Origin: Candidatus Omnitrophota bacterium
GTDB taxonomy: Bacteria > Omnitrophota > Gorgyraeia > Gygaellales > Profunditerraquicolaceae
Assembly (NCBI GenBank): GCA_018812825.1
Contig: JAHJCJ010000067.1
Location: forward strand, 383-64,382
DNA length: 64,000 nt
Direction of reading: 5' to 3'
Shown: positions 1 through 64,000 of the stretch, piece by piece
Layout of the letters: every line of letters begins with the position of its first letter
How positions within the stretch are numbered: the stretch's first letter is position 1
Program-made: the position numbers and the translations under genes
The notes under the pieces: generated by a model
The model's database searches: none
What the model was told of the DNA's origin: nothing
What the model saw: the letters and a program-made list of their open reading frames with translations, nothing else

Positions 1-1
1 A

Positions 2-214
2 TTGCAGTTTCCTTTTACGGATATTGCTATAGGATTAGGTAATATTAAAGTAGCCAACATGGTGGCTTTAGGTTGTTACTTAGGGGCTAAGAAAATCGTA
101 AAGATTAAAGAGATGCTGGAGGTGTTTAGATTTATGGCCCCTGCCGGAAAGGCGGATATTTTAGAAGTTAATATAAAGGCTTTGCAGGAAGGAGTAAGGT
201 TAGGGAATGATTAG
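2..214 (+). CDS. C-terminal fragment of a 2-oxoacid:ferredoxin oxidoreductase gamma-like subunit (partial, starts outside window)
   Basis: C-terminal motifs 'NMVALGCYLGA' and 'NIKALQEGVRLG' resemble KorC/PorG gamma subunits; the ORF is open at the window edge. Confidence 0.4.
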   Translation: MQFPFTDIAIGLGNIKVANMVALGCYLGAKKIVKIKEMLEVFRFMAPAGKADILEVNIKALQEGVRLGND

Positions 215-1499
215 AGTAAGGTTTGCGCCTAGCCCCACGGGGAACTTGCATATCGGCGGCGGCCGCACCGCTTTATTTAACTGGCTTTTTTCCCAGTCGC
301 AAAAAGGAAAATTTATCTTAAGAATCGAAGATACGGACCGGGAACGCTCTAAAAAAGAATTTGTGGATGAAATACTTTTTAGCCTTAAATGGCTGGGATT
401 TAATTGGGATGAACTTTATTACCAGAGCGAACGTTTTGATAGATACCACGAGTATGCGGACAAACTCCTTCAAGCCGGTTTAGCTTATATTGAAAAATCT
501 CCCGAAGGTAAAGAAGCGGTAATTTTTAAAGTTACCGCGCAGAAGATAAAAATTAACGATCTTATCCGGGGCCAGATCGAATTTGATTCCAGCCTGATTA
601 AGGACCAGGTGTTAATTAAATCCGACGGCACTCCTACTTATAATTTTGCCTGCGTAGTGGATGATGCGGAAATGAATATTACGCATATAATTCGCGGTGA
701 CGACCATATTTCCAATACTCCGAAGCAAGTTCTTTTTTATGAAGCATTAGGTTTTCCTCTGCCTAATTTTGCGCATCTTCCTTTAATCATGGGCATGGAG
801 GGAGGCAGGCTTTCTAAGAGGACAGGGGCAACTGCAATTAGCGATTATCGCAAGATGGGGTATTTGCCCGAAGCCCTGGTAAACTATCTTTTGTTATTAA
901 GCTGGGCTCCGGGAGGCAATCGAGAGATAATTAATAAGGATGAGGCAATAGAATTATTTGATATAAAGAATGTGAATAAGACAGCGGCTACCTTTGATTT
1001 AAAGAAGCTGGACTGGGTAAATAACCAATATTTAAAGAATGCGAATCCCCAAAAGCTGCTGGAGGAGCTCTCGCCATTGCTTATTGAGAAAAAATATATT
1101 GCCGAAAAAGGATCCGACCGGGAATATATCCTGGAATTGATAAAATTATTTCAGGCAAGGCTGTCTCGCTTAAATGATTTTCTTGATTGGGCGGACTTTT
1201 TCTTTATTGAAGAGATCAAAATTGATCCGCTTGCGCAAGAGAAGTTTTTGTCCAAAGACTTATCTAGAGAGTTCAAACTTTTCATTGCGGAGCTTGAAGG
1301 GTTGAGCAGCTTTAGTGCCGTGAATATTGAGAAAAGTTTTCGCGATCTGGTGGAAAAACTTAATATTGAAGCTAAAGTATTAATTCATCCGCTTAGGGTT
1401 GCTTTAACTGGCAAGACTATTGGCCCGGGGCTTTTTGAACTGATATATTATTTAGGCTTAGAACGGACAAAAAGGAGGTTATTAAAATGGGCAAAGTGA
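207..1499 (+). CDS. gltX: Glutamyl-tRNA synthetase
   Basis: Class I aaRS HIGH motif 'PSPTGNLHIGGGRTALFNW', 'LRIEDTD', KMSKS-equivalent 'RLSKR', and 'GYLPEALVNYLLLLSW' typical of GluRS. Confidence 0.9.
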   Translation: MIRVRFAPSPTGNLHIGGGRTALFNWLFSQSQKGKFILRIEDTDRERSKKEFVDEILFSLKWLGFNWDELYYQSERFDRYHEYADKLLQAGLAYIEKSPEGKEAVIFKVTAQKIKINDLIRGQIEFDSSLIKDQVLIKSDGTPTYNFACVVDDAEMNITHIIRGDDHISNTPKQVLFYEALGFPLPNFAHLPLIMGMEGGRLSKRTGATAISDYRKMGYLPEALVNYLLLLSWAPGGNREIINKDEAIELFDIKNVNKTAATFDLKKLDWVNNQYLKNANPQKLLEELSPLLIEKKYIAEKGSDREYILELIKLFQARLSRLNDFLDWADFFFIEEIKIDPLAQEKFLSKDLSREFKLFIAELEGLSSFSAVNIEKSFRDLVEKLNIEAKVLIHPLRVALTGKTIGPGLFELIYYLGLERTKRRLLKWAK

Positions 1500-2077
1500 G
1501 AATTGGTATTTGCTGTGCCGTTTTTTGTCTCTTTTCTCTAAGCCTATGTTTTAGTGAAACCATTTTACTTAAATCAGGCCAAAAAGTTGAAGGCAGGATT
1601 GTTGAGAAGACAGATACATATGTTAAGCTGGATTTTCTTGGGGTCGACCTGGTTTATTATAAAGATGAGATAGCTTCTATTGTCCAAGGGGCTTCAAATA
1701 GCGAAAATACCGTAAGTCCTCAACTAGAATCTCTTTATCAAGCTTATGCCTCTTCGCTTAATGTGCCGCAGAAACCAAAAGAGGGAAGGGATGAAGAGGT
1801 TCCTGCCGCAATTATTCAGCAGGCGACAGGGGTTGGCCAATCAACTCCTGCTATGGCGTCAACTGGGGGTTTATCGCAACTTACTCCTGAAACCCAAAAT
1901 ATAATACAGAAGACTTTACAAGGCGCTCAAGGTGGTCAGGCAGGGGGTAGTAAGCTCGGAGGGATGCCTTTGGGGGTGGATCTTTCGCAACTGCCACCCG
2001 AATACCAGGAGATGGTAAAATCAACCATGATTAATCTACAAGCTGCTAAATCCGAGTTCCCAGAGGAAAAAGAATAG
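1487..2077 (+). CDS. Secreted protein with a conserved N-terminal 'LKSGxxVEGxIxEKTDxYVK' module and a Gln/Gly/Pro-rich low-complexity C-terminus
   Basis: N-terminal signal peptide; its N-terminal module is paralogous to the N-terminus of the ORF at 41041; followed by a large-loop hairpin plus T-tract (~2148-2235). Confidence 0.5.
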   Translation: MGKVRIGICCAVFCLFSLSLCFSETILLKSGQKVEGRIVEKTDTYVKLDFLGVDLVYYKDEIASIVQGASNSENTVSPQLESLYQAYASSLNVPQKPKEGRDEEVPAAIIQQATGVGQSTPAMASTGGLSQLTPETQNIIQKTLQGAQGGQAGGSKLGGMPLGVDLSQLPPEYQEMVKSTMINLQAAKSEFPEEKE

Positions 2078-2456
2078 CAAAAAAATACTTTCTACACCCC
2101 TTGAAATTGAAAGCGAATTTGTGTTATATTTAATCAGTAAGATTCAGGTAAAGGCAAGGGGTAAACTACCAGCGGGCAGGCAATGCCCAGAAATAAAAGC
2201 CAATAAAATTTCCCCTTGCCTTTTTACTTTTGCGGGAAAAAATACTGTTTTTTAGTGCGATGATAGTTAATGGTTGCCCAAGTATTCCGTGCGGGTAACC
2301 CCGGGTTTTAGTCTACAAGGGCCATATTTTTGTCCCGCCGTAGAATTAATTTGGAATAAGCCCGGCTTTGATATAATAAAAGTATTGACCTAAACTATTT
2401 ATAATATAGAATAAAGTTATTAAGCGTAAGTATTATTAACAATCAAAGGAGGGTGT

Positions 2457-2864
2457 ATGCGTAAGAATATTCTGGGACTATGCTTGATCATTTTATGCCT
2501 TTCAATAAGTTTGGGCTTTGCGGAAGATAAGAAACTAAGCCTGCAAGCGATTAACAGTTCTATTGAATTGTTTTCAGAAGAAGATATAATATCTCCGGAT
2601 GAATTAACCGTTTTTGATGTACTACGCGCGATCATTTTCTGGCTTAGCCCGGGAATATTTTTTGTAGGTATACTTTTAGTGCTTTACGGCAATTTTAGGA
2701 AAATTGAAACTTTAATGTCAAAAGAAATGGGCATACGTAAGAAGGTGCTACCCAAATTAGAGTCCTATAACTACACTTTTCACGAATGGCTCTTGGAAAG
2801 AAATACCTTAATAGGCTTAATTTGCATAGCTTGCGCGGTAATGTTTTTCTTTATTTTGAAATAA
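2457..2864 (+). CDS. Small membrane protein, unknown function
   Basis: Good RBS 'aaggagggtgt' upstream; N-terminal signal/TM segment and two further hydrophobic segments. Confidence 0.4.
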   Translation: MRKNILGLCLIILCLSISLGFAEDKKLSLQAINSSIELFSEEDIISPDELTVFDVLRAIIFWLSPGIFFVGILLVLYGNFRKIETLMSKEMGIRKKVLPKLESYNYTFHEWLLERNTLIGLICIACAVMFFFILK

Positions 2865-3434
2865 GCATATTATAAACTAATGGAGGTGAGGATGTTTTCT
2901 ACGCCGGTAGTTTCAGCATTATTGTTGGCTTTAGTATTTGTTTTTATCGTCGATATATCATTTAACCTGCGCCGGGTAAATAAAAATATTATAAAACTAT
3001 TGAAGAGATATGAAGATGTCCACGGCGCGGTAAAGAAATAAGCTAAAAACTTTGCGATTGGCATACGCTTAAGCCGCCATTAAATGTTAAAAATAACCAG
3101 GAGAATAAGTTTTTTGTATTATTTAATCTTCTAGTTGTTACGGTATATGTTTTGAATCTTGCCCTGGGTTATAATTTTATTGGCCGGTATTTATCTGCGC
3201 AGTGATGAGTTGGGTAAGCCCAGATTACTTTAACCCAGTAGTGCCGTTTGAAGAATATGGTCATTTAGCTTAAGAGCCGGCTTTGATATTTTTTCATAAT
3301 TACATTCTAGGTAATTATGTTTCTTAAGCTTGTCTTGGTCAAAACCTTATTGGATTTAGCTGCAAGATTAAAGTAAGCGGTTGCCATATTATAGATAAGT
3401 CCGCTTTATCTTTTAAGCCTCATTTTTATTCTTC

Positions 3435-3707
3435 ATGAGAAAAGTGGTCGTTATTTTAGCGCTAATTTTAATGATTACCCCGCCTTCTTATGCAGTCAAT
3501 ATCTTTGATCAATTGCTCTATAAGGAAGTTGTTTTGGTTGCTAATCGTATGACTGTTTTAGTAAACCGCATAACGGGGAAAGCTAAATATATAAGGCTTA
3601 ATAATGGAAGATGGATGCTTCTTAAGGGAGGGCTGAAGAATAAATGTCAAGCTATGTATGATGTTCAAATTTCACCCCAGCCAGTTTTAATTCCTGTCTC
3701 ACGGTAG
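3435..3707 (+). CDS. Hypothetical secreted protein
   Basis: ORF with an N-terminal signal peptide; no recognisable domain. Confidence 0.25.
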   Translation: MRKVVVILALILMITPPSYAVNIFDQLLYKEVVLVANRMTVLVNRITGKAKYIRLNNGRWMLLKGGLKNKCQAMYDVQISPQPVLIPVSR

Positions 3708-3794
3708 ATCTTGCTGGGTTTTGCTTATAAGGCCACTTTGCTCTGGTACCATTTTAAAATGTAAGTAGTATAATAAAGAAAGAAGGAGAAGAAA

Positions 3795-4160
3795 ATGAAA
3801 AGAATAATTGTGCTGCTAATGATGTTTTGTTTTGCCGTTTCATCAGGTCTTGCTCAGCAAGCCGCCGCCAATGTTCAAATCAAGGGCGTTATTATTGATA
3901 ATTTATGTGCAGGTTCCCAAAAACCTGAAGATCTCGAAGAATTTGTAAAGACACATACGAAAGAATGCGCCCTTAAGCCAGAATGCGTGGCAAGCGGGTA
4001 CTCTATTTTCTCTAGCGGTAAACTTATGAAGTTTGATAAGATTAGTAGTATTGACATTGAGGCTTTTTTAAGAATTCCTACGAGTAAATTGCAGGTCATA
4101 GTTGAGTGTATGGAGCATGGGGATTTGTTGCGTCTGGTGTACATTGAAAATCAGAAGTAA
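3795..4160 (+). CDS. Hypothetical secreted Cys-containing protein
   Basis: RBS 'aaggagaag' upstream; signal peptide 'MKRIIVLLMMFCFAVSSGLAQQ'; 5 Cys in the mature part. Confidence 0.35.
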   Translation: MKRIIVLLMMFCFAVSSGLAQQAAANVQIKGVIIDNLCAGSQKPEDLEEFVKTHTKECALKPECVASGYSIFSSGKLMKFDKISSIDIEAFLRIPTSKLQVIVECMEHGDLLRLVYIENQK

Positions 4161-4204
4161 TCCTTTTGTTTAGTTTTTTATCCATGATGCGCTTTTTAGG
4201 TTAT

Positions 4205-4278
4205 TGCCCTGTCGTCTAATGGTAGGACACAAGATTCTGGATCTTGTTGTCATGGTTCGAGTCCATGCGGGGCAACCA
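4205..4278 (+). tRNA. tRNA-Gln (anticodon CTG), CCA encoded
   Basis: Manual cloverleaf: acceptor TGCCCTG/CGGGGCA with U1-A72 as in bacterial tRNA-Gln, D stem GTCT/GGAC, anticodon stem CAAGA/TCTTG with loop TTCTGGA, T arm CATGG-TTCGAGT-CCATG, 3' ACCA. Confidence 0.85.
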
Positions 4279-4479
4279 ATTAAATCTCACCGGGGTATCT
4301 TTTTAATAATTCTATTTAATAGTTTATCTAGCTCTTTGCATCTTTGTGCAGAGAGTTTTTCTGTAGCGCCATATTTCTGGACGTCTTTAAAGGGCCCCTC
4401 CTGGAATGTCGTTGCTTTGTGGTTAATTGTTTGTTAAAATAACTTATTGCAATAATTTTTATTGTTTCTAGGAGATAGA

Positions 4480-5172
4480 ATGAAAGAAACCATCCTAATC
4501 GTAGAAGATGAAAAAGATATAGTTAAAATGTTGGACTATAATCTTAAAAAAGATGGATATAAGACTTTAATCGCGCATGATGGAGAAGATGCCATAGATT
4601 TGGCAATTACAAAACAGCCTGATCTTATCCTTTTAGATTTAATGTTACCCGGGATGGACGGACTTGAAGCATGCAAGACCTTAAAAGGTAATAGCAAGAC
4701 TGCTTTGTTACCGATAATCATGCTTACGGCTAAGAGTCAGGAGACGGATAAGATTGTAGGGCTTGAGTTGGGCGCTGATGATTACGTAACGAAGCCTTTT
4801 AGCCCCAGAGAATTAATGGCGAGAATCAAAGCCGTATTGCGGCGTATGAAAGAAAAAGACAAGCTTCCCGATGTGATGAAAATAGGCGAGCTAAGGATAG
4901 ACTTTTCTAAGATCGCGGTTACTGTTAAAGATAAACCGGTTGAACTTACGGCCAAGGAATTCGAGCTGTTAAAGACTTTAATAAAAGTAAAAGGTAGAGT
5001 TTTGTCGCGGGATTACCTTTTAGATAATATCTGGGGTTTTAACCATGCAATGGAAATTCAAACCCGCACTGTAGATGTACACATTAGGACGCTACGTAAA
5101 AAATTAAAGAGCGTATCAAAACGGATTGTTACTGTGAAAAATTACGGGTATAGATTTGAATATGAAGATTAG
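4480..5172 (+). CDS. phoB: OmpR/PhoB-family response regulator (REC + winged-helix)
   Basis: 'ILIVEDEKDIV...LILLDLMLPGMDGLE...LTAK' receiver domain and a C-terminal 'RTVDVHIRTLRKKL' wHTH; ATG at 4480 with RBS GGAGAT (the track start at 4462 is an upstream TTG); sits upstream of phoR and pstSCAB. Confidence 0.85.
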   Translation: MKETILIVEDEKDIVKMLDYNLKKDGYKTLIAHDGEDAIDLAITKQPDLILLDLMLPGMDGLEACKTLKGNSKTALLPIIMLTAKSQETDKIVGLELGADDYVTKPFSPRELMARIKAVLRRMKEKDKLPDVMKIGELRIDFSKIAVTVKDKPVELTAKEFELLKTLIKVKGRVLSRDYLLDNIWGFNHAMEIQTRTVDVHIRTLRKKLKSVSKRIVTVKNYGYRFEYED

Positions 5173-6931
5173 CTTTAAATTGAAGCTGATTCTTTCTTAT
5201 GTTTTTGTGATCCTGGTTTCTTTTGGATTTATTGCCTTCTTTTTAGATAAGAACTTAGAAGAAAATTCCCTCCATAATATTCAAGCCTCTTTAATCAATC
5301 AGGCCTATCTAGTTGAAAATCAATTTACTGCTGAAAATATTAAGAAAGAAGATATTGCGCATTTAGAATCACTCATTACTACTTTAAGTGGAAAAATAAA
5401 ATGTCGCATTACCGTAATTAATAATCTTGGCAAAGTTCTTGCTGATTCAGAAAAGTCACAAAAAGAAATCCCAGAGATGGAGAATCATCTTTATCGGCCG
5501 GAGGTAAAGATGGCTTTGGCCAGTGAGGTTGGTATAGATACACGCTATTCCTCAACACTAAAGTTAGATATGTTATATGTTGCTTTGCCCATAAAAGAAA
5601 ATAAGGAACTTATAGGAGTTATTAGGCTCGCGCTTCCTCTTGAGAGCGTAGAAAAGACTTTAAATGAGATTCGCAAGACAATTTTATTTGGTTTGATTTT
5701 TGCTTTAGCTTTAGCTTTTGTTTTAGGTTCAATAATAGCAGCTCAAACTATAAGGCCGATTAACAGGATGATTCAGGTTTCTCGCAGATTTTCAAAAGGC
5801 GATTTTAGCCGTAGGATTATGCAAGTTTCTAAAGATGAAATAGGGGAACTCGCTGCCACCTTAAATAAGATGGCTCAGGATATAGAAGATAAAATCAAAG
5901 AAGTCAAGACACAGAATCAGAAGTTGGCTGCTATTTTTAATAGCATGATTGAAGGGGTTATTGTTATAGATAAGGCAGGGTATATAATTTCGGTTAATCC
6001 AACGATTGAGAAAATATTTAGTATCTTAAGAAAAGATGTTGAAGGAAAAGTATTTCTGGAGGCAATACGCAATAACGATATTGCTGAAGTTATCAGCGCG
6101 GCCTTAAAAAGCGGAAAATCCGTATCAAGCGAGATAGCGCTTATTTATCCAGTGCATAGAATATTTGAAGTTAACGCTACGCCAATCTTTGATAATAATG
6201 TTATTAGCGGATGTTTGGTGGTTGTGCATGATATAACCGAGATAAGGAGGCTGGAGACCGTAAGAAGTGATTTTGTGGCCAATGTCTCTCACGAACTAAA
6301 AACCCCGCTTACTTCTATTAAAGGATTTGTGGAAACGCTTCTCGAGGGTGCTTTAGGTGACAAGGAAAATAACCGTAATTTTTTAAAGATTGTACATGAT
6401 CATGCTGAGCGTCTTGATAACTTGGTCAATGATTTACTTTCTTTGTCGCACCTTGAATCAAAAGAAATAATGCTTAAGAAGACAAACTTTAATCTCAAGC
6501 AGCAGGTTGAAGGTGTTATTTCGGGTTTTAGATCTCAGTTAAAAAAGAAGGATATAGAAATTAAAAATGAGCTGCCTGTTAGTATTTCGGTAGCAGCTGA
6601 TAAGAATAGATTAGAGCAGGTAGTTACCAATTTAATCGATAACGCAATAAAGTTTAACAAGGAAAAAGGTTTTGTCAGGATTTATGGTGAGGAAATAAAC
6701 GGTAAAATCAAGATTACCGTAGAAGATTCAGGAATTGGTATCCCCGAGAAAGATATTCTTCGCATATTTGAGCGTTTCTACCGCGTAGACAAAGCGCGCT
6801 CGCGCGAACTCGGCGGCACGGGCCTTGGGCTTTCTATTGTCAAACACATCGTTGAGTTGCATAGCGGAAGTGTTGGCGTGGAAAGTACTGAAGGTTTTGG
6901 TTCAAAATTCTGGTTTATTCTCCCCAGGTAG
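5156..6931 (+). CDS. phoR: PhoR-like sensor histidine kinase (TM, HAMP, PAS, HisKA, HATPase_c)
   Basis: N-terminal TM segments, HAMP-like 'RPINRMIQVSRRFSKGDF', H-box 'SHELKTPLTSIKGF', and G-boxes 'GGTGLGLSIVKHIVELHSG'; its start overlaps the phoB stop. Confidence 0.85.
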   Translation: MNMKISFKLKLILSYVFVILVSFGFIAFFLDKNLEENSLHNIQASLINQAYLVENQFTAENIKKEDIAHLESLITTLSGKIKCRITVINNLGKVLADSEKSQKEIPEMENHLYRPEVKMALASEVGIDTRYSSTLKLDMLYVALPIKENKELIGVIRLALPLESVEKTLNEIRKTILFGLIFALALAFVLGSIIAAQTIRPINRMIQVSRRFSKGDFSRRIMQVSKDEIGELAATLNKMAQDIEDKIKEVKTQNQKLAAIFNSMIEGVIVIDKAGYIISVNPTIEKIFSILRKDVEGKVFLEAIRNNDIAEVISAALKSGKSVSSEIALIYPVHRIFEVNATPIFDNNVISGCLVVVHDITEIRRLETVRSDFVANVSHELKTPLTSIKGFVETLLEGALGDKENNRNFLKIVHDHAERLDNLVNDLLSLSHLESKEIMLKKTNFNLKQQVEGVISGFRSQLKKKDIEIKNELPVSISVAADKNRLEQVVTNLIDNAIKFNKEKGFVRIYGEEINGKIKITVEDSGIGIPEKDILRIFERFYRVDKARSRELGGTGLGLSIVKHIVELHSGSVGVESTEGFGSKFWFILPR

Positions 6932-7053
6932 TCGCAATACCTCCAAAAAAGTTTTACCCACATTTTACTTACCCTTGAAGCAGATTTAATGTCTTCATTA
7001 TATACTCTTTTTGTGAATTGAAAGCCTGCCTGCCGGCAGGCAGGAAAGGAGGT

Positions 7054-7141
7054 GACATGTTGGATGGATTTGGTTTGTTGTATATGTTTAGGATATTAAC
7101 TGAATTAAAAAAGCAATCAAAATTGCGAAGGGAGAGAAGAT
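7054..7141 (+). CDS. Possible 28-aa leader ORF (MLDGFGLLYMFRILTELKKQSKLRRERR), approximate coordinates
   Basis: Strong RBS 'aaggaggtgac' directly before its ATG; its stop overlaps the start of the 7140 gene; preceded by a perfect 20-bp GC palindrome. Confidence 0.2.
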
Positions 7142-7796
7142 GATGAAGGCGATTTTCGTGATAATCGGATTAACTCTGTTTTTAGCAACAAAAGTTTATG
7201 CCTATGATGATGGAGATTTTCAGGTATGGAACACTGATATAGAGGAATACAAGGTAAATAAGGATCTCAAGGTTGCATTTGAGGAAGAGTTTCGCTGGGG
7301 AGGCAATGTTTCTGAATTCTATTACCAGCATTATGACCTTGGATTGTCTTACGCATTAAACAAATACTGGAGTATCGGAGGTGGGTATCGTCAGATTTAT
7401 GAATTAAGCAAACGCAAGTTTAAAATGGAGAATGCGCCGTACTTAACTGCTACACTGTTATTATCTGGCGGAGGATTCAGTTTCGAAAGCCGTAATCGCC
7501 TAGAGTATCGGTATTTTGAATATAAGGCTGATTCTGGACGCTATCGCAATAAATTCACGCTTAAGTATCCTTTAAAGTTTACAAAAATAGAAATTCAGCC
7601 TTTTGTATCTGATGAAGTGTTTTTTGGTTTTGGAGGGACAAATCAGTTTAATCAGAATAGGGTGTCTGCTGGTTTAGGGATGAATTTTACAAAGAATATA
7701 AAGGCTGAAGTTTATTATATGCTAGTTACCGCTAAAAGCTCCGGTAAATGGATTGATTCTAATGTATTAGGAACTAAGCTAAAAATAGCATTTTAA
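7140..7796 (+). CDS. Outer-membrane beta-barrel protein (DUF2490-like), possibly Pho-regulated
   Basis: Signal peptide, alternating amphipathic beta-strand pattern with Gly/Tyr/Phe/Arg-rich segments, and a C-terminal Phe ('KLKIAF'); located between phoR and pstS. Confidence 0.4.
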   Translation: MMKAIFVIIGLTLFLATKVYAYDDGDFQVWNTDIEEYKVNKDLKVAFEEEFRWGGNVSEFYYQHYDLGLSYALNKYWSIGGGYRQIYELSKRKFKMENAPYLTATLLLSGGGFSFESRNRLEYRYFEYKADSGRYRNKFTLKYPLKFTKIEIQPFVSDEVFFGFGGTNQFNQNRVSAGLGMNFTKNIKAEVYYMLVTAKSSGKWIDSNVLGTKLKIAF

Positions 7797-7797
7797 G

Positions 7798-7816
7798 ATT
7801 TTACACAGATTTTACA
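7798..7816 (+). promoter_or_regulatory. Candidate Pho box (two 'ATTTTACA' direct repeats 11 bp apart) upstream of pstS
   Basis: 'ATTTTACAcagATTTTACA', a 7/8-bp direct repeat with one helical-turn spacing as in PhoB binding sites, ~100 nt upstream of the pstS start. Confidence 0.35.
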
Positions 7817-7921
7817 TTAACTTCATATAGGTGTAATATAGGTAAAATATAATATAAACAAATGGCACCCCGCGCTAATTGGAATTGCGCGGGTGTTGTG
7901 TACGTACACAAGGAGGAAGAT

Positions 7922-8776
7922 ATGTTTAGAAAGTGGTTATTCGTTTTGATAGCACTTATGTTTGTAACTTCTGCATTTGCGGGGAAAGATAAAAATTCAA
8001 TACAGGTCAAAGGTTCGGATACAATGGTGAATCTAGGCCAAGCCTGGGCTGAGAAATATATGGAGAAGAACGCAGGTGATTTTGTAGCAGTTACAGGTGG
8101 TGGTTCTGGCACAGGGTTATCAAGCCTCATAAGCGGCAGTTGTGATATTGCTATGAGTTCAAGAAACATCAAAGAAAAAGAAATTGCTATTGCCAAACAG
8201 AAAGGAATAAACCCTAACGAAATAAAAGTTGCATTAGATGGGCTTGCAGTGGTAGTAAACCCGGGTAATCCTATCGGCAAGCTTACTTTGTCTCAGCTTG
8301 CAGATATTTTTACCGGAAGGGTAACCAATTGGAAGGAAATTGGTGGTAAAGATGAGAAGATTGTTATTCTCTCACGCGAAGTCAATTCCGGAACCCATGT
8401 CTATTTTAAGGAGCATGTATTAAGAAAGAACGATCCTAACAGTAAAGAAGAATTTGCGCCAAGAGCACTAATGCTTTCATCTTCTCAGGCAATTGCTGAT
8501 GAAGTGGCTGGAAACCCTGCCGCTGTTGGATATTATGGAATGGGCTACATATCCAAAAAGCAAAAACCCGTAAATATAGCCAAAGATGAAAAATCGGAAT
8601 ATGAAGCACCGACAATAGAAAATGTCATAAACGGTAATTATCCTATCTCAAGGCCGTTATTTCTTTACACCAATGGCACACCAGAAGGGTTAGTAAAGAA
8701 ATTTATAGATTTTATGCTTTCTAAAGAAGGCCAGGATATTGTGTTGGCAACTGATTTTGTGCCGGTTAACAGATAA
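7922..8776 (+). CDS. pstS: Phosphate ABC transporter substrate-binding protein
   Basis: ATG at 7922 after RBS 'aaggagga' (the track ORF 7862 starts upstream); signal peptide; 'GSGTG...SSL' and 'YPISRPLFLY' PstS-family motifs; followed by pstCAB. Confidence 0.9.
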   Translation: MFRKWLFVLIALMFVTSAFAGKDKNSIQVKGSDTMVNLGQAWAEKYMEKNAGDFVAVTGGGSGTGLSSLISGSCDIAMSSRNIKEKEIAIAKQKGINPNEIKVALDGLAVVVNPGNPIGKLTLSQLADIFTGRVTNWKEIGGKDEKIVILSREVNSGTHVYFKEHVLRKNDPNSKEEFAPRALMLSSSQAIADEVAGNPAAVGYYGMGYISKKQKPVNIAKDEKSEYEAPTIENVINGNYPISRPLFLYTNGTPEGLVKKFIDFMLSKEGQDIVLATDFVPVNR

Positions 8777-8836
8777 AATGTTCCCCCTTCGCTAAGGCTC
8801 CGGGGGATTTCGCTAAATAAAAACATAAGGTGCTTA

Positions 8837-9700
8837 ATGCGCAAGTTTAAAGAGTTTATTATTGAAAAACTAGTTTTAATTTGTGGATTAGCTTCCATAT
8901 TTTTTGTAGTGTTGATTTTTCTTTTCTTGCTTAAAGAAGGACTTGCAGTATTTAAGACTGTAGGTCCTTTTAAGTTTCTTTTTGGCAAGAGTTGGTATCC
9001 CATTTCAGAACCGGCTCAGTTAGGAATACTTCCATTAATTCTAGGTTCCTTACTTGTCACTGTTGGCGCAGCAATCATTTCTATCCCAATAGGAGTAGGT
9101 TGCGCAATTTACATTGCCGAGATAGCCCCATTAAAAATTAAAGAGACCCTCAAGGCAGGAATCGAATTATTGGCCGCCATTCCAAGCGTTGTATTAGGAT
9201 TCATTGGTATGATAACCCTCGTTCCATTAGTAAAGACAGTTTTTCATCTACCTACTGGATTAACTGCGTTATCTGGTTCAATAATGTTGGCATTTATGGC
9301 TATGCCGACAATAGTTTCAATTGCAGAAGATGCGTTATATTCTGTTCCAAAGACGTATAAAGAAGGAGCTCTTGCGTTAGGAGCGACACATTGGCAGACA
9401 ATATGGCGAGTAATGCTTCCTGCAGCATCAAGCGGTATACTTGCAGCAGTTATGCTTGGGATTGGTAGAGTAATCGGTGAAACAATGGCAGTAATGATGA
9501 TCACAGGAAACGCTGCAGTTATGCCAAATAGCATTTTAGCGCCGGTTAGGACCCTGACCGCTACTATTGCCGCTGAAATGGGTGAAGCAGTAGTAGGCAG
9601 TGAACATTATTTTGCTTTGTTTGCTATTGGTATAGTTCTATTTGTTATTAGTTTTGCGATTAATGTAACTGCAGACTTATTCTTGCATAAGAGGCAGTAA
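8837..9700 (+). CDS. pstC: Phosphate ABC transporter permease
   Basis: Six TM segments and the EAA-like loop 'GATHWQTIWRVMLPAASSGILAA'. Confidence 0.9.
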   Translation: MRKFKEFIIEKLVLICGLASIFFVVLIFLFLLKEGLAVFKTVGPFKFLFGKSWYPISEPAQLGILPLILGSLLVTVGAAIISIPIGVGCAIYIAEIAPLKIKETLKAGIELLAAIPSVVLGFIGMITLVPLVKTVFHLPTGLTALSGSIMLAFMAMPTIVSIAEDALYSVPKTYKEGALALGATHWQTIWRVMLPAASSGILAAVMLGIGRVIGETMAVMMITGNAAVMPNSILAPVRTLTATIAAEMGEAVVGSEHYFALFAIGIVLFVISFAINVTADLFLHKRQ

Positions 9701-10548
9701 TGAAGAATCCGTATAGAACACAAAAAATTGCCTTTTTTTTGTTATTCTTAGCGACACTTTTAATCGTGGTTCCGGTAGGCTTAATCGTTGTTATTATTAT
9801 CCAGAAGGGTTTACCCGCAATTAATTGGCAGTTTCTTTCGGATATACCGCGACAAGGAATGCGCGCGGGCGGAATATTTCCGGCAATTGTAGGAACGATA
9901 TACTTAGTTATAGGGGCTATTATCTTTGCTTTACCAATAGGACTTCTTTCGGCCATATACTTAAGCGAATATTCAAAGGATAATTTACTTAATCGGCTTA
10001 TAAAATTAGCAATTGTCAATCTAGCAGGCGTACCTTCAGTAGTTTATGGCCTTTTTGGTTTAGCCCTTTTTGTAATATTCTTTAAATTTGGTGCATCAAT
10101 TCTTTCAGGTTCACTTACTCTTGGAATAATGATTCTCCCGGTTATTATTACTACTTCACGTGAAGCTTTAGAGAGTGTTCCGTATTCTTTCCGCGAGGTA
10201 AGCTTATCTTTAGGCGCGAGTAAATGGCAAACGATAAGACACATTGTTCTTCCTAATGCTATCCCTGGTATATTGACCGGAACCATTCTCGGCTTGGGTA
10301 GAGCAGCGGGAGAAACAGCACCGATTCTTTTTACTGTTGCAGCTTTTTATCTACCACGATTACCTAATTCCATCTTTGATCAAGCAATGGCTTTGCCGTA
10401 TCATCTTTATGTCATTTCAACACAGGTACCTAATGTTGATGAGAAGATAAGGTATGGGACTGCATTTGTTTTGCTAGCGTTGGTTCTATTTATGAATTTG
10501 GTTGCAATAATTATTCGTTATAAGTTTAGAAAGAAGAAAAAATGGTAA
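9700..10548 (+). CDS. pstA: Phosphate ABC transporter permease
   Basis: 'LGASKWQTIRHIVLPNAIPGILTG' PstA signature; translationally coupled to pstC. Confidence 0.9.
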   Translation: MKNPYRTQKIAFFLLFLATLLIVVPVGLIVVIIIQKGLPAINWQFLSDIPRQGMRAGGIFPAIVGTIYLVIGAIIFALPIGLLSAIYLSEYSKDNLLNRLIKLAIVNLAGVPSVVYGLFGLALFVIFFKFGASILSGSLTLGIMILPVIITTSREALESVPYSFREVSLSLGASKWQTIRHIVLPNAIPGILTGTILGLGRAAGETAPILFTVAAFYLPRLPNSIFDQAMALPYHLYVISTQVPNVDEKIRYGTAFVLLALVLFMNLVAIIIRYKFRKKKKW

Positions 10549-11288
10549 AGTTTGATATAAAAGATCTCAATATTTGGTTTGGTTCTATACACGCCCTAAA
10601 GCAGGTAAGTATGGAAATACAGGCTAATGAAATTTTAAGCGTGATCGGACCTTCAAACAGCGGTAAGACAACTTTCTTGAGAATGCTTAATCGTTTAAAT
10701 GATCTTAATCAGAATTTCAAAATGTCCGGAGTAATAAAACTTGAACAAGAAGACATTAAAAATATTAATACGGAATTATTACGTAAGAAAGTAGGTATGG
10801 TATTTGCGTTACCGCTTCCGCTTCCACTATCTATTTTTGATAATGTTGCTTACGGCGTAAGAATGCACGGCACGAAAAATAAGAAGGTATTAGGAGAAAT
10901 AGTAGAAGGATCGTTACAAGAAGCTTATCTCTGGGAAGAGGTAAAAGATAGATTAAATGAATCAGCTTTTAAGCTGTCTGGAGGCCAACAGCAACGTTTA
11001 TGCATAGCTAGAACACTCGCAGTCCAACCAGAGGTAATTTTATTTGATGAGCCATGTTCAGGGCTTGATCCTATATCCACCGCAAAAGTAGAAGATGCCA
11101 TGGTTAAGCTAAAACAAAAATACACAATAGTTTTGGTTACTAACAATGTAAAGCAGGCGGCCAGAGTTGGTGATAGAACAGCTTTCTTTTTAAATGGTGA
11201 ACTTATTGAGTTGGATAAAACGGATAAGATTTTTACCGCGCCACAAGACAAACGCACAGACGGTTATATCAGAGGAAAATTTGGATAA
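10542..11288 (+). CDS. pstB: Phosphate ABC transporter ATP-binding protein (copy 1)
   Basis: Walker A 'GPSNSGKTT', signature '[16 protein letters not shown]', Walker B 'ILFDEP', and the PstB-type C-terminus '[11 protein letters not shown]'. Confidence 0.9.
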
Positions 11289-12043
11289 TGGCAAAAATAA
11301 TAACTAAAAATCTAAATCTTTGGTATGGGGCATTTCAAGCCTTAAAAAATGTCAACTCAAGCATAGAGGCTAACAGGATTACCGCTATAATCGGTCCTTC
11401 GGGGTGTGGTAAATCCACTTTGCTTAGAGTTTTTAACCGTATGAATGATTTGATTGAAGGCGTGCGTACGGATGGAGAAGTTCTAATTGATGACAAGAAT
11501 ATCATTGATTCCGGCACAGATTTAGTAGTTCTACGTAAAAAAGTAGGAATGGTATTTCAGAGGCCTAATCCATTTCCGCTATCAATTTATGAAAATATAG
11601 TTTTTGGAGAGAGGATTCATGCCGATGGTATTACTAGAGACAAATTAGATGAAATTGTTGAGGGAAGCCTAAAGGATGTTCTTTTGTGGGATGAATTAAA
11701 GGATAGGCTTAATACACCTGCTTTAAGATTATCATTAGAGCAGAAACAGAGGCTCTGTATTGCTAGGCTTATTGCTGTTAAGCCGGATGTATTATTAATG
11801 GATGAGCCTTGTTCTACTTTAGATCCGCAGGCAACCGCAAGAGTTGAAGAATTAATGCGTGAACTGAAGAGCAGGTATACTATAATAATAGTTACGCATA
11901 ATATGCAACAGGCTGCACGGGTTTCCGATGATACAGGTTTTATGCTTTTGGGTGAATTAGCAGAATTCGGTAAGACTGAACAGATATTTACTGCCCCGCA
12001 AGATAAGCGGACAGAAGATTACATTACTGGAAGATACGGATAG
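11288..12043 (+). CDS. pstB: Phosphate ABC transporter ATP-binding protein (copy 2, tandem paralog)
   Basis: Walker A 'GPSGCGKST', '[16 protein letters not shown]' (degenerate signature), and C-terminus '[11 protein letters not shown]'. Confidence 0.85.
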
Positions 12044-12059
12044 AAATCGGAGGTTTAAA

Positions 12060-12737
12060 ATGGAAAGACATTTAGATTTAGAGCTAAAAGAGTTAAACAA
12101 GGATATCTTAAAGATGGGGGCCTATGCGGAAGAGGCTATTTTCAAATCTGTTGAGGCTCTAAAGAATCGAGACAAAGATCTGGCTAAAAGTGTCATAGAT
12201 AATGATACCAATATTGATAAGCTGGAATTGACTGTAGATGAAAGGTGTATAGATTTGATAGCTCGTCATCAGCCGATGGCCAAAGATCTTCGCTTTATCA
12301 CAACCGGTATGAAGATAAATGCAGAGCTAGAAAGAATAGCTGATATTGCGGTGGATATTGCCCAGCGTACACTTGAGATAGTGGATAAGCCTCTTTTAAA
12401 ACCATTAATTGATATACCTAAGCTTGCAGCTGTTGCGCAAAACATGATAAAGATGTCCATAGATGCGTTCGTGAAAGGCGATATTGCATTAGCTAAAAAA
12501 GTCTTATCATCTGATTCTGAAGCTGATCAACTTCGCAATATTATACAAGAGGAGCTGGTTGAGGATTATATGGTCAAAGATGGTACTACTGCCCCTAGAG
12601 CGGTTCAGTTATTATTGATAGCTCGTTTCTTGGAACGTATATGTGACCATACTACTAATATTGCAGAAGATGTAATTTATATGGTGCAAGCAGAGGTTGT
12701 AAGGCATCATCCAGAGAGATTAAAGAATGGAAAATAA
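12060..12737 (+). CDS. phoU: Phosphate signalling complex protein PhoU
   Basis: Two PhoU repeats ('ERIADIAVDIA' and 'ERICDHTTNIAEDVIYMV'). Confidence 0.9.
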   Translation: MERHLDLELKELNKDILKMGAYAEEAIFKSVEALKNRDKDLAKSVIDNDTNIDKLELTVDERCIDLIARHQPMAKDLRFITTGMKINAELERIADIAVDIAQRTLEIVDKPLLKPLIDIPKLAAVAQNMIKMSIDAFVKGDIALAKKVLSSDSEADQLRNIIQEELVEDYMVKDGTTAPRAVQLLLIARFLERICDHTTNIAEDVIYMVQAEVVRHHPERLKNGK

Positions 12738-12757
12738 AATGTTCACTTCCCTAATAC

Positions 12758-13210
12758 ATGTGGAAATCTTACAGCGCTATCATTAGGCGCTATCAAAAAA
12801 TCCCCTCACCGGAAGAAAGACGCTTAATTTCAAAAGCTCAGAAAGGATCGAAGAAAAGTAGAGAAGAGCTTGTGTTGCGCCACATTGGTTTTGTAATTTT
12901 TAGAATTCATAAGGTAGCGTTTCCTGCTTTAATCCGAAGATTTGGGGAGGATTTACTTGAAGAGGCCATCCTGATTATCTATAAAAAGATCGAAAGTTAC
13001 GACCTTAATTACTGCGATAAGCATGGGAATTCTAATCCCGTTAAATTTACTTCTTACATTTGGAAGCGAATCGATGGGTTCATAATCGATACCTTAAAGA
13101 AAGAGCTAAGCGAATCAAATTATTACGATAGGTATAGCGGATACGCCCTCAGAAATGGCGACTTATCGCCTATGTCCGGACAAAGAGAGGCGGACGAATC
13201 TATCTCTTAA
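12758..13210 (+). CDS. Truncated sigma-70-family protein (region 2 only)
   Basis: 'ELVLRHIGFVIFRIHK...GEDLLEEAILIIYKKIESYD...KFTSYIWKRI' matches sigma region 2.1-2.4; no region 4 HTH follows in any frame. Confidence 0.35.
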   Translation: MWKSYSAIIRRYQKIPSPEERRLISKAQKGSKKSREELVLRHIGFVIFRIHKVAFPALIRRFGEDLLEEAILIIYKKIESYDLNYCDKHGNSNPVKFTSYIWKRIDGFIIDTLKKELSESNYYDRYSGYALRNGDLSPMSGQREADESIS

Positions 13211-13422
13211 TCCATCAAAGAGTTACGCAATTGCTAGCTAAAGAATATCGGACAAAACGGACACTAAATCCATCTCTAATATGCCTAATTTCTTGATATT
13301 TGCCCAATTTTCTATATAATTAGCTTATTAGTATTAAGAGGTATAGTTATTACCTATACCAATGCGCGTAACTTTTTGGCAATTAGTTAAGCTTATAAGA
13401 TAAGGTAGATTAAAAAAATAAA

Positions 13423-14169
13423 ATGGCATTACGGGAAGATATTGAAAAACAAGGCAGCTGGCTTTTTAGGTGGAGAAGTTATTTACCGCTTTTAAGTATT
13501 CCGGTTTTTACTATTGCTGTAAGACAGTCTGGAATATTGGAAAATAAATTCGGGGATTCTGTAGGTGATTTTTGGGGGGTTTGTGCAATTATAATATCAT
13601 TCTTTGGGTTTGTTGTTCGTTGCGTTACTGTGGGATTTGCTCCGCGCGGCACATCAGGTAGGAATACGAAGTCGCAAGTAGCAGAGATGCTTAATACAAC
13701 TGGCATGTATTCTATTTCAAGAAACCCACTCTACCTTGGTAATTTTATTATAGTTTTAGGTATTACATTATTTATCCAGGTGTGGTGGCTAGCTTTATTA
13801 GTTTGGCTTGGATTTTGGTTTTATTATGAACGGATTATTTTCACCGAAGAAGAGTTCTTGAGAAGTAAATTTAAGGATCAATTAATGGAATGGGCTAAAA
13901 AGACACCGATTGTAATCCCACGTTTTAGAAATTGGGAGAAACCGGAGTTAGGTTTTTCATTAAAGAATGTTTTTAAGAGGGAGTTTTCTACATTTTTTTC
14001 TATTGTTGCAACTTTCTTTTTCTTGGAAATTTTAACCAATTTTTTAACCCAAAAAAGATTTGCGGTTCATAATTCTTGGTTAATATTTTTTAGCGTAAGT
14101 CTTTTTATTTATTTAACTTTCTTCATTTTGAAAAAGAAAACAAAATTACTCAATGTTGTTGATAGATAA
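13423..14169 (+). CDS. Membrane methyltransferase of the ICMT/PEMT (isoprenylcysteine carboxyl methyltransferase-like) family
   Basis: Polytopic membrane protein with an 'ISRNPLYLGNFIIVLG' motif like the RHPxY/RNPxY motif of that family. Confidence 0.5.
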   Translation: MALREDIEKQGSWLFRWRSYLPLLSIPVFTIAVRQSGILENKFGDSVGDFWGVCAIIISFFGFVVRCVTVGFAPRGTSGRNTKSQVAEMLNTTGMYSISRNPLYLGNFIIVLGITLFIQVWWLALLVWLGFWFYYERIIFTEEEFLRSKFKDQLMEWAKKTPIVIPRFRNWEKPELGFSLKNVFKREFSTFFSIVATFFFLEILTNFLTQKRFAVHNSWLIFFSVSLFIYLTFFILKKKTKLLNVVDR

Positions 14170-14361
14170 ACCAACGGTGCTTATAGTAGTTTATGGGCGA
14201 AAGATTTTCTTACGGCCCCGTCCTCTTGGTTATCTTCAACCGGCTAGCTGTAAATTAATCAAGTTTTGATATATAGCTTAAGTTTCTCTGAATAAGTCAA
14301 AGTTCTGAGATTAACATAAGGGTGAGCATATAACTGCAATGTTTACAAAAATAGGCTGATT

Positions 14362-14664
14362 ATGTTTGTGCTATCTAATTTCTTATTCGCTATTGCCAGA
14401 GCATTGGATATCCTGCTTGGTATTTTATATTGGCTTATACTTATTAGGGCCTTAATCAGTTGGGTCAATCCTGACCCATATAATCCCATTGTGCAGTTTT
14501 TATACAAAACTACAGAACCCGTACTGTATTCGATTAGGAAACTCCTGCCTTTTACCCAGAGTATAGGCATAGATATTTCGCCTATAATAGCTTTCTTGGT
14601 GATTATGTTTTTTAAATCATTCCTGGTGAGGACGCTGTTGGATTTAGCAATGAGGATACAGTAG
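14362..14664 (+). CDS. yggT: YggT-family membrane protein
   Basis: 'LIRALISWVNPDPYNPIVQFLYKTTEPVLYSIRKLLP...IDISPIIA' is the YggT/Ycf19 signature. Confidence 0.75.
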   Translation: MFVLSNFLFAIARALDILLGILYWLILIRALISWVNPDPYNPIVQFLYKTTEPVLYSIRKLLPFTQSIGIDISPIIAFLVIMFFKSFLVRTLLDLAMRIQ

Positions 14665-14987
14665 ATAAACATCTGTTTTACAAAACCGCTGTGTTTTTAA
14701 CAACAATGCCTCATGCTATAATTATAATTGATACTTGTACAGATAGCTATAGAAGCAGTAGGTAATGCCGGAATAAGCAGCAGGTTTTATGACTACGGCT
14801 GATATAAAATGCAAGCCTATCGTGGTGTTTAAGGACAATAGTCTTTGCCAATCGGCTAACCTTAATAGGCCAATTCGAGCCATGAAATAAGAAAATATCT
14901 AAAGTTACTAAATTGTTAATTCGGCGTGCTTTAATGCTTTGAAATAGGAAATAAGCGTTATATAATAACCGCAGTAATGAGGTAATA

Positions 14988-16007
14988 ATGATTAATAGAG
15001 CGGTTTTTTTAGTATCCTTGCTCACGGTTTTGGTTTTATTTGTCCGTCTGGAGGCAGAAGAAGTAGGGATGCGGGTAGGATATTTTCCCAATATAACCCA
15101 TTCACAGGCCATCGTGGGTATGGCCAATGGAAGCTTCCAGAAAGAATTGGGAAGGGATGTAAAAATAGATGTCAAGATTTTTAACGCCGGTCCGTATGTG
15201 ATTGAGGCGATGTTTGCTGGCAAGCTTGACTTGGCATATATAGGGCCTAATCCTGCGATTAATGGTTATATAAAATCTAACGGGGAGGCATTAAGAATTG
15301 TTGCCGGAGCCAGTAGCGGCGGGGCAGCTTTAGTTGTGCGTAAAGATTCCGGTATAAAAGAAGTAAAAGATCTCCATAAAAAGAGAATAGCATCCCCCCA
15401 GTTAGGCAATACACAGGATGTATCCCTAAGGGCATGGCTTAAGCATAATGATATGCTTATGACAGAAAAAGGCGGGGATGTTCAGGTGGTGCCGGTAAGC
15501 AACCCCGATCAACTTATCTTATTCCTTAATAAACAGATAGACGCTGCTTGGACAATTGAACCTTGGGTGAGCCGTTTAGTAAAAGAAGGCACTGGAGTAA
15601 TATTTCTAGAAGAAAGTTCGCTTTGGCCCAAAGGCGAATATATCACGGCAAATATAATCGTGAGGAAAGGATTTTTGGATACGCACCCCGTCCTTGTCAA
15701 AAAATGGCTTAGGACGCATGTAAACTTAACACAGTGGGTTAACGAGCATCTTAGCGAGGCAAAAATAATTATAAATAAGGAACTTAAGAGATTAACCGGC
15801 GCAGCACTTAGTGAAGATATTTTGAATTCTTCTTTTGATAGGTTAAGAGTAACTTACAATCCGCTTAAGACTTCGCTTTTTACTTCCCTGGACTGGGCAT
15901 TCGAACAGGGATTTCTCGGAGAGAATAAGACTGATATTTCCGGAATATATGACATTAGAATTTTAAATGAAATATTAAAAGAAAAAGGATTAGTTCCTCT
16001 AGATTAA
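14988..16007 (+). CDS. ABC transporter substrate-binding protein, NitT/TauT (sulfonate/taurine/nitrate) family
   Basis: Signal peptide, 'GYFPNITHSQAIVG', and 'KLDLAYIGPNPAI' typical of SsuA/TauA-like SBPs; followed by a cognate ATPase and permease. Confidence 0.7.
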   Translation: MINRAVFLVSLLTVLVLFVRLEAEEVGMRVGYFPNITHSQAIVGMANGSFQKELGRDVKIDVKIFNAGPYVIEAMFAGKLDLAYIGPNPAINGYIKSNGEALRIVAGASSGGAALVVRKDSGIKEVKDLHKKRIASPQLGNTQDVSLRAWLKHNDMLMTEKGGDVQVVPVSNPDQLILFLNKQIDAAWTIEPWVSRLVKEGTGVIFLEESSLWPKGEYITANIIVRKGFLDTHPVLVKKWLRTHVNLTQWVNEHLSEAKIIINKELKRLTGAALSEDILNSSFDRLRVTYNPLKTSLFTSLDWAFEQGFLGENKTDISGIYDIRILNEILKEKGLVPLD

Positions 16008-16008
16008 G

Positions 16009-16773
16009 ATGTCCCTGCTTAGCATCAACATAGATTCGAAAGTATATAGCGGTAGTAAAAATACTTTAAAAGTATTAGAGGATATCCATCTTGAAATTGG
16101 AGAAGGAGAGCTTGTTTGTATTGCCGGGCCATCGGGATGCGGTAAAACAACTTTTTTAAATATTCTGGCGGGTTTAGATTCTGATTACTCTGGAAGAGTC
16201 CTCTATAAAGGTGCTCCTATAATTAAATGCAGCCAGGAGCGAATGATGATATTCCAGGAGCTGGGGTTATTTCCTTGGCTTAATGTTCAGAATAATGTAG
16301 AGTTTGGTTTGAAAATGAAAGGTATCCCTAAGAAAAAAAGAGAGCAGATTGCCTTGAAATACCTCGAGATGGTCAACCTCGTTAAATTTAAGGATTATTT
16401 TATCCATAATCTATCCGGAGGAATGAAGCAAAGAGTCGCCTTAGCTAGGGCATTAGCTATGGAGCCCCAGGTGCTTTTGATGGATGAGCCATTTGCTTCT
16501 TTGGATGCGCAGACAAGGGATATGTTACATCTTGAACTGCAAAAAATATGGATTGCTACCAAGAAAACAATAATCTTCGTTACCCATAATGTAAGAGAAG
16601 CAGTCTGTCTAGGTGATAGGGTGTTAGTTTTCTCGTTAGCGCCTGCACACGTAAAGGCGAGTTTTAAAATCGACCTTGCGCGCCCGCGGCAGATTGAAAG
16701 CGAAGGACTGATAGAAAAGGTCAGGCCCATACTTACTGAATTAAAATTTGAGATCGAAAGGGATTATGAATAA
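16009..16773 (+). CDS. ABC transporter ATP-binding protein (SsuB/TauB-like)
   Basis: Walker A 'GPSGCGKTT', signature 'LSGGMKQRVALARALA', Walker B 'LLMDEPFASLD'. Confidence 0.85.
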   Translation: MSLLSINIDSKVYSGSKNTLKVLEDIHLEIGEGELVCIAGPSGCGKTTFLNILAGLDSDYSGRVLYKGAPIIKCSQERMMIFQELGLFPWLNVQNNVEFGLKMKGIPKKKREQIALKYLEMVNLVKFKDYFIHNLSGGMKQRVALARALAMEPQVLLMDEPFASLDAQTRDMLHLELQKIWIATKKTIIFVTHNVREAVCLGDRVLVFSLAPAHVKASFKIDLARPRQIESEGLIEKVRPILTELKFEIERDYE

Positions 16774-17548
16774 TAGATTCTTGCAGTTAATGTTCAAACA
16801 GGTTATATTTTACTCGGCATTATTATTATTATGGCATTTTTTATTTTCCATAAAGATTTGGCCGGCGTATCTTTTCCCCTCTCCCTTAAAGGTATTAAAA
16901 GCAATTATTGAGGGATTTAGAAGCCATATTTTTATTATCGCCATATTGGTTAGTTTACGCAGGGCCTTGATTGGGTTCGGAATCTCTATTTTATGTGGAG
17001 CTGTTTTTGGTATTTTGATGAAAAAATTTAAAATCATTGATGATACATTCGGAAAACTGGTAATGGGCATTCAAGCATTGCCGAGCATCAGCTGGTTTCC
17101 GCTTGCGATTTTATGGTTTGGGTTAACCGAAACAACCATTATTTTTATTGCCGTTATGGGCTCGTTATTTTCTATTACTATGTCGGTATATTCCGGTTTA
17201 AAACACATCCCCAAGATTTACATTCAGACAGCAAGGAATATGGGTGCGCGTAGAATGAAAATGCTATGGTGGGTATTAATTCCTGCGGCAGCGCCGTCAT
17301 TGATCGTAGGGTTAAAGCAGGGATGGTCTTTTGCCTGGAGATCTCTTGTGGCAGGCGAACTTCTATTTGTAAGCCTTGGTTTGGGTTATCTTCTAATGAT
17401 GGGCAGAGAATTAAACGATATGAGCCAGATTATCGCCGCAATATTTATTATTATTTTAATAAGCGTTGCAGTAGATAGGTTCGTATTCGGAATTATGGAA
17501 GCAAGGCTTAAGAAAAGATGGGGTCTTGAAGGGGCAGAAGCCCTTTAA
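16748..17548 (+). CDS. ABC transporter permease (SsuC/TauC-like)
   Basis: Six TM segments and the conserved loop 'ARNMGARRMKMLWWVLIPAAAPS'. Confidence 0.8.
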   Translation: MRSKGIMNNRFLQLMFKQVIFYSALLLLWHFLFSIKIWPAYLFPSPLKVLKAIIEGFRSHIFIIAILVSLRRALIGFGISILCGAVFGILMKKFKIIDDTFGKLVMGIQALPSISWFPLAILWFGLTETTIIFIAVMGSLFSITMSVYSGLKHIPKIYIQTARNMGARRMKMLWWVLIPAAAPSLIVGLKQGWSFAWRSLVAGELLFVSLGLGYLLMMGRELNDMSQIIAAIFIIILISVAVDRFVFGIMEARLKKRWGLEGAEAL

Positions 17549-17690
17549 TGACTTGTTACCCTATTTATATCTTCGCAGCTAAAAATCTTGCTTTTCAATA
17601 CAGGGATGGATAATGGTCGTCTAAATATCCCGTCCGGGTGACCCCCCTGGGCTTTAGTCCGGGTGGTTGTATTTCTAATTTTATATATAA

Positions 17691-18716
17691 ATGGAACCAA
17701 TTTTTATCATAGGCACAGAACGTTCCGGTACAAACTTACTCAGGGTCATTCTTAATTCTCACTCTAATATCGCCATTCCACATCCCCCGCACATAATGAA
17801 GAATTTTTTTAAGCTAGAGCCGCTCTATTTTAATTTGAGCAGGGATATTAATTTTCAGAGGCTCATTAATGATGTGGTCAAAATGGTTGAACTTCATTTT
17901 TATCCTTGGGAGATTAAAATTGATAAAGATAGAATATTCCGAGAGGTAAAAGGAAGGAACTTAATTAGTATCTTCTTTAGCATTTACGACCAATACCTGG
18001 AGAGCACAAAGAAGAAGAGATGGGGCTGTAAAAGTACCTTTATGATTTATCATGTTGCTTTAATCAGGCAATATTACCCCTTAGCTAAATTTATTTACAT
18101 GGTGCGCGATGGAAGAGACGTCGCTGTATCTGGCAAGAAAACCATCTTTAATCATTATTCTGTTTATTATACGGCGCTATTATGGAAGAAGGAGCAGGAG
18201 ATCGGGATTTTTTGGCTGGGCAAGCTCCCGAAAGACAGGATCCTTTTAATTAAATATGAAGATCTTTTGAGTGAGCCGGATAAAATGGCTAGGATAGCCT
18301 GTTCTTTTTTAGATGAACCATACCAGGAGAATATGCTCAATTATTTTAGTACCAATGAAGCTAAAAAAAGCGCAAGCCTAAGCGCAGCCTGGAAAAATAC
18401 CTCTGCCTCAATAATAATAGACAATTTTGGGAAATTTAAAACTGAATTAAAAAAGAAAGAAATTGATTTATTCGAAGCCGTGTCCGGCCAAGAACTGGAT
18501 TATTTTTCGTATAAACTATCAAAAGATTTTTCTCTTTCAGAGGGTGCCCGGGCAAAGAGGATAAAGTTCAGGTTCGCTTATTTAATTGAGGAGTTATTTT
18601 TAATGATTAAAGTGCAATTACAATCTTTCTTTACAGATAAAAACATCTTCTTAAGGCTTAAGAAATTTTGGTTTTTAAAACTCATTAAAATCTTAAGGTA
18701 TTTTCAATGGAATTAG
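17691..18716 (+). CDS. Cytoplasmic PAPS-dependent sulfotransferase
   Basis: 5'-PSB-like 'FIIGTERSGTNLL' and 3'-PB-like 'YMVRDGRDVAVSG' motifs of the sulfotransferase fold; no signal peptide. Confidence 0.7.
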   Translation: MEPIFIIGTERSGTNLLRVILNSHSNIAIPHPPHIMKNFFKLEPLYFNLSRDINFQRLINDVVKMVELHFYPWEIKIDKDRIFREVKGRNLISIFFSIYDQYLESTKKKRWGCKSTFMIYHVALIRQYYPLAKFIYMVRDGRDVAVSGKKTIFNHYSVYYTALLWKKEQEIGIFWLGKLPKDRILLIKYEDLLSEPDKMARIACSFLDEPYQENMLNYFSTNEAKKSASLSAAWKNTSASIIIDNFGKFKTELKKKEIDLFEAVSGQELDYFSYKLSKDFSLSEGARAKRIKFRFAYLIEELFLMIKVQLQSFFTDKNIFLRLKKFWFLKLIKILRYFQWN

Positions 18717-20113
18717 ATTGCAAATTACAGTCTGCCTATATTGACCGAGTTAATGATTTTAGAAATCATGTTTTCGAGGAAATAAATAAAAAAGATCAAT
18801 ATCGCCTTTGGTCTGTCAAAACCCTGCGTAATGTAAAGGAGGCTATTGTTATCAGCTCTGCTTCTAGGTCAGGCTCGAGCCTCTTATTTTCATTACTAAA
18901 GAAGGTTCCTCAGCTTTACTCTTTAAGCGGGGAGAGTGTGCCTTTTTATAAATTAAACGGCCTATCTTCGGATATCTTTCCTTCAGATGAGATCCCTAAG
19001 GAAGTTATGGAAAAAAGAAAATATACCTTTGGTCTTTCCCGTGATTTTTTAAGTGATTTTTCTTCAGGTGGTGACCCCGGAGATATCTTCAGGGATAGAA
19101 AACTGTTTAGCCAGTATATCGAAGATCTTACATTGAGATTTCCATTACAATGGCCCCAGGTAAACTTTTCCTTCGGGTTTTTAAAAAAATCAATAATGCG
19201 AGCATTTGATATCTATGCGAACAACCATCAAATATTTTGCAAAGAAACATTTTATCTTGAGCTGCTTTCGCAGTTGCGGAGGGAATATAAAACCATAAAT
19301 CCTTATTATTATGATATTCCCGTCACGTTGGTTAAGAGGAAATTTCCCGGGTTAAAAATTCCATTAGCCCCACCGAGCCGCATCCTGACAATTGAAGAGC
19401 CACCCTTTATTTTATTATCACCTTGCAGAAAAATCGATGAGATGGACCTTTTAGGAAAGTCTCTGCTTTTGAAATCTTCGGCAGATTGCTATCGAATGGG
19501 TTTTATCAAAGCACTCTTGCCCAATGCCAGGATTAAGATAATTTATTTGACCAGGAATCCCGCTGCTTCGATTAATGGTTTATATGACGGCTGGCTTCAT
19601 AGGGGATTTTTTTCTCATAATTTGAAATGTTCCTTGGCTAATGCGAATAATTCCTTGTCAAAGAGCCTGAATATACGCGGATATTCAGGCCGGCATGAAT
19701 GGGGGAGATGGTGGTGGAAATATGATTTGCCTTTTGGATGGCTAGATTACACGCAAAGCCCGCTTGAAGAAGTATGCGCCTTTCAATGGGTTTCCGCAAA
19801 CAGGGCACTGCAGGAATATTTGAATAAAAGTAAAAAACAATATTTACAGGTTAAGCATGAAAACATCATTAAAAACTTAGAATCACGAAAGAAAGAGATA
19901 AATAAAATCCTGAGTTTTATCGGTATTCGCCGAAGCGCGGTAAATCAATTGAATTTAAGCAGATTGCCTGTTATCCAGGCCACAAGCGCGCCTAAGGCCT
20001 ATAGATGGAAAAAAAGAATAAACATACTTGCTCCGCTTATCAGTAATCCTGTAATAGCCAATATGAGTTTTCAGCTGGGATATAAAAGAGATAGAATCGA
20101 GGAGTGGTTATGA
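18707..20113 (+). CDS. Second sulfotransferase-family protein (divergent)
   Basis: 'VISSASRSGSSLLFSLLKK' P-loop-like PAPS-binding motif and 'IIYLTRNPAASINGLYDGW' 3'-PB-like motif; its start overlaps the stop of the previous gene. Confidence 0.5.
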   Translation: MELDCKLQSAYIDRVNDFRNHVFEEINKKDQYRLWSVKTLRNVKEAIVISSASRSGSSLLFSLLKKVPQLYSLSGESVPFYKLNGLSSDIFPSDEIPKEVMEKRKYTFGLSRDFLSDFSSGGDPGDIFRDRKLFSQYIEDLTLRFPLQWPQVNFSFGFLKKSIMRAFDIYANNHQIFCKETFYLELLSQLRREYKTINPYYYDIPVTLVKRKFPGLKIPLAPPSRILTIEEPPFILLSPCRKIDEMDLLGKSLLLKSSADCYRMGFIKALLPNARIKIIYLTRNPAASINGLYDGWLHRGFFSHNLKCSLANANNSLSKSLNIRGYSGRHEWGRWWWKYDLPFGWLDYTQSPLEEVCAFQWVSANRALQEYLNKSKKQYLQVKHENIIKNLESRKKEINKILSFIGIRRSAVNQLNLSRLPVIQATSAPKAYRWKKRINILAPLISNPVIANMSFQLGYKRDRIEEWL

Positions 20114-21039
20114 TGTTTGCGCATACTATCGGTTCGGAATATAAGCCATTAAAGGCAGTATTGCTCTATAAACCTGGCCCTTTTATTGAGAATATTGATA
20201 TTCCTCGGGAGGTTCTGCATCTGGGAAGTATTAGTTATTCGGTTTTAACAAGAGAATATGCAGAGATGGTCAATGCCTATAAGAAGCTCAAGATAAAGAC
20301 TTATTTTATAAATGCTGATAAAATAAGTAATGATGATAACCACGGTTTGTTTAATCTTATGTTCATAAGGGACCTTTTTCTTATGACTCCTTCTGGGGCA
20401 ATTATTTCTAGAATGTTTTCAAAAGTTAGGCGAGCGGAAGAGGGGTACGCAAAAATGACCCTAAGCGGTATGGGTGTGCGAATAAGGAGAATTGTTCGGG
20501 CTGGCGCAACATTTGAAGGAGCTGATGCTTTATGGCTTCGTGATAGATTGATGATGGTGGGGGTGGGTAAACGAACAAATATTAATGGTTTTCGTGAGAT
20601 CAAGGAAGAGTTAAAGAAAGATAACATTGAATGTTTAAGCTTTCCTGCTCCGCAGGCTACGCTTCATCTTCTGGGTGCGTTGCAATTTGTTGATTCGGCG
20701 CTTGCCCTGGTTAGGGTGGATCTAGTGGATGTAGGTATTTTAAATTTCTTGAAACAAAATAAAATAAAAATAATAAGTATACCCGAAAATGCAGAAGTAA
20801 GGAAAAAGCAGGCAATGAATTTTGTAGTAATAGCTCCGAGGAAAATAGTTATGCCGGCGGATTGCCCCAAAACACGCAGAATATATGAACGTTTTGGTAT
20901 TAAAATTGCCGCTGAAGTTAAAATCACTCAACTTGTTAACGGCGGCGGTGGCCTTGCCTGTGCAACTGGTATTTTGACGAGGAAGCCAGAGGCAACGCAT
21001 TCCTGGCACCCAAACATCAATAATAAAATTAGTAAATAA
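20104..21039 (+). CDS. Amidinotransferase/DDAH/arginine-deiminase-superfamily enzyme (guanidino-group modifying)
   Basis: C-terminal 'NGGGGLACATGILTRKP' with a catalytic-Cys context typical of the amidinotransferase superfamily; ~310 aa. Confidence 0.55.
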   Translation: MVMMFAHTIGSEYKPLKAVLLYKPGPFIENIDIPREVLHLGSISYSVLTREYAEMVNAYKKLKIKTYFINADKISNDDNHGLFNLMFIRDLFLMTPSGAIISRMFSKVRRAEEGYAKMTLSGMGVRIRRIVRAGATFEGADALWLRDRLMMVGVGKRTNINGFREIKEELKKDNIECLSFPAPQATLHLLGALQFVDSALALVRVDLVDVGILNFLKQNKIKIISIPENAEVRKKQAMNFVVIAPRKIVMPADCPKTRRIYERFGIKIAAEVKITQLVNGGGGLACATGILTRKPEATHSWHPNINNKISK

Positions 21040-21116
21040 CCTAAATATATGATAAAATATTTTCAAATTGCCCCTTCGGTTTATTAATCCCTATTCTTTA
21101 AGATTCAAAGGAGGAG

Positions 21117-22043
21117 ATGGGTATGTATAATGGCCACAAAAGATATGCCTTATTTATCGGCAGATGGCAACCGTTTCATAATGGGCATAAATATTTGATC
21201 GATGAGGCATTGTCAAAGGGTGAAAATGTTTGCATAGCGATAAGGGATACAGAAAACTCAGCCAAGAATCCTTATACCGCTGAACAAAGAGTCGAAATGA
21301 TTAAAAGAGTTTACGGAGACAGGGTGGAAGTAGCTATTATGCCTGATATCAAGAGTATAAATATAGGCAGAAATGTGGGTTACGAGGTTAATATCGTTGA
21401 ACCCCCCGCTAACGTAGGGAGTATTTCCGGAACAAACGTACGTGCGGGCAAAGATGATAATGTCCCTGTGGAAGTGGCAGAGTATATAAAATTATTGCGC
21501 ACCACTTTGTGGCTTACAGGAATTCCCTGCTCAGGGAAGACCACCTTATCTAAGAGACTGAAAGAGGAATTAGATAATCGCGGATTTAAGGCAGTCCATC
21601 TGGACGCAGATGATTTGCGGAATAAATTGAATGTGGATTTGGGATTTTCTGCTGAAGACAGGAGAGAAAATTTACGGCGCGTAGCCCATGTAGCTAAGTT
21701 ATTCAACGATAATGGCAATTTTGTAATTGCTAGTTTTGTTTCTCCGACTGATGAATACCGCAATATGGTAAAGGAAATTATCGGTAATTTTAAATTGGCT
21801 TATCTGAAATGCAGCCTTAAGATCTGTGAAGGAAGAGACGTTAAGGGAATGTATAAAAAGGCTAGAAGCGGCGAGATTAAAGAATTTACAGGCGTCTCTG
21901 CGGTTTTCGAAGAACCATCTAATGCCGACATTATCGTTGACACCGAGAATTACGGGATAGAGGAATGTGTAAATGGAATATTGAATAGGATCGGTGTTCA
22001 GTCGGTGACAAAGCATAATTTGCATTTGTGTAGCAAAAAATAA
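21117..22043 (+). CDS. cysC: Fusion: NadM-like HIGH-motif nucleotidyltransferase domain (N) + adenylylsulfate (APS) kinase domain (C)
   Basis: N-terminal 'YALFIGRWQPFHNGHKYLIDEAL' (cytidylyl/adenylyltransferase HxGH fold, archaeal NMNAT-like); C-terminal 'LWLTGIPCSGKTTLSKRL...HLDADDLRNKLNVDLGFSAEDRRENLRRVAHVAKLF' (APS kinase P-loop and 'DGD..R..L..DLGFS..DR.EN.RR' motif). Confidence 0.75.
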   Translation: MGMYNGHKRYALFIGRWQPFHNGHKYLIDEALSKGENVCIAIRDTENSAKNPYTAEQRVEMIKRVYGDRVEVAIMPDIKSINIGRNVGYEVNIVEPPANVGSISGTNVRAGKDDNVPVEVAEYIKLLRTTLWLTGIPCSGKTTLSKRLKEELDNRGFKAVHLDADDLRNKLNVDLGFSAEDRRENLRRVAHVAKLFNDNGNFVIASFVSPTDEYRNMVKEIIGNFKLAYLKCSLKICEGRDVKGMYKKARSGEIKEFTGVSAVFEEPSNADIIVDTENYGIEECVNGILNRIGVQSVTKHNLHLCSKK

Positions 22044-22047
22044 CATA

Positions 22048-22821
22048 ATGGGTTGTGAAAATATAAACAAGGTATTGAGCCCGGAGCATAAACTTAAAAA
22101 ACAGTTTGATTTGCGTTGTGCTGAATTCGATCTCTCTGCTAACTGGATTACGAATAAAGAACTTATCCGTAGCCACATAGATTTAGCAGGTCCGTCTTGC
22201 GGCAGGGCATTAGACTTGTGCTGTGGTACTGGTCAAATTGGCCGCGCTTTAAAAAGTCAGGGTTGGGATGTTTACGGCTTGGATATTTCTGATGGCATGG
22301 CCAGGATGTCGTCGCGGTATTTCCCGGTCTCAAAATGCGCAGCCGAAAGAATGCCTTTTTCCTCCCATTATTTTCATCTGGTAGTGTGTCGTCAGACATT
22401 TCAATTTTTAAATGCCCAAAAAGTTTTATCTGAGGTGGCAAGGGTTTTAGCTCCTCAGGGGGTTTTTATTTTAAGCCTTACTGTACCGTTTTCCGATAAG
22501 GATTATGACTGGCTATATAAGATTCACCGGGTAAAACAGCCTTTGCTTTTAAAGTTTTACACGGCCCTGAATTTGATGGATGAATTGCGAAGAAAAAATT
22601 TCTTAATCGAAGAAACAAGGATTCTAAAAGTACGAGAATCAGTTACGCGTTGGATGCAGCATGCCCCGGAGTTGAATCACAAAATACGGGATAAAGTCAT
22701 CTTAATGGTAAAAAACGCGCCCGCAGATTACAAAAAGATTCATAATGTAGAAATAACGGGTAAAGAAGTGTTGGAAGACTGGAATTGGGTTATTTTTAAA
22801 GCAAGTTTTCGTAAAAACTAA
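22048..22821 (+). CDS. Class I SAM-dependent methyltransferase (copy 1)
   Basis: Motif I 'ALDLCCGTGQIGRAL' and 'VVCRQTFQFL...RVLAPQGVF'; paralog of the ORF at 24254. Confidence 0.8.
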   Translation: MGCENINKVLSPEHKLKKQFDLRCAEFDLSANWITNKELIRSHIDLAGPSCGRALDLCCGTGQIGRALKSQGWDVYGLDISDGMARMSSRYFPVSKCAAERMPFSSHYFHLVVCRQTFQFLNAQKVLSEVARVLAPQGVFILSLTVPFSDKDYDWLYKIHRVKQPLLLKFYTALNLMDELRRKNFLIEETRILKVRESVTRWMQHAPELNHKIRDKVILMVKNAPADYKKIHNVEITGKEVLEDWNWVIFKASFRKN

Positions 22822-22851
22822 GGTTTATACGTAGGTTACTAGAAAACATAT

Positions 22852-24297
22852 ATGGATAAATTGCCCGGATGCCACTATAATTATTCTCCTGAAGTAGACC
22901 CCCAAGAGGATGTTCTGCGAAAAATAGCTTATTCAAAATATCCGCGTAGGAACACCGGAAGAGTTGTTCTTATTGTGCCTCCTTCCCCGCAGATTCCCAC
23001 GCCAGGCAGGGAGTTTTTAGTAACAGGCCCTTTCGAAGGCTTTACTTGCGTAGCAACTTTAATTAAAAAAATGGGGTATGCATTAACGATCATTGATTGT
23101 CGCCTGAAAGAAGGCATTGATAGGCTTGTATTGGATGGCATAAAAGATGCAGAGATTATCGGGATAGCCACCTATTGTGATTCTTTTATTTTTCTGCGGG
23201 AAATTACCCAATTGATAAAAGAGGTTTCTCCAAAAAAACCGATATTTTTGGGTGGTCCCCTTGTTACTTCTTTACCCGAGATTGTGCTTAAAAATACTGC
23301 TGCTGACTATGCAATTTTGGGAGAAGGAGAGCTTACAATTATTGAATTTCTTGATATGTACTTCAGTAAGAGGAAAACCGACTTTACGAATATAAAGGGA
23401 ATGGCTTATAAGGATAGTAAGGGCCGGATAATAATTAATCCAAAGAGGGCACAGATTAAAAATCTCGATAATCTGCCTTTTTTGGATTATTCTATTTGGT
23501 CCAATTATGAAAGTATTGTTAGGAATGGCCAAATATTGCTCTCATCAATGAGAGGTTGTCCCCAAGAATGCTCCTTTTGTTTTAAAACCATTCCTGCCCT
23601 TAGATTAAAAAGTCTTGGAAGGTTTGAAGAAGAAGTAGCCTATCTTAAGCAGGCGACAAGATTTGACTATGCTTGGTTGAATGATTTGACGTTTAATGTT
23701 ATTGAAGAGAGGGCGATCAAGGTATGCAGAATTTTAAAAACATATGATGTCAAGTATCATTGTTTTGCGCGTGTGCAAAAAGTAAGTGCGGCATTGGTAA
23801 AGACATTGGAAGAAACAGGATGCTTGGGGGTATGGTTTGGCATAGAGTCTTATGACCAGAAAATCCTTGATGAGAACAGAAAGAATGTCAGCATTGAAGA
23901 AATAAATAAGGCTGTTAAAATTGCTCAAGAGGCTGGGCTGGCCGTAAGAGGGCTTTTTATTGTCGGTTTGTATGGAGAAACAGAGGGTTCTTTAAAAAAG
24001 ATGCTGGATTTTATTACAGAGAGCAGATTCTTGCCTTTAGTCAAATATCTTGTTCCCTTTCCGGGAACAAGTTTATACCAATATGCAGTCCACTCCGGAA
24101 AAATAAAAGACACCATTGAATTTCTGGAGATGCTTTCTAGAAGAAAAGTAAGCGATTATGATGATGAGATAATTAACCTTACGGGCTTAAAGGAAGAAAC
24201 CCTGAGATATTATTTTCATCGAATATGGAAAATAACTAAGGAAAGAGAGGATTGTGTTGATTACCAGTGTACTCTTAGCACGCGTAAGCCCGGTTAA
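22852..24297 (+). CDS. B12-binding radical SAM enzyme (copy 1)
   Basis: N-terminal B12-binding-like domain then the CxxxCxxC cluster 'MRGCPQECSFC'; ~480 aa, typical of class B radical SAM enzymes. Confidence 0.8.
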   Translation: MDKLPGCHYNYSPEVDPQEDVLRKIAYSKYPRRNTGRVVLIVPPSPQIPTPGREFLVTGPFEGFTCVATLIKKMGYALTIIDCRLKEGIDRLVLDGIKDAEIIGIATYCDSFIFLREITQLIKEVSPKKPIFLGGPLVTSLPEIVLKNTAADYAILGEGELTIIEFLDMYFSKRKTDFTNIKGMAYKDSKGRIIINPKRAQIKNLDNLPFLDYSIWSNYESIVRNGQILLSSMRGCPQECSFCFKTIPALRLKSLGRFEEEVAYLKQATRFDYAWLNDLTFNVIEERAIKVCRILKTYDVKYHCFARVQKVSAALVKTLEETGCLGVWFGIESYDQKILDENRKNVSIEEINKAVKIAQEAGLAVRGLFIVGLYGETEGSLKKMLDFITESRFLPLVKYLVPFPGTSLYQYAVHSGKIKDTIEFLEMLSRRKVSDYDDEIINLTGLKEETLRYYFHRIWKITKEREDCVDYQCTLSTRKPG

Positions 24298-25030
24298 CCA
24301 TTTCCAAAAAAGGGCAGAGAAGTATGATTGCTCATCTGAATGGGTGCATGATCCAGTTCTCATTAATAAGATAAAAGATCTGGTTGGGGCAGGTCCTGAT
24401 GAGTATCTGCTTGATATAGGTGTGGGAACAGGAAAAATCAGCCGTGCGTTCAAAGGAGAGGTTAGCTGTCTTTTTGGAGTGGACATATGTATGGGGATGG
24501 TTAAGCAGGCCAGGTTGTTTACCGACAAAATTATATTATCTTATGCAGAAAAATTGCCGTTTAAGGATAATATCTTTGATGTTTGTGTTTGCCGGCAGGC
24601 ATTACAGTTTATGAGACTTGAAGAGGTATGTTCTGAAATGCACAGGGTTTTAAAACCTGGCGGCCGTTTGGTATTGTGTCATTTAACCGCATATGGCGAG
24701 GGAGACAAAAAAGAAACCTTTTTAATTCAGAAGTTGCGTAATCCTGCACGTAAGAATTTTTTCTTACCGGGAGATTTTCCTGAGATGCTCAAGAAATATA
24801 AGTTTTCCGATCTAAAATCTTTCGCATACATTACAAGAGAGTCGGTTAATCAATGGATTAACCATGGCGCCATCTGTGAAGATGATAGAGTAAAGATCAG
24901 GGAAGCTTATAGAAAGGCATCGGGTGATTTCAAAAGAATACATAAGATACAATTCAGTGATACGGACATTTTTGACTCAATGAAGATGGTTCTTGTAAGG
25001 GCTATAAAGAAAAAAAGCCGGTTAGATTGA
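24254..25030 (+). CDS. Class I SAM-dependent methyltransferase (copy 2)
   Basis: Motif I 'LLDIGVGTGKISRAF', 'VCVCRQALQFM...RVLKPGGRL'; clearly paralogous to 22048; exact start uncertain (the track start is a TTG overlapping the upstream gene). Confidence 0.75.
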   Translation: MLITSVLLARVSPVNHFQKRAEKYDCSSEWVHDPVLINKIKDLVGAGPDEYLLDIGVGTGKISRAFKGEVSCLFGVDICMGMVKQARLFTDKIILSYAEKLPFKDNIFDVCVCRQALQFMRLEEVCSEMHRVLKPGGRLVLCHLTAYGEGDKKETFLIQKLRNPARKNFFLPGDFPEMLKKYKFSDLKSFAYITRESVNQWINHGAICEDDRVKIREAYRKASGDFKRIHKIQFSDTDIFDSMKMVLVRAIKKKSRLD

Positions 25031-25060
25031 ATAAGGCAATAGAGAGCACTATCCAAGTAT

Positions 25061-26497
25061 ATGAATAATATAACCCTGGTTAATATTACCATTGCCAAGA
25101 ATTTTAATGAAAAGGTGGTTTATAAGCATAATTCAGTGGGGATTTTCTTACTTATCGCCGTACTGGAGAGGTCAGGTTATAAGGTAAGTTTTTATGAATA
25201 TTGCATGGAGTATAAAAGAAAACTTACTGAGGAAATCAATGAATTTATTAATACCATAGATACGGTACCTCCCATGGTAGGTATCGGGTGTCATTCTGTG
25301 CATCTTCCCTTTGTGGTTAAGGCCGCAGAAGAGCTCAAAAAAAGATTCCCCGGTAAAGTTATCATCTTGGGAGGCGCAGGCCCGTCAGCTGTAGCAGAAG
25401 ATTTGTTGAAAAAATTCGATTTTATAGACGCAGTCGTAGTCGGCGAGGGTGAAGAAACTATCGTTGAAATTGCAAAGAAAGGTTTAAGTGAGTTTAGGGA
25501 GATAAAAGGCATAGTTTACAGGGAAGCTGATAAGGTGCATGTAAATAGCCCACGGCCGCATATAGATGAATTGGACAAGCTTCCGCTCCCGGCGTATCAT
25601 GCCGTAAACTTTAAAGAACAATACCAAATCGCAACTGTGATTACTTCTCGCGGTTGTCCTTTTCATTGCAAGTTCTGCAGTTTGACGGATTTTGACGGGA
25701 AAAAGGTCCGCTATAATTCCATTGATAATGTAATTCATGAATTAAGAATTCTATCTGTTGAGTATGGTTTTAAAGATTTATTTTTTGTTGACCCTACATT
25801 TACGGTTAATAAAAAACGGACGATAGAGTTATGCCGCAGGATCCGGGAAGAAAATTTAGGCTTGAGTTGGTTTTGTATGACGCGCGTGGAGTGTATGGAT
25901 GAAGAATTATTGGAGGAGATGGGGAGAAGCGGGTGCAAAACTATTTTTTATGGCTTAGATACAGGTAGTGAAGAGGTGCTTAAGAAAATTAAAAGAGGTT
26001 TTGGCATAAAAGATGCCCTGAATATTATTGAGAAATCTGTACGATATATTAATATGGTTGAAATAGGCCTTATGTGGGGCTTCCCTTTTGAATCGCTTAA
26101 TGATTTCAAAGAAACTTTAAGGATCCGTACATATCTTGAGGAGGAGTTGGGTTGTAACGTACAATTGCGCTGGTTAGAGCCGTATCCAGCGACATCGCTT
26201 TTTCAAGAGTATAAAAAAGATTTATTCCTGCCTAAAAGCCAAAGTCTTATGTTCCAGCCGGAAACAATAGAAAAACTTATCATTTCAGGAAAGAATTTTT
26301 ACCGCGCCTCCGGGGATACATGTCGCATACCTGCCGATGTAACCAGTATACGTTTCATCATAGCCGCCTCCCATACCGCAAATATATGCCGTGATATTAT
26401 TGAAGAAAACCCATATCTTTTTAGCGACTTTTACCGTTACAAAACCTTCGATTTAGAAGAAAAACTTAAGCTCGCCAGCCGTTACAGTATTTATTAA
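25061..26497 (+). CDS. B12-binding radical SAM enzyme (copy 2)
   Basis: 'TSRGCPFHCKFCS' CxxxCxxC motif with a preceding B12-binding-type domain ('VIILGGAGPSA'); paralog of 22852. Confidence 0.8.
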   Translation: MNNITLVNITIAKNFNEKVVYKHNSVGIFLLIAVLERSGYKVSFYEYCMEYKRKLTEEINEFINTIDTVPPMVGIGCHSVHLPFVVKAAEELKKRFPGKVIILGGAGPSAVAEDLLKKFDFIDAVVVGEGEETIVEIAKKGLSEFREIKGIVYREADKVHVNSPRPHIDELDKLPLPAYHAVNFKEQYQIATVITSRGCPFHCKFCSLTDFDGKKVRYNSIDNVIHELRILSVEYGFKDLFFVDPTFTVNKKRTIELCRRIREENLGLSWFCMTRVECMDEELLEEMGRSGCKTIFYGLDTGSEEVLKKIKRGFGIKDALNIIEKSVRYINMVEIGLMWGFPFESLNDFKETLRIRTYLEEELGCNVQLRWLEPYPATSLFQEYKKDLFLPKSQSLMFQPETIEKLIISGKNFYRASGDTCRIPADVTSIRFIIAASHTANICRDIIEENPYLFSDFYRYKTFDLEEKLKLASRYSIY

Positions 26498-26712
26498 GTT
26501 TTTGTTTAACCTAAATTTTGTTGAGATTTATATTGCGGATGATTTATTTGCAATGGCCGCGGAAGTATAAGTTTGAATGCGTAACGCGGGCACTATTTGG
26601 TTTGGAATTGCGGCAAAACTGTTATATAATAATAAATAATACTTTTCTTTTGAGTTATCAATGAGTTTTATTTGCTAGCCCGTATAGAGCGGGTAAATCA
26701 AGGAGGCAGATA

Positions 26713-27639
26713 ATGGGCAATGAGGATATCTATAAATTAGTTGCAAACATAGAAAAAGTTATTGTAGGCAAAACCGAAACAGTAAAAATGCTGGTTATAG
26801 GGTTATTGACTAATGGCCATATTTTGATAGAAGATATCCCCGGCATGGGAAAGACAATGCTTGCATTAACGTTAGCTAAATCTATAAGTGGAGAGTTTAA
26901 GAGGATACAGGCTACTCCGGATTTGCTACCCACAGATATTACTGGTGGGTTTGTTTATAGCCCCAAGACAGGAGAGTTTGATTTTAAAAAAGGTCCGGTG
27001 TTTACGCATATCCTTCTGGTTGACGAAATTAACAGGACTACGCCGCGTACGCAATCTGCTCTTCTTGAGTGTATGCAGGAGTATAAAGTTACCGTTGAAG
27101 GAATGACATTTGCCTTGCCAAATCCTTTTATGACCGTTGCTACACAGAATCCTATTGAATATCAGGGGACATACGCTTTACCTGAAGCCCAAATAGATAG
27201 GTTTTTGATGAAAATCAACATAGGGTATCCGTCTCTGGTAGAAGAAATAAAGGTTATTTCTGAACAAAAGATTAAACATCCAGTAGAAAGCGTTATGCCG
27301 GTTATGACTCTCGAGGATGTTGTGAAGCTTCAGGAACAGGTAAAAAAAGTTCAAGTTTCTTCAGAGGTATTGGAATACATCGTTAAATTGGTATCCTCAA
27401 CCCGCAAGTCAGATGTAGTAAAACAGGGCGCAAGCCCGCGTGCATCGATTGCCATCATGAAAGCAAGCTGTGCCTGGGCATTCATCGAGGGTAGGGATTA
27501 TGTTATACCCGATGATGTTATTAAGCTCCTGCCACGTGTCTTGAAGCATAGGATCGTATTGCATCCAAAGGCCATGATTTCCGGAATGACGCCTGAATTG
27601 GTTGTAGAAGGCATATTGAAACAAATCCCAATTTCCTGA
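26713..27639 (+). CDS. MoxR-family AAA+ ATPase
   Basis: Walker A 'GMGKTM', Walker B 'LLVDEINRTTPRTQSALLECMQE', and the 'VTVEG..F.LP.PF.V.ATQNP' signature of MoxR/RavA. Confidence 0.85.
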   Translation: MGNEDIYKLVANIEKVIVGKTETVKMLVIGLLTNGHILIEDIPGMGKTMLALTLAKSISGEFKRIQATPDLLPTDITGGFVYSPKTGEFDFKKGPVFTHILLVDEINRTTPRTQSALLECMQEYKVTVEGMTFALPNPFMTVATQNPIEYQGTYALPEAQIDRFLMKINIGYPSLVEEIKVISEQKIKHPVESVMPVMTLEDVVKLQEQVKKVQVSSEVLEYIVKLVSSTRKSDVVKQGASPRASIAIMKASCAWAFIEGRDYVIPDDVIKLLPRVLKHRIVLHPKAMISGMTPELVVEGILKQIPIS

Positions 27640-27646
27640 TTTAAGC

Positions 27647-28873
27647 ATGTATAAGAAATTTCTGGGAAAGTGGATTCTTTTCCTCGTTCTTCTGGGCTTT
27701 AGCCTTTTTATGAGCCTGAAGACCGCCTTTATTATTTTCTATTTTTTCTTCTGGATCCTCCTATCTATTTTAACAGTAAGTTTTTTATGGCTGGTTTTGG
27801 TATATTTTTGCAAAAGGATATACTTGGAACGAAAAATAACACTTAAAATAGAAGAGGACGATATTCTAGAGATAACTTTAGAGATAAAGAATAAAAGTTT
27901 CTTGCCTATTTTTGATGTTGTATTGAAAGATTATTTAAGTTGTACGTATGCGCAAGAAAGGCAAAAGTTTATTATGCTGGATTTATTAATGCCTAATTCA
28001 GCGATTAAGCTTGTATACCATTGCCTTTGCCCTCAGAGGGGTAGGTATGAAATAGGCCCGTTGGTTGCTTATTTTTTTGACCCGCTGGGCCTGTTTTATT
28101 TTAAACAAGTATTTTCGGTGTATTCGGAAGTTTATGTTTATCCACGGACATTTAATATCCGTAAGTTCCCAGCTCTAAACAAAGGCACGTCTCCGTGGCT
28201 TGGCGTTGAAACATCGCGCGTAAGCGGCGATGATGACGAGTTTTATGGAGTGCGGGAATATAAAAGTGGGGACCCGTTAAAAAAGATACATTGGATGGTT
28301 TCTGCGCGTAAAAACCAGCTGATTGTAAAGGAATTTCAGCGCCAGAGTTTTTTTAGAGCGACCATCCTGTTTAATTTAGAGAAGGAAGATAATTCGGGAG
28401 AAGGTAAAGAGTCTGTTGCAGAGTATACCATAAAGATTGTAGCTTCGATTGCCAAATATCTTATTAATTTAGGCGTATCTGTTGAGGTTATTTCTCACGC
28501 AGGGGAAGTGGTGCACATTCCTTTTAACAAAGGGGCAGATCATCTAGAAGAAATCCTTAAATTTCTGACTATTGCGCAAGCAGAGAGCAGGATAACATTG
28601 TCCGAGCTTTTTGCCACCTTCCAGCGCAATATTTTAGAGGATTCAAGTTTAATTGTCGTAATGACGGACAAGAATAAAGCATTTTTGCCGGCGATGTTCT
28701 CCTTGGGGGTTAGAAACGTATCCCTGGTGCCCATATTTCTGGAATCTTCGACGTTTCTTAAAGATGATCCCGGTAAAAAAGATACTAAGGGCTATGGTAT
28801 TGATATATCTGAAAATATAAGCCTTAATCCTATTTATATTGCGTGTAAAGATAATTTAGAAGAAAAATTCTAG
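27647..28873 (+). CDS. DUF58-domain (vWA-like) membrane protein, MoxR partner
   Basis: N-terminal TM helices and 'FYGVREYKSGDPLKKIHWMVSARKNQLIVKEFQ' typical of DUF58 proteins encoded next to MoxR. Confidence 0.7.
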   Translation: MYKKFLGKWILFLVLLGFSLFMSLKTAFIIFYFFFWILLSILTVSFLWLVLVYFCKRIYLERKITLKIEEDDILEITLEIKNKSFLPIFDVVLKDYLSCTYAQERQKFIMLDLLMPNSAIKLVYHCLCPQRGRYEIGPLVAYFFDPLGLFYFKQVFSVYSEVYVYPRTFNIRKFPALNKGTSPWLGVETSRVSGDDDEFYGVREYKSGDPLKKIHWMVSARKNQLIVKEFQRQSFFRATILFNLEKEDNSGEGKESVAEYTIKIVASIAKYLINLGVSVEVISHAGEVVHIPFNKGADHLEEILKFLTIAQAESRITLSELFATFQRNILEDSSLIVVMTDKNKAFLPAMFSLGVRNVSLVPIFLESSTFLKDDPGKKDTKGYGIDISENISLNPIYIACKDNLEEKF

Positions 28874-28881
28874 TGTAGGCT

Positions 28882-31581
28882 ATGGAAACCAAAGAACGCT
28901 ATTTTCACCCAGTGTATTTTTTGACGTTTTTACTTTTTCTGCCGCTATTGTTTTTATTTCCCGAAGAAGCAAAACCTTTGCGCATTTTCCTCGTCGGCGG
29001 TATCATTATAGGTGCGGGTGTCGCTTACATCAGCCGCAATCAGCTTTATTCTTTCAGGAGATTTGCGACCCTGGCAGTGAGCCTATTAATTTTGGCGGGT
29101 ACAGTTTACTTTGTGCTTAAATCTACCTTTCTCTATAGAGAGGTAATTGTTATCTGTATCAAAAGCCTGTCACTTTTAATAGTAGCCAATAGCTTCAGTT
29201 CATGCCTGCAGGGCTACTTAAATTCCATGCAGATTTTTAGTATTTTATTATTCTTCTGCATATGCGCGTTGACTAAAGGCTACAGCAATCTTTTTTTTAT
29301 CCTGGCTACAGGATTTGTTTTTAACCTCTTGACAGTGACCAGGATAAAGTTCTATATTCTTTTTAACAATTCTAAACAAACACGGGGGGAACATCAAGGG
29401 ATCAGCGCGTTTTTTATTATCGCTCTTGTTTTATCGGCACTATTGGCATGGGTATTGTTTATGAATTTACCTTTGGGAAAAATTAAAGCATGGGAGTATC
29501 TAAAGGACGAAGACGGGGGCTCGATGGAAGAGCAGGAAAAAGAAAAAGGCGCCTCTTTGCCGGAAGAACAAATCCAAAAGGAATTGACTAAATTGACATT
29601 TAAGCTTTCCTCTACCGATGAAATGCACCGGATGCTTGCGGCAATTCAGGATTTGTTAATTAAGGAGAAACCGTTCGCCTATGAAGCGAACAAAGCGCAA
29701 AAAGACATATTAGAAATAATCAAGAATCCAATTTTAGCCCAGGACGTAGCGAAAACGAAAGAATTACGTGATTCAATCAAAGCGTATGCAGGTAAAAAAA
29801 TATTAAATAATTTAACCCGGATAAGGGCCGGTATAAATAATGTTATTGAAGATAACCGTATTGGTTTACGGCAAAGGTTCGCTATATTAAGTTCAGTTAA
29901 TAAATTAGAATACAGTAATTCTTTAGAAGGGATTGATAAGTATAGTGAGCAGTTACAAACCGTTGTTAACGACGTTTCTATTCCTGATAAAACAAGGAAG
30001 CAATTAAAACAATTTAATAAGCAGCTCAAAGAATGGAAGGCCTATCAAGTGTATTCTAAGAAATTTGATTCTTTTAAAGGGAAAATTGACACCTTGGATG
30101 AAAATAAAAAACAGGATTTTAATTCTTTGGCTCAACAAATTAGCGATGCGAATACAGTCTCTGATTCTATAATGGCAGGGAAGTTGATAGAAAGAATGCG
30201 CCAGACGTCGTTTTTAGAAGATGATAAACTTATTAATGAGGCAGAAGAGATACTTAAGTTAAAGAAAATTATGCTCGCGTCGAAAGAAAGTAGCCTGTTG
30301 CGTAAAAAACTAGAAGATTCTGGGCATCCAGTGGATAAGCCGCCTGAACTTGAAGATGTGCTTAATGCAATCGAGGAATCTCGTAATCCGCAAGAGATTT
30401 TGAAAAAAATATCCAAACTCCTAGAACGCATGCGCGAAGATAGCTACTTTCAGATTCCCCGGGAAGTAAAAGATATGTTGGGGGCAAAGATAGAAAGCAT
30501 GATTAAGGAATCGGTTGATGCTTTAAAGAAACAAATCCAAGAAAGCAACCTTCCTGATTCCGGAGAAAGCTTATTAGAAGGTTTAAGAGCCATGGACTTG
30601 GAGCGTACAAAAGACAAAATAACCTCTGTTGCCGAAGCAATGCAGAGTTCATTAGAAACATTTTACAAGCAAGGCAGTATTACTAAAGAAACGAAGGATA
30701 ATTTAATAAAAGAAACGAAAAAGATAAAACAACTTTTTATTGTAAGGTTGGATTTAGCTAATATGGATAAACAAGAGAAGCCTTCGGATAAAGATAGTCC
30801 TTTGGGTTATCAGGAAAAGGTAGCTAATCTTCTGCAGGATTTATCTTTGGATAATGAGCAGAAAGAGCGGATAAAAAAGCTTATGGATAAACTGGAGGAG
30901 GCTAAAACAATATCGCAGGTTGAAGATGTGCTCGAGGCCATTAATCAAGAGTTAGACGTATTAACTAAAAAAGATAACACTAAGGATTTAGAGAAGATAA
31001 AAGAGCTTATACGGCAGGCAGCTGAAGAAAAAAAGATGTTTGTTGTTGAGAAAGATAGCTATGACTTACGGGAAAAGATTGAAGATTTAAAAAATGTATT
31101 ACCACGGCAAGCTGCTTTGCTGGAAAAAAATTTAGATAAAATAAGGGAAAGTAAAACCAATCAAGATTTATTAAATAGTGCAAGCGCGCTTAAAGATTTA
31201 TCTGAAACAAGACAGTTTGAAAAGCAATTTAAAATAGATGAATCTTTGGAGGTATTTGAGAATGCGGAGCAGCAGGAGCGGCTGAAAATAGACCTGTTAC
31301 CGGGTTATATTGTTTTGCCTTTTAAGTCAAACGTTTCTTTAAAAAGCGTAGCCATCTACGATAATTTTGTTAAAGAAATCGCTCCTGAGCTGGAATGGTT
31401 TTCTTCAAATCCTTCCGTAGCTTTTGTTAATCAGCTTGGCCTGGTTTATGCCAAGGGTATAGGCGAGGCAGAGATAACCTGCCGTTATAGGGGGACAGTG
31501 AGCAGAAAATGTAAAGTTACGGTAGTTGAAACGATCTCTGATCCCGAGCTTGCCCTTATTAAAAATGAATTAGAAATATAG
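28882..31581 (+). CDS. 899-aa polytopic membrane protein with a long Lys/Glu-rich coiled-coil region and a C-terminal Big_2-like Ig domain
   Basis: ~6 N-terminal TM helices (in the position of the DUF3488/transglutaminase-like partner of MoxR-DUF58 operons, but with no TGase Cys motif), ~500 aa of K/E/L-rich heptads, and a C-terminal 'VAFVNQLGLVYAKGIGEAEITCRYRG' Big_2-like domain. Confidence 0.5.
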   Translation: METKERYFHPVYFLTFLLFLPLLFLFPEEAKPLRIFLVGGIIIGAGVAYISRNQLYSFRRFATLAVSLLILAGTVYFVLKSTFLYREVIVICIKSLSLLIVANSFSSCLQGYLNSMQIFSILLFFCICALTKGYSNLFFILATGFVFNLLTVTRIKFYILFNNSKQTRGEHQGISAFFIIALVLSALLAWVLFMNLPLGKIKAWEYLKDEDGGSMEEQEKEKGASLPEEQIQKELTKLTFKLSSTDEMHRMLAAIQDLLIKEKPFAYEANKAQKDILEIIKNPILAQDVAKTKELRDSIKAYAGKKILNNLTRIRAGINNVIEDNRIGLRQRFAILSSVNKLEYSNSLEGIDKYSEQLQTVVNDVSIPDKTRKQLKQFNKQLKEWKAYQVYSKKFDSFKGKIDTLDENKKQDFNSLAQQISDANTVSDSIMAGKLIERMRQTSFLEDDKLINEAEEILKLKKIMLASKESSLLRKKLEDSGHPVDKPPELEDVLNAIEESRNPQEILKKISKLLERMREDSYFQIPREVKDMLGAKIESMIKESVDALKKQIQESNLPDSGESLLEGLRAMDLERTKDKITSVAEAMQSSLETFYKQGSITKETKDNLIKETKKIKQLFIVRLDLANMDKQEKPSDKDSPLGYQEKVANLLQDLSLDNEQKERIKKLMDKLEEAKTISQVEDVLEAINQELDVLTKKDNTKDLEKIKELIRQAAEEKKMFVVEKDSYDLREKIEDLKNVLPRQAALLEKNLDKIRESKTNQDLLNSASALKDLSETRQFEKQFKIDESLEVFENAEQQERLKIDLLPGYIVLPFKSNVSLKSVAIYDNFVKEIAPELEWFSSNPSVAFVNQLGLVYAKGIGEAEITCRYRGTVSRKCKVTVVETISDPELALIKNELEI

Positions 31582-31586
31582 GCAAA

Positions 31587-33746
31587 TTGATGAGAATAAA
31601 AAGACTTTTTTTATTGGTTTACTTAATGAGTTTATTCTGCTGCAAGTTTAGCTATGCAGAACGAGCATACCAAGAAAAAATAACCCCGCAGGGAAAAGTT
31701 ATATTTGGGCTTAGAGGGGAAGAGGCGCTTAATAAATATGGGGTACCCGCATCTATTAAAGGGAATCTGTGGTATTATGGCGACTCAGAAAAATTGTATA
31801 TTTATTTGGAAGAACCGCTTGAAGTATATCTTTATCCTCGTTTTATTAAAGGATATGTAGATTCTCCTTTAGAGCTGAGGACGCTCGCCGGCTCACAAGA
31901 AATAACCGATGTAACATCTAAATCTGAGCTGCTTTTAAGTAAAGCAGAAGGTTTTAATATAGTTGGCCAGGGGGTCCTGGTGCCTAAAAAACCCGGCGAC
32001 TATCAAATTATAGCTATGTATAAAGGCCGCTATAGCAATGCTAGCTTTATTTCTGTAGCTGAGGCCAAAAAAGAGGTTGTGGCAGAGGAGCAGCTAATTA
32101 GCATAGATATTTTTCCTTATAAACCTTATGCAAATCCTAATGCTACGGTTTATTTCTATGCTTTTGGCACATTTGTTTTTAAGGGGCGTTATACAGTAAG
32201 AGAGATAACTATGCAGGCAGAATGGTTTAGCGAGCAATATGACCAAATCCTGAAACTGAAAGATTCGAAAGTTGCATTATTGCCTCCGGGAAAGTCCAAA
32301 ATATTTTGCAAGTATAAAGGATTACAGGGTATTCCTCAGGATGTTGAGGTCGCAAAAAGCCCTGTTCGGCTTAACCGTTCTTTAAAACAGGTTTCTATTA
32401 TTCCTACTGATGTTGCCGCAGCCATCCAAACCAGCATACCTTTTCATGCCTTTGCCACTTACGAGGATAACAGCGTAGAAGAAGTGACTAAAAGAATAGG
32501 CTGGGTTATTAAGGATAAGGCAATTTTAGAGAGAGAATCAGATAATATTTTTGTTGCTAAACTTGTCGGGGTAACTGAACTGCAGGGAGTGTTGGGAAAT
32601 TTACGCAGCTTACCAGTTAAAGTGGTAGTTTCAAGTTCTCCGGTTAATAAGGGCAAAGCGGAGAAGATAAAGAAACAGAAAATAAACCTCGATGATTTGT
32701 TCGAGGATATTAAGGGCGATATAAAAGACTTGAATATAAAAGTTGCCGAAGAGAATAAGTTTAAGTATATAAAGATAGTTCCAGACCATTGCGATATTTC
32801 AGTAGGGGCTCAAAAGCAATTTTCTGCTTTTGGGGTGCGGCAGGATAATACAGAGGAAGATATTACTATATTGGGCAAGTGGAAAGTTCTTGATCATAAA
32901 TTTACTACTGTAAAGAGCGGTTTAGTCAATGCTATCTCTCTAGGGGAGATTAAGGTTTGTGTTCAATATAAGAACATAGAAAATCAATGCATCCCGGTCA
33001 TCGTAAGAGAAGCAAAGTTAATTTCTATAGCGGTTTCTCCGCCACAATTGAAAATAGCTAAAGGTGAACATATGGGCTTGAAAGCGGAAGGGTATTTTGG
33101 CGACTCATCCCATAGAGATATTACTCTTTTAGTTGGTTGGGTATGTAGTGATTTAAACATAGCGAAGATGGATAAAAACAATGTTTGGCCTATAAGGGTT
33201 GGCCAAACAAAAATATTTGCTGAATATTTAGGAATACGAAGCCTTCCTGTGGAGATGGAGGTGGTGCAAGAAAAATATTGGTTATTGAAACTTATTGCAA
33301 AGATACTATGTTTGATATTTTTAGCCGGATTCCTGCTGTATTCTTATTTCTATATATTGACTGAGAAATCTAAGGGGTATATCCTTAGCTTGTATTCTAG
33401 CCCAAGAGACTTGACTATCGCTCTCTACAAGAATCTTAACAAAATAATTTCCATCTTTGGCATACAGCAGAAATTTTATATGCCGCCATTGTTTTTAGCC
33501 GGGTTGGCTGATGAAAAATATGCCATAAATGATAATTTGTTTTTGAGATTTACGCAACGATATGAAGAAGCCAAATATAGCTCCCATATTTTTCCTCCGG
33601 AAGCATCCCATTCGATCCTGGAGGCATATAACCAGATATTAAAAATCGTTTTTGCGCAGCATAAGAAAAGAACATTGGCATGTAGATATTTAAAGGCTTT
33701 AATAAGCAAGACGCCATTTTTTATATGCAAAATTCAGCCGAGCTAA
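31587..33746 (+). CDS. 719-aa secreted, membrane-anchored protein with ~4 Big_2-like Ig domains, a C-terminal TM helix and a cytoplasmic tail
   Basis: Signal peptide; repeated ~90-aa beta-rich units ('ISIDIFPY...', 'VSIIPTDV...', 'IKIVPDHCDISVGA...', 'ISIAVSPPQLKIAKGE...'); hydrophobic 'LIAKILCLIFLAGFLLYSYFYIL' near the C-terminus. Confidence 0.5.
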   Translation: MMRIKRLFLLVYLMSLFCCKFSYAERAYQEKITPQGKVIFGLRGEEALNKYGVPASIKGNLWYYGDSEKLYIYLEEPLEVYLYPRFIKGYVDSPLELRTLAGSQEITDVTSKSELLLSKAEGFNIVGQGVLVPKKPGDYQIIAMYKGRYSNASFISVAEAKKEVVAEEQLISIDIFPYKPYANPNATVYFYAFGTFVFKGRYTVREITMQAEWFSEQYDQILKLKDSKVALLPPGKSKIFCKYKGLQGIPQDVEVAKSPVRLNRSLKQVSIIPTDVAAAIQTSIPFHAFATYEDNSVEEVTKRIGWVIKDKAILERESDNIFVAKLVGVTELQGVLGNLRSLPVKVVVSSSPVNKGKAEKIKKQKINLDDLFEDIKGDIKDLNIKVAEENKFKYIKIVPDHCDISVGAQKQFSAFGVRQDNTEEDITILGKWKVLDHKFTTVKSGLVNAISLGEIKVCVQYKNIENQCIPVIVREAKLISIAVSPPQLKIAKGEHMGLKAEGYFGDSSHRDITLLVGWVCSDLNIAKMDKNNVWPIRVGQTKIFAEYLGIRSLPVEMEVVQEKYWLLKLIAKILCLIFLAGFLLYSYFYILTEKSKGYILSLYSSPRDLTIALYKNLNKIISIFGIQQKFYMPPLFLAGLADEKYAINDNLFLRFTQRYEEAKYSSHIFPPEASHSILEAYNQILKIVFAQHKKRTLACRYLKALISKTPFFICKIQPS

Positions 33747-34235
33747 ATATACAATAGATGTTTTTTAATTTACTACTGTTTAAAATGAAGAGAATCATAG
33801 CAATAGTTTTTTTCTGCCCCCAGGGATGTTTTTGGCAAATGTGTTTTGTTTCCGGTAGCCGTATGGCGTTTATAGCTACGGATTTTTCTGCGAAGAAGGA
33901 AGTTGCTGGGCTGAACTATGGGGTTGATCTACCAGGTTCTTGTTTTGCTATATTTCTGACCGGTATTTTCTTGATCCATATCCTTGGAATAGCTTGAAGT
34001 TGTTTTGTAGCTACGGCTATAAATTTTTCTGTTTTAATAGTATTAAGTTTGAGTGGAAACAGGTTCTAACCTCTTGATATTTTATTTATATAATGTATAA
34101 TTACCTTGCCTATGATTTTAAGGTGTGGCTATAATTTATATCGATAAGCATAGTTTATGTTTTTACGGCAAACAACGTGGTCTCTAAAGTATTGCGGACA
34201 AGTTTTATTCCGAGGGCTCTATTTGATAAGTTTAT

Positions 34236-34316
34236 GCGCGGGTGGTGAAATGGCAGACACGCAAGCATGAGGGGCTTGTGCCGAAAGGCTTGGGGGTTCA
34301 ACTCCCCCCTCGCGCA
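34236..34316 (+). tRNA. tRNA-Leu (anticodon GAG), long variable arm, no encoded CCA
   Basis: Manual fold: acceptor GCGCGGG/CTCGCGC, D stem GTG/CAC, anticodon stem CAAGC/GCTTG with loop ATGAGGG, 13-nt variable arm, T arm GGGGG-TTCAACT-CCCCC. Confidence 0.75.
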
Positions 34317-34501
34317 TTAAATTATCAGGTTGGCTCTAAATAAAATCCTACCTGTAGAGTTTTTCCTGCCTTTTGAGCCCTGTGTAATATTAATTTGTAC
34401 TATAGAGGTTTTTAAGGTTTTAATTACCAGCGCTTTCTTAGCTTTAGGGGTTATTTTTTATCAGGCTAGGTTGTTTATCGAGGAAAGTTGTAATCTGATT
34501 T

Positions 34502-35440
34502 TTAAGGCTGGTTGTCCTGGCGCTTGTCTTTAACATAGTTGCTTTTTTCTAAATTCTTAGCCATCTTTTTTAGCTCTGCTCCAATTTCACCGACCTGAGC
34601 TACATGCGTAATATCGCGCGTTGTATTAGTTACCACGCCTATAGAGACGGAGAGCAGGCGGATTTTATGGATTTGTTTTTGTCGGTCGTATCCTACGATA
34701 AAACCGTTATCCTTGTCCTCTTTATTATAGAATGACGGCGAAATTTTATCAAAATCACGGATAATCCTTTCGCAAATTTTATCTGATAAATCCGGGGTAG
34801 TTATAACTACAAAATCATCGCCTCCGATATGGCCTACAAAATCCTGTGGGTTGCCGTATTCTTTTGCAGCGCCAAGCAGTATGCGCGCGGTTTCGCGAAT
34901 TACATCATCTCCGTGTTCAAACCCGTACTTATCATTGTAGGCTTTGAATTTATCCAGGTCGATATAACAGACCGCATAAGGTTTTTTATTTACAATGCAA
35001 TTTGAAAGCTCATTAAGGATGGCTACATTGCCGGGTAGGCGGGTAAGTGGGTTTGCTTCAAGATCCCTTTTGGTGCGTCTTAACACCATGCGTATCCTGG
35101 CCAGAAGTTCTTTGGGCTCGAAAGGCTTGACAATATAATCGTCAGCTCCGGAGTCAATGCCGTCAATTTTATCGCTGATTTCGCCTTTGCCCGTGACCAT
35201 GATTATCGGCAGATGAGCTAGCAGCAAATCTTTTTTAATTAAATCACACAATTGCAATCCGTCCATTTTCGGCATTTTATAATCCAAAAGGACCAGGTCC
35301 AGGGGTTTTGAGCGGATTATTTCTAAGGCCTCTTCGCCGTTTTTTGCTTCAATAGTTTCATAATTTTCTTCGGTAAGAGTAATTTTAAGCACATCTCTTA
35401 TATCCGGATCGTCGTCAGCAATAAGAATTCTTATTTTCAT
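34502..35440 (-). CDS. Response regulator with REC + GGDEF (diguanylate cyclase-like) domains; GGDEF motif reads GGDDF
   Basis: 'ILIADDDPDIRDVL...LVLLDYKMPKMDGL' receiver, then 'RLPGN...YAVCYIDLDKFKAYND..GHIGGDDFVV' GGDEF domain. Confidence 0.8.
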   Translation of the reverse strand: MKIRILIADDDPDIRDVLKITLTEENYETIEAKNGEEALEIIRSKPLDLVLLDYKMPKMDGLQLCDLIKKDLLLAHLPIIMVTGKGEISDKIDGIDSGADDYIVKPFEPKELLARIRMVLRRTKRDLEANPLTRLPGNVAILNELSNCIVNKKPYAVCYIDLDKFKAYNDKYGFEHGDDVIRETARILLGAAKEYGNPQDFVGHIGGDDFVVITTPDLSDKICERIIRDFDKISPSFYNKEDKDNGFIVGYDRQKQIHKIRLLSVSIGVVTNTTRDITHVAQVGEIGAELKKMAKNLEKSNYVKDKRQDNQP

Positions 35441-35448
35441 AATTTTAT

Positions 35449-36924
35449 TTAGTCAGAATTAAGGGTAAAGCTAAAAGTCGAACCTTCGTTAATTCTGCTT
35501 TTTACCCATATCCTTCCTTGGTGCGCCTCAATAATGTGTTTGACTAAAGTAAGCCCCAGGCCGGTGCCTTTTACTTCCTGATTGATAGCGTTTTCCACGC
35601 GGAAAAATTCTTCAAATATCCTTTCTTGGGCGTCTTCGGGAATGCCAAAACCGGTATCGATAACATCTATTTGAATTATCCTGCCTGAACGGTGTGCGTT
35701 TATGCTGATTTTACCTTTTTCAGGCGTAAATTTTAGCGCATTTCCGACTAAATTAATAAAGACCCTTTCAATCTGGCTGCGGTCAGCCAATATTCTTTGG
35801 CAATCATCAGGTATATTACTGCTAAAGGATATGTTTTTTGTTTTTAATTGTTCAGAAAGCAAATCAGCTATTTTATCGGCGATATATTTCAGCTCTAAAC
35901 TCTCCATATGCATATTTACCTTGCCGGATTCAATACGTGAAATATCTAGTAAGTCGTTTACCATATGCACCAGCTCATCGCTATGACGGTTGATCTTTTC
36001 AAGCCGGTTTTTTATCTCATCCGGCACAACTCCTAATTTACCGGCAAGTAAGATAGACGCATAACCTTTGATTGATGTAAGGGGAGTGCGTAGTTCGTGA
36101 GATACGCTAGAGATAAAATCACTTTTGCGTTTGCTAATTTTGCCTACTTCTTCCAATGCATGGGTAAGCTGACGGGTTCTTTCCTCAACTTTTATTTCCA
36201 GTTCTTGCTGTGACCTCCAGGTTTTTTCAAAAAGCCGGGCGTTATCTAAAGTCTGGCCGATTTGATTAGCCAGGATAGTAATAAGTTCTTGGTCTCCTTC
36301 GGTTATGCAAGTTTCAATATTTTGGGTGCCTACAAAGATAAAGCCTTGATCTCCTTCCTGGGCCAGTATGGGGCAGATAATAAATGAACGCACCAGAAAT
36401 AACTGATAAATTTTGTCTTTTGTTATGAAATCATTGGGGATGAATACGGAGGAGGCGGTTTTTCCGCTATGGATTAAATCCAGATAGCAATTTTTATCGG
36501 TATTAACTGCGATTTTTATTTTTTCAGATTCATCGTTGCTGTACCCAAGGTTTAAGCATGGATGGAACTCTCTTTTTAAGTCGTTCCATAAAAAGGCAAG
36601 GGATTTTTCAAATCCCAGTTCTTCTAAATATTCGTTACCTATTTTCTTAAAAATCTGTTTTTCTTCCAAGGTGGTGCTTATATCTCGGGATAGCCTCTGT
36701 AAAATATTAAGCCCGGAGACCTTTTTGTCTAATTCTTCTTGAGTCTTATTCAGCTCCATGTCTGTGCGCATGATCAATTTTGCCTGCTCATCCATTTCTT
36801 CTAGGGAGTTTTTTAATACATCTACCTGTTTATCCCTATCTTTTATCTGTTGTGTCTTGGAAAGTAAAAGTAATCCGAGGCTGGCGACAATGAAACAAAT
36901 GCTAAGGAATATGAAATGTAACAT
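35449..36924 (-). CDS. GAF-domain sensor histidine kinase
   Basis: N-terminal TM + coiled coil, GAF-like middle region, H-box 'SHELRTPLTSIKGYA', N/G-boxes 'LVGNALKFT' and 'GTGLGLTLVKHIIEAHQG'. Confidence 0.8.
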   Translation of the reverse strand: MLHFIFLSICFIVASLGLLLLSKTQQIKDRDKQVDVLKNSLEEMDEQAKLIMRTDMELNKTQEELDKKVSGLNILQRLSRDISTTLEEKQIFKKIGNEYLEELGFEKSLAFLWNDLKREFHPCLNLGYSNDESEKIKIAVNTDKNCYLDLIHSGKTASSVFIPNDFITKDKIYQLFLVRSFIICPILAQEGDQGFIFVGTQNIETCITEGDQELITILANQIGQTLDNARLFEKTWRSQQELEIKVEERTRQLTHALEEVGKISKRKSDFISSVSHELRTPLTSIKGYASILLAGKLGVVPDEIKNRLEKINRHSDELVHMVNDLLDISRIESGKVNMHMESLELKYIADKIADLLSEQLKTKNISFSSNIPDDCQRILADRSQIERVFINLVGNALKFTPEKGKISINAHRSGRIIQIDVIDTGFGIPEDAQERIFEEFFRVENAINQEVKGTGLGLTLVKHIIEAHQGRIWVKSRINEGSTFSFTLNSD

Positions 36925-36925
36925 T

Positions 36926-38149
36926 TTATTGGCCTCCGAAAGCTAGGACGTTAATGCTTTGATTATGGAAATAAGCCCGGCCAAGATAATTTATAGATTT
37001 TAGCGGGGCCTGTTCACCATAAGTATATATTCCTATCAAAGGGATATTTTCACCGAACACCGCTTTAATTATATCAAGCTCTCTTGAACGATGTCTGCCT
37101 AAGAGCGTAAATCTTGAAGCCGAATCAAAAACCATCACGAATTTTGTTTTCTGCGCCCCAAGATTCCTTTTTGCTTCTTCGCAGGAAGTTACTGCCGCGG
37201 CAAGGCAAGAGTCTTTAGTGCCAATCATTAACCGGATTGGACTATCTTGAGGGATGTCTCCTTGGGTAACCAGTGATCCATCATCTTTTATGGAGATAAT
37301 GTTGCGCAGAAGGTATTCCTTTTCTCCGTGTAGATAAATACCTATTGGATAGAAAATAGATATGCGCCGCAGTTCTTTAGCTAGCTCTAAAGCGTTCTTA
37401 GCAAAGTAGTCTTCATAAAGTTTTACTGCGGGCTCGCCGTTAATTTCCTTAATAATATTTCCTTCGGCCTTGGTAACGTAACGTATCTTTCCTAAGGCTT
37501 TCCATCCGTGTTTAATCCCAAACCCGAAATTTATTTTTCCACCGAAAAGCAGTCCGCAGCATGCATCTGTAAATACGTCTTTATCGAAATACTGAAAGGT
37601 TTTTGTAAAGGCAAAATTATCCGAGGCCGAAGCTCCGATTAAGGGAAAGCTTCTGCCTAGGTTTTCCTGGAGCCCATTAATTAAACTTGTCCCATCTGAT
37701 ATCAATCCGTCTGAAAAAATTAAGCTTAGGTTCCTGCGCACATCTTTACAGCCGTATAATAATTTTTCTCCTAATTCCCTGCCAGCAGCGATAGGTGTTT
37801 TTTTGTTCACATCTTTAACCAGGGCGAGATTTAAAAATATTTGTTGGTTTAAGCTAACTAGCAGAATGGCAAAACCGTGTTTGTGTATCCCCTTATTCGT
37901 TATAATCCCTAAGCTGCTGCAGCCTAATATGGGAATTCCGCCTAATAAATTATTTGCGATTTTTAAAACCAGCGGATGCGCGAATTCTATCGTAGTAAAG
38001 ATAATAGCTAAATCTCCGCGTGTTTTTCTTAATCCGATTATCGCCTGTCCAACTGCTTCATTAGCGGCTTGGATATGGTCCCTGTTTTCACTAAAGCCAA
38101 GGCTTATATTCATGCCAGTCAGTATATAATGTAAATATAGGAGGGTCAA
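36926..38149 (-). CDS. FIST-domain sensor protein (FIST_N + FIST_C)
   Basis: ~400-aa soluble protein with paired Gly-rich 'LGCSSLGII' and 'IGIYTYGEQAP' motifs characteristic of FIST domains; first gene of the minus-strand signalling operon. Confidence 0.55.
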   Translation of the reverse strand: MTLLYLHYILTGMNISLGFSENRDHIQAANEAVGQAIIGLRKTRGDLAIIFTTIEFAHPLVLKIANNLLGGIPILGCSSLGIITNKGIHKHGFAILLVSLNQQIFLNLALVKDVNKKTPIAAGRELGEKLLYGCKDVRRNLSLIFSDGLISDGTSLINGLQENLGRSFPLIGASASDNFAFTKTFQYFDKDVFTDACCGLLFGGKINFGFGIKHGWKALGKIRYVTKAEGNIIKEINGEPAVKLYEDYFAKNALELAKELRRISIFYPIGIYLHGEKEYLLRNIISIKDDGSLVTQGDIPQDSPIRLMIGTKDSCLAAAVTSCEEAKRNLGAQKTKFVMVFDSASRFTLLGRHRSRELDIIKAVFGENIPLIGIYTYGEQAPLKSINYLGRAYFHNQSINVLAFGGQ

Positions 38150-38202
38150 TATAATTGTTGACTAAAGACACTTATATAGTAAAATAACTTTGCATATTTT
38201 CT

Positions 38203-38280
38203 GGCCCCATCGTCTAGCCTGGTCCAGGACGTCAGGTTCTCAGCCTGTAAACACCGGTTCAAATCCGGTTGGGGCTACCA
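38203..38280 (+). tRNA. tRNA-Glu (anticodon CTC), CCA encoded
   Basis: Manual fold: acceptor GGCCCCA/TGGGGCT, anticodon stem TCAGG/CCTGT with loop TTCTCAG, T arm ACCGG-TTCAAAT-CCGGT, 3' ACCA; overall similar to bacterial tRNA-Glu. Confidence 0.8.
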
Positions 38281-38438
38281 TAGCGACGAACATATCTTGT
38301 ATAGGCGGTATTCTCTACCACAATAGGGAGTATCGCCCTTTTTATTGTTTCCCACCTTTTCCCATCCAAATAGCCTGTGAATACTAAATGAATACTAAAA
38401 ACTGGGTGTATTTTAATAACCAAAAATGGTAGGAAAAG

Positions 38439-38954
38439 ATGAAAAGATTAACTCCAGCCTGTAGATTAGTTTTATTTTCGCTTTGGCATAAGCGAGATTA
38501 CTTTAGCAGAAAATCCATGCTGGAGAAGGACGGTTCTTTCTATTATGACGATAAAAGATTGTCTGAGGAAACTGGATTATCTGGAAAGACGATACTCCGA
38601 GTTAGGCGGTTTCTGGTGGGGAATGGTTATATAATAGTAGAAATAGGACACTTTAAAGGCAAGGCAACTAAGTATTGGGTTTGTAAGAAGCCCGACAGAA
38701 AGTCTCCCTTTAGCCCTTTGTCAAAGGTAGACAATCAGTTCCCCAAAGCCCCCCAAAATGTCCCTATAAACAAAGTGAATAACAAAGATAATAACAATAG
38801 AGATTTAATTAAGGATAAACCTTTAGAAACATTTACTAAGGAAGGTGTAAGGTCTTTAGTTAATGTTCAAGGGGTTGAGTGGGTTAGGGGGCTTTTGCTT
38901 AGGAATGGAGTGGATGAGGCAGAGGTGGCTGGATTATTAACAAGCACAAATTAA
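38439..38954 (+). CDS. Hypothetical protein with a putative HTH ('RLSEETGLSGKTILRVRRFL'); island cargo
   Basis: ORF with RBS; HTH-like segment; first gene after tRNA-Glu. Confidence 0.3.
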   Translation: MKRLTPACRLVLFSLWHKRDYFSRKSMLEKDGSFYYDDKRLSEETGLSGKTILRVRRFLVGNGYIIVEIGHFKGKATKYWVCKKPDRKSPFSPLSKVDNQFPKAPQNVPINKVNNKDNNNRDLIKDKPLETFTKEGVRSLVNVQGVEWVRGLLLRNGVDEAEVAGLLTSTN

Positions 38955-38990
38955 GAAGAGTAGCTTAATGATTTAGTATATTCTGAGCTT

Positions 38991-39410
38991 ATGGGTAGAG
39001 ATAGATGGTCAAGAAGATATGCGGTAGAGGATTGTAGGGTAGTTAATATTACCAAGCTTAAACAAGAAGGATATCTTGAAGGTATTTCTGTGGTCCAGAG
39101 TGAGATTCTTCTTCAGTATTCTAGGGAGATAATGGTCAGTGAATATGAAGAATACGATTATCCTATTAAATTAGAGTCTACGCCTTGTTTCTTTGGAGGG
39201 CGTAGGTGGTGGTTCATATGCACTAAGAATCCAGATGGAGTTTACTGTGGTAATAGAGTTGGGAGGTTATATTTGCCTCCAAACGCCAGATATTATAGCT
39301 GCAGGCATTGTCATAACCTAACTTATACGAGCTGTAGGAAAAGCCACGATTTGGATAGCATATATAGGCTAATGACTAGATTTGGAGTTTATAAAAATAG
39401 GTACAAATAA
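38991..39410 (+). CDS. Hypothetical Cys-rich (zinc-ribbon-like) protein
   Basis: 'CFFGGRRWWFIC...YCGNRVGRLY...YSCRHCHNLTYTSC' contains CxxC/CxxH pairs. Confidence 0.3.
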   Translation: MGRDRWSRRYAVEDCRVVNITKLKQEGYLEGISVVQSEILLQYSREIMVSEYEEYDYPIKLESTPCFFGGRRWWFICTKNPDGVYCGNRVGRLYLPPNARYYSCRHCHNLTYTSCRKSHDLDSIYRLMTRFGVYKNRYK

Positions 39411-39700
39411 TCCTCCCGGGCAATTTAATGGGTTTTTACGAGGGGTTAAAGGATGGTAAACAAACGAACGTTTATTTATTTTTTGAACTCCCCCCTATGG
39501 GTATATAATATGTGGTAAAAGGAAGTAGCTATGAGCTGGAAAATGTTTGGGCAGATAGTATTGTTAATGACAATCGGTGCTTTAATTTTCATGCTTATGA
39601 AATATGTTATGATGCAGTGTCCGATAATGGGTAAAAGTATGAAATGTTCTATGCACACCGTCCAAAAGTAAAAGAACGGTTTAAGTAACCTACTATTATA

Positions 39701-39789
39701 ATCATTCTACATAAGGGCTGGACTTAACCGTTCAGCCCTTTTTCTTTGCTCACTAAATTGCTTACAATCTTGGGATTTGTGGTAAAATA
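39701..39789 (+). repeat. Island repeat copy 1: terminator hairpin (GGGCTGGAC-ttaacc-GTTCAGCCC + T-tract) followed by a conserved promoter-like segment
   Basis: Near-identical to the copy at 40905-40993; hairpin at 39715-39738, T-tract 39739-39747, then 'ctcactaaattgcttacaat...tgtggtaaaata' (extended -10 'TGgTAAAAT'). Confidence 0.7.
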
Positions 39790-39925
39790 TGATTTAGGAA
39801 TACTTCCGGTATAGCTTATTATTAGTATTGGATATTTTAGAAACAGTTTTTTAGGTTTTGGGTGAAAAAAGGGAGGCCAGACGAGGCTCAAGAGGATATT
39901 TTTAATAATTACAGCGCTGTTTCTT

Positions 39926-40594
39926 TTGGGAGCAGATTATTCAGAGGAAGGATTTTACGTGCGCAGAGTAAATATGATTAATTCGCAGATAAAGGCAAGG
40001 GGCGTAAGTGATGAGCGTGTACTCAAGGCAATGTTTAAAGTGGAAAGGCATTTGTTTGTTCCGCTTGCGCATAGGGACCTTTCTTATGAAGACGGCCCTC
40101 TGCCTATCGGTAAAGGCCAGACTATTTCTCAACCCTATATAGTTGCTTTGATGACAGAGCTATTGGAATTAAAAGAAGGGGAGAAGGTTCTGGAAATAGG
40201 AACAGGCTCAGGGTATCAAGCAGCAATTTTAGCAGAGTTAGCCAAAGAGGTTTATACTATAGAGTTACTTAAGCCGTTGGCGGAGCGCTCCCAGAAATTG
40301 CTTAAAGAATTAGGCTACGAAAACATTAAGGTTAAACATGGAGACGGTTTTTTAGGTTGGTCGGAATATGCTCCTTTTGATGCCATAATTGTTACTTGCG
40401 CTCCGGAAGAAATTCCTCCTGTTTTGTTTGAGCAATTAGCTGAAGGCGGGAGGCTGGTTATTCCTGTTGGTTCAGACTATCAGGAGTTGAGGCAAATTAA
40501 GAAAAAAGAAGGAAAAATTATATCCAAAGATATTATTTCGGTAAGATTTGTACCAATGTTAAGAGGCGAGGAAAGTAAAAAGCAATTTAAGTAA
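39926..40594 (+). CDS. pcm: Protein-L-isoaspartate O-methyltransferase
   Basis: 'GKGQTISQPYIVALMTELLELKEGEKVLEIGTGSGYQAAILAEL' is a classic PIMT motif I/II; the true start may be the internal 'MINSQ' (~39974). Confidence 0.85.
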   Translation: MGADYSEEGFYVRRVNMINSQIKARGVSDERVLKAMFKVERHLFVPLAHRDLSYEDGPLPIGKGQTISQPYIVALMTELLELKEGEKVLEIGTGSGYQAAILAELAKEVYTIELLKPLAERSQKLLKELGYENIKVKHGDGFLGWSEYAPFDAIIVTCAPEEIPPVLFEQLAEGGRLVIPVGSDYQELRQIKKKEGKIISKDIISVRFVPMLRGEESKKQFK

Positions 40595-40614
40595 CACTAT
40601 TCACTCTTCCGTAG

Positions 40615-40680
40615 TGGCTGGGCTTAACCGTTCAGCCTTTTAGTTTGTAATTTTAGGATTTGTGATAGAATATATTGTAG
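40615..40680 (+). repeat. Island repeat copy 2 (degenerate)
   Basis: 'tggctgggcttaaccgttcagcc ttttagtttg taattttaggatttgtgatagaatata' shares the hairpin loop/3' arm and the downstream -10-like segment with the other copies. Confidence 0.5.
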
Positions 40681-40904
40681 GTAGTAGGTTTGTATATGCT
40701 AAACTAAAAGAAGGGATTATGATAAAAAAAAATAATTATATGGGGGTTGATTCTGTTAGCAGCATATTTTTTTTACAAAAAATACATGGTTGATACATTG
40801 GAACCGTTCTTTGGAAGAATTCAAAGGGATAGAGGTAAGGTAGAGCTTTTTCAACAAAAAGTTCCAGACTACAAGGTTGAGGAATAAATAATCAGTAACA
40901 TCAT

Positions 40905-40993
40905 AATCATTCTACATAAGGGCTGGACTTAACCGTTCAGCCCTTTTTCTTTGCTCACTAAATTGCTTACAATTTTTGAATTTGTGGTAAAAT
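40905..40993 (+). repeat. Island repeat copy 3 (near-identical to copy 1, including the upstream 'atcattctacataa')
   Basis: Direct comparison with 39701-39789: same hairpin, T-tract and 'ctcactaaattgcttacaat' + 'ttgtggtaaaata'. Confidence 0.7.
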
Positions 40994-41040
40994 ACGATTA
41001 ATGGGTTTTTATTTGAGATAAAGCAAAAGGGGAAACAATA

Positions 41041-42324
41041 ATGAAGCTCCAAAGTCGTAGAATAATGCTGTTTGTCTTAATGGGGATATTATTTTTGGGT
41101 ATTCATTTTGTTTTTGCTGAAATAATTACTCTTAAATCAGGCGGGACTGTAGAAGGGGAGATTATTGAGAAGACGGATAAATACGTAAAAATATATTTAC
41201 ATGGAGTGAAGCTTAAGTATTTTATGGATGAGATTAAGGATATTGATGGGCAGAAGACTGTTTCTTCAGACAGTAATCATTTTCCTCCTATTAATGAATC
41301 CGCGTTATTTGAAGCTGTAAAGAATGTTGATATTCTCAAGGTTAAACAGCTTATTAGTGAAGGTGTAGATGTAAACGTAGTAAATTATTCTGGAGCTACT
41401 CCTTTGGTTTGGGCTATAAACGGATGCCATAAGGATATAGTTGAGCTATTACTTTCTAAGGGAGCAAAAGTCAACACTGTAGATTCTGGTGGTATGACAC
41501 CCCTAATGTGGGCGGCACATAGGTGCAATAGGGATATAATAGAATTACTTCTTTCTAAAGGTGCAGATGTTAAAATGAAGGATAAGAATGGTAAAACAGC
41601 TTGGATTTGGTCGGTAGTAAACCGGAATAAAGATGCTAAAGACGTAGTGGAATTTTTTCTTTCTAAAGACGTGGATGTTAATGCAAAAGACAATTCTGGC
41701 GGAACAGTTTTAATGTGGGCAGCTGGCATGGAAAATAAAGAAATCGTTGAGCTACTTCTTTCTAAAGGTGCAGATGTGAATGCAAGAAATAGCCAAGGTT
41801 TAACAGCGTCAATGTATGCTGGAAAGAATGGATTTAATGAAATAGCGGAGCTTCTTAGGTTAAAGGAAGAACAAGTGCAACCTACAAAAAACTCCGGTAA
41901 AGTTGATTATTATGAAACGCAAAAAACGGTTAAGGCAGATGTTTCTTATTTACCTCCTAGTGGTTGGCTGGAAGGCCGAAATGCTCACAATAGTCCAATT
42001 GTTTATTCTCCTGATGGGAAAGCAACCATATTAAATCTAGTAAGAGGACCAGCGAATATAATTACTTTCCAAAATTCCTTATTACTTTTTAGGCAGAAGG
42101 CAAAGCCAATTTCCGAAGAAAAAATTACCTTTTTAGGTAATCCGTGTTATGTTTTTACTAGCGAAGAAACAAATAGTCGCGGAGGCAAGGTAAAAACCAT
42201 GACATATATGTTTCTTGCAAAAAGTAAGCTCTATACGCTTGTTTATGGTGCTGTGCCAGATTACTTCGATACTGATTATCCATCTTTTAAGGATTTCTTA
42301 AATACTTATTGCATAATGGACTAA
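41041..42324 (+). CDS. Secreted ankyrin-repeat protein with an N-terminal 'LKSGGTVEGEIIEKTDKYVK' module
   Basis: Signal peptide; ~5 ANK repeats ('GATPLVWAINGCHKDIVELLLSKGAKVN', 'GMTPLMWAAHRCNRDIIELLLSKGADV', ...); its N-terminal 40 aa is ~50% identical to the N-terminus of the ORF at 1487. Confidence 0.7.
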   Translation: MKLQSRRIMLFVLMGILFLGIHFVFAEIITLKSGGTVEGEIIEKTDKYVKIYLHGVKLKYFMDEIKDIDGQKTVSSDSNHFPPINESALFEAVKNVDILKVKQLISEGVDVNVVNYSGATPLVWAINGCHKDIVELLLSKGAKVNTVDSGGMTPLMWAAHRCNRDIIELLLSKGADVKMKDKNGKTAWIWSVVNRNKDAKDVVEFFLSKDVDVNAKDNSGGTVLMWAAGMENKEIVELLLSKGADVNARNSQGLTASMYAGKNGFNEIAELLRLKEEQVQPTKNSGKVDYYETQKTVKADVSYLPPSGWLEGRNAHNSPIVYSPDGKATILNLVRGPANIITFQNSLLLFRQKAKPISEEKITFLGNPCYVFTSEETNSRGGKVKTMTYMFLAKSKLYTLVYGAVPDYFDTDYPSFKDFLNTYCIMD

Positions 42325-42354
42325 TAGACGCTTTGTCTATAGCCATTATTAAAA

Positions 42355-42412
42355 GAGCTGGACTTAACCGTTCAGCCCTTTTTCTTTGCTCACTAAATTG
42401 CTTGCGATTTTG
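42355..42412 (+). repeat. Island repeat copy 4
   Basis: 'agctggacttaaccgttcagccctttttctttgctcactaaattgcttgcgatttt' is the same hairpin + T-tract + conserved tail. Confidence 0.65.
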
Positions 42413-42616
42413 AAAGAGAGTGGCATAATTAAAAAAAGGAGAAAAAAGTTGAGTAAGAAGGATATTTTAAACATGAAAAGGTAAGTGTTCTTGCCTCTCT
42501 GAATTAATTTTCTGCATTCGGAAATATGATATCTTACGATTTGGTGTTCTTGTACAATTACCTAAGCCATGTTATAATTTTAGAATGGTTTAGATCTCAT
42601 AACGAGAGAGGAAACA

Positions 42617-43249
42617 ATGGGATTAATATCGCTTTTATTTAGTAACCCGGCCATTTTTGTCATTCTGGCTATTATACTTCTTTATTCTGTTATCCTACAT
42701 GAAGTTGCTCATGGTTGGGTGGCGCATCTTTTTGGCGATGATACGGCTATTCTTTCCGGTAGGCTTACCCTTAATCCTGTATCACACCTTGATCCCATAG
42801 GCACACTCATGCTTTTCCTGGTAGGGTTTGGTTGGGCAAGGCCGGTGCCGGTAAATTACTCTAGTTTTAGTAATACTCGTTTTGGGTTATTCTGCGTTGC
42901 CTTGGCAGGATGTTTAACGAATATACTTATAGCAACAACAACATTAATCATATTACAGTTTGGGGTTGTTAATACCAACTCACTGCTTTTCTCTATTTTG
43001 CCCATTGTTATAAAAATAAATATTATCTTGGGTGCCTTTAATCTGATCCCGATTCCTCCGCTTGATGGTTCAAAAATCTTAATGAGTTTTCTTCCTTATA
43101 AAGCGCAAGAAAGCTTAGGGAGTATAGAGCCTTATGGGTTTTTTATATTAGTTTTTCTGCTATTCACGGGGTTATTGAATCCCGTGATAATTTTTATGCA
43201 GAATTTAATATATGGTTTGATAGGTTTTTTATTTAGTTTCTTCAGATGA
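42617..43249 (+). CDS. Site-2-protease-family (peptidase M50-like) membrane metalloprotease
   Basis: HExxH inside a TM helix ('ILHEVAHGWVAH') and 'GRLTLNPVSHLDPIGT' typical of the short S2P-like family. Confidence 0.65.
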   Translation: MGLISLLFSNPAIFVILAIILLYSVILHEVAHGWVAHLFGDDTAILSGRLTLNPVSHLDPIGTLMLFLVGFGWARPVPVNYSSFSNTRFGLFCVALAGCLTNILIATTTLIILQFGVVNTNSLLFSILPIVIKINIILGAFNLIPIPPLDGSKILMSFLPYKAQESLGSIEPYGFFILVFLLFTGLLNPVIIFMQNLIYGLIGFLFSFFR

Positions 43250-43294
43250 ACAACAAATTATGAATATTTTAACATTCTCAATCCTTAAAAGATC

Positions 43295-44107
43295 ATGCTA
43301 ATGATTCTAAAAATCAGTATAGTTTCATTATTAATTATTGGTTCTTTACTTTTATTCTTGAGATACATCGAAACACACACCCTTTTCTTTCCCACAAAAG
43401 AAATAGCCTCTTTTCCTGACCGAGCTAATCTTAAGTTCCAAGATGTTTCCTTTAAGGCAACCGATGGTGTGAAATTGAATGGGTGGCTTATTCTGTCCAA
43501 AGATTCAGAATACACAATCCTTTTTTGTCACGGCAATGCAGGTAATATTACTCATCGTATAGAGAAATTAAAATTTTTCAATGACTTTGGGTTTAGTGTT
43601 TTTATATTTGATTATCGGGGCTATGGTAAAAGTCAGGGAAAACCATCGGAAAAAGGTTTCTACAGAGACGCCAAAGCTGCCTACGAATATTTGCTGTCCC
43701 GAGGCGTAAATGGTAACCAAATTATAGGCTATGGTGAATCTATAGGAGGGGCAGTCATTGTTGATTTAGCTTCGAGAGAAGGATTAAAAGCAATAATATT
43801 AGATAGTACCTTAACTAGTGTAAAAGATATGATAAAATTCGCCTATCCATTTATTCCTTATTGGGTATTTTCTAGTCGGTTTGATTCAGAAACTAAGATA
43901 AAGTCGGTTAAAATTCCTAAGTTAATTATACATAGCCTAAATGATGAAATTGTTCCTTTCCAATTAGGCAAGAAACTCTATGAAGTTTCTCCTGAGCCAA
44001 AAGATTTTTTACAGATTCAAGGAGGACATAATAGCAATTTCTATGAATCTGAGGGGCTCTTAAGAAAGAAAATAGGGTTTTTTATTGAAAGTCTAAAAGA
44101 ATCTTAA
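43295..44107 (+). CDS. Alpha/beta-hydrolase-fold protein
   Basis: 'ILFCHGNAGNITHR', nucleophile elbow 'GESIGG', and a C-terminal 'HSLNDEIVPF...GGHN' (Ser-Asp-His arrangement). Confidence 0.7.
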   Translation: MLMILKISIVSLLIIGSLLLFLRYIETHTLFFPTKEIASFPDRANLKFQDVSFKATDGVKLNGWLILSKDSEYTILFCHGNAGNITHRIEKLKFFNDFGFSVFIFDYRGYGKSQGKPSEKGFYRDAKAAYEYLLSRGVNGNQIIGYGESIGGAVIVDLASREGLKAIILDSTLTSVKDMIKFAYPFIPYWVFSSRFDSETKIKSVKIPKLIIHSLNDEIVPFQLGKKLYEVSPEPKDFLQIQGGHNSNFYESEGLLRKKIGFFIESLKES

Positions 44108-44119
44108 GTTTAAAGGGTG

Positions 44120-44162
44120 AGAAGGCTGGACTTAACCGTCTGGCCCTTTTTCTTTGTAAAAT
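44120..44162 (+). repeat. Island repeat copy 5 (hairpin with compensatory changes GGCTGGAC/GTCTGGCC + T-tract)
   Basis: 'aaggctggacttaaccgtctggccctttttctttg'; base pairing is preserved through G-U pairs. Confidence 0.55.
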
Positions 44163-44484
44163 AGCTTGTTAGATTTTGTTACCTTTTGCGACTATTGTAG
44201 TAGGAGGTAAGAGATATGGCTATTTGCCCAGATGAAAACGATATGGCTTGCTACATTGACGGACTGTTACCTGATGATGAGGTTAGACAGATAGAGAGGC
44301 ATTTGCTTGACTGTGATAGGTGTCGGGAAATAGTAGATGTGACCAAGAAGGTTGTTGTTTGGGTTAAGGGTTAGGGGTATAATCTTATCAATACCACAAA
44401 GGAGTAGTAATGGGGTTTAAGAAGTTAAATCTAAGGGCAATTCTTTAAAAAGGGAGTTGCCTTTTATTAAAAAAGGAGGCTTTA

Positions 44485-44793
44485 ATGTTTTGTCAAAAAT
44501 GCGGAGCAAAAATAAACGATGAAGCTGTTATCTGTGTCAAGTGTGGTTGTGCAGTATCTGGAAAATCAATTAGCGGAGTGCAAAAAGATGGTAAAAATTG
44601 GTTAGTGACACTATTGCTTTCCCTTTTTCTTGGATATTGGGGTTTTGACAGATTCTATCTTGGTTACATAGGATTAGGAATATTGAAGTTATGCACTTTT
44701 GGAGGTTGTGGTATATGGTGGCTGATAGATTTGATTTTAATCATAACAAATAGTATGGTAGATTCAGATGGCAAACCGCTTAATAAGACATAA
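44485..44793 (+). CDS. Zinc-ribbon + TM2-domain membrane protein
   Basis: 'CQKCGAKI...CVKCGCAV' then the TM2-domain pattern 'KNWLVTLLLSLFLGYWGFDRFYLGY...GGCGIWWLIDLILI'. Confidence 0.6.
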   Translation: MFCQKCGAKINDEAVICVKCGCAVSGKSISGVQKDGKNWLVTLLLSLFLGYWGFDRFYLGYIGLGILKLCTFGGCGIWWLIDLILIITNSMVDSDGKPLNKT

Positions 44794-45064
44794 ATTAAGC
44801 AACTTTATATTACCATTCATATCTTTAAGAAGCCCAGAAGGAATAACTGCCGTATTTGGGATTGCGATACTAATATTATTCTTTTTAAATCCAGGGCACA
44901 TTAATCTACCAGATTTATGCCTCATTAAAAAGATTTTCGGGTATTGTCCAGCCTGTGGCACAACAAGGGCTCTGGCGTGTTTCTTCAAGGGGGAATTTAT
45001 AGAAAGTATAAAATATAATTTCAATGTTATATTAACTGCACCTTTGATTACCCTTCTTTTTTAA
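44768..45064 (+). CDS. DUF2752-like membrane protein
   Basis: 'GYCPACGTTRAL' is the CPxCGxTR motif of DUF2752; two TM segments. Confidence 0.45.
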   Translation: MANRLIRHKLSNFILPFISLRSPEGITAVFGIAILILFFLNPGHINLPDLCLIKKIFGYCPACGTTRALACFFKGEFIESIKYNFNVILTAPLITLLF

Positions 45065-45438
45065 GAAATCTTATTAAAGTAACAATAAAATACGGATTTT
45101 TTCAGAGAGCAGGGTAATAGAAGCATTGTGGAAACGAATCGTTAGTAAGAGGGTCAGGTCACCTATTTCCCTTAGTCAACTTTCAGGAAGAGGGAAAGTT
45201 TTGAAAGGCAAAATAAGGCCTAAGGAGATATTTCTTAAAAACAGGCGAAAGAACACAAATCACTGCTGAAAGCACCACCCAACACGTCCAGGATGACCAT
45301 AACTTCCTGCCAGTGAAGCTTCTCAAACTCTTTCAAAATTACGTTGACGACTTAGTATTGTTATAGTAATCTATCAATGAGAATTTAGTTCTATAAAAAC
45401 AACTTGCGTTTTGGGTTTGCTCCTTGTGAAGGTTATTA

Positions 45439-45622
45439 GGTCATCAACCGAGTCCTGCGGTTTATCTGCGGGGCCGTTGGGGCTAAAATTAACCGGTTCT
45501 CCCACCTAGGTCTAAAACATGTGGCGGGACTACGCCGTTTAGCAGAAAAAGAATCGGCTTGAAATCCGGTTGGGGCTATTAGGTCATCAACCAGGTCTTG
45601 CGCGCAGCCGTAGAGATTATAC
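45439..45622 (+). repeat. att-like direct repeats: two copies of 'GTTGGGGCTA' (the tRNA-Glu 3' end; the second extends to 'GAAATCCGGTTGGGGCTA') interleaved with two copies of 'TTAGGTCATCAACCRAGTCYTGCG'
   Basis: 17-18 nt identity to the T-loop-to-3'-end of tRNA-Glu (38260-38277); arrangement A-B-~95nt-B-A' in a gene-free 0.7-kb region. Confidence 0.5.
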
Positions 45623-45794
45623 TTGCTCGTTTACACTCGCAAGTATTTTGTCAGATAAAAACTTAAGGTGTTTAATTCGGGCATACGATTTATGTTCATT
45701 GCTGCGCTCATTCCATAAATTGTGGCTTCATTAAATTTTGCTTGCATTTTATAGAGCTTTATAATAGAATTTAAATATTAATAGGGAGGGATGA

Positions 45795-46037
45795 ATGCGT
45801 AAACATTTAGGTTTCTTAAAGGTTTCCAGCGCAGTGGTTAAGGTAGCTGCCTGGATTTTTTTATTTCTGGGGATTTTAGGTGGAGTTTCTTTGCTTTTAG
45901 GCTCAGTGCCGGGTAACCCCCGTTGGATGGGGGCTATTATCTTAGCTTTTTATGTTTTTGTTTTTTTCTTTTTATTTCTTACTGCAAAAATAGCCGATCT
46001 TTTGGTTAAGGTTATCAACGAGATCAAGGCGGAGTAA
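45795..46037 (+). CDS. Small membrane protein (two TM helices)
   Basis: RBS 'agggaggg' upstream; hydrophobic helices 'VAAWIFLFLGILGGVSLLLG' and 'IILAFYVFVFFFLFL'. Confidence 0.3.
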   Translation: MRKHLGFLKVSSAVVKVAAWIFLFLGILGGVSLLLGSVPGNPRWMGAIILAFYVFVFFFLFLTAKIADLLVKVINEIKAE

Positions 46038-46076
46038 TAAGGAAGCCAGGATTTTAAGTTTGAATGTTAAAGGAGG

Positions 46077-47000
46077 TTGAATATGAAGCGTAATTTTATC
46101 TTCTGTGTTATCCTGGGTTTAATTTTTATAGGAGCCTTGGGGTGTGATAAAATAAAAATCCCTGTTTCTAAAAAAACAGAGGTAGCGGAAGTAAAAGCCG
46201 TGCCGGTGATCCCTCAAGTTAAAGGCGTAGTTATCGCTAAGGTAAATAATATTCCCATTGGTTTGGATGATTTTAACCAGGAGGTTGAAATTTATAATGC
46301 CAATGTTCCAGAAGACAGGCCTGAATTAAAAATTACCACCAGGGAACAGAAGATCAATTACCTAAAAAATGAAGTAGTACGCAGAACCTTGCTTTATCAG
46401 AATGCTCTGGATAAAGGTTTGGACCGAAATGAAGATGTTCTAATGGCGTTAGATAAAACTAAGATGCAGCTTTTAGTTATGGAATTAATTAAGCAGGTTT
46501 CGCAGAAGGTCGATGTTTCTTCTAAAGAGATCGAAGATTATTATAATACATACAAGGAGCAGTTAAAGGAACCAGAAGAGCGTCAGATTAGAGAGATAGT
46601 TTCTTCAAGCGAGCAGGAAGCTAGGGATATATTAATCCAGCTTTTACAAGGAGCGGATTTTGCTACTTTAGCTAGGACTAATTCTAAATCCTCTAGCGCT
46701 AAAGATGGAGGGGATTTGGGGTTTGTTAAGCTAGGCGTAAAATCTTCGCAGTTTAATTCTGTGGCTTTTTCTGATTCTCTAGAAGCTGGTAAGATAAGCA
46801 GTATATTCAAAACTCCCGACGGCTACAGCATAATTAAATTGGAAGGCAAACGCGGAGGTAAGCAAAAGCCGTTATCTGAGATGTGGGATGATATTAAGAC
46901 AGGGCTTGTTTATCTAAAACGGCAGCAGGTTATTGACGAGCTGATCGGAAAACTTTCCCGCGACGCAAAAATAGATATTTATGAAGGAGAGATAAAATAA
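46077..47000 (+). CDS. Secreted parvulin-type peptidyl-prolyl isomerase (PrsA/SurA-like)
   Basis: Signal peptide/lipobox-like 'GALGC'; PpiC domain 'ARTNSKSSSAKDGGDLGFVKLG...FKTPDGYSIIKLEGKR'. Confidence 0.6.
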   Translation: MNMKRNFIFCVILGLIFIGALGCDKIKIPVSKKTEVAEVKAVPVIPQVKGVVIAKVNNIPIGLDDFNQEVEIYNANVPEDRPELKITTREQKINYLKNEVVRRTLLYQNALDKGLDRNEDVLMALDKTKMQLLVMELIKQVSQKVDVSSKEIEDYYNTYKEQLKEPEERQIREIVSSSEQEARDILIQLLQGADFATLARTNSKSSSAKDGGDLGFVKLGVKSSQFNSVAFSDSLEAGKISSIFKTPDGYSIIKLEGKRGGKQKPLSEMWDDIKTGLVYLKRQQVIDELIGKLSRDAKIDIYEGEIK

Positions 47001-47911
47001 TGGCCATAGAGAAGCAGAAGCTTATTTTAATAAGCGGCGTAGTTCTAGGCGTGGTAGCAATTCTGATGACTAAAATGTATCTGGATCAACAACAGCAAGT
47101 GGCTCAGGCGCAGGCAAAAAAAACGCTTGCTAAAATGCAGACCAACCAGACTGTAGTTTTAGTAGCTAAACAGGATATCCCTAGCGGTTCAGTTATTGAA
47201 TCCCGTATGATTGATAGTTCAATTGTTCCCAACCAATTTATTCAACCCCAGGCAGTTACTTCTATAGATAGGGTTTTAGGAATGGTTAGCCTGGCTCTAA
47301 TCTCTAAGGGTGAGCAGATAACTCTTTCTAAGCTTTCTAAATCCCGGAAAGAAGACGGCGGAAGCCTGGCAGGGAATACTCCGGCGGGTAAAAGAGCAAT
47401 CTCTATTGCTGTAGATAGTATTGCTTCTGTATCTGGGATGGTCAGGCCAGGAGATTATGTTGATGTGATTGCTACATTGCAAGTCCCTGCGCAAGGGCCG
47501 GATGGGCAGGTATCAACTCAAATGGCCGTGGTTCCTTTGTTCCAGAATGTTTTAGTTTTGGCAGTAGGCCAGGATACTGGTTTTGTTGGTAGGGCAGAAA
47601 GTCGATATGGGGAAAAAGGAGCTTCTTCTGGAGGGTTAATTACTCTGGCTATAGGGCCTCAAGAGGCAAATCTTATTGCTTTTGTACAAGAACAGGGTAA
47701 AATGCGCCTGACTCTGCGTTCTCCGGCGGATGCCAATGTTGAACCAGTGGTTCCAGCCAGCTGGGAAACCTTATTCCAATATATTATGCCTCAACAGAAA
47801 AGCGTTGAGGAAAGCATTGAGGTTAAAGAAGTTCCGGTAGTTGATGCTACTGCTGAGTACGTAGAAGTTTTTCGCGGGCTAAACAAGGAAAAAGTCTCTC
47901 TTTCAAAATAA
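47000..47911 (+). CDS. cpaB: Flp pilus assembly protein CpaB/RcpC
   Basis: N-terminal TM anchor; SAF-like 'VLVAKQDIPSGSVIESRMI' and the typical CpaB C-terminal beta domain; immediately upstream of the secretin. Confidence 0.7.
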   Translation: MAIEKQKLILISGVVLGVVAILMTKMYLDQQQQVAQAQAKKTLAKMQTNQTVVLVAKQDIPSGSVIESRMIDSSIVPNQFIQPQAVTSIDRVLGMVSLALISKGEQITLSKLSKSRKEDGGSLAGNTPAGKRAISIAVDSIASVSGMVRPGDYVDVIATLQVPAQGPDGQVSTQMAVVPLFQNVLVLAVGQDTGFVGRAESRYGEKGASSGGLITLAIGPQEANLIAFVQEQGKMRLTLRSPADANVEPVVPASWETLFQYIMPQQKSVEESIEVKEVPVVDATAEYVEVFRGLNKEKVSLSK

Positions 47912-47921
47912 AAGGAGAAAA

Positions 47922-49511
47922 ATGAGAAAGTTATTTTTTGGCCTATTCTTTATTGCTAGCTTTATAACCTTTCTGCCTTTTAAGGGATATCTTGCAGATG
48001 ATATCGAAGAAGAGATAAAGATCTATATGGGGCAGACTAAAGTTATTTCTGTGAGTACGCCAAAGAGAGTGGCTGTTGGAAATCCTGCGATTGCCGATGT
48101 AGCTAATATTGGCAAAAGCGAACTTACGGTCGTCCCCAAGGCAGTAGGTAATACCACGCTTATTGTTTGGGATAATTTTGGCGAGCAGGCTTATCGTTTA
48201 AGGGTGTTTGCGGAAGATACTGCCGATCTCAAGCGTCGCATAGACCATATGTTAAAGAAATTAAATTTACCAAATGTTTATACTAGCGCAGAAGATGAGG
48301 AAGGAAAAGTTGCGCTTTTAGGCACGGTTAAGCATGCTGCCGATAGAGAAATAATTGCTACCGCCTTAGGAGCGCTTAAAGGTAAAACCGTTGATTTAAT
48401 AGTAGTAAAAGAAGAGGAATCAGTTATAGAGATTGATGTTCAGGTGATTGAAATTAATAGAGGGTCTCAGGATACACTTGGTTTTACCTGGCCAAGTTCA
48501 ATGACCTTAACCGAAGTTGGTTCTCCTGGTATTGCCGGGACAGCTTGGGGTAAAGTATTTCATGTCGTTAATGAATCCCGTGCAGCCTTTACTTTAAAGC
48601 TGGATGCTTTAATAAAGGAAGGTAAAGCGCGCATTCTCTCTCGGCCAAGGGTTTCTTGCCAGAGTGGTAAAGAAGCTAAGCTTCTTGTTGGAGGAGAGGT
48701 TCCTGTTTTAAGCGGTTCAGTTACCCCGGGTACGAGTGGTGAAACCTCAGTTGGCGCAACTACCGGAGCTTCAGTAGAATATAAAGAGTATGGGATTATT
48801 TTAAATGTTAAGCCTTCGATTGAGGATTCAGGGCGTATTCATCTTAATCTTGACGTATCCGTTAGTGAGGTAGGGGATGTGGTGAGTACTTCTTATGCCC
48901 TTGCATATAAAATGACTAAACGTACAGCTACAACCGAGCTTTTTCTCGATGATGGCCAGACTATGGCTATTGGAGGTTTAATTAAGAAAAAGTCTTCCGA
49001 GGAGTTAACAAGGGTTCCTTGGCTTTCGGATATTCCGGTGTTGGGTTTATTCTTTAGGCAGAGAACTACTTCTCGGGGTTGGAATTCCGATCTTAGCAAG
49101 GCCGATGATACAGAATTATTTATTACTCTTACTCCGCGCGTAATTACTCAAAAGGAGCCGTTGAGAGAATTAAAACCATCAATTTCCGGCACGCCTACGC
49201 TTAACGATGACGATATAAAGGATCCTGTTGTAAGGTACGCTAAAATTATTCAAAGGAAGATTCTCGATAGCCTTACTTATCCTATAGCGGCTAAAGAAGC
49301 AGGTTTTCAGGGTAAGGTAAAATTAAGCCTCAAGCTTTCTGCGCAGGGAGACCTGCTGAATTCAAAAGTAAAGGAACCTTCCAGTTATCGTTTGCTCGAC
49401 GAGAACGCAATAAGGACAGCGCAGAAGATTGTCCCATATCCTCCGTTTCCTCCTGCAATAAAAGAAGCTCAGCTTTGGGTAGATGTCCCTATAATATATC
49501 AATTAGAATAA
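47922..49511 (+). CDS. cpaC: Tad secretin CpaC/RcpA with a fused C-terminal TonB_C domain
   Basis: CpaC N-terminal pilus-formation domain, secretin core ('GGEVPVLSG...EYKEYGIILNVKPSI...MAIGGLIKKK'), then 'YAKIIQRKILDSLTYPIAAKEAGFQGKVKLSLKLSAQGDLLNSKVKEPSSYRLLDENAIRTAQKIVPYPPFPP', which matches the TonB C-terminal domain. Confidence 0.75.
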   Translation: MRKLFFGLFFIASFITFLPFKGYLADDIEEEIKIYMGQTKVISVSTPKRVAVGNPAIADVANIGKSELTVVPKAVGNTTLIVWDNFGEQAYRLRVFAEDTADLKRRIDHMLKKLNLPNVYTSAEDEEGKVALLGTVKHAADREIIATALGALKGKTVDLIVVKEEESVIEIDVQVIEINRGSQDTLGFTWPSSMTLTEVGSPGIAGTAWGKVFHVVNESRAAFTLKLDALIKEGKARILSRPRVSCQSGKEAKLLVGGEVPVLSGSVTPGTSGETSVGATTGASVEYKEYGIILNVKPSIEDSGRIHLNLDVSVSEVGDVVSTSYALAYKMTKRTATTELFLDDGQTMAIGGLIKKKSSEELTRVPWLSDIPVLGLFFRQRTTSRGWNSDLSKADDTELFITLTPRVITQKEPLRELKPSISGTPTLNDDDIKDPVVRYAKIIQRKILDSLTYPIAAKEAGFQGKVKLSLKLSAQGDLLNSKVKEPSSYRLLDENAIRTAQKIVPYPPFPPAIKEAQLWVDVPIIYQLE

Positions 49512-49512
49512 A

Positions 49513-51672
49513 ATGGCTAAGGTAATAACTATTTTTAGCACTAAAGGCGGCGTAGGCAAGAGTTTAATTGCTGTTAATTTAGCCGTGACTCTGGGTAAAG
49601 AAGGCCAGAAGATTTGTGCGATAGATTTGGATACACAGGTAGTCGGGGATATGGCGCGTATGTTTGGCATCAGTCCCCAGAAGTGCGTGGCGGATTTAAT
49701 GAATTTTCTCAAAAAACAGCCGCAGTTAACCAGGAAAACAGATTTTGTTATTAAGACCAATTTTACCGGCGTAGATTTCTTAGCCGGTGTATTAAAACCG
49801 CAGCAATCCGGCTATCTTTATCCGGATAAGCTTCTAGAGGTATTGAATCTTTTTGATAAAGATTATGATTATATTATTGTGGATGCAGGCAAAAGCTTCA
49901 GCGATATATTTCTTGCTGCATTAAACCTGGCCAATCTGATTCTTTTGGTGGTTACTCCTGATGTGCTCTCCATATATCAGACAAAATGGGCGTTAGATAC
50001 CTTACAGTTTCTGCATTTTCCTTTAAGCATGATTAAACTTGTGCTTAATCGGGCGGAATCAACTGCAAGTATAAGCTGGCAGGAAATTCGTGTTAGCCTT
50101 CCGGTAGATATTATTGAAAAGGTTCCTTCTGAGGGCAAGTTAGTTAATCAGGCGGTTAATCAGGGCGTGCCTATGGTCATTGATTCTCCGCGTTCAAAGA
50201 TCGCCTTAGCTGTTACTAGGCTTGCGCATACGCTTGTTGAAGACAAAGGCCTGTTTATAGAAAGAAGAAACCTTGATCAGATTAAGGTTAAAGAGTTAAC
50301 GCAAGAGAGATCCGGTCAGTTTTGGGTAGGCCAAGGTTTACAAGAATCGGTGATTGAGCCTGATGTTGCCGAAGATAGAGATGAGATTCTGATCCTTAAA
50401 CGCAGGATACATACTCGTTTGATCGAAGGCATGAATATTAAAAGATTAGATCTTAAGGTATTCAGCGATCATAGGAAAACCAAAGATTTAAGAGATAAAG
50501 CAGAGTTAACCGTGTCAAATCTTTTAGTTGAAGAAGCAGGGAGCTTTATTCCTTCTCAAGAAATAAGGCAGAAGCTTATCAAGGAAATATTGGATGAGGC
50601 CTTGGGGCTGGGCGCCTTAGAGGACCTTTTAGCTGATCCAGACATTACCGATATTATGGTAAACAACAAGAATGAAATCTTTGTTGAGCGTTTTGGCAAG
50701 ATAGAAATAACTAGTAAGAAATTTATCTCTAATGAGCAGGTTAGGACGATTATTGAACGCATTATCGCTCCCATAGGGAGGCGTATTGATGAATCAGTGC
50801 CTATGGTTGATGCGCGCCTTGCTGATGGCTCGCGCGTAAATGCGATTATCTCTCCGCTTTCTTTAACCGGGCCGACGCTTACAATTAGGAAATTCCGTAA
50901 GGAAAGGTATAAAGCGGCTGACCTGGTGAACTTAGGAGCGCTTACCCAGGAGATGACGGATTTTATTAAGGCTTGTGTTTTTTGCCGTAAGAATATGATT
51001 GTTTCCGGTGGTACCGGCTCGGGAAAAACCACGGTGCTTAATGCCCTTTCAGAATATATCCCTGATGATGAGCGTATTGTTACCCTGGAGGATGCGGCGG
51101 AGTTAAAATTAAACCAGCAGCACTGGGTCAGGCTTGAGTCTCGCCCGCCGAATATAGAAGGCAAGGGCGCTATTACTATAAGGGACCTTTTCCGCAATAC
51201 CCTGCGTATGCGGCCGGATAGGATTATCGTCGGTGAATGCCGCGGGACAGAGTCTTTGGATATGCTTCAGGCAATGAACACCGGACATGATGGCTCAATG
51301 ACGACAATCCACGCTAACTCCACCTTTGATGTATTGTCGCGGTTGGATTCAATGATTCTTATGTCTGGGATAGAATTGCCTGTAAGGGTTATCCGTGAAA
51401 TGATTGCTTCTGCTGTGGATATAATCATTCATACCGCTAGGCTTTCCGATGGATCGCGTAAGGTTACGGCTATTTCTGAGATTTCCGGGATGAAAGATGA
51501 GTTGCATATTAACTTAAATGATGTATTTGTTTTTAAACAGAGCGGAGTAGATGCTAAAGGAAAAGTCATCGGGTATTTTACCCCCACTGGCTATCTACCT
51601 TCTTTTCTTGATGAAATCCGGATTCGTGGTGTTCAAATCTCCGAAGACATTTTTAAACCTACCCATCCCTAA
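49513..51672 (+). CDS. cpaF: Fusion of CpaE/TadZ-like ParA/MinD-type ATPase (N) and CpaF/TadA secretion ATPase (C)
   Basis: N-terminal 'IFSTKGGVGKSLIAVNLA' deviant Walker A (CpaE-like), C-terminal 'MIVSGGTGSGKTTVLNAL', 'RIVTLEDAAEL', 'RPDRIIVGECRG' (TadA/VirB11-type ATPase). Confidence 0.75.
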   Translation: MAKVITIFSTKGGVGKSLIAVNLAVTLGKEGQKICAIDLDTQVVGDMARMFGISPQKCVADLMNFLKKQPQLTRKTDFVIKTNFTGVDFLAGVLKPQQSGYLYPDKLLEVLNLFDKDYDYIIVDAGKSFSDIFLAALNLANLILLVVTPDVLSIYQTKWALDTLQFLHFPLSMIKLVLNRAESTASISWQEIRVSLPVDIIEKVPSEGKLVNQAVNQGVPMVIDSPRSKIALAVTRLAHTLVEDKGLFIERRNLDQIKVKELTQERSGQFWVGQGLQESVIEPDVAEDRDEILILKRRIHTRLIEGMNIKRLDLKVFSDHRKTKDLRDKAELTVSNLLVEEAGSFIPSQEIRQKLIKEILDEALGLGALEDLLADPDITDIMVNNKNEIFVERFGKIEITSKKFISNEQVRTIIERIIAPIGRRIDESVPMVDARLADGSRVNAIISPLSLTGPTLTIRKFRKERYKAADLVNLGALTQEMTDFIKACVFCRKNMIVSGGTGSGKTTVLNALSEYIPDDERIVTLEDAAELKLNQQHWVRLESRPPNIEGKGAITIRDLFRNTLRMRPDRIIVGECRGTESLDMLQAMNTGHDGSMTTIHANSTFDVLSRLDSMILMSGIELPVRVIREMIASAVDIIIHTARLSDGSRKVTAISEISGMKDELHINLNDVFVFKQSGVDAKGKVIGYFTPTGYLPSFLDEIRIRGVQISEDIFKPTHP

Positions 51673-51676
51673 AGCA

Positions 51677-51693
51677 GGGTCAGGCACTGACCC
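51677..51693 (+). repeat. REP-like perfect hairpin GGGTCAG-GCA-CTGACCC
   Basis: Perfect 7-bp stem/3-nt loop; copies at 52063-52076 (same orientation, imperfect) and 52681-52697 (inverted) flank the RAYT gene. Confidence 0.6.
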
Positions 51694-51714
51694 AATCTTA
51701 AGGGTGTCCCCAAT

Positions 51715-52062
51715 ATGAAGATAAAAATAATTAATCTAACCAAGAATCAAGTTTTGGCCGAGGATGTTTTATTGTCAACCAGTTTCTTAAAGAGGCTAAA
51801 AGGGTTATTAGGTTATGAATCTTTTGAAGAAAATCATGCAATGATACTGCGGCCTGCTAATTCCGTGCACACTTTCTTTATGCGTTTTCCGATTGACGTG
51901 CTGTTTGTTGATAGGAATAATATAGTGGTAAAAGCGGTTAGTAATATGGGGCCTTTTAAAATTACCAGAATTTATTTTAAATCCGCTTTTGTTATTGAGT
52001 TGCACGCCGGAATGCTCAACGCAACTCAAACTGCAGAAGGTGACTACTTGCAAATCCAGTAA
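51715..52062 (+). CDS. DUF192-family protein
   Basis: 'EENHAMILRPANSVHTFFMRFPIDVLFVDRNNIVV' matches the DUF192/COG1430 pattern; small, in the Tad locus. Confidence 0.5.
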   Translation: MKIKIINLTKNQVLAEDVLLSTSFLKRLKGLLGYESFEENHAMILRPANSVHTFFMRFPIDVLFVDRNNIVVKAVSNMGPFKITRIYFKSAFVIELHAGMLNATQTAEGDYLQIQ

Positions 52063-52076
52063 GGGTCAGGCACTGA
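52063..52076 (+). repeat. REP-like element copy 2 (imperfect)
   Basis: 'gggtcaggcactga', same orientation as 51677. Confidence 0.45.
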
Positions 52077-52099
52077 TTCAACCGTAATAGTATCCTTAT

Positions 52100-52597
52100 C
52101 TATCGCTCGAATACATCAAATTGATTTATCAGATGGTCTTGTTTTATCCCGAATCTGCTGTTCCAACTGCACCAACGGTATTCCGCAGGTGATTTTACTA
52201 AATTTGCTCTTGCCGGATTAAATTCTACGTAGGTGATGCAATCTAAAAGGTATTTATCTTCTTGTACCAGCATGTCTTTGTATCTTCCTTGCCATAGGTG
52301 ACCCGCCTTATTATATTTTTCATTAAACCAAATTGTGTATGTTTGATTTAATCCTTGCATAATTTTTTGCAAGTCTTTTCCCAGAAGTACTTTTATTATT
52401 AGATGAATATGATTTGGCATTAAACAATAGCCGTATAATTCAAACCGATATTTATGTTTATAGTGCTTAAGCAAATCTAAATATCTTAGAAAATCGCATT
52501 CATCGATAAAAGTTATTTGTTTTTGATTTCCTCTAGCTATGACATGGTGTATCGAATTATCTATGATCAACCTACTCGGTCTTGGCATATTTATCAC
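52100..52597 (-). mobile_element. IS200/IS605-like Y1 (HUH) transposase of the REP-associated (RAYT) type
   Basis: 'HHVIARGN', HUH motif 'CLMPNHIHLII', 'WQGRYKDMLV' and 'YVEFNPARANLV' are typical of TnpA(REP)/IS200 transposases; flanked by inverted REP-like hairpins. Confidence 0.75.
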
Positions 52598-52680
52598 CTC
52601 CTATTATTAATTGACGTAAAACAGGCTGAAATCTAACAAAGAGTTTGCAAAGGGACACCTTTAGCCCTTAGGTTAAAGAC

Positions 52681-52697
52681 GACCCTCGATTGGGTTA
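52681..52697 (-). repeat. REP-like element copy 3 (inverted orientation, upstream of the RAYT start)
   Basis: 'gggttagtgcctgaccc'; its reverse complement matches the 51675-51698 copy at 22 of 24 positions. Confidence 0.5.
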
Positions 52698-52779
52698 GTG
52701 CCTGACCCTGGTTTGGGGTTGACAAAGATTGGAATATGCGCTATATATTAGGTAAGTAAATGTCCAATCTGGAGGTTCT

Positions 52780-54984
52780 GTGGGCGTAGTGCATAAATTA
52801 AAACCAGAAGTAATTAAGTTTATCCTCGATAATAAACAAGCTACCCCGCATTTAAGTTGCCGTAGCCTAACTGTTTTGTTGCTGGAAAAACTTCAAGTTG
52901 AAGTCTCTAAATCAAGTATAAATGCCATTCTTAAGCAAAACAACCTAAGCATGCCTGTGGGGAGGCGCCAGAAGCCAAAGAAAAAGAAGTTTAATATGCC
53001 TATTCTGCCGGTTATTGAAAGCATTAAAACTATTACGCCAGAGGAAGAGCTGCAAAATCCCGTTTTGAAAGACGAGCCCAACATTCAAGAAAAGTCCAAG
53101 CATGAAATTATTGAAGAACAGGGTGTCGAAAAGATTAACTTAGAAGAGAAACGTATCCAGGAGGCAGAGGGTTGGGCAGAAAAATTATTGGAAAAGGAAC
53201 GCGATCGGCTTGAGCAGGAAAGGTTGGCCCGGGAGGAGCAGGAAAAAAAAGCCGAAAAGGATACAATTAGAGAGGATTTGCTGAGGTTGCAGAAATTGCA
53301 AGAGGAGGAAGATGCCAGAAATAAAGAGTTAGCCAGGCTTAAGTTGGAGGAAGAGGCCAGGTTTATAGAAGAACAGGAAAGGCTGGCTCAGGAAGAGGCG
53401 TTGCATAAAGTTGAAGAGGAAAGGATAAAAGAAGAACAGCTGAGGTTGCAAAAATTGCAAGAGGAGCAATCCGCTAAACAGAAAGAGGCAGACAGGGTTA
53501 AACTTGAAGAAGAAACCAGGTTAAAGGAGGAGCAAGAAAAACTGGCTAGGGAGGTGGAATTAAAGGCGGAGCATGAGCGTTGGGCGCGATTATCCGAGGA
53601 AGAGAGCAAAAGAAAAGAAGCGCTTATGGCTTCTCAGGCTATCAAGGAAGAGGCTAAGATCGAGCCTAGCTCCGGGTCGTCGCTGCCAAGGGGGTGCACA
53701 GGAGCAGTCTTATTAAAAGCAATTGATCAGTTAATAGGGGGGAGCATTCAATTAAGCGAAGCTATTCAGAGAAGGTTAGGTTACCCGAAAGAAGAGGTGG
53801 AGGCCCTAACTCAGACTTTAATATTCCAGGATATTGTCGGTAATGAGCCGGGTGCCTTGAGTTCTATAATGCGCAATGAAATAAGCGCAGATAAGTTGTC
53901 GGGTTATTTTACTCAACTTCAAGAGCTAAAAACTATGAAGCTTGATTTATCGCGCCTTTCGGCAAATATATTTACTGAAAGCCGGGGGATTAAAATGCAT
54001 TTTATCGATGGAAGCATAGTTTATCTTGACGCCCAAATGCATACGGTGTGGCCTACTCCTTATATGCCTCATGACTTTTCCGCGACAGTAATGAGCGTAA
54101 AGGATTGTATAAACCGGTATTTCTTTAAAGATGGTAATCTCGTTTTATTTATGGCACCCGGATACGATATCCCCACAAAAGAATTCTTTACGTTGCTGCT
54201 TAATTTTAATTCAAAACATGAAACCGCAGACAACCTTATTTTATATGGCAATAAACTTGATGAGTTAGAGAATATCGTTTTAAACCCTGAAGATAACCAT
54301 AATCTTATATTTGCTTTATGGCCTTGGCAATTTACCGCTTACCGGAAGGTAAAAAGAATTGGCGAATTCAGTGCGCAGCGTATTGATTGTATGAACAAGG
54401 ATTTTTATTTGGCAGAGGTCGAAATTGAGCTGGTACAGCCGACGAGCATGCAGTCATTCTCGCTAAAAGGCTGTGCTATTAAATTAAGTTTAGCGGAAAA
54501 AATACGGCTGGTAATTTTAGGTACTGATGAGGCTAGGAGCCTGGTTTCCCTGGCCAATGATTATCTTTGCCGCTGGCCTAACCTTGATGAAGGCCTTCAT
54601 GATTTTAACCGTAAAATTGAATTGTTCAGCTGTACCGGAGAATCGCAGCAAGTTTTTAACTATGAAGACCTGCCTATCAATAAAAGCGAGCCCGTTGATT
54701 TAAAATCTGTTTTTTCAGGCTACTCTGAGGCTTTAGACGCCTACCTTAGATGGCATTTTATGCCGTCTGGGTATGAGAAAATAGAGTTTAGCCTTACCAA
54801 AGCACGTTTTTACAGCCAGAAGGCGCAATTAAAGCAAGATAAAGACAAGATACTCTATTTTTTTACCGTTGCTCATGATTATGCTTATGCAAAAGACCTG
54901 GAATATATCTGCCGCAGGCTTAATGAAAGGGATATCCGCGTTGATGATGGGCAAAGAATTTGTTTTGAAAGCGGTTTCAAATAA
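52780..54984 (+). CDS. 734-aa protein: N-terminal HTH (transposase/Psq-like), long Glu/Lys/Arg-rich coiled coil with a tandem ~54-aa repeat, and an uncharacterised C-terminal domain
   Basis: 'KLKPEVIKFILDNKQATPHLSCRSLTVLLLEKLQVEVSKSSINAIL' is HTH-like; 'LRLQKLQEEEDARNKELARLKLEEEARFIEEQERLAQEE' is repeated as 'LRLQKLQEEQSAKQKEADRVKLEEETRLKEEQEKLAREV'. Confidence 0.35.
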   Translation: MGVVHKLKPEVIKFILDNKQATPHLSCRSLTVLLLEKLQVEVSKSSINAILKQNNLSMPVGRRQKPKKKKFNMPILPVIESIKTITPEEELQNPVLKDEPNIQEKSKHEIIEEQGVEKINLEEKRIQEAEGWAEKLLEKERDRLEQERLAREEQEKKAEKDTIREDLLRLQKLQEEEDARNKELARLKLEEEARFIEEQERLAQEEALHKVEEERIKEEQLRLQKLQEEQSAKQKEADRVKLEEETRLKEEQEKLAREVELKAEHERWARLSEEESKRKEALMASQAIKEEAKIEPSSGSSLPRGCTGAVLLKAIDQLIGGSIQLSEAIQRRLGYPKEEVEALTQTLIFQDIVGNEPGALSSIMRNEISADKLSGYFTQLQELKTMKLDLSRLSANIFTESRGIKMHFIDGSIVYLDAQMHTVWPTPYMPHDFSATVMSVKDCINRYFFKDGNLVLFMAPGYDIPTKEFFTLLLNFNSKHETADNLILYGNKLDELENIVLNPEDNHNLIFALWPWQFTAYRKVKRIGEFSAQRIDCMNKDFYLAEVEIELVQPTSMQSFSLKGCAIKLSLAEKIRLVILGTDEARSLVSLANDYLCRWPNLDEGLHDFNRKIELFSCTGESQQVFNYEDLPINKSEPVDLKSVFSGYSEALDAYLRWHFMPSGYEKIEFSLTKARFYSQKAQLKQDKDKILYFFTVAHDYAYAKDLEYICRRLNERDIRVDDGQRICFESGFK

Positions 54985-55078
54985 GCCCTAAATTAGCTTG
55001 ATTAGCCTATTTTATAATGTTATATTTAAGTGTAATTATTATAAGAGAAGACGTATCCTGTAGACGGAGAGAAATGGC

Positions 55079-55240
55079 ATGCATACGCCACGGATGCATA
55101 AAGAATTTACCGGCGGACAAAGCCTCGTTGAATATATTGTATTATTCGCCATAGTAGTTATGGTTTCAGTGGCCCTTGCGCAAAGGGCTCCTTCTATTTT
55201 TAGCGGTTATGTTTCCACAGCCACGGGGGCAATGCGATGA
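55079..55240 (+). CDS. Flp-family pilin (53 aa)
   Basis: RBS GGAGAG; 'GGQSLVEYIVLFAIVVMVSV' is the Flp G/xxxxEY processing motif plus a hydrophobic helix; not in the ORF track (<60 aa). Confidence 0.6.
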   Translation: MHTPRMHKEFTGGQSLVEYIVLFAIVVMVSVALAQRAPSIFSGYVSTATGAMR

Positions 55241-55398
55241 AGGGGTTAAGGTTTATAAAAGCTCAAAGCACAGTTGAATATACTATGCTTATAATTATCG
55301 TCGCTGCGGCGTTGGCGGCGATGACAGTATATATAACGCGTTCAATGAACGCTCGCCTTAAACAGGCGCAGGATGAGTTAAATTATTACCGGCCGTAA
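55237..55398 (+). CDS. Flp-family pilin (53 aa)
   Basis: 'KAQSTVEYTMLIIIVAAALAAM'; start overlaps the previous stop (ATGA). Confidence 0.6.
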   Translation: MKGLRFIKAQSTVEYTMLIIIVAAALAAMTVYITRSMNARLKQAQDELNYYRP

Positions 55399-55418
55399 TA
55401 AATTTAGGAGGTGAAAAG

Positions 55419-55586
55419 ATGAAGAGGTTTAGCAAGGCTCAAAGTACGCTGGAGTATGTGATTATTCTAGCAGCTGTGGTTGGCGCTATTATCGCTGTTG
55501 CTGCGGCATTGAAACCAAAGCTGGAGGGCGGTTATGATACGCTGGGCACTACGATGAAGGATAAAGTGGAATCAGTAAGTTTTTAA
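55419..55586 (+). CDS. Flp-family pilin (55 aa)
   Basis: RBS 'aggaggtga'; 'KAQSTLEYVIILAAVVGAIIAVAAA'. Confidence 0.65.
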   Translation: MKRFSKAQSTLEYVIILAAVVGAIIAVAAALKPKLEGGYDTLGTTMKDKVESVSF

Positions 55587-55599
55587 GGAGGTGAAGAGA

Positions 55600-55926
55600 A
55601 TGTTAAGGATATTAAGAAAGGGCCAGAGTACGGCAGAGTACGCCATTGTTATCGGTTTAGTTATTGCCGCGGCTGTTGCTATGCAGATTTATGTAAAGCG
55701 TAGTTTGCAAGGTAAGGTTAAAGATGCGGTGGACTATAATGATCCTGCGGCAAGCGGTATTTTAGGTACAACCACGCAGTATGAGCCTTATTACTCTACT
55801 TCAGCCATGAATGCTACTCGTTCATCTACTGATACGGAAGATACCGCAACCGGTGGTTCGGTCGCCAGGACTACTGTAGATTCTTCATCTAGGACCGGTA
55901 CTCAAAATATTTTAGCAGTGCAGTAG
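55600..55926 (+). CDS. Flp-family pilin with a Thr/Ser-rich C-terminal extension (108 aa)
   Basis: RBS 'aaggaggtgaagaga' then ATG; 'KGQSTAEYAIVIGLVIAAAVAM'; C-terminus rich in T/S. Confidence 0.65.
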   Translation: MLRILRKGQSTAEYAIVIGLVIAAAVAMQIYVKRSLQGKVKDAVDYNDPAASGILGTTTQYEPYYSTSAMNATRSSTDTEDTATGGSVARTTVDSSSRTGTQNILAVQ

Positions 55927-55969
55927 TATCAATAATTATTTTGAAGAAATTTTTAAGGAGGTGAAAGAA

Positions 55970-56275
55970 ATGTTTATGCGTAAAATACGCGGGCAGAGCA
56001 CGTTGGAATATGTTATTTTAGTGGGTTTTGTAGTGGCAGCGTTAATTGCCATGGGTATTTATATGAAACGAGGTTATGAGGGAAGGATTAAGGAATCTAC
56101 CGATCAGATTGGCCAGCAGTATTCTGCCGGAAATACTACTTCAAGCTATACGACTATATCTAATGTCGCTCAGTCTGAAACTGTAAGTTCTGGAGGGGTT
56201 ACGCTAACCACTATTACTCAGAATCAGCAAGATAAAACCGGTAGCGAGAGCGTAGCAGCTTTGAGTGCGCAATAA
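55970..56275 (+). CDS. Flp-family pilin with an extended C-terminus (101 aa)
   Basis: RBS 'aaggaggtgaaagaa'; 'RGQSTLEYVILVGFVVAALIAM'. Confidence 0.65.
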   Translation: MFMRKIRGQSTLEYVILVGFVVAALIAMGIYMKRGYEGRIKESTDQIGQQYSAGNTTSSYTTISNVAQSETVSSGGVTLTTITQNQQDKTGSESVAALSAQ

Positions 56276-56289
56276 TTAAGGTAATTAAA

Positions 56290-56844
56290 ATGCGTCGGGC
56301 GCAGACCAATTTGGAGTATTCTTATTTAATCGGCATAGTAGCAGTGGCTATTATCGCCATATTAGCATATATGAGCCGCGGGTTCCAGGGGAACCTGCGC
56401 ACGCTTTCTGAGCAGGTCGAAGCTGGTGCTTATGCTCCAGGAAACACCACGGTAAACAATGCAGAGACCAAGCGTACGCAATCTACGGTGGTTTCCACGA
56501 GTACCACCACAACTACCTATGGAAACGGGCAGGCGGAAAACGAAGAGATGCATACCAATAGTGAAGAGCAGAAATCATTACGGGCTGAATTGGTGGATCT
56601 TAGAAAAGCCGCGGAAACGGCAACCGGTAGTGCGCTGGAGATTCTAAATCAGCAGATAAGTGATAAGACCAAAGACTTGCAAGATTTGATCGATGAATAT
56701 AAAGCTTTATCGGAAGTATGGGAAGCGCGGACAATTACTCCAAACAGTACTAGTGTTACAAGCAGCACAGTTGAAACCGGTACTCAGACTGTGGCTAAAC
56801 AGGTAAATGAAGCGCTGGGGAATCTATCAAATGACAGCTGGTAA
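56290..56844 (+). CDS. Flp/TadE-like pilin with a Thr-rich linker and a coiled-coil C-terminal domain (184 aa)
   Basis: 'RAQTNLEYSYLIGIVAVAIIAILAYM' then 'TSTTTTTYG' and heptad-like 'LRAELVDLRKAAE...LQDLIDEYKAL'. Confidence 0.55.
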   Translation: MRRAQTNLEYSYLIGIVAVAIIAILAYMSRGFQGNLRTLSEQVEAGAYAPGNTTVNNAETKRTQSTVVSTSTTTTTYGNGQAENEEMHTNSEEQKSLRAELVDLRKAAETATGSALEILNQQISDKTKDLQDLIDEYKALSEVWEARTITPNSTSVTSSTVETGTQTVAKQVNEALGNLSNDSW

Positions 56845-57172
56845 AGCAGGTAAGGTATCTTTTAAAAAAGGCCAGAATCTTACGGAAGCCGTGGTAATTA
56901 TCGGCATTGTGGGGTTAGTTTTTGTTGGAATGCAGGTTTATGTTAAGCGCGGTGTACAGGGTAAAGTTAAAGATTTAACAGATAATATGATAGGTACGGA
57001 GCAGGAAGCTTATCAGGAAGATACTTCAGGGCTTGAAATAAATGAATCTGCTTCTACGTTTACTTCCAGCTCGACGATAGCGTCGAATGATTCTCTGGGA
57101 GGGGCAAAGAGTTTAATTGCTAACGAAGCTACAACAGTTACCTATAGTTCCGAGTCCACAGATGCTTATTAG
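56831..57172 (+). CDS. Flp-family pilin-like protein (113 aa)
   Basis: 'KKGQNLTEAVVIIGIVGLVFVGMQVYV'; ATG at 56831 in frame with the track ORF 56807. Confidence 0.5.
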   Translation: MTAGKAGKVSFKKGQNLTEAVVIIGIVGLVFVGMQVYVKRGVQGKVKDLTDNMIGTEQEAYQEDTSGLEINESASTFTSSSTIASNDSLGGAKSLIANEATTVTYSSESTDAY

Positions 57173-57227
57173 AAACGTTGCCTTTGTGAGTATTTGAATA
57201 AGGTTTTTTAAAAGTGAGGCGGGCAAG

Positions 57228-57857
57228 ATGTTAAGTAATAAAAACGCCCAGGCAGCCACAGAATTCGCGATCATAGTCTCATTGGTAATTGTGGCTTTTG
57301 CTTTTTTGATTAATTATAGCGTGAAGCTTAATAACCAGCAATCTTGCATTCAGCAAGCCTTCCGCTTGGCATTAAGTGAAGCAAGAGAGGCGGATAACTC
57401 TGCTTCTTATACTAAAGTTGTTTTTAGGCGCATGCCGAATGTTTCCAGCCCGATGGAATTAGGGCAATTGCAGTCTGTTAGCAGTAGTTCCAATGTACTG
57501 TGGGCAGATGGCAAGAGCAGGAATGAGGATGAAACGCCAAAGGATGGCGTATCAAAATACCAGCTTAATGAAGCTGAGGCAATAGATATACCCAAGCCCG
57601 AGTATGAATATTTGGAGGGTCAAACCAAGGTAAGCATGAATACCTTTACCAATACCGTAGACTCTACCACTACTTTTACAAAACAAGAATCTGCCTCTGG
57701 AGATATCACTACTGCTAAGACACTTAATGCTACGGATACCTTGTCCGCGAGCGTTGACATTGACGGCACAGCATATCCTTTTGAGCATTATTTGGGCGCT
57801 AATGGAAAGTATTATGACCAATCCACAAGTTTGAGCAGGTCAAGGAGTATGGAATAA
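57228..57857 (+). CDS. TadE-like pseudopilin (209 aa)
   Basis: 'NKNAQAATEFAIIVSLVIVAFAFL' is the TadE/TadG-type N-terminus. Confidence 0.55.
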   Translation: MLSNKNAQAATEFAIIVSLVIVAFAFLINYSVKLNNQQSCIQQAFRLALSEAREADNSASYTKVVFRRMPNVSSPMELGQLQSVSSSSNVLWADGKSRNEDETPKDGVSKYQLNEAEAIDIPKPEYEYLEGQTKVSMNTFTNTVDSTTTFTKQESASGDITTAKTLNATDTLSASVDIDGTAYPFEHYLGANGKYYDQSTSLSRSRSME

Positions 57858-58735
57858 TGCATAAAGCACAAGCAACGCTGGAATCTACATTATTTTTTAT
57901 TATAATAGCAGCATTATCTCTGGGTTTGATTAGTTTATGGAAGGGCTCCAGCGATACTATTGTTAGTCGCCAGAAAGATTTTAATGCCAGCCGCGTAGCT
58001 GCCGGCTCAGTTCCGCCAGGGACTTCTTCCTCGGGAAACATACCCCTTGAGTTTACGTATAATACTATAGATGCTTACCTGGATTATATTGACGGATCAG
58101 CTTATGATCTAATGTCATTAGAACAGATAAATGATAATCTGGAAAATATAAATCAGGCCATAGCGGGTACCCAGGCAAATATTGCTCAACTGACGCAGAT
58201 AAGAGATACCTGGAAGAGTTTTTTTGATGAGGCTCAAGCGCAAGAGGTAAACGCGCAACAGCAAATCGATAATTTGCAGGCCCAGCTGGATGAAAAACAA
58301 AGAGAGCTGGATAGAGGTGAATGTGATTGGTGGGATGATGACGGTTGCGGAAGCCTTATTGCAGAAATAAATTCGCTCCAGGAACAGATAGAGATGGCTA
58401 TAAACGGATATTATACCATAGAGACTGGGTGGGGTGATGATTGGGAGATTACTTATGATTACTCTAATGCGCAATGGATGTCTGCATTAGGTACGAGGGA
58501 GGCATGGTCAAATGATTACTGGATGTATCAACAGTATGGGGTTTCACCAGGAAATAATAAATATGGGCTATACAACGATTACACTCCCGGGTTGCTTGAT
58601 TGGCAGTCAAGAAAGGATGTTGCCCTATCGCAACTGAATGATGCTCAGTCTAATTTAGATGTTATGGAAAATACTCTGGATAAACTTACAGCTATGCAGG
58701 ATAAGCTTCTGGAAGCCCAGGAAAAAAAATCTTAA
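57857..58735 (+). CDS. TadE/TadF-like pseudopilin with a Gln-rich coiled-coil region (292 aa)
   Basis: 'HKAQATLESTLFFIIIAALSLGLISLW', then 'QINDNLENINQAIAGTQANIAQLTQIRD...QQQIDNLQAQLDEKQRELD'. Confidence 0.5.
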   Translation: MHKAQATLESTLFFIIIAALSLGLISLWKGSSDTIVSRQKDFNASRVAAGSVPPGTSSSGNIPLEFTYNTIDAYLDYIDGSAYDLMSLEQINDNLENINQAIAGTQANIAQLTQIRDTWKSFFDEAQAQEVNAQQQIDNLQAQLDEKQRELDRGECDWWDDDGCGSLIAEINSLQEQIEMAINGYYTIETGWGDDWEITYDYSNAQWMSALGTREAWSNDYWMYQQYGVSPGNNKYGLYNDYTPGLLDWQSRKDVALSQLNDAQSNLDVMENTLDKLTAMQDKLLEAQEKKS

Positions 58736-58829
58736 ATCCTAATAAGGAGGTAACCTGTTTTTCTCCTGGTTCGCTAAAAATAAACAATTTAAGAAAAAGA
58801 GTAGTTTATCCGGCCAGGTCGCTCCTCTT

Positions 58830-60212
58830 TTGCTGGTAGTATTGGTTATTTTGTTAGTTGCTGCGATTGCAACGATTAATATCGGCAGGGTTTCTTTAGA
58901 TAAAACCTGTTCGGCTAATGCCGCGGATGCCGGTTCTCTTGCCGCGGCTTCTGTGTGGGCTTCTGCTTTTAATGTGCTCACCGAAATAAACAAAGATCAG
59001 ATAAAAACCTGGTTTGACCTGAATTATTACACTTACGGGCAGCTTTATTTTGAGGCAGATAGTTATATAAATGAGGGGATAAATTATGCGCTTGCTGCCA
59101 GCGCAGCTGCAGTAGCATCTCTTGCAGTTGCGAGCGTGCCGTTTCTTTGTTATGAGATTTGGTATGAAGGTTTAGCCGCTGCTGCTCTTGATGGGACTGC
59201 TGCCTACCTGTGTTTTGAGGCATCTCAATCAGTTGCAGCCTTTTCTATTACTATTCAATTTATGCAATCGCTCACGGATTCTTTTTATGAGCAGCAATGG
59301 GAAAACTATTGTGACGCCAGGGAATATATGGAGGATGCATATACTAATGCCTACGAAACAGGATTAAACTATGCCTTTTCCAATAGTTGTATATCCTCTA
59401 AGCTTTCAGATGCGCAGAATGATGCCTTTAGCGCCTGGATGGATGGAAAAGGCCCTTCTACTGATGGGACCTATAGCTGGGAGGACAAGCTTTCTCAGCC
59501 GCATACAGTTACCGCTACCTTGGATTTACCAGATATAACCTCCTATGAGCTGCAGCATACCGAAAGCAGCTATTCGCAAATCAGTGGTTTGTTAGACGGG
59601 CTTATCAGCCGTGCGCAGACAATCTCCGGAGTATTAAACAGCACAGGTGTTTCATTAGGGGCTACTGCAGCTTTGTTTCTTGTTACCTTTGGAATGAGTG
59701 TCACAACTTACATCTTTTGGTGTTGTTGTGATATCCCTTGTGCTTATTGCGTTTGTTGTGCGTGTTGTGCGGCGTATGTGGCATGGTGTGGTGCAACTAT
59801 AGCTGTCTATCAAGGCGTGTATTTGGATCAAAGTTATATAGTTTCTGTGCTTGCAGCTTTTATTGCATTTGTAGGAGCGATGTCCCTGTATTCGCTAAAG
59901 TCTGATAATGATGCGGCATTCGCAGGCTGGGCTCCTGATCCTGATAACATATATAGCAGCACAAGTTGTGCGGATGCTGAAGACCTGATGATTGTTCAGA
60001 TCAGCGAAGTAATCTTACCTAACGACGTAAATTGGCCTGCCAGTGACTGGACTACTGTTTGCTCTACAACCCAGCAGCATCCCGGCACAAGTTCTGGTAT
60101 TATGCCGACGAGCTATCCAATTATAAATAGCAGCAGCAGGGCTAAATTTGATGGCGGTGATGTGGGGGCATTTGAGGATACTTATGATCCCAGCATAGTG
60201 TGGGTAAACTAA
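58830..60212 (+). CDS. TadG-like large pseudopilin/tip-associated protein with an internal Cys cluster (460 aa)
   Basis: N-terminal hydrophobic 'LVVLVILLVAAIATINIGRVSL'; internal 'FWCCCDIPCAYCVCCACCAAYVAWCG' (11 Cys in ~25 aa); the start codon is non-ATG in the track. Confidence 0.5.
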   Translation: MLVVLVILLVAAIATINIGRVSLDKTCSANAADAGSLAAASVWASAFNVLTEINKDQIKTWFDLNYYTYGQLYFEADSYINEGINYALAASAAAVASLAVASVPFLCYEIWYEGLAAAALDGTAAYLCFEASQSVAAFSITIQFMQSLTDSFYEQQWENYCDAREYMEDAYTNAYETGLNYAFSNSCISSKLSDAQNDAFSAWMDGKGPSTDGTYSWEDKLSQPHTVTATLDLPDITSYELQHTESSYSQISGLLDGLISRAQTISGVLNSTGVSLGATAALFLVTFGMSVTTYIFWCCCDIPCAYCVCCACCAAYVAWCGATIAVYQGVYLDQSYIVSVLAAFIAFVGAMSLYSLKSDNDAAFAGWAPDPDNIYSSTSCADAEDLMIVQISEVILPNDVNWPASDWTTVCSTTQQHPGTSSGIMPTSYPIINSSSRAKFDGGDVGAFEDTYDPSIVWVN

Positions 60213-60285
60213 GACACCCGGCGCAGGCACCTGGCGCTTATTTGAATTGCGCCGGTGTTGTCTTCGTAGATAAGGAGGCAGAATA

Positions 60286-61083
60286 ATGTTTAGAAACTTG
60301 AGTAGAATAATCTTGTGCACAATCTTATTTTTCATCTGCGTTTCATTTAACCGTTTAATATTCAGCGCTGAGCCAGACATACCTTTGCCGGAAGGTGCTT
60401 TAAAAACCATGGAAAAGAGCATGGATGTCGGGCCTTCTAAAAGCACCATTCAATTTTATGAAACCTCTCTTAATAATAATAAGATAGCCTCTTTTTATAG
60501 AAAAGAGATGTTGCGTCTTGGTTGGCGTGAACAGAGAACCGGGTTTTTCTTAAAAGATAACTATCTGGCGGTTATCGTCTCTAACCCGCGTAAGAGTAAG
60601 GGCGAGAAGACGCAATTTTCTATCACCATAAGCAGGATTCCCGGTAAAGAAGAAATATTAGCCGGACGCAAGGATACGCCGGATAAGTTAAGCTTTATGC
60701 CGGTTTATCCTAAATCAGCGCAGGTCTTTCTCTGGGATATGCCCACTGGAGTCTCTGCTTCATATGAGACCGACAGCAGTATTAAAGAACTGGTTTTCTT
60801 TTATAAATCTGGTATGCTTAATTATGGCTGGAGCCTTGATAAAGAGGCGCCGATCACAACAGAGACAGCTGATTGTCCTGAGTGCCAGAAGGCCAAGCAG
60901 AATTTGCCCAAAGACAGCAGCTTGCCTGATATGAAAGTTACCTCTAGCAGGGGCAATTTGTTATTCAGTAGGCAAAACGGAGAACGCTGCACGATAAAGT
61001 TGTATCAAAACATTAGTGATATACAAGAAGTAAATAAAACAACAATTTTGGTTACCTACAATGCGAATAAAAAGATTAATTAA
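60286..61083 (+). CDS. Secreted hypothetical protein in the Tad locus
   Basis: Signal peptide 'MFRNLSRIILCTILFFICVSFNRLIFSA'; preceded by a GC-rich hairpin leader that resembles the pstS leader. Confidence 0.4.
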   Translation: MFRNLSRIILCTILFFICVSFNRLIFSAEPDIPLPEGALKTMEKSMDVGPSKSTIQFYETSLNNNKIASFYRKEMLRLGWREQRTGFFLKDNYLAVIVSNPRKSKGEKTQFSITISRIPGKEEILAGRKDTPDKLSFMPVYPKSAQVFLWDMPTGVSASYETDSSIKELVFFYKSGMLNYGWSLDKEAPITTETADCPECQKAKQNLPKDSSLPDMKVTSSRGNLLFSRQNGERCTIKLYQNISDIQEVNKTTILVTYNANKKIN

Positions 61084-61252
61084 CAAAGCCCAATCTATTA
61101 TAGAGTATGTAGCGGTGATTATAGTAATTATTTCATGTTTTATCGCCATGGGAGCGTATTATAAAAGAAATTTGCAGGAACGGTTCCGGCAGGCAGGGGA
61201 TGTTTTAGGCGGCGGGGAACAATATACCCCCGCAGTAGTTATCGCTCCATAA
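61061..61252 (+). CDS. Flp-family pilin (63 aa)
   Basis: 'KAQSIIEYVAVIIVIISCFIAMGAYY'. Confidence 0.6.
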   Translation: MRIKRLINKAQSIIEYVAVIIVIISCFIAMGAYYKRNLQERFRQAGDVLGGGEQYTPAVVIAP

Positions 61253-61270
61253 AAACAACAGCGGAGAATT

Positions 61271-62116
61271 ATGATCTTATTGCTTGGCATTGTGATTTTG
61301 TGCTCAATTATTTTGTTATCTTTGAGTATCTTACCTTTTTTCATGCAAAAAATACAATTCTGGCAGCAGAAGCAGGAGGTTAAAGTTGCTAAAGAAATGG
61401 ATAAGATGTTTTATGATAAGAGCCCCAAGATCATTGTCACGCTTTATTATATCCTTCCTATTATTTTTGGACTTAGCGGGATAATTTTCCTACACTCGCC
61501 TTTTTTTATGATTCTCGGGGCGCTTATCGGAGTGACCGTCCCAAACCTTATTCTTAAGATGCGCTTTAAACGCAGGATCCAGAAATTCGATAACCAGCTT
61601 TTAGATGCTATTAATATGCTCACCAGTTGTTTAAAAGGCGGTTTAAGCTTGCTACAGGGGATTGAAGTATTAGTAGAAGAGATGCCTGCGCCAATTAGCC
61701 AGGAGTTAGGTTTGGTGGTTAGGGAGAATAAGATGGGCATTTCTTTGGAGGAGAGCCTTGTCCGGTTGAATAAGAGGATGAATCTTGAGGAGCTTGGCTT
61801 GATGGTTAACGCACTCTTAATTGCCCGCGAGACAGGCGGTGAGTTAACGAAGGTATTTAGCCGCTTGAGTGTGACTATAAGGGATAATCATAAACTAAAA
61901 GAAAATATCAAGACGCTTACTTTACAGGGAAGAATGCAAGGTATAATTATGTCATTTTTGCCGATTGTATTTGTTGTCTGGGTCCTTTCGGTTGATAAAC
62001 ATCATTTTGATATTATGATGAACAATGATTTAGGTAGGATGCTTTTGGTGGGAGCGGTAGTGTTGCAGATTTGCGGCATGCTTCTTATCAAGATGTTCAG
62101 CGTAATTAAAATATAA
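61271..62116 (+). CDS. tadB: Tad pilus inner-membrane platform protein TadB (T2SS-F domain)
   Basis: N-terminal TM, cytoplasmic T2SSF-like domain 'QLLDAINMLTSCLKGGLSLLQGIE', C-terminal TM helices. Confidence 0.75.
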   Translation: MILLLGIVILCSIILLSLSILPFFMQKIQFWQQKQEVKVAKEMDKMFYDKSPKIIVTLYYILPIIFGLSGIIFLHSPFFMILGALIGVTVPNLILKMRFKRRIQKFDNQLLDAINMLTSCLKGGLSLLQGIEVLVEEMPAPISQELGLVVRENKMGISLEESLVRLNKRMNLEELGLMVNALLIARETGGELTKVFSRLSVTIRDNHKLKENIKTLTLQGRMQGIIMSFLPIVFVVWVLSVDKHHFDIMMNNDLGRMLLVGAVVLQICGMLLIKMFSVIKI

Positions 62117-62117
62117 T

Positions 62118-62981
62118 ATGGATATTTTTATCTACCTTCTAATTATTTCTGCGGTTGTTTTAATTTTCTGGGCAATAAGTTCTCCCCGCCAGTCCGCAAT
62201 TATGCACTTAAGGGAAAACAAGCTCATGGCGGAGAAAGTTAATAAGCCGCCCTTTGATTTATCCAGGATCCTTCCCACGCGGGATATCCTTGAAAGGACC
62301 GGGCTATTAGTTAAAATCAAGAGTAAGGTTGATGCCGCGCATGTGCATATTTCTCCGGTGGGATTTTTTAATTTAAAGATAATTATTATATTCTTTTTTG
62401 CAGTTTTTAGCATTATCGCTACCGGAAAAATTAACCCCATTTTTATTCTCATTTCTTTCATAATAGGATATATTATTCCGGAAATTTATTTAAAACAAAA
62501 GCTTGCCAAACGTAAAAACCTAATCTCACGCCGGCTTCCGGAAACAGTGGATCTGCTCGGGCTTTGCATTGAGGCCGGCCTGGATTTTGTAAGCGCGGTT
62601 AACTGGGTGATTGCCAAAACCCCGGGTACGGCGATGACCGAGGAATTGGCATTTGTGGCTGAAGAGATTAAATGGGGAAAACCGCGTATTCAGGCTTTAA
62701 AAGATATGTCGCGTAGGCTGGATATTCCCGAAATGACCTCGTTTGTGCAGACCATTATTCAGGCAGATCGTATGGGGACTCCGGTTGCCGAGGCTTTTAC
62801 TATAATTTCTGAAGATGCCCGTGCTCAAAGGTTCCACCGCGGGCAAAGGATCGCCTTACAGGCGCCTATCAAAATACTCCTTCCCCTTATATTCTTCATT
62901 ATGCCCGTAATCGGTATTGTAATTGGAGGGCCAATCTTGCTTCAATTTATGCAGGGTGGCCTTATCAGCGGCTTCAAATAA
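62118..62981 (+). CDS. tadC: Tad pilus inner-membrane platform protein TadC (T2SS-F domain)
   Basis: 'RLPETVDLLGLCIEAGLDFVSAVNWV' T2SSF domain flanked by TM helices; directly follows tadB. Confidence 0.75.
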   Translation: MDIFIYLLIISAVVLIFWAISSPRQSAIMHLRENKLMAEKVNKPPFDLSRILPTRDILERTGLLVKIKSKVDAAHVHISPVGFFNLKIIIIFFFAVFSIIATGKINPIFILISFIIGYIIPEIYLKQKLAKRKNLISRRLPETVDLLGLCIEAGLDFVSAVNWVIAKTPGTAMTEELAFVAEEIKWGKPRIQALKDMSRRLDIPEMTSFVQTIIQADRMGTPVAEAFTIISEDARAQRFHRGQRIALQAPIKILLPLIFFIMPVIGIVIGGPILLQFMQGGLISGFK

Positions 62982-63449
62982 TTGGGCGTGAATCCTATTT
63001 AATGAGATTAAGCATTTTTTGGGCTTACTCGGAAGCTTTATAGCGGCATTACCCCGGTAACTTTATTAATATATTCTTTGAAGTGCCCATCTAAAGAAAT
63101 CCACCTTTTTGAGCAATATAGCATAGTTGTCCTCATTCATTTTTTCCAATCAATTCTTTAATGAATTAGATGTAATCAGCCAAGGCTACTAAACCATGGT
63201 CAAGGTAGTAGCTGGCTATCGATTCTGGATGTCCTATGATTGTAACTTGACCATTGGTAAGGCTCGGGAATCTTTACTAAGCCTGCCCTTACAGGTTACT
63301 GAAGCAATAGATAATATATCTAGAGTTTCAGGTTTTCCCAAGCAAGATTTATAGCCCCAGTGGAATGGGGCCTATCCGCGTCCGTGAAGAATATGTCGAT
63401 TACGTAAAGTAAGCAAGCAGCGTATCAAATCGCTTTTACTCTTTGCCTA

Positions 63450-63760
63450 CCTCAAACGCTATTAAAAGATACAACCTCATGCTACAGGCTAAAAATTAGA
63501 GTTATATTTTTATGACCTAGAGTGTTCGCGCAACCAAACCGTAATAATTCTCAAAGAGTTTAAAAAACTATCTGACCAAAATGCAATCTTAGAGTGCAAT
63601 ATACATTATTTACGCTCTATTCCCGGCATAGGTTTTATCATTGCCATAACCATTCTGGCAAGCATTGGAGATATAGAAGAGTTGCATGGTCTCAAGAAAT
63701 GGCTGCCTTTATGGGATTAGCGCCCTCTGAATACTCAACTTGATAACAGATCGCAAGAAG
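63450..63760 (+). pseudogene. Decayed IS110-family transposase C-terminal fragment (frameshifted)
   Basis: Translations 'LRSIPGIGFIIAITILASIGDIEEL' and, in another frame, 'MAAFMGLAPSEYS' match the conserved IS110 'IPGIG..TA..LLAEIGD' and 'AYAGLAPSEYQSG' motifs; no intact ORF in the last 1 kb. Confidence 0.5.
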
Positions 63761-64000
63761 TTGTATTATTCACTTAGGCAGTTTTGTGCTTAGATCTTTA
63801 CTGGTAGAGACAGCCAGCTTAGGCAGGTATTATTAAAGATGAACGTTTATGTCAATTCTATGCCTGACCTGCCCCTATAAGTTGTACCAATTATTAAGAG
63901 AGAACAACCGTATTTTCTAAGCACTCCAGCTTAATGGCCTCTGGAGCAGGAGGCCGGTAATTCAATGAACTATGTGACCTAATTGTATTATATTCTGTCT

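Follow-up and report, generated by a model that had tools for sequence, protein, structure and literature searches.

A sulfotransferase, guanidino-hydrolase and methylation gene cassette in Candidatus Omnitrophota as a candidate route to a sulfated small metabolite

The question raised by this locus is what an uncultured bacterium could make with eleven packed genes that combine two PAPS-type sulfotransferases, an APS kinase, a guanidino-group enzyme, methyltransferases, B12-binding radical SAM enzymes and an ABC importer, and whether these genes form one pathway at all. The genes occupy positions 14988-26497, all on the + strand, of a 64,000-nucleotide stretch of a Candidatus Omnitrophota MAG contig (the window; Table 1). 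A preliminary description of this DNA, which took the region for a biosynthetic cluster, is partly supported: ORF coordinates and domain matches confirm the eleven co-directional, closely packed genes and their domains, and a literature search for the gene combination returned no description, in line with its statement that no known pathway matches. The interpretation put forward here, with a probability of roughly 45%, is that three units make up the region: a core that builds or tailors a small amino-acid-derived specialised metabolite, a PAPS supply and a set of lineage-specific additions.

Table 1. Genes of the block, with positions in the window and the matches that identify them.
Gene	Product	Position	Strand	Matches and remarks
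SBP	Substrate-binding protein, NitT/TauT (SsuA-type) ABC importer	14988..16007	+	NMT1_2 9e-35; NCBIfam TIGR01728 SsuA_fam 226.7 bits (cut-off 163.5)
ATPase	ABC transporter ATPase	16009..16773	+	ABC_tran 2.5e-32
Permease	ABC transporter permease	16748..17548	+	BPD_transp_1 4.5e-22
ST1	Cytoplasmic PAPS-type sulfotransferase	17691..18716	+	Sulfotransfer_3 8.5e-31; Sulfotransfer_1 8.4e-15
ST2	Divergent 460-aa sulfotransferase	18707..20113	+	Signature gene of the cassette
GME	Guanidino-group hydrolase, DDAH/arginine-deiminase type	20104..21039	+	ADI 2.9e-16; DDAH match
NT-APSK	NMNAT-like minimal nucleotidyltransferase + APS kinase fusion	21117..22043	+	APS_kinase 1.3e-53; CTP_transf_like 6.8e-13
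MT1	Class I SAM methyltransferase (orthologous group 1)	22048..22821	+	Methyltransf_11 2e-17
rSAM1	B12-binding radical SAM (group rSAM_A)	22852..24297	+	B12-binding + Radical_SAM; CPQECSFC
MT2	Class I SAM methyltransferase (orthologous group 2)	24254..25030	+	Methyltransf_11 1.9e-20
rSAM2	B12-binding radical SAM	25061..26497	+	B12-binding 1e-15; Radical_SAM 2.8e-23; CPFHCKFC

Along the block the intergenic distances are 1, -26, 142, -10, -10, 77, 4, 30, -44 and 30 bp. Because the 142-bp gap between the permease and ST1 contains a weak terminator-like hairpin, the transporter genes may form a separate transcription unit in the window. A search of the 11-gene region for Rfam elements, including riboswitches, found none, and promoter-like or terminator-like sites are no more frequent there than in shuffled sequence.

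Which of these genes belong together is best seen in other genomes. A scan for relatives of ST2 yielded 80 genomic loci with at least ten phylum-level labels, and gene retention was counted in the 57 loci that extend at least 3 kb on each side of ST2. GME is retained near ST2 in 50/57 of these, ST1 in 42/57, a methyltransferase in 37/57, a B12-radical-SAM enzyme in 32/57 and an APS kinase, either stand-alone or fused, in 14/57. ST1 lies immediately upstream of ST2 in 46 of the 80 loci, GME immediately downstream in 47, and the order ST1-ST2-GME-(APS kinase)-MT1-rSAM-rSAM-MT2 recurs under the labels Omnitrophota, Planctomycetes, Elusimicrobia, Geobacter sp. OR-1, Nitrospirae, Bacteroidales, Clostridiales, Gemmatimonadota, Myxococcota and actinomycetes. 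Such core synteny in dozens of unrelated genomes indicates that the arrangement is more than chance. The cluster proposal hung on the PAPS motifs and family of the sulfotransferases and on linkage in relatives; both were checked, and the motifs are present and the linkage is conserved. ST1-ST2-GME followed by MT1-rSAM1-MT2 would be a cytoplasmic cassette inherited and transferred as one unit across phyla. Shared by many phyla and without a match in the literature, it most likely makes an undescribed sulfated, methylated small molecule.

The importer stands apart from this cassette. Its SBP has a hydrophobic N-terminus (a signal or anchor segment), its permease has seven hydrophobic segments, and the NCBIfam models nearest to its ATPase are the SaoA and taurine ATPases, both under cut-off. 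An SBP homolog occurs near the cassette in 1/57 loci (Clostridiales L047, 46% identity). The sulfonate-type transporter genes of the preliminary description are therefore present but not conserved; the transporter, kept in just 1-2 of the 57 qualifying loci, is a lineage-specific accessory outside the conserved cassette. Together with rSAM2 it would make up the lineage-specific additions, and it may take up a sulfonate or sulfate ester, for sulfur or as a precursor. This poor linkage is also what a more dispersive explanation would predict, in which there is no single pathway and sulfonate or sulfate-ester uptake for sulfur assimilation happens to adjoin an enzyme that forms PAPS and, separately, enzymes for methylation. 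The gap before ST1 agrees with it, as do the occurrence of the NT-APSK fusion alone and in other clusters and the membership of rSAM2 in independent MT/rSAM arrays, which in L092 follow a NitT/TauT transporter. This explanation is nonetheless quite unlikely, given that ST1-ST2-GME and MT1-rSAM_A-MT2 co-travel across phyla with overlapping reading frames, that a same-family transporter lies 3 kb from the Clostridiales cassette and is followed by an APS kinase, and that sulfotransferases consume activated sulfate, so that an assimilation role does not fit.

Within the proposed core, ST1 and ST2 each would move sulfate from PAPS. Both carry PAPS-binding motifs (in ST1, 'GTERSGT' and 'VRDGRDVAVS') and the sulfotransferase fold, which bears out the claim of two PAPS-type sulfotransferases, and pairwise comparison detects no similarity between them. 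ST1, which matches TPST1 (4e-10) and the CurM ST (2e-8) in the PDB, is by sequence a relative of TPST and CurM-ST enzymes, and both proteins are structurally close to the CurM and OLS sulfotransferase domains. In CurM/OLS activating sulfotransferases and in aziridine-forming sulfation, sulfate is a transient leaving group, and the final product thus need not be sulfated. Unlike CurM and OLS, however, the sulfotransferases of the window are free-standing, with neither a thioesterase nor a PKS, and the secreted sulfatases linked to the cassette in many relatives argue for a persistent sulfate ester rather than a transient leaving group. Among the cassette genes there is no scaffold-forming enzyme (PKS, NRPS or ATP-grasp) and no hydroxylase that would give an obvious O-acceptor for sulfation.

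The GME gene, which starts 10 nt before the end of ST2, encodes the guanidino-modifying enzyme that had been announced, although of the DDAH type and not an amidinotransferase. Its family profile reaches PaDDAH at 5.8e-21 and ADI at 6e-21 and AGAT merely at 2e-4, by which sequence comparison it groups with the DDAH/arginine-deiminase hydrolases; a role as amidinotransferase was rejected on these profile E-values. The residues N84, R89, D90, R109, E138, D141, R157, H188 and C286 are invariant in the GME family; they correspond to D66, R85, E114, R132, H162 and C249 of PaDDAH and cover the DDAH/ADI catalytic triad and both alpha-carboxylate-binding arginines. With these amino-acid-binding residues kept, the predicted substrate is a free L-arginine-type amino acid, the guanidino group of which would be hydrolysed by DDAH/ADI chemistry without amidino transfer. 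GME is missing in some versions of the cassette (Elusimicrobia L001/L002, Streptomyces NBC_00820), which means that the arginine link is not universal.

The type of GME also bears on the proposed resemblance to toxin pathways. The saxitoxin (SxtG/SxtN/SxtO) and cylindrospermopsin (CyrA/CyrJ/CyrN) clusters reportedly join, like the window, a guanidino-superfamily enzyme, a PAPS sulfotransferase and a cluster APS kinase, and their pathways are said to start from arginine. Those pathways use amidinotransferases, whereas the GME profile is ~1e17-fold closer to DDAH and ADI, which makes the analogy superficial. The cassette further differs in its two unrelated sulfotransferases, two methyltransferases and B12-radical-SAM enzymes, in its mostly non-cyanobacterial hosts, and in having no PKS-like scaffold enzyme, the toxin scaffold enzymes being absent among the annotated window genes.

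The fusion protein would be the local source of activated sulfate. By sequence the APS kinase domain (residues ~129-297) is canonical, with 193.5 bits against TIGR00455 (cut-off 138.7), so that the APS kinase reported for the cluster is real. The N-terminal nucleotidyltransferase (NT) domain (residues 1 to ~125, bases 21117 to ~21491) has the motifs HxGH ('FHNGH') and 'ISGTNVR', and its model is closest to an archaeal NMNAT structure (TM 0.72), while the structural match to ATP sulfurylase is confined to a ~70-residue core. A Pfam search of the domain gave no ATP-sulfurylase match, and the GRDHAG sulfurylase motif is absent on reading its sequence. Among the best 150 representatives, however, NT and APS kinase are fused in both orders (54 APSK-NT, 21 NT-APSK), so that this small NMNAT-like domain may be an unrecognised ATP sulfurylase; it probably forms APS from ATP and sulfate. 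The fusion also adjoins unrelated sulfotransferases in two loci (L096 and L097). Known bifunctional PAPS synthases (human PAPSS, Aquifex Sat-CysC) likewise combine an APS kinase with a HUP-superfamily nucleotidyltransferase bearing HxGH, and likewise occur in both domain orders; their nucleotidyltransferase partner has ~380 residues versus ~120 in the window, where the partner is closest to archaeal NMN adenylyltransferase and, unlike theirs, has no Pfam ATP-sulfurylase match.

The methylation module contains the announced two methyltransferases and two B12-radical-SAM enzymes, as evidenced by two Methyltransf_11 matches and two B12-binding/Radical_SAM proteins with CxxxCxxC. They are not duplicated modules, as had been thought: MT1 and MT2 share 28% identity and rSAM1 and rSAM2 24%, which by sequence makes the pairs old paralogs from distinct orthologous groups (24-28% identity). 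Across phyla, orthologs of MT1 are 44-70% identical and those of MT2 49-62%, and rSAM1, with orthologs at 60-78%, is the best conserved enzyme of the module. rSAM2 occupies a position without a gene in relatives, the usual second cassette enzyme (rSAM_B) is absent from the window, and rSAM2 has no more than 24-28% identity to any cassette rSAM; its orthologs (59-62%) are found in MT/rSAM arrays without ST or GME. Judged by these identities, rSAM2 is of another lineage, not an ortholog of rSAM_B, and lies outside the conserved cassette. No NCBIfam equivalog model matches rSAM1 above cut-off; its solved relatives include TokK and CysS, at low identity (E 1e-8 to 1e-9). As in the window, a class I methyltransferase adjoins the class B radical SAM methylase CysS (cystobactamid), though in an NRPS context that the window does not have. 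In CysS-type logic the methyltransferase is said to put on a methyl group that the radical SAM enzyme extends. In the cassette, the two class I methyltransferases would act on heteroatoms and the B12-radical-SAM enzymes would methylate unactivated carbons, possibly extending the methyls installed before in the manner of CysS.

These enzymes could also be read as modifying a ribosomal peptide or a protein, in which case ST1 would sulfate tyrosine, the B12-radical-SAM enzymes would carry out C-methylation and GME would deiminate arginine. The solved relatives nearest to ST1 and ST2 do include tyrosylprotein sulfotransferases, and the best NCBIfam matches of rSAM2 are RiPP methylases (ApyD, 183 bits, and rSAM_ocin_1), far below their cut-offs. 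This is very improbable, however, since neither the cluster nor its immediate surroundings contain a candidate precursor ORF: the internal gaps are too short for a gene, and the sole small ORF nearby (14362-14664) looks like a membrane protein of the YggT type; moreover, the carboxylate-binding arginines of GME suit a free amino acid, and no protease or leader-recognition domain is seen among the cassette genes. rSAM2 also matches the MCR glutamine C-methyltransferase model, again far below cut-off.

The fate of the proposed small metabolite can be approached through protein location. Apart from one weakly hydrophobic stretch in GME, signal and transmembrane segments are lacking in the ST, GME, MT and rSAM proteins, whereas signal or Tat peptides occur on the linked sulfatases, on a phosphodiesterase-family protein of 660-678 aa and on an MBL protein. 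This contrast suggests cytoplasmic synthesis and extracellular processing; the window itself was checked for a sulfatase and has none. The secreted sulfatases could instead remodel a cell-surface polymer or glycolipid that the cassette sulfates and methylates. In fact, glycan genes accompany some versions: Streptomyces L057 groups a Melibiase-like GH, ST2, GME, GT2 and MFS, Elusimicrobia L001 has a GT2-sulfatase fusion with phosphodiesterase-family proteins, and L087 has PMT_2 and UbiA genes upstream. In addition, rSAM2 orthologs sit among GT4, Wzy and GT2 genes, and elsewhere the NT-APSK fusion works in clusters that are clearly of glycan type. A polymer is still unlikely: glycosyltransferases are absent from the window cluster and most cassette loci, UbiA and PMT_2 are not conserved, the residues by which GME would bind a free alpha-amino-acid carboxylate are useless to a glycan pathway, and the cassette is compact and self-contained in many genomes. 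The lipid head group once offered as a product is unsupported, and a small amino-acid-derived product, though unproven, is better supported.

A specialised metabolite is suggested by the patchy, cross-phylum distribution of the cassette, by a NovG/StrR-type regulator in the Streptomyces sp. NBC_00820 version and by a second clade in which MT1 is fused to a GyrB 43K domain (14 loci; E ~1e-101 to authentic GyrB ATPase fragments), a domain absent from the window's own clade. The linked sulfatases and the MT1-GyrB fusion in relatives suggest that the sulfated compound may be exported, desulfated extracellularly and possibly directed at the gyrase ATPase. A partial parallel is the phaseolotoxin Pht cluster (AmtA, PhtA, PhtS, ArgK), which has tyrosine-sulfotransferase-like, APS-kinase-like and GME-superfamily enzymes, yields an N-sulfated ornithine/arginine-pathway antimetabolite and includes a copy of the target enzyme that is resistant (PMC5453526). 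Unlike the cassette, Pht uses an amidinotransferase (AmtA) and has no B12-radical-SAM enzyme, and its ATP-grasp ligases, desaturase and other genes are absent from the window. By gene description, the target-copy logic of Pht resembles the GyrB fragment of the second clade.

Known enzyme families are brought together in this cluster in an undescribed and widely conserved combination, to which a possibly new sulfate-activating domain is added. The eleven plus-strand ORFs proposed at 14988-26497 are present at exactly these positions, separated by 1, -26, 142, -10, -10, 77, 4, 30, -44 and 30 bp, and the domain content assigned to each gene is borne out by agreement between Pfam and NCBIfam. They encode, in this order, the binding protein, ATPase and permease of an ABC transporter, two sulfotransferases (ST1 and ST2), a guanidino-modifying enzyme (GME), a fusion of a small nucleotidyltransferase (NT) domain with an APS kinase, a methyltransferase (MT1), a B12-binding radical SAM enzyme (rSAM1), a second methyltransferase (MT2) and a second radical SAM enzyme (rSAM2).

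The neighbourhoods of three ST2 homologs (from an Elusimicrobia MAG, a contig with T9SS-tailed proteins and an unrelated MAG) contain the same partners. When an ST2 profile was run against one genome from each species, 114 relatives were recovered; 80 loci were retained, and the eleven proteins of the window were mapped onto them. Among the 57 loci with at least 3 kb on either side, ST2 is accompanied by GME in 50, ST1 in 42, a methyltransferase in 37, a B12-radical SAM enzyme in 32, an APS kinase domain in 14, the NT domain in 7, the ABC permease in 2 and the ABC binding protein in 1. GME lies immediately 3' of ST2 in 47 of the 80 loci and ST1 immediately 5' in 46. The linkage anticipated for relatives thus holds for the core (ST1, ST2, GME, methyltransferase and radical SAM enzyme) and fails for the transporter (1-2 of 57 loci), which is not a conserved member of the cassette. 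A rival explanation, according to which unrelated units are merely juxtaposed, draws among other things on this weak linkage of the transporter; with the core recurring as it does, we regard this explanation as improbable for the cluster. The transporter binding protein matches TIGR01728 (SsuA_fam) with 226.7 bits, above the cut-off of 163.5, and stands alongside the ABC ATPase and permease; by its score it belongs to the aliphatic sulfonate (SsuA-family) ABC binding proteins and may bind such a ligand. UbiA and PMT_2 genes were rejected as conserved neighbours, as they were seen in two loci alone (L087 and L088).

According to record titles, which are partly unreliable for MAGs, cassette hosts include Omnitrophota, Planctomycetes, Elusimicrobia, Geobacterales (including the isolate Geobacter sp. 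OR-1), Nitrospirae, Bacteroidales, Clostridiales, Gemmatimonadota, Myxococcota, Pseudomonadota, Wallbacteria, cyanobacteria and many actinomycetes. At least 10 phylum-level labels are attached to loci with the seven-enzyme set, and culturable organisms (Streptomyces, Micromonospora relatives and Geobacter) are among the hosts. Such wide recurrence, together with the lack of an NCBIfam model for the signature proteins and of any literature description that could be found, indicates that sulfur and arginine secondary metabolism has a widely shared part that has gone unrecognised. Cultured carriers open it to testing; they include Streptomyces sp. NBC_00820 (L090; CP108882.1, about 6.199-6.221 Mb), Geobacter sp. 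OR-1 (L030; NZ_BAZF01000005.1) and Verrucosispora sp. TAA-831 (L081).

Both sulfotransferases are real, and the PAPS motifs whose absence would have spoken against them are present in each. ST1 matches Sulfotransfer_3 (8.5e-31; 108.3 bits against a cut-off of 27) and Sulfotransfer_1 (55.3 bits against 22), and carries the 5'-PSB motif GTERSGT and the 3'-PB motif VRDGRDVAVS, aligned with those of TPST. ST2 gives a weak Sulfotransfer_3 signal in Pfam and has the sulfotransferase fold; among its PAPS motif residues, R54, G56, S57, S58, R283 and P285 do not vary across 26 sequences, and N284 hardly does. The two proteins, which share no detectable pairwise similarity and match nothing in NCBIfam, are thus assigned to the PAPS-dependent sulfotransferase superfamily and predicted to transfer sulfate. 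The closest solved relatives of ST1 are tyrosylprotein sulfotransferases and the CurM sulfotransferase. Modification of a peptide or protein would be in keeping with the former; no plausible small ORF for a RiPP precursor was found within or adjoining the window cluster, and we consider this rival very unlikely. A RiPP cluster was rejected on this ground, the check in loci outside the window covering ORFs of 90 aa and above.

The sulfate donor would be made locally. The fusion protein consists of CTP_transf_like and APS_kinase domains, scores 193.5 bits against TIGR00455 (cut-off 138.7) and resembles the kinase domain of human PAPSS1 (E 1e-40); its P-loop and its LDxDxxR and DLGFSxxDRxENxRR motifs are invariant in 15 homologs, and the kinase half is a canonical APS kinase (CysC). 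Across many contigs, whose labels, where given, are mostly Omnitrophota, the fusion keeps 70-91% identity and is far better conserved than the ST or GME proteins. It is found within the cassette (L087), alone, and beside unrelated sulfotransferases in two glycan-type clusters, and therefore fits the role of a general PAPS supplier. The solitary copy (L089) lies on a contig labelled Woesearchaeota (DPANN archaea) and is 73% identical to the window protein, which could reflect a recent transfer or mis-binning. In three Omnitrophota loci (L015, L017 and L043), ST1 is immediately preceded by a separate APS kinase-like gene (37-38% identity); two of these loci, L015 and L043, also have the fusion after GME, giving two APS kinase homologs per cluster, and the L017 contig stops short of that position.

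The partner of the kinase domain is less conventional. In structure, the modelled NT domain (pLDDT 74) most resembles archaeal NMN adenylyltransferase (TM 0.72), and ATP sulfurylases match only a core of about 70 residues and nothing beyond. CTP_transf_like is its one Pfam match; neither ATP-sulfurylase nor PUA_2 is hit and the GRDHAG motif is absent, so that the domain was rejected as a known ATP sulfurylase (Sat/CysD) on domains, motif and fold. A search over 1.84 billion representatives gave 399 relatives at E <= 1e-10, and among the best 150 of these (P0379-P0528) there are 54 APS kinase-NT and 21 NT-APS kinase proteins, 58 with NT alone and 17 with other architectures, one of the latter being weakly NT-DHHA1. 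DHHA1 is a family of pAp phosphatases. That the two domains are joined in either order argues strongly, on comparative grounds, for a joint function of the small NT domain and APS kinase. Its simplest role would be to form APS; since the domain falls outside the known ATP sulfurylases, we put this forward as a hypothesis with close to an even chance of being right. No canonical ATP sulfurylase was found among the annotated window ORFs, a search that left out some ORFs of 180-270 aa (examples in the table). A small nucleotidyltransferase fused to APS kinase both ways could represent a way of activating sulfate that has been missed, and if so, the sulfation capacity of uncultured microbes would be inferred differently from their genomes.

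The GME enzyme was described as amidinotransferase-like, with an amidinotransferase/DDAH fold, and the first of these labels has to be revised, since the enzyme does not group with amidinotransferases of the AGAT/StrB1/SxtG/CyrA type. It matches ADI and DDAH in Pfam, and a profile of its family (19 sequences) is far closer to hydrolases, namely Pseudomonas DDAH (5.8e-21) and streptococcal ADI (6e-21), followed by arginine dihydrolase (about 1e-9), than to glycine amidinotransferase (AGAT; only 2.2e-4). NCBIfam matches are exclusively to DDAH, ADI and arginine dihydrolase models, each below its cut-off (54.6 bits against 340 for DDAH; 52 against 489 for ArcA). Residues N84, R89, D90, R109, E138, D141, R157, H188 and C286 are invariant across the aligned family, and C286, H188, E138, D90, R109 and R157 align to C249, H162, E114, D66, R85 and R132 of PaDDAH; in established DDAH and ADI structures these positions form the catalytic set and the pair of arginines holding the substrate alpha-carboxylate. 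GME is thus placed in the DDAH/arginine deiminase hydrolase branch of its superfamily, and because no equivalog cut-off is passed, it forms a new branch that is neither DDAH nor ADI proper. As the catalytic set and both carboxylate-binding arginines are invariant, we infer a free L-arginine-type amino acid as the substrate and hydrolytic chemistry.

The methylation module is likewise not made of duplicated methyltransferase and radical SAM units, as had been stated. MT1 and MT2 share 28% identity, each being 44-70% identical to its own orthologs, and are separate orthologous groups; neither has an NCBIfam match above cut-off, and solved structures were rejected as a guide to function, as they match generic class I methyltransferases only. 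The identity as class B (cobalamin-dependent) radical SAM enzymes stands for both rSAM proteins, which have an N-terminal B12-binding domain, a Radical_SAM core and CxxxCxxC, and both score below every NCBIfam equivalog cut-off, including those of HpnJ, ApyD, PhpK and BchE. rSAM1, which corresponds to the cassette enzyme rSAM_A, is 60-78% identical to its orthologs and is the best-conserved enzyme of the module. The order in relatives is MT1-rSAM_B-rSAM_A-MT2, where rSAM_B is a second cassette enzyme; the window has MT1-rSAM_A-MT2-rSAM2, without rSAM_B. Compared with any cassette rSAM, rSAM2 reaches no more than 24-28% identity, and it was rejected as an ortholog of the second one. Its own orthologs (59-62%, on metagenome contigs) occur in methyltransferase and radical SAM arrays without ST or GME. 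Two of these arrays, in L092 and L094, are dense and free of sulfotransferases, and that of L092 comes immediately after a NitT/TauT ABC transporter that has two binding proteins, and after a DUF2490 gene, with GT4, Wzy and GT2 genes around. Because rSAM2 orthologs reside in such arrays, next to a transporter in L092, the window cluster looks like the conserved cassette lying between a transporter and a radical SAM enzyme of another recurrent local module.

In Geobacter, Nitrospirae, Elusimicrobia and many Omnitrophota the cassette is flanked 5' or 3' by additional genes. These encode an orthologous sulfatase (41-58% identity; about 20 loci, frequently with two or three copies each), a phosphodiesterase-family protein of 660-678 aa (8 distinct loci), a Lactamase_B_2 (MBL-fold) protein and sometimes a formylglycine-generating enzyme, and signal or Tat peptides are present in the examined examples of the first three. 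In the window, tblastn found none of these partners.

A second clade of 14 loci, whose hosts include Clostridiales, Elusimicrobia, Gemmatimonadota, Pseudomonadota, Desulfobacteraceae, Streptomyces, Micromonospora and Verrucosispora, has an MT1-type methyltransferase that forms one polypeptide with the 43K ATPase fragment from the GyrB N-terminus. This fragment matches HATPase_c and DNA_gyraseB with 150-175 bits and authentic GyrB fragments at E of about 1e-101, and retains intact EVVDN, DDGRGIP, GxHGVG and QTK motifs. The fusion family is large, its best 120 matches being 54-82% identical and many coming from cultured actinomycetes; the window's own clade lacks the fragment. In clade-2 loci, one radical SAM enzyme is followed by a 150-aa rubrerythrin-like protein. 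The rubrerythrin/ferritin-like signal of this conserved protein (about 150 aa) is weak; the protein stands ahead of the fusion in the Streptomyces and Desulfobacteraceae loci examined, its homologs in 14 loci are essentially the GyrB-fragment set, and no window counterpart was detected. The set of Streptomyces sp. NBC_00820 comprises a NovG/StrR-like regulator, a radical SAM enzyme, ST1, MT2, the 150-aa protein, GyrB43-MT, ST2 and APS kinase, as well as a divergent sulfatase. When a near-authentic target fragment sits in an operon that looks biosynthetic, it usually marks a target-directed compound or the immunity device of such a compound. The GyrB ATPase fragment on one methyltransferase is a classic pointer to a gyrase-directed compound and to a possible target, which we take as a lead only. 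Two clade-2 cassettes have aminoacyl-tRNA synthetase genes next to them, one for a class I LysRS and one for a tRNA-synt_1b enzyme; these could be extra resistant copies or a coincidence.

In all, the best-supported reading of the cassette, to which we give a probability of roughly 0.45, is a specialised-metabolite pathway. An arginine-type amino acid would be the starting substrate, to be decorated with heteroatom methyl, carbon methyl and sulfate groups, the latter from locally made PAPS; export followed by desulfation outside the cell is plausible in many lineages. Against this reading, a scaffold-forming enzyme and an obvious step forming an O-acceptor are absent, and some cassette versions lack GME and others lie near glycan genes. 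Tailoring of a cell-surface polymer, which the latter setting would suit, is set against the free amino acid predicted as GME substrate, and we judge it rather doubtful. A bolder extension of the metabolite reading, unlikely as a whole, would make the NT domain (about 120 residues) a third, minimal class of ATP sulfurylase and the cassette the source of an arginine-derived, C-methylated antibiotic of a new class targeting GyrB. NT and APS kinase would then form a 300-residue PAPS synthase, widespread in uncultured bacteria and also on a DPANN-labelled contig, and the antibiotic would be kept inactive in the cell by sulfation and activated by secreted sulfatases; the GyrB ATPase as target would explain the clade-2 fusion.

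The preliminary description matched the cluster to no known pathway, and this still holds: no description of the cassette was found in the literature, papers on saxitoxin, cylindrospermopsin, ascamycin and phaseolotoxin offering loose analogues only, PADLOC gives nothing specific and NCBIfam no matches for the signature proteins. A GME-superfamily enzyme also occurs together with a sulfotransferase and an APS kinase in the clusters for saxitoxin and cylindrospermopsin. The same combination occurs in the phaseolotoxin cluster (PMC5453526). In all three systems the GME-superfamily enzymes are amidinotransferases, and the remaining pathway genes are not in the window. An anti-phage defence system was rejected, as the signature proteins showed only generic methyltransferase and radical SAM domain similarity to PADLOC models.

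Coordinates of features in the window and in numbered genomic loci of relatives (L)
Feature	Locus	Position	Strand	Remarks
NT domain, N-terminal 125 residues	window	about 21117-21500	+	HxGH and ISGTxxR motifs
MT1, MT2	window			Methyltransf_11, both
Proteins of window contig	window			MBU0547945-57
ORFs left out of sulfurylase search (e.g.)	window	1487-2077, 39926-40594, 42617-43249, 56290-56844, 57228-57857, 60286-61083, 62118-62981		180-270 aa
Upstream flank	window	4462-12737		phoB-like regulator, phoR-like kinase, DUF2490, pstS, pstC, pstA, two pstB, phoU
Upstream flank, further	window			PEMT/ICMT-type methyltransferase
YggT-like ORF	window	14362-14664		upstream flank
Downstream flank	window	26713-33746		MoxR ATPase, DUF58 protein, 899-aa TgpA_N-like protein, 719-aa protein
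Ankyrin-repeat protein	window	41041-42324		427 aa
Tad/Flp pilus genes	window	47000-51672, 61271-62116
Secretin-TonB_C fusion	window	47922-49511
ParA/MinD-like-T2SSE fusion	window	49513-51672		719 aa
NT-APS kinase, alone	L089	2192-3070
Stand-alone APS kinase-like gene	L015, L043	about 8420-8940
Stand-alone APS kinase-like gene	L017	5518-6000
NT-APS kinase after GME	L015, L043	12317-14716
Radical SAM and methyltransferase array	L092	4120-11440
GyrB-MT fusions		L047:6909-8885, L048:6982-8955, L050:6846-8846, L054:6809-8815, L060:7897-9894, L073:3989-6091, L076:7876-9897, L081:7335-9899, L090:10001-11980, L091:2062-4077
Protein of about 150 aa		L090:9550-10008, L091:1622-2065		and 12 further loci
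tRNA synthetase gene	L081	17846-19519	-
tRNA synthetase gene	L091	8369-9334	-
Linked hydrolase genes	L030	12323-18273, 20343-21119		Geobacter
Linked hydrolase genes	L087	2517-6438		Omnitrophota
Linked hydrolase genes	L001	11410-19299		Elusimicrobia

The operons on either side are unrelated to the cluster. Directly upstream lies a complete phosphate-regulon block, an adjacency that is not kept in relatives, and the 100-aa ORF between this block and the cluster resembles a YggT membrane protein as judged by eye. The downstream genes, with weak Big_2 matches in the TgpA_N-like and 719-aa proteins, together form a BatA/aerotolerance-like operon. Riboswitch or RNA control of the cluster was rejected, as Rfam gave no element in the region, either at gathering threshold for the complete window or with E up to 1 for 14000-27000, and a scan for promoter-like and terminator-like sites in the window was uninformative, with counts equal to those in shuffled sequence. 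Further downstream, a protein consists mostly of ankyrin repeats (Ank_2 at 8e-57), a composition that is unusual in bacteria and in keeping with proposals that some Omnitrophota live in association with hosts. The Tad/Flp pilus genes include two odd fusions, a secretin with a C-terminal TonB_C domain and a ParA/MinD-like ATPase joined to a T2SSE ATPase.

Follow-up and report, generated by a model that had tools for sequence, protein, structure and literature searches.

The window, that is, the whole stretch of DNA analysed here, covers 64,000 nt from a Candidatus Omnitrophota bacterium (GCA_018812825.1, contig JAHJCJ010000067.1, positions 383-64,382 of the forward strand). It contains an open reading frame that joins a mini nucleotidyltransferase domain (miniNTase, or mini-domain) to an APS kinase domain. 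This fusion and the genes around it are listed below.

17691..18716, + strand: sulfotransferase, 341 aa (Sulfotransfer_3, E 8.5e-31; Sulfotransfer_1, E 8e-15)
18707..20113, + strand: sulfotransferase-like protein, 468 aa (weak Sulfotransfer_3 and Sulfotransfer_1 matches, no NCBIfam match)
20104..21039, + strand: amidinotransferase/ADI/DDAH-fold protein, 311 aa (PF02274, PF19420)
21110..21116, + strand: Shine-Dalgarno-like GGAGGAG, core GGAGGA at 21110-21115 (direct sequence reading)
21117..22043, + strand: miniNTase-APS kinase fusion ORF, 308 aa from the first ATG, stop codon at 22041-22043
22048-22821, + strand: methyltransferase (Pfam)
22852-24297, + strand: B12-radical SAM protein (Pfam)
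24254-25030, + strand: methyltransferase (Pfam)
25061-26497, + strand: B12-radical SAM protein (Pfam)

In 21117..22043 both domains lie in a single frame without interruption, and the peptide FIGRWQPFHNGHKYL is found at residues 13-27 of the fusion. Between the core GGAGGA and the ATG at 21117 there is 1 nt, compared with 7-8 nt to a second ATG at 21123, and most fusion homologues have 306 aa and the N-terminus MYNGHKRY. Judging from this spacing and these homologues, the true start is probably the second ATG, giving a protein of 306 aa. Full-length homologues of the fusion form more than 120 clusters (clustered at 90% identity) on many independent contigs and are 70-91% identical. Since these clusters keep the full-length frame, a misassembly joining two separate ORFs can be ruled out as the origin of the fusion. 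The preliminary description had suggested a search for the same fusion in other genomes, and our results indicate that it is conserved across Omnitrophota at this level of identity; a split into two independent ORFs, a possibility raised there, was not borne out. That description had also called the fusion unusual, which is true with respect to curated knowledge; in nature the pairing is widespread.

In Omnitrophota, the fusions are always found within the same sulfotransferase cluster. The sulfotransferase at 17691..18716 is conserved upstream of the fusion in this phylum and is presumed to be a PAPS consumer. The protein encoded at 18707..20113, a gene that shares 10 bases with the neighbour on either side, is conserved in 12 Omnitrophota-type loci. 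The preliminary description linked the fusion to the adjacent sulfotransferases, and the two neighbours do match sulfotransferase families, the former protein with Sulfotransfer_3 at E 8.5e-31 and the latter more weakly. The ADI-fold protein (20104..21039) scored far under the arginine deiminase and DDAH cutoffs and is a conserved member of the cluster, and the downstream genes (22048..26497) occur in identical order in the four loci compared (L001-L004). A promoter and terminator scan of 13-27 kb was indistinguishable from shuffled sequence and was uninformative on operon boundaries.

Domains and motifs of the fusion protein

The fusion is divided into two domains, whose extents and main motifs are as follows.

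21141..21497, + strand: mini HIGH-nucleotidyltransferase domain, residues ~9-127 (PF01467, AF2 model, Foldseek, family alignment A1)
21159..21188, + strand: GRWQPFHNGH, HxGH nucleotide-binding motif with R16, Q18, H21 and H24 (invariant in A1; found in 239-240 of 240 loci)
21237..21248, + strand: AIRD motif after strand 2, with R43 and D44 (R43 in 240/240 loci; alignment to MJ0541 and Mth NMNAT)
21342..21383, + strand: PDIxSxNxGRxVGY loop, P76-Y89 (profile alignment of A1 to 1f9a)
21423..21443, + strand: ISGTNVR, second ATP-binding motif (ISxTxxR) of HIGH nucleotidyltransferases (S104 and R109 invariant in A1)
21501..21989, + strand: APS kinase (CysC) domain, residues 129-291 (TIGR00455, PF01583)
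21519..21545, + strand: P-loop GIPCSGKTT of the APS kinase (sequence; full-length AF2 model)

The assignment of the C-terminal half as a bona fide CysC/APS kinase is well supported by curated models. The fusion scored 193.5 bits with the NCBIfam apsK model TIGR00455 (cutoff 138.7), and APS_kinase PF01583 of Pfam matched residues 129-275 with an E value of 1.3e-53. In addition, the motifs GxPxSGKT, LDADD-R, NxDLGFS, DRxENxRR, SFVSP and KGMYKKAR were invariant among 44 fusions. In the full-length AF2 model, helix 118-127 is followed by strand 130-135, and the two domains are joined without a linker.

The N-terminal domain has about 115-130 residues and matched CTP_transf_like PF01467 in Pfam, with E values of 7e-13 in the fusion and 6e-11 when residues 1-130 were used alone. 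Its AF2 model (pLDDT 91.4) had NMNAT as the top Foldseek matches, followed by PPAT as the second-closest fold, and TMq was ~0.72 against 1m8g, 1ej2 and 1f9a. Its nearest relatives in the PDB sequence search were NadM/archaeal NMNAT, and the viral structure library BFVD gave only weak, generic "cytidyltransferase-like" matches. Pfam, NCBIfam, the PDB sequence search and Foldseek therefore agree with the preliminary description, in which the domain was likened to archaeal NMNAT or small cytidylyltransferases, not to the ~350-aa ATP sulfurylase. The scores with the curated NMNAT models of NCBIfam were low, at 51-54 bits for NF002243 (cutoff 127) and 45-48 bits for TIGR01527 (cutoff 181), and standalone members of the mini-domain family were likewise below these family cutoffs.

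The mini-domain and NadM/archaeal NMNAT (1f9a MJ0541, 1ej2, 2qjt) have in common the GRxQPFHxGH motif, the NPxTxxER helix start, SGTxxR and a Rossmann-like fold, and ISGTNVR aligns with SGTEIRR of NMNAT. However, the mini-domain has neither the Nudix partner nor the NAD context of these enzymes, and it has an APS-consuming partner instead. Its AIRD motif, whose family form is (A/V)IRD, stands where NadM/archaeal NMNAT has GSAQ, and we conjecture that it is a candidate contact for the acceptor, sulfate. In the profile alignment, positions 9-76 of the family alignment correspond to MJ0541 5-76 and positions 85-130 to MJ0541 110-153. The mini-domain is thereby some 25-33 residues shorter in the middle than NMNAT: MJ0541 77-109, about 33 residues of the segment that forms the NMN site, gives way to a loop of only 8 residues, S-x-N-x-G-R-x-V, with an invariant Arg. 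The loop residues G84, R85, G88 and Y89 were present in 240/240 loci, and R16, H21, H24, R43, R85 and R109 were kept in 239-240 of the 240 regardless of the partner. We propose a new family of APS-partner-linked mini nucleotidyltransferases, with a core of ~105-115 residues and encoded together with an APS kinase or an APS reductase, to which the fusion in the window can be assigned by sequence, as it carries all of the proposed family motifs, GRWQPxHxGH, (A/V)(I/V)RD, PDIxSxNxGRxVGY and ISxTxxR.

As PPAT was the second-closest fold, the pair might correspond to the two final steps of CoA synthesis in reduced genomes, with a PPAT-like enzyme and a dephospho-CoA-kinase-like 3'-kinase. The eukaryotic CoA synthase likewise combines a nucleotidyltransferase with a 3'-kinase, and the family is present in CPR, DPANN and Omnitrophota genomes. 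However, the N-terminal domain scored 27.6-29.7 bits with the PPAT/CoaD model TIGR01510 (cutoff 103.3), the kinase is APS-kinase-specific by curated model, and the family occurs in sulfotransferase, CysQ, APS reductase and glycan contexts, not with CoA genes. Such a role is very improbable.

Comparison with known ATP sulfurylases

Sat and CysDN are, as far as we know, the only types of ATP sulfurylase recognised so far. Canonical Sat has ~350 residues, with a PUA-like and a catalytic domain, and carries the motifs QxRNPxHxxH and GRD(HAG). The N-terminal domain is far smaller, shares with Sat/MET3 only the PxHxxH of GRWQPFHNGH, and lacks GRDHAG. PF01747 (Sat) gave no match on residues 1-130 even at E<=10, Sat families were absent among its NCBIfam matches, and Sat structures were absent from the top 50 Foldseek PDB matches. 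The case considered in the preliminary description, a full-length alignment of the domain to canonical ATP sulfurylase, was thus not observed; there was no PF01747 match and the fold is NMNAT/PPAT-like. CysD/CysN consist of a PP-loop protein (PAPS_reduct fold) and a GTPase, whereas the fold of the N-terminal domain is that of a HIGH nucleotidyltransferase. Across the 240 loci of the family and the 64-kb window, searches with motifs, with a CysD sequence serving only as a homology probe and, on the window, with Pfam turned up neither a Sat or CysN signature nor a homologue of CysD. Canonical ATP sulfurylase is itself a member of the HxxH nucleotidyltransferase superfamily, and APS-forming chemistry is therefore within reach of the mini-domain fold.

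The net reaction proposed here, sulfate + 2 ATP -> PAPS, is the same as that of Sat-CysC (NF004040), CysN-CysC and metazoan PAPS synthase. Similar to the mini-domain pairing, these canonical bifunctional enzymes carry a kinase and a sulfate-activating domain on one chain, and both orders exist. The fusion scored 151.6 with NF004040, against a cutoff of 669, and this score came from the kinase half. A related logic is found in the CoA synthase PPAT-DPCK and in Cj1416/Cj1415 of C. jejuni, where the NMP-X anhydride formed by a nucleotidyltransferase is subsequently phosphorylated on its ribose 3'-OH by a P-loop kinase. The acceptors in these systems, phosphopantetheine and phosphoglutamine, are different, the Campylobacter nucleotidyltransferase has a different fold, and neither system has the link to sulfotransferases or APS reductase seen for the mini-domain.

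Genomic partners of the mini-domain family

The family spans many phyla and viral contigs and includes members from CPR, DPANN and Omnitrophota genomes. Among GTDB genomes it occurs in at least 204 species, and its carriers include Saccharibacteria and a complete Pyrinomonadaceae chromosome (OZ243957.1). APS kinase domains were present in ~80 of the best 150 family representatives, in both orders, N-C and C-N. Our locus set comprised 240 loci, 160 genomic and viral (with fetched flanks of up to 8 kb) and 80 further metagenomic, and in ~85% of them APS kinase was the partner, either fused in both orders or adjacent. It was fused in 53 of the 160 genomic and viral loci, adjacent in 70 (<=300 bp, same strand) and located elsewhere in the flanks in 11, together 84%, while in the 80 metagenomic loci it was adjacent in 68 and fused in 2. 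The stop and start codons of adjacent mini-domain and APS kinase genes frequently overlap. Of the 160 genomic and viral loci, 52 contain sulfotransferases, with a median distance of ~1 kb, and 10 show a CysQ-like PAP phosphatase motif, which Pfam confirmed in one case. No NAD-salvage gene was recurrent in the neighbourhoods examined. In the JGI annotation, some family members are named NMNAT. Neither the open-access full text nor the curated models searched describe the mini-domain as an ATP sulfurylase, or the fusion.

Several members have no APS-consuming neighbour, namely those of Nanoarchaeota, that of Marinoscillum (by TerB) and a clade of viral contigs in which the gene follows UvdE. The homologues of cultured phages (Salvovirus/Sano-like) branch off at a distance; their partner kinase barely resembles APS kinase and adjoins a NADAR gene, a context that hints at NAD or ADP-ribose chemistry there, and they were left out of the core argument.

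In four Nitrospiraceae species genomes and four metagenome contigs, the mini-domain is found in the arrangement sir - cysH - miniNTase, without APS kinase. The CysH of this type has the CC...CxxC pattern of Fe-S APS reductases; it passed the APS reductase model TIGR02055 (273, cutoff 235) and failed the PAPS reductase model TIGR02057 (169, cutoff 254). The CysH-linked mini-domain proteins, among them a standalone protein of 168 residues from Nitrospiraceae, are 70-87% identical to the kinase-linked ones. Matches to the CysH motif ECGLH in loci L049 and L135 were spurious, corresponding to the C-terminal helix of the mini-domain itself and to an epimerase. [quoted passage not shown] The preliminary description had left open whether the domain is a minimal sulfate adenylyltransferase or nucleotidylates another intermediate. 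The pairing with APS kinase in both orders and the Nitrospiraceae sir-cysH loci favour the first alternative, at the level of comparative genomics. Speaking against it are the members with no APS-consuming neighbour, the phage branch beside NADAR and the lack of similarity to Sat in sequence or among the top 50 structural matches.

Alternatively, the N-terminal domain could modulate the APS kinase without producing APS itself, either as a nucleotide-binding module with a regulatory or scaffolding role or as a housekeeping NMNAT. APS would then be supplied by Sat or CysDN encoded elsewhere; the mini-domain would be redundant if host genomes always encode one of these. There is a precedent in the APS kinase of Entamoeba histolytica, in which a catalytically dead ATP-sulfurylase-like domain interacts with the kinase and tunes it (PMC13213808). 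As in the fusion, an additional domain of the nucleotidyltransferase superfamily is joined to the kinase, but the Entamoeba domain is a full-size regulatory Sat relic that has lost substrate binding (PMC13213808), whereas the mini-domain is small, belongs to a different family and has all its catalytic motifs intact. The NMNATs as closest solved relatives and the JGI names are also in keeping with this explanation. However, HxGH, ISxTxxR and extra invariant Arg residues are kept in 239-240 of the 240 loci, unlike in a dead domain, and the Nitrospiraceae mini-domain has no kinase to regulate and occupies the ATP-sulfurylase slot of the sir-cysH operon. The low NMNAT scores, the deletion of the NMNAT middle segment and the lack of recurrent NAD-salvage neighbours argue against it as well, and we consider it unlikely.

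Another explanation is that the N-terminal domain nucleotidylates an acceptor other than sulfate and that the CysC-like domain 3'-phosphorylates the product, giving a different PAPS-like group donor. In the MeOPN pathway of Campylobacter, a CysC homologue phosphorylates cytidine diphosphoramidate, and the architecture of a nucleotidyltransferase followed by a 3'-kinase would suit any such two-step logic. The Omnitrophota cluster contains an ADI-fold protein, B12-radical SAM enzymes and methyltransferases, and some family members have no sulfotransferase neighbours. On the other hand, the kinase scores above the cutoff of the APS kinase equivalog-domain model and has invariant APS-contact motifs, PAPS-type sulfotransferases and CysQ recur as neighbours, and the CysH-linked members lie beside APS reductase and sulfite reductase, which demand APS itself. 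A different acceptor thus seems quite unlikely.

Proposed PAPS synthesis and its implications

Taken together, the fusion is probably a compact bifunctional PAPS synthase with a non-canonical first enzyme, feeding the adjacent sulfotransferases. In the first step, the N-terminal domain would bind ATP via HxGH (H21, H24) and ISGTNVR (S104, R109). Sulfate might be placed by the family-specific invariant arginines R43 (AIRD) and R85 (GRxVGY), and possibly R16, in a pocket equivalent to the NMN site of NMNAT; a sulfate-binding role of R43 and R85 is conjectural. The alpha-phosphate of ATP would then be attacked by sulfate, yielding APS and PPi. In the second step, which is well supported by sequence, the C-terminal APS kinase converts APS to PAPS by phosphorylating its 3'-OH. 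This would pull the unfavourable first reaction forward, and the linker-free fusion would keep both active sites on a single polypeptide. As suggested by the gene context, the two upstream sulfotransferases may use this PAPS, and the Omnitrophota cluster may make a sulfated and methylated product.

For the family as a whole, we lean towards the view that the mini-domain represents a third, hitherto unrecognised class of ATP sulfurylase, a ~110-residue HIGH nucleotidyltransferase of the NMNAT/PPAT lineage that is unrelated in sequence to Sat and CysDN. This class would be widespread in Omnitrophota, CPR, Bacteroidota, Acidobacteriota, Nitrospiraceae and marine viruses, feeding either APS kinase, in PAPS synthases of ~300 residues that would be the smallest known, or APS reductase.

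Pathway reconstructions label sulfate assimilation or PAPS-dependent sulfation as "incomplete" when Sat and CysDN are both missing. If our reading is true, sulfate activation is systematically under-annotated in metagenomes, and a tiny non-orthologous enzyme closes pathway gaps in Omnitrophota, CPR/DPANN-like small genomes, marine Bacteroidota, Nitrospiraceae and phages. Viruses could then carry, in one self-contained module, what is needed to make PAPS for the sulfation of glycans, and biotechnological sulfation cascades would gain a single-chain PAPS synthase of ~300 residues. In addition, the family would illustrate clearly how a new substrate specificity evolved when the acceptor pocket in an NMNAT-like fold was cut back, and the sulfated compound that the conserved Omnitrophota cluster may make would become approachable.

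Fusion gene and its neighborhood

The CDS at 21117-22043 (+) is one open reading frame of 308 aa, which contains the peptide quoted in the preliminary description. By Pfam, the N-terminal part is a HIGH nucleotidyltransferase domain (CTP_transf_like) and residues 129-275 match APS_kinase (E 1.3e-53), and the protein scores 193.5 bits against the NCBIfam APS kinase equivalog-domain model TIGR00455 (curated cutoff 138.7). Judging from the sequence, the APS kinase and the HIGH-type nucleotide-binding site are both intact and the two halves join without a linker; in the predicted full-length model (pTM 0.77), helix 118-127 passes into kinase strand 130-135. A GGAGGA box (21110-21115) is too near the first ATG and at good spacing from the second (21123), and homologs are mostly 306 aa long and begin with MYNGHKRY. 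Thus, the true start is probably 21123.

The same fusion, which the preliminary description proposed to look for elsewhere, occurs in other genomes. Among 5.8 billion proteins, more than 120 clusters match it over the full length (70-91% identity), all with the same two Pfam domains, annotated solely as "adenylyl-sulfate kinase", and almost all from Candidatus Omnitrophota. The best genome match of the N-terminal domain is an Omnitrophota MAG (94%), which places the window in this phylum. Long contigs keep the neighborhood, in the order PEMT, two sulfotransferases, an ADI-fold protein, the fusion and a methyltransferase, followed 3' by two B12-rSAM enzymes, a methyltransferase, an ABC ATPase, and CobW. 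This conservation makes the fusion a true gene, not a sequencing artefact. In the window, the surrounding genes all run in one direction and are tightly packed and partly overlapping; the fusion is followed by a methyltransferase, a B12-radical SAM enzyme, a second methyltransferase and a second B12-radical SAM enzyme, and is preceded by three CDSs:

17691-18716, +, sulfotransferase
18707-20113, +, sulfotransferase-like
20104-21039, +, ADI/DDAH-fold protein

The conserved Omnitrophota cluster (window 13423-26497, and the fetched loci L001-L004) comprises a PEMT-like methyltransferase, two sulfotransferases, the ADI/DDAH-fold protein (far under the cutoffs for arginine deiminase and DDAH), and two each of class-I methyltransferases and B12-binding radical SAM enzymes; on its upstream side, L003 additionally has UbiA, a sulfatase, a phosphodiesterase, and PMT_2. 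Its product might be sulfated and methylated, perhaps a lipid or a guanidino compound. The sulfotransferase-like protein (468 aa) has weak Pfam matches and no NCBIfam match, and its gene, kept in 12 Omnitrophota-type loci, overlaps each neighbor by 10 bases. Directly upstream of the sulfotransferases, the window has an ABC transporter of the NMT1/SsuA type (binding protein, ATPase, and permease; 14988-17548), and other Omnitrophota loci are without it at this position. Directly 3' of the cluster, a Bat/MoxR-type arrangement (26713-33746) includes a MoxR AAA ATPase, a DUF58 protein, a TgpA_N-like 899-aa protein, and a 719-aa Big_2 protein. Two unusual fusions belong to a Tad/Flp-type pilus cluster (47000-62981), namely a secretin that ends in a TonB_C domain (47922-49511) and a 719-aa ParA/MinD-like and T2SSE ATPase (49513-51672). 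At the Rfam gathering threshold, the window gave nothing besides three tRNAs:

4205-4278, tRNA-Gln(CTG)
34235-34317, tRNA-Leu(GAG)
38203-38280, tRNA-Glu(CTC)

Identity of the N-terminal domain

In Pfam (E<=10), the N-terminal domain matched PF01467 and its relatives only, with no match to the ATP-sulfurylase family PF01747. Its best NCBIfam matches were archaeal and NadM NMN adenylyltransferases (NMNATs; 45-54 bits, cutoffs 127-181), and the PPAT model gave 28-30 bits (cutoff 103). The solved structures nearest by sequence were also NadM/archaeal NMNATs, in an alignment limited to residues 11-67. The AlphaFold2 model, from an alignment of 84 family members, was confident (pLDDT 91.4, pTM 0.84), and Foldseek against the PDB ranked NMNAT first (1m8g, 1ej2, 1f9a; TMq ~0.72; 23-25% identity) and PPAT next, with no ATP sulfurylase among the best 50 matches. 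These profile and structure comparisons, suggested in the preliminary description, bear out its view of the domain as NMNAT-like and not a canonical ATP sulfurylase. A PPAT/DPCK-like CoA route is highly improbable, since the model scores and the gene context speak against it.

The domain is a trimmed structural relative of NadM/archaeal NMNAT, but it falls under the family cutoffs and is without the NMNAT middle segment. The family profile aligns to the NMNAT MJ0541 in two blocks (9-76 to residues 5-76, and 85-130 to residues 110-153), so that an 8-residue loop stands in for about 33 NMNAT residues. L12, I14, G15, R16, W17, Q18, P19, H21, G23, H24, R43, R85, V87, G88, S104, and R109 are invariant in the family alignment, and the superfamily ATP-binding motifs HxGH and ISxTxxR are both kept. 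The loops that follow strands 2 and 3 each carry a family-specific arginine; AIRD stands where NMNAT has GSAQ, and the second arginine is in S-x-N-x-G-R-x-V-G-Y. In NMNAT, the equivalent loops make up the acceptor site. The trimmed, arginine-lined pocket would suit a small anion.

Genomic partners of the mini-domain

With the N-terminal domain alone as query, a HMMER search of 1.84 billion cluster representatives returned 2120 relatives, 399 of them at E<1e-10. About 80 of the best 150 also carry an APS kinase domain, in either order (NTase-APSK or APSK-NTase), and the remainder are standalone proteins of 100-160 aa. Standalone genes examined singly directly adjoin an APS kinase gene that is itself standalone, in many cases with an overlap of stop and start codons, and are located beside sulfotransferases or within glycan-biosynthesis clusters. 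Loci were fetched for 80 of at least 204 relatives in GTDB species genomes and 80 of at least 585 in IMG/VR viral contigs. The genomic loci come from, among others, Omnitrophota, Planctomycetota-labelled MAGs, Saccharibacteria, WWE3, Nomurabacteria, Bacteroidota, Acidobacteriota, Nitrospiraceae, Marinimicrobia, and a few archaeal-labelled MAGs. APS kinase was present, fused, adjacent or elsewhere in the flanks, in 134/160 loci (84%).

Genes accompanying the mini-domain at the 160 loci
APS kinase fused: 53
APS kinase adjacent (<=300 bp, same strand): 70
APS kinase elsewhere in fetched flanks (up to 8 kb): 11
APS kinase not found: 26 (several end at a contig edge)
Sulfotransferase detectable: 52 (median distance ~1 kb)
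CysQ-like PAP phosphatase motif: 10 (Pfam-confirmed for one)

Fusions 68-74% identical to the window protein occur in MAGs labelled Woesearchaeota (JAHWIT010000026.1, loci L005/L033, with archaeal-looking neighbors) and Methanosarcinales (CAYVYK010000001.1, locus L041, with a CysQ-like gene directly 3'), and several Planctomycetia- and Scalindua-labelled MAGs have N-terminal domains 70-83% identical; these copies reflect either horizontal transfer or mis-binning. APS kinases of marine and viral loci (L167, 5996-7165; L176, 4895-6008; L178, 5270-6001) often begin with a DUF2061 membrane segment and sometimes end in a HAD-like domain.

Four Nitrospiraceae species genomes have no APS kinase beside the mini-domain. 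In these genomes, sulfite reductase (NIR_SIR fused to TusA) comes first, followed by a CysH-family reductase and then the mini-domain. This CysH has the CC...CxxC cysteine pairs and ECGLH, scores above the cutoff of the thioredoxin-dependent APS reductase model TIGR02055 (273 bits vs. 235), and stays below that of the PAPS-reductase equivalog TIGR02057 (169 vs. 254). The APS-reductase pathway requires ATP sulfurylase and not APS kinase. Judged by gene position, the mini-domain fills exactly the ATP-sulfurylase slot. When metagenomes were searched with the Nitrospiraceae protein, 515 relatives were recovered; among the best 80 (69-100% identical), APS kinase was immediately upstream in 68 and fused in 2, the 4 closest had cysH and sir in its place, and the other 6 had <800 bp of upstream sequence each. 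Thus, where upstream sequence exists, the partners in this clade are two enzymes that share only APS consumption. The signature residues are kept in 239-240 of the 240 loci (160 plus these 80), whichever the partner. A regulatory or NMNAT-like domain would have a precedent in the Entamoeba APS kinase, which carries a dead sulfurylase-like domain (PMC13213808), but is unlikely given the conserved catalytic motifs and the Nitrospiraceae operons without a kinase.

Neither the ORFs of the 240 loci nor the 64-kb window, translated in six frames, contained a Sat signature (QxRNPxHxxH, GRDHAG), a CysD homolog or a CysN signature, and Pfam annotation of essentially all window ORFs >=200 aa and several shorter ones gave no ATP-sulfurylase, PAPS_reduct or CysN domain. 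Canonical operons usually have the sulfurylase adjoining cysC or cysH. Within the 240 loci and the window, the mini-domain takes that place, although a sat or cysDN may lie farther away in the genome.

Several members are exceptions to this pattern: a Nanoarchaeota copy 3' of PolD, Marinoscillum copies adjoining TerB, and a viral clade (L123, L126-L129) in which the mini-domain directly follows a UvdE endonuclease gene, no APS kinase lies within 8 kb, and a carbamoyltransferase and a 2OG-Fe(II) oxygenase are close by. In L104-type contigs, the gene directly upstream encodes a P-loop kinase of 143 aa that matches APS_kinase weakly. A further exception is the distant branch of Salvovirus/Sano-like cultured phages (e.g., Xylella phage Bacata LR743524.1, L173 6142-7318), where a COG3236/NADAR gene adjoins that of a 246-aa kinase-miniNTase fusion (~36% identity); its kinase is marginally APS-kinase-like (32 bits), four signature positions are changed (D44T, S80G, N82Y, S104R), and it may be functionally different.

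Proposed reaction and relation to known enzymes

The N-terminal domain would adenylylate sulfate (ATP + sulfate -> APS + PPi), the kinase half would convert APS to PAPS, drawing the unfavorable equilibrium forward, and PAPS would be spent by the adjacent sulfotransferases. We regard this sequence-based scheme as fairly likely. Activation of another acceptor to a PAPS-like donor, as in the Campylobacter MeOPN pathway, is rather improbable, because the kinase matches the APS kinase model at equivalog level, PAPS-type sulfotransferases and CysQ are neighbors, and the APS reductase context also speaks against it. In forming and consuming APS, the fusion would work like Sat-CysC and metazoan PAPS synthase; however, its full-length NF004040 score (151.6 vs. 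669) comes wholly from the kinase half, which places it outside these families.

In NCBIfam, Pfam and PHROG, model names for the mini-domain go no further than cytidyltransferase, kinase or NMNAT; it is labelled "cytidyltransferase-like", "NMN adenylyltransferase" or "FAD synthase" in the source records, and no description of it or the fusion was found in the full text of open-access papers. The reaction and pathway are known, and the novelty suggested by the genomes is a non-orthologous minimal enzyme family and the fusion architecture. If true, this would be a third ATP sulfurylase, of ~110 residues and widespread in uncultured bacteria and viruses, which would be surprising for sulfur metabolism.

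Follow-up and report, generated by a model that had tools for sequence, protein, structure and literature searches.

A 7.3-kb island at the 3' end of tRNA-Glu in an Omnitrophota genome, probably a CIME-like remnant of an integrative element

[quoted passage not shown] With a probability of about 0.68, we read it as a decayed integrative-element remnant resembling a cis-mobilizable element (CIME). The kind of island is ordinary and well known, a decayed mobile-element island. Relative to related genomes it is an insertion with a junction on either side, bracketed by a direct repeat and with no integrase in the window; sequence comparison with these relatives argues decisively for insertion. All genes, repeats, and terminators described below lie on the plus strand.

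The tRNA-Glu(CTC) gene at 38203-38280 is intact (ARAGORN; Rfam tRNA, 54.2 bits) and encodes CCA at 38278-38280. In all relatives homology to the window stops at 38277, the discriminator base of the tRNA, and in the closest ones tRNA-Glu ends in ...GGGGCTA followed by TTAAG, without CCA. An intrinsic terminator carried by the island, in what would be the left arm of the element, begins 24 nt past the CCA (38304-38347); the terminator scan returned a 14-bp stem followed by CTTTTTATTG, a sequence not found in the empty-site relatives. The 17 nt that start in the T-loop and end with the discriminator base (38261-38277), AAATCCGGTTGGGGCTA, form the putative attL identity block. At class-II tRNA/tmRNA integration sites the identity block starts in the T-loop, as in this island. 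The 17-mer has exactly two copies in the window, the one inside tRNA-Glu and an exact one at 45562-45578, with a chance expectation of 0.19 even when 3 mismatches are allowed. The identity extends to 19/20 between 38258-38277 and 45559-45578, and no viral contig in IMG/VR matches the 17-mer. The original prediction had recognized that the tRNA end recurs but placed the copy at ~45568-45585, about 6-7 nt off. The two ends differ in what follows the repeat: CCA and the island-specific terminator at tRNA-Glu, sequence homologous to the closest relatives' native flank at the distal copy.

The order FIST-tRNA-Glu-p80-SurA-Cpa is kept in 23 species-level Omnitrophota relatives. The empty tRNA-Glu site for which the original prediction had looked to related genomes was found in 4 of the 23 (L021, L006, L010, and L017), where tRNA-Glu is directly followed by p80-SurA-CpaB-CpaC-CpaF; L021 is the closest relative (FIST identity, 93%). 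None of the ten island genes was present at the tRNA-Glu site of any of the 23. To the right of the island, homology resumes at 45559 with the relatives' tRNA 3' end and flank, and at 45732 with L021. The first conserved core gene, p80 (45795-46037; tblastn synteny in 13 relatives), lies outside the island. Unrelated, non-mobile genes occupy the site in other relatives: L008, L012, L014, and L015 encode a CPBP-like protein of 606 aa there, and L004, L018, and L023 a membrane protein of 835 aa. In L001, L003, and L005 the MAG contig stops precisely where tRNA-Glu reaches its 3' end, a pattern that a strain-variable hot spot would produce. The identical island recurs in a second MAG (L041) and in the reads of five sequencing runs and is therefore no assembly artifact. 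It is probably fixed; no circular or empty-site allele of the host species was recovered.

Short repeats fill the right end of the island. The leftmost, O* (45413-45435), showed 11/23 ungapped matches to the last 23 nt of tRNA-Glu, and by eye 7 of the 12 mismatches were transitions; as good a match occurs at only 1.3% of window positions (p about 0.013). This weak likeness makes it a possible decayed copy of the T-arm/acceptor 3' half. Unit A (45436-45485), a 50-nt tRNA-linked unit, consists of the 24-nt repeat TTAGGTCATCAACCRRGTCYTGCG, a hairpin, and CCGTTGGGGCTA, and is homologous to the native tRNA-Glu flank in L004, L015, L021, and L007. Direct reading placed the shorter tRNA fragment GTTGGGGCTA at 45476-45485; its recurrence had been noted correctly, but its position (~45483-45492) had not. 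Unit B (45486-45561) aligned as a decayed homologue of a 72-75-nt unit 3' of tRNA-Glu in L012, L014, and L037-L040. It is followed by the distal 17-mer (45562-45578), the candidate attR identity block, which lacks a CCA after it and would represent the displaced native tRNA-Glu 3' end. Unit A' (45579-45635), a second and more decayed copy of unit A that reads TTAGGTCATCAACCAGG after the 17-mer, would be native flank under the preferred model. The 24-nt repeat is indeed paired with the tRNA fragments, at 45436-45459 and 45579-45602 (0 expected by chance), and can be lengthened to 29 nt with 86% identity. As a further point in favor of the original prediction, the distal fragment and the sequence after it proved homologous to a native tRNA end with its flank: 45559-45608 aligned to the 3' end of tRNA-Glu and the adjoining sequence in L004 (83%), L007 (91%), and L002 (91%).

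Similar units occur without any island. In island-free L012, L014, L015, L019, and L037-L040, short units that end in the same piece of the tRNA-Glu 3' end occur 50-220 nt past the gene, and the 17-nt fragment itself is found 72-219 nt downstream. L040 has the array tRNA / B-17mer / A-like / p80, L012, L014, and L037-L039 have tRNA / B-17mer, and L015 has two A units in tandem. The distal 17-nt copy could therefore pre-date the island, and duplication of the tRNA 3' end, which had been taken as the mark of integration, is on its own no proof that this island integrated at this locus, although that interpretation is supported here. Likewise, the nested repeats are best taken as a decayed tandem array, one of the two possibilities initially proposed; they are no proof of the other, two successive integrations, in which the native flank would not be duplicated.

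The absence of an integrase held in several searches of the window. No recombinase family was detected in ORFs of at least 170 aa at E≤1e-5, and tblastn of four integrases from related elements against the window gave nothing below E=0.2. The non-coding stretch at 45065-45412, where integrase remnants had been suspected (45.1-45.4 kb), contained none by tblastn or six-frame Pfam; stop-free pieces of 45064-45630 in six frames gave no credible Pfam match, and Rfam returned only chance miRNA-type matches on the non-coding stretch. Across the whole window, no integrase, excisionase, or remnant of either was found.

The genes that open the island have homologues beside integrases. p171 (38439-38954) encodes a winged-helix protein resembling phage/plasmid replication initiators or DnaD-like loaders. 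It matches two phage replication-initiator families, PHROG 428 (E=5e-9) and PHROG 186 (3e-7), and in Pfam only HTH_36 at E=0.06; in L024 and L032, integrases are found 0.5-2 kb away from its homologues. Direct reading revealed a tandem 11-nt direct repeat upstream of it (TGAATACTAAA x2, 38378-38399), possibly an operator or iteron. p139 (38991-39410) encodes a conserved four-Cys Zn-ribbon protein with 18 homologues sharing invariant Cys and Trp positions; it matched no family in Pfam or PHROG, and its AF2 model (pLDDT 78.5) matched no fold in the PDB. One p139 homologue adjoins Xis, a serine integrase, and tRNA-His in L028, and another lies near a tyrosine integrase and tRNA-Ser in L031. The serine/tyrosine integrases beside p171 and p139 homologues abut tRNA-His, tRNA-Ser, and tRNA-Thr. 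By these matches and neighborhoods both are mobile-element genes, which would form the element backbone beside attL.

The remaining genes are cargo of Omnitrophota type, and their content agreed with the initial listing on Pfam annotation. They comprise pcm, encoding protein-L-isoaspartate O-methyltransferase (39926-40594; PF01135, E=6.7e-67), an ankyrin-repeat protein with a signal/TM N terminus (41041-42324; Ank_2, E=8e-57), a site-2-protease-like Peptidase_M50 membrane protein (42617-43249; PF02163, E=1.2e-12), an alpha/beta hydrolase (43295-44107; Hydrolase_4 and Abhydrolase_1), a 52-aa, anti-sigma-like zf-HC2 ORF (44216-44374; Pfam annotation of the identical L041 gene), a Zn-ribbon plus TM2 domain protein (44485-44793; PF05154, E=3.8e-19), and a DUF2752 protein (44768-45064; Pfam). 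The last is 98 aa long here and 116 aa long in the sister MAG, a difference caused by a T6/T7 run at 45057-45062. A 46-aa ORF (39531-39671) was placed by mapping a gene called in L041, whose island is identical, onto the window, and two further ORFs gave no Pfam family above threshold. The cargo is nothing exotic. The hydrolase belongs to a graded series of Omnitrophota orthologs: 43280-44120, covering this gene only, has 85.6% nucleotide identity to L048/L049, there in a different, IS-rich context; a protein ortholog with 76% identity has a housekeeping neighborhood in L046/L047; and the L014 genome carries an ortholog elsewhere, also in a housekeeping context. GC content is equal in island and flanks, and no compositional contrast was detected between them.

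As a curiosity, the spaces between cargo genes hold terminator-promoter modules that are near-identical to each other. Copy 1 (39695-39794) has a hairpin, GGGCTGGACTTAACCGTTCAGCCC, and a T-run, followed by CTTACA-16-TAAAAT with TG. Copy 2 (40616-40681) is diverged, copy 3 (40900-40999) matches copy 1 at 95% identity across 100 nt, copy 4 lies at 42335-42434, and at 44124-44156 the terminator hairpin occurs a fifth time without the shared promoter part. The cargo is laid out as separate promoter-gene-terminator units, with a common module that is specific to the island.

In the preferred model, the element remnant would span 38278 to about 45561 and have entered by site-specific recombination within the 17-bp identity block between T-loop and discriminator base. 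The tRNA-Glu gene would now be completed by the left arm of the element, with its CCA and strong intrinsic terminator, while the original CCA-less 3' end, along with the native flank, would have been shifted 7.3 kb downstream to become attR at 45562-45578. The repeats at 45.41-45.63 kb would be tRNA-linked units in a decayed array, O*-A-B-O-A', whose inner part O*-A-B came with the right arm, and a circular form would carry the junction B-17mer-CCATAGCGACG. The integrase may have been lost or supplied in trans, which would leave an integrase-less island between att sites, CIME-like. Against this model weigh the missing integrase, the lack of a circular or empty-site allele, the uniform composition, the 17-nt fragments in island-free relatives, the ordinary look of the hydrolase, and the absence of the 17-mer from IMG/VR viral contigs. 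The right junction would fall at 45561/45562 in this model but may instead be 45435/45436. An unlikely alternative takes the latter: the insertion would be real, but the fragments at 45476-45485 and 45562-45578 would belong to a pre-existing native array A-B-A' and not to an attR, and an island of 7158 bp (38278-45435) would end at the decayed 11/23 remnant. Just such arrays exist in L040, L012, L014, L037-L039, and L015, the 23 nt left of unit A resemble the tRNA 3' half, and the inner unit A is at least as similar as A' to the native flanks of L004, L021, L007, and L015 (0.58-0.66 vs 0.54-0.63), L002 alone being closer to A' (0.53 for A vs 0.63). However, attP/attB identity at 45435/45436 would be limited to about GG-TA, which fits poorly with intact island genes, and the distal 17-mer is perfect where everything surrounding it is decayed. 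Unit B-O is also absent from the four closest informative relatives, L021, L002, L004, and L006, so that a native array would need several independent losses; a single import with the island is more parsimonious.

It is quite improbable that no mobile element was involved and that this ancestral variable region either retained genes since lost from the relatives or gained the block by homologous recombination between the conserved flanks. The uniform GC content, the vertically graded hydrolase, which looks like an ordinary chromosomal gene, and the unrelated non-mobile genes at the site in other relatives would suit such a history. Against it, 0/23 relatives have any island gene at the site, the L014 hydrolase ortholog sits elsewhere, p171 and p139 are of mobile-element type, the left junction falls exactly at the tRNA end with a new CCA and terminator brought in, and the block is bracketed by the perfect 17-bp repeat. 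Least probable is that the repeats at 45.4-45.6 kb make up a structured RNA gene (tmRNA, tRNA-like RNA, or sRNA) and are no recombination scars. Five relatives have a well-conserved unit B, in which GTGGCGG/CCGCCAC motifs form two hairpins with a single change from G-C to G-U, unit A folds into a hairpin, and functional sRNAs exist among E. coli tRNA-linked repeats (PMC8144298). But ARAGORN and Rfam detected no tmRNA or other RNA family in these repeats or in L037, 45405-45640 folds no better than shuffles (z = +0.63), and the window copies are the most decayed, with 7 kb and several terminators between them and the tRNA promoter.

CIME-like decay remains the preferred reading, and CIMEs are decayed ICE/IME islands that retain attL and attR (PMC5704250). 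As in these, a direct repeat of the target-gene 3' end flanks the island, integrase and transfer genes are absent, few backbone genes are kept, and further att-like repeats adjoin, as in accretion arrays. Unlike in CIMEs, the backbone appears phage-/plasmid-like (replication-initiator-like p171) instead of conjugative, and this tRNA-Glu site has no known functional relative of the island that carries a matching integrase. In Dehalococcoides ssrA islands the identity boundary also lies in the T-loop, and about half lack an integration module and have been proposed to be CIMEs (PMC3146451). They share with this island the position 3' of a tRNA-like gene, boundaries formed by a ~20-bp direct repeat of that gene's 3' end, repeat arrays in a strain-variable region, and uncultivated or streamlined anaerobes as hosts. 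In contrast, the target here is tRNA-Glu, a DsiB-type integration module is missing, and one island stands with very short 50-86-nt units in place of multi-kb tandem islands. The tRNA-linked repeats (TLRs) of E. coli (Egan & Landy 1978) are short units just 3' of a tRNA gene, sometimes in tandem, each ending in the last 17-19 nt of the tRNA (PMC8144298). This description fits units A and B, both those of the window and those of the relatives, but they share no sequence homology with TLRs, and in the window the island parts them from tRNA-Glu. For Prochlorococcus, Coleman and coworkers reportedly described in 2006 islands that are hypervariable and integrase-poor, lie at tRNA genes, and have partial repeats of the tRNA 3' end; their hosts are said to be small-genome uncultivated or oligotrophic organisms and their cargo host-like in composition. 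Compared with what is reported of those islands, the one at tRNA-Glu is much smaller.

The island lies directly 3' of an intact tRNA-Glu(CUC) gene with encoded CCA, which was located at 38203-38280 by ARAGORN and Rfam (54 bits). The last 17 nt of the tRNA before the CCA, AAATCCGGTTGGGGCTA, span the T-loop to the discriminator base and occur exactly twice in the 64-kb window, at 38261-38277 (attL) and 45562-45578, with 17/17 identity. The chance expectation for this 17-mer is 0.19 with 3 mismatches allowed, and the repeat lengthens to 19/20 identity. A 24-nt repeat, for which the chance expectation is none, was found at 45436-45459 and 45579-45602, and the shorter fragment GTTGGGGCTA at 45476-45485. 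All of the repeats described in the original prediction were located in this way; its description of the two tRNA fragments was accurate, and only their coordinates were ~6-7 nt too high. In comparison with related genomes, nucleotide homology ended precisely at 38277, the tRNA base directly preceding the CCA, and restarted at 45732. In the closest relatives the tRNA sequence GGGGCTA continues into TTAAG, without CCA. In the window it is followed by CCATAGCGACG and then by an intrinsic terminator with a 14-bp stem at 38304-38337. At the far end, 45559-45608 aligned with the tRNA 3' end and the native downstream flank of three relatives (L004, L007, and L002) at 83-91%. This arrangement, in which an intact tRNA gene has an insertion at its 3' part and a distal direct repeat of that part, corresponds to the classical pattern of integration at tRNA 3' ends: the element supplies a new tRNA 3' end, and the old 3' end with its flank is displaced to the far junction.

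The loci used for comparison were fetched via the FIST-domain gene at 36926-38149 (minus strand), which lies upstream of the tRNA. They represent 23 species-level relatives, all Omnitrophota MAGs, with 58-93% protein identity in this gene. The conserved gene order is RR-GGDEF, histidine kinase, FIST, tRNA-Glu, p80 (the first core gene to the right of the island, 45795-46037), SurA-like, CpaB, CpaC, and CpaF. The search for an empty tRNA-Glu site that had been proposed with the prediction was successful: in L021, the closest relative (93%), and in L006, L010, and L017, p80 lies within ~170-220 nt of the tRNA and is followed by the SurA-Cpa genes. No homolog of any island gene was detected at this locus in the 23 relatives (0/23), so that the block is present here and missing at the same site in close relatives. 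The main interpretation is supported by these empty sites. The same island sequence was recovered with 99.7-100% identity from a second MAG (GCA_018824865.1, L041) and from contigs of five sequencing runs; the island is real. All of these represented the integrated form, and neither an empty-site allele of this species nor an attP/attB or circular junction was found among them. One short-read contig of the same island (L044, SRR27925880) ends at window position 45563 and includes only the first two bases of the distal 17-mer. A break at this position agrees with neither of the two de Bruijn points (45578 and 45591) expected for attP or an empty-site variant.

In other relatives the interval from tRNA-Glu to p80 is occupied by other genes: L008, L012, L014, and L015 encode a CPBP-like membrane protein of 606 aa, and L004, L018, and L023 a membrane protein of 835 aa, accompanied in L023 by extra defence-like genes. 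This makes the site a hot spot of variable content, with at least six distinct contents at this single position among the loci compared. In L023 (740-5340) the order after tRNA-Glu is CCA, terminator, a 357-aa protein, a SEC-C-motif protein, and the 835-aa membrane protein; this locus has the left-junction architecture of the window with different cargo, and no tRNA-fragment repeat. The contigs of three relatives, MAGs of different species, break off precisely where tRNA-Glu ends on its 3' side (L001 1-17, L003 2-18, and L005 1-17). These ends were attributed to the behaviour of the assembler at a strain-variable site, which suggests that strain-level heterogeneity 3' of the tRNA is also present in these populations. 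On the other side of the tRNA, between FIST and tRNA-Glu, the close relative L002 (7343-10000) contains an inserted gene that may be transposase-like; its 793-aa product has an HTH at the N terminus, together with an extended repeat region rich in Glu and Lys.

The prediction that no integrase remains in the window held. No recombinase domain (Phage_integrase, Resolvase, or Recombinase) was detected in any ORF of ≥170 aa in the whole window, and tblastn of two tyrosine integrases, two serine integrases, and two Xis proteins from related elements against the window gave nothing at E<0.2. The stretch at 45.1-45.4 kb, suggested as a place for integrase remnants, yielded none by tblastn or six-frame Pfam searches, and stop-free six-frame pieces of 45064-45630 had no credible Pfam match to such a remnant. 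The island ORFs comprise no integrase or conjugation genes. A prophage was rejected as well, as structural, packaging, and lysis genes are absent among the island ORFs; a small terminase was seen only in the relative L024. A search of IMG/VR for the 17-mer as a phage-borne attP gave no exact match. The sole transposase or mobile-element gene elsewhere in the window is an IS200-like Y1 transposase (52100-52588, minus strand; PF01797, E=8e-16), 6.5 kb downstream of the island and directly after the Cpa pilus genes, with no island repeats near it.

The first two genes of the island provide a connection to integrative elements. The product of p171 (38439-38954), the first gene after attL, matches PHROGs of a phage/plasmid replication initiator and a DnaD-like loader (E=5e-9 and 3e-7). 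The neighboring p139 (38991-39410) belongs to a small family of 120-211 aa (homologs P0020-P0037) with four invariant cysteines and the invariant motif STP...GGRRWWF.CP...CGRRV..LY...F.CRHCH.LTY.S. No Pfam or PHROG family was found for p139, and its AF2 model (pLDDT 78.5) had no PDB match at E<0.4. Both genes are mobile-element hallmarks, with homologs located in integrative elements near integrases that abut tRNA genes. A p171-like gene occurs with a small terminase and a large serine recombinase in L024, and with HTH_17 and a tyrosine integrase adjoining tRNA-Thr in L032. A p139-like gene occurs with an Xis-like HTH_17 gene and a large serine recombinase overlapping tRNA-His in L028, and is followed by a tyrosine integrase at tRNA-Ser in L031. 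In L026 p171 and p139 form an adjacent pair with 81% nucleotide identity to the window. The p139 family is a candidate accessory factor of integration modules, and genes like p171 and p139 are of use for recognizing integrative elements in Omnitrophota. A tandem 11-nt direct repeat, two copies of TGAATACTAAA at 38378-38399, lies 40 nt upstream of the p171 start and may be an operator or iteron. The non-coding flanks of a 52-aa zf-HC2 ORF in the island (44159-44208 and 44423-44468) resemble L024 2103-2152 and 2377-2423 with 74-83% identity. In L024, the serine-integrase element with the p171 homolog, these sequences surround an unrelated 51-aa ORF; the likeness may represent a second, weak link between the island and that element.

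The Pfam content of the enclosed ORFs agreed with the heterogeneous cargo that had been listed. For the alpha/beta hydrolase, homologs from Omnitrophota form a graded series (87, 85, 82, 80, 76% ...). The 87% homolog lies in an IS3-rich context, and the 76% protein ortholog (L046/L047, from the genome that contains L014) is located among housekeeping genes (methyltransferases, MiaB, MiaA, HflX, and HrcA-GrpE-DnaK-DnaJ). At the nucleotide level, 43280-44120 is 85.6% identical to the copy in the IS3-rich context (L048 5307-6147 and L049 3239-4079), with unrelated flanks. This homology is confined to the gene, starting at the RBS and running slightly beyond the stop codon, and it stops 4 nt short of a terminator hairpin; the pattern suggests single-gene mobility. 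Across the island the GC content is 0.33-0.39, against 0.38-0.43 for the flanks, and the transition shows no distinct step. Because the GC content resembles that of the flanks, and because of the pattern of hydrolase homologs, the cargo is host-like and was probably drawn from related Omnitrophota. The cargo genes are separated by five copies of the terminator hairpin GGCTGGACTTAACCGTTCAGCC with a T-run (hairpins at 39716, 40616, 40921, 42356, and 44124; modules at 39695-39794, 40616-40681, 40900-40999, 42335-42434, and 44124-44156). Three of the five run on into a shared TG-extended promoter, and two 100-nt terminator-promoter copies are 95% identical. All copies lie inside the island; neither the remainder of the 64 kb nor any other fetched locus yielded one, except for contigs with the same island. 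An integron or cassette array was rejected because the repeats consist of a 24-nt terminator hairpin, a T-run, and a sigma-70-like promoter instead of a 57-141-nt attC, and no integrase (IntI) is present. The inter-gene repeats are ordinary terminator-plus-promoter modules. Near the right end, a T6 run at 45057-45062 is T7 in the sister MAG L041, which gives a DUF2752 ORF of 98 aa in the window and 116 aa in L041. The difference reflects either a sequencing error in the homopolymer or a genuine frameshift polymorphism. A look-up of the 98-aa product in other samples gave no match, which was ascribed to the gene being called differently elsewhere.

The right end of the island carries an array of short units in the order O*-A-B-O-A', where O is the distal 17-mer. 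O* (45413-45435) is a tRNA-like remnant with 11/23 matches (p ~0.013). A (45436-45485) ends in CCGTTGGGGCTA, the decayed B (45486-45561) ends in the 17-mer, and A' (45579-~45635) follows it. Relatives in this clade likewise have short units 3' of tRNA-Glu, all of which terminate in a fragment of the tRNA-Glu 3' end. Unit A (~50 nt) is made up of TTAAG..., a hairpin, and CCGGTTGGGGCTA; L004 contains it, L015 has two tandem copies, and decayed versions are present in L021 and L007. In unit B (72-75 nt), four GTGGCGG/CCGCCAC motifs form two hairpins, and the unit terminates in the 17-mer. It lies directly 3' of the tRNA in L012 (8330-8430), L014 (9790-9892), and the four metagenome contigs L037-L040 (for example, L037 4062-4165, L038 2305-2405, and L040 13-116), where it is far better conserved than the sequence after it; it is not called as a tRNA and has no Rfam match. 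Units equivalent to A or B follow tRNA-Glu directly in L012, L014, L015, L019, and L037-L040; the empty site of L040 has the array tRNA, B, A-like unit, p80. A metagenome scan for unit B plus the 17-mer returned only arrangements of tRNA, B, and 17-mer, and no integrase-bearing element. In L015 (3397-3474 and ~100 nt downstream, minus strand) two perfect tandem 50-nt copies (CCAATGCTTTACCGAGTCCCGCACGTTTTTTGCGGGGCCGGTTGG...) follow tRNA-Glu, and each ends in a tRNA 3' fragment. These perfect copies indicate that the arrays grow by unequal crossing-over or slippage.

Several explanations of this array were weighed. In the preferred model the perfect 17-mer at 45562 would be attR and O*-A-B would be the right arm of the element, perhaps captured through an earlier imprecise excision. 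The attP would then read ...GAATCGGCTTG-AAATCCGGTTGGGGCTA-CCATAGCGACG..., and the attB ...CACCGGTTC-AAATCCGGTTGGGGCTA-TTAGGTCATCAACCAGGTCTTGCG.... We assign this model a probability of roughly 0.55-0.7, based on the perfect identity of the repeat, its boundary in the T-loop, and the absence of unit B from the four closest informative relatives (L021, L002, L004, and L006). Alternatively, A-B-17mer-A' would be a native array and the junction would lie at 45435/45436, with an attB of ...GGTTGGGGCTA-TTAGGTCATCAACCGAGTCCTGCGG.... Such arrays do exist at empty sites, but 45435/45436 would then show practically no att identity, next to intact island genes; we consider this model unlikely. A and A' are about equally similar to unit A of the relatives, and similarity favours neither junction. 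Under either one the insertion is at the tRNA 3' end. The prediction had offered two successive integrations or a decayed tandem array for the nested repeats. Two simple successive integrations were rejected because the native flank is present twice, whereas the inner junction of a second integration would adjoin element sequence; the decayed tandem array is the better of the two options.

The A and B units could also have a function of their own, with unit B containing integrase arm sites or encoding a tRNA-linked RNA. The concern that the repeats might be parts of a tmRNA or another RNA gene was not borne out. ARAGORN found three tRNAs and no tmRNA in the window, Rfam searches at gathering and E-value thresholds gave no credible match in 44900-45900 or in unit B of L037, and the predicted fold of 45405-45640 was no better than that of shuffles. 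Units A and B fit the definition of the tRNA-linked repeats (TLR) known from E. coli (PMC8144298), which are units 3' of a tRNA with an end that repeats its last ~17-19 nt. In the window, 7 kb and terminators lie between the units and the tRNA promoter. A more far-reaching proposal would regard the units not as scars but as a functional landing pad or tRNA-linked RNA, conserved in Omnitrophota, that captures DNA repeatedly via an integrase acting in trans, with the terminator-promoter modules and the mobility of the hydrolase reflecting integrase-free cassette shuffling. We consider it highly improbable.

For annotation, ~7 kb of this genome is accessory and was probably delivered by a mobile element. 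An insertion hot spot at tRNA-Glu is documented in the Omnitrophota, a phylum known almost only from MAGs, and assemblies at this site often break exactly at the tRNA 3' end. Integrase-less blocks flanked by att sites have been defined as CIMEs (PMC5704250). The island fits this definition, since no integrase remains in the window and att sites are kept at both ends; integration and transfer genes are absent from it. No new mechanism is involved, as integrase-less att-flanked islands at tRNA and tmRNA genes are already well described, and the island is a new example of this well-known type at a tRNA gene in a poorly studied phylum. Among described natural systems, the ssrA islands of Dehalococcoides come closest: about half of them are without an integration module, and they are delimited by 20-bp repeats of the 3' end of ssrA, likewise with the boundary in the T-loop (PMC3146451).
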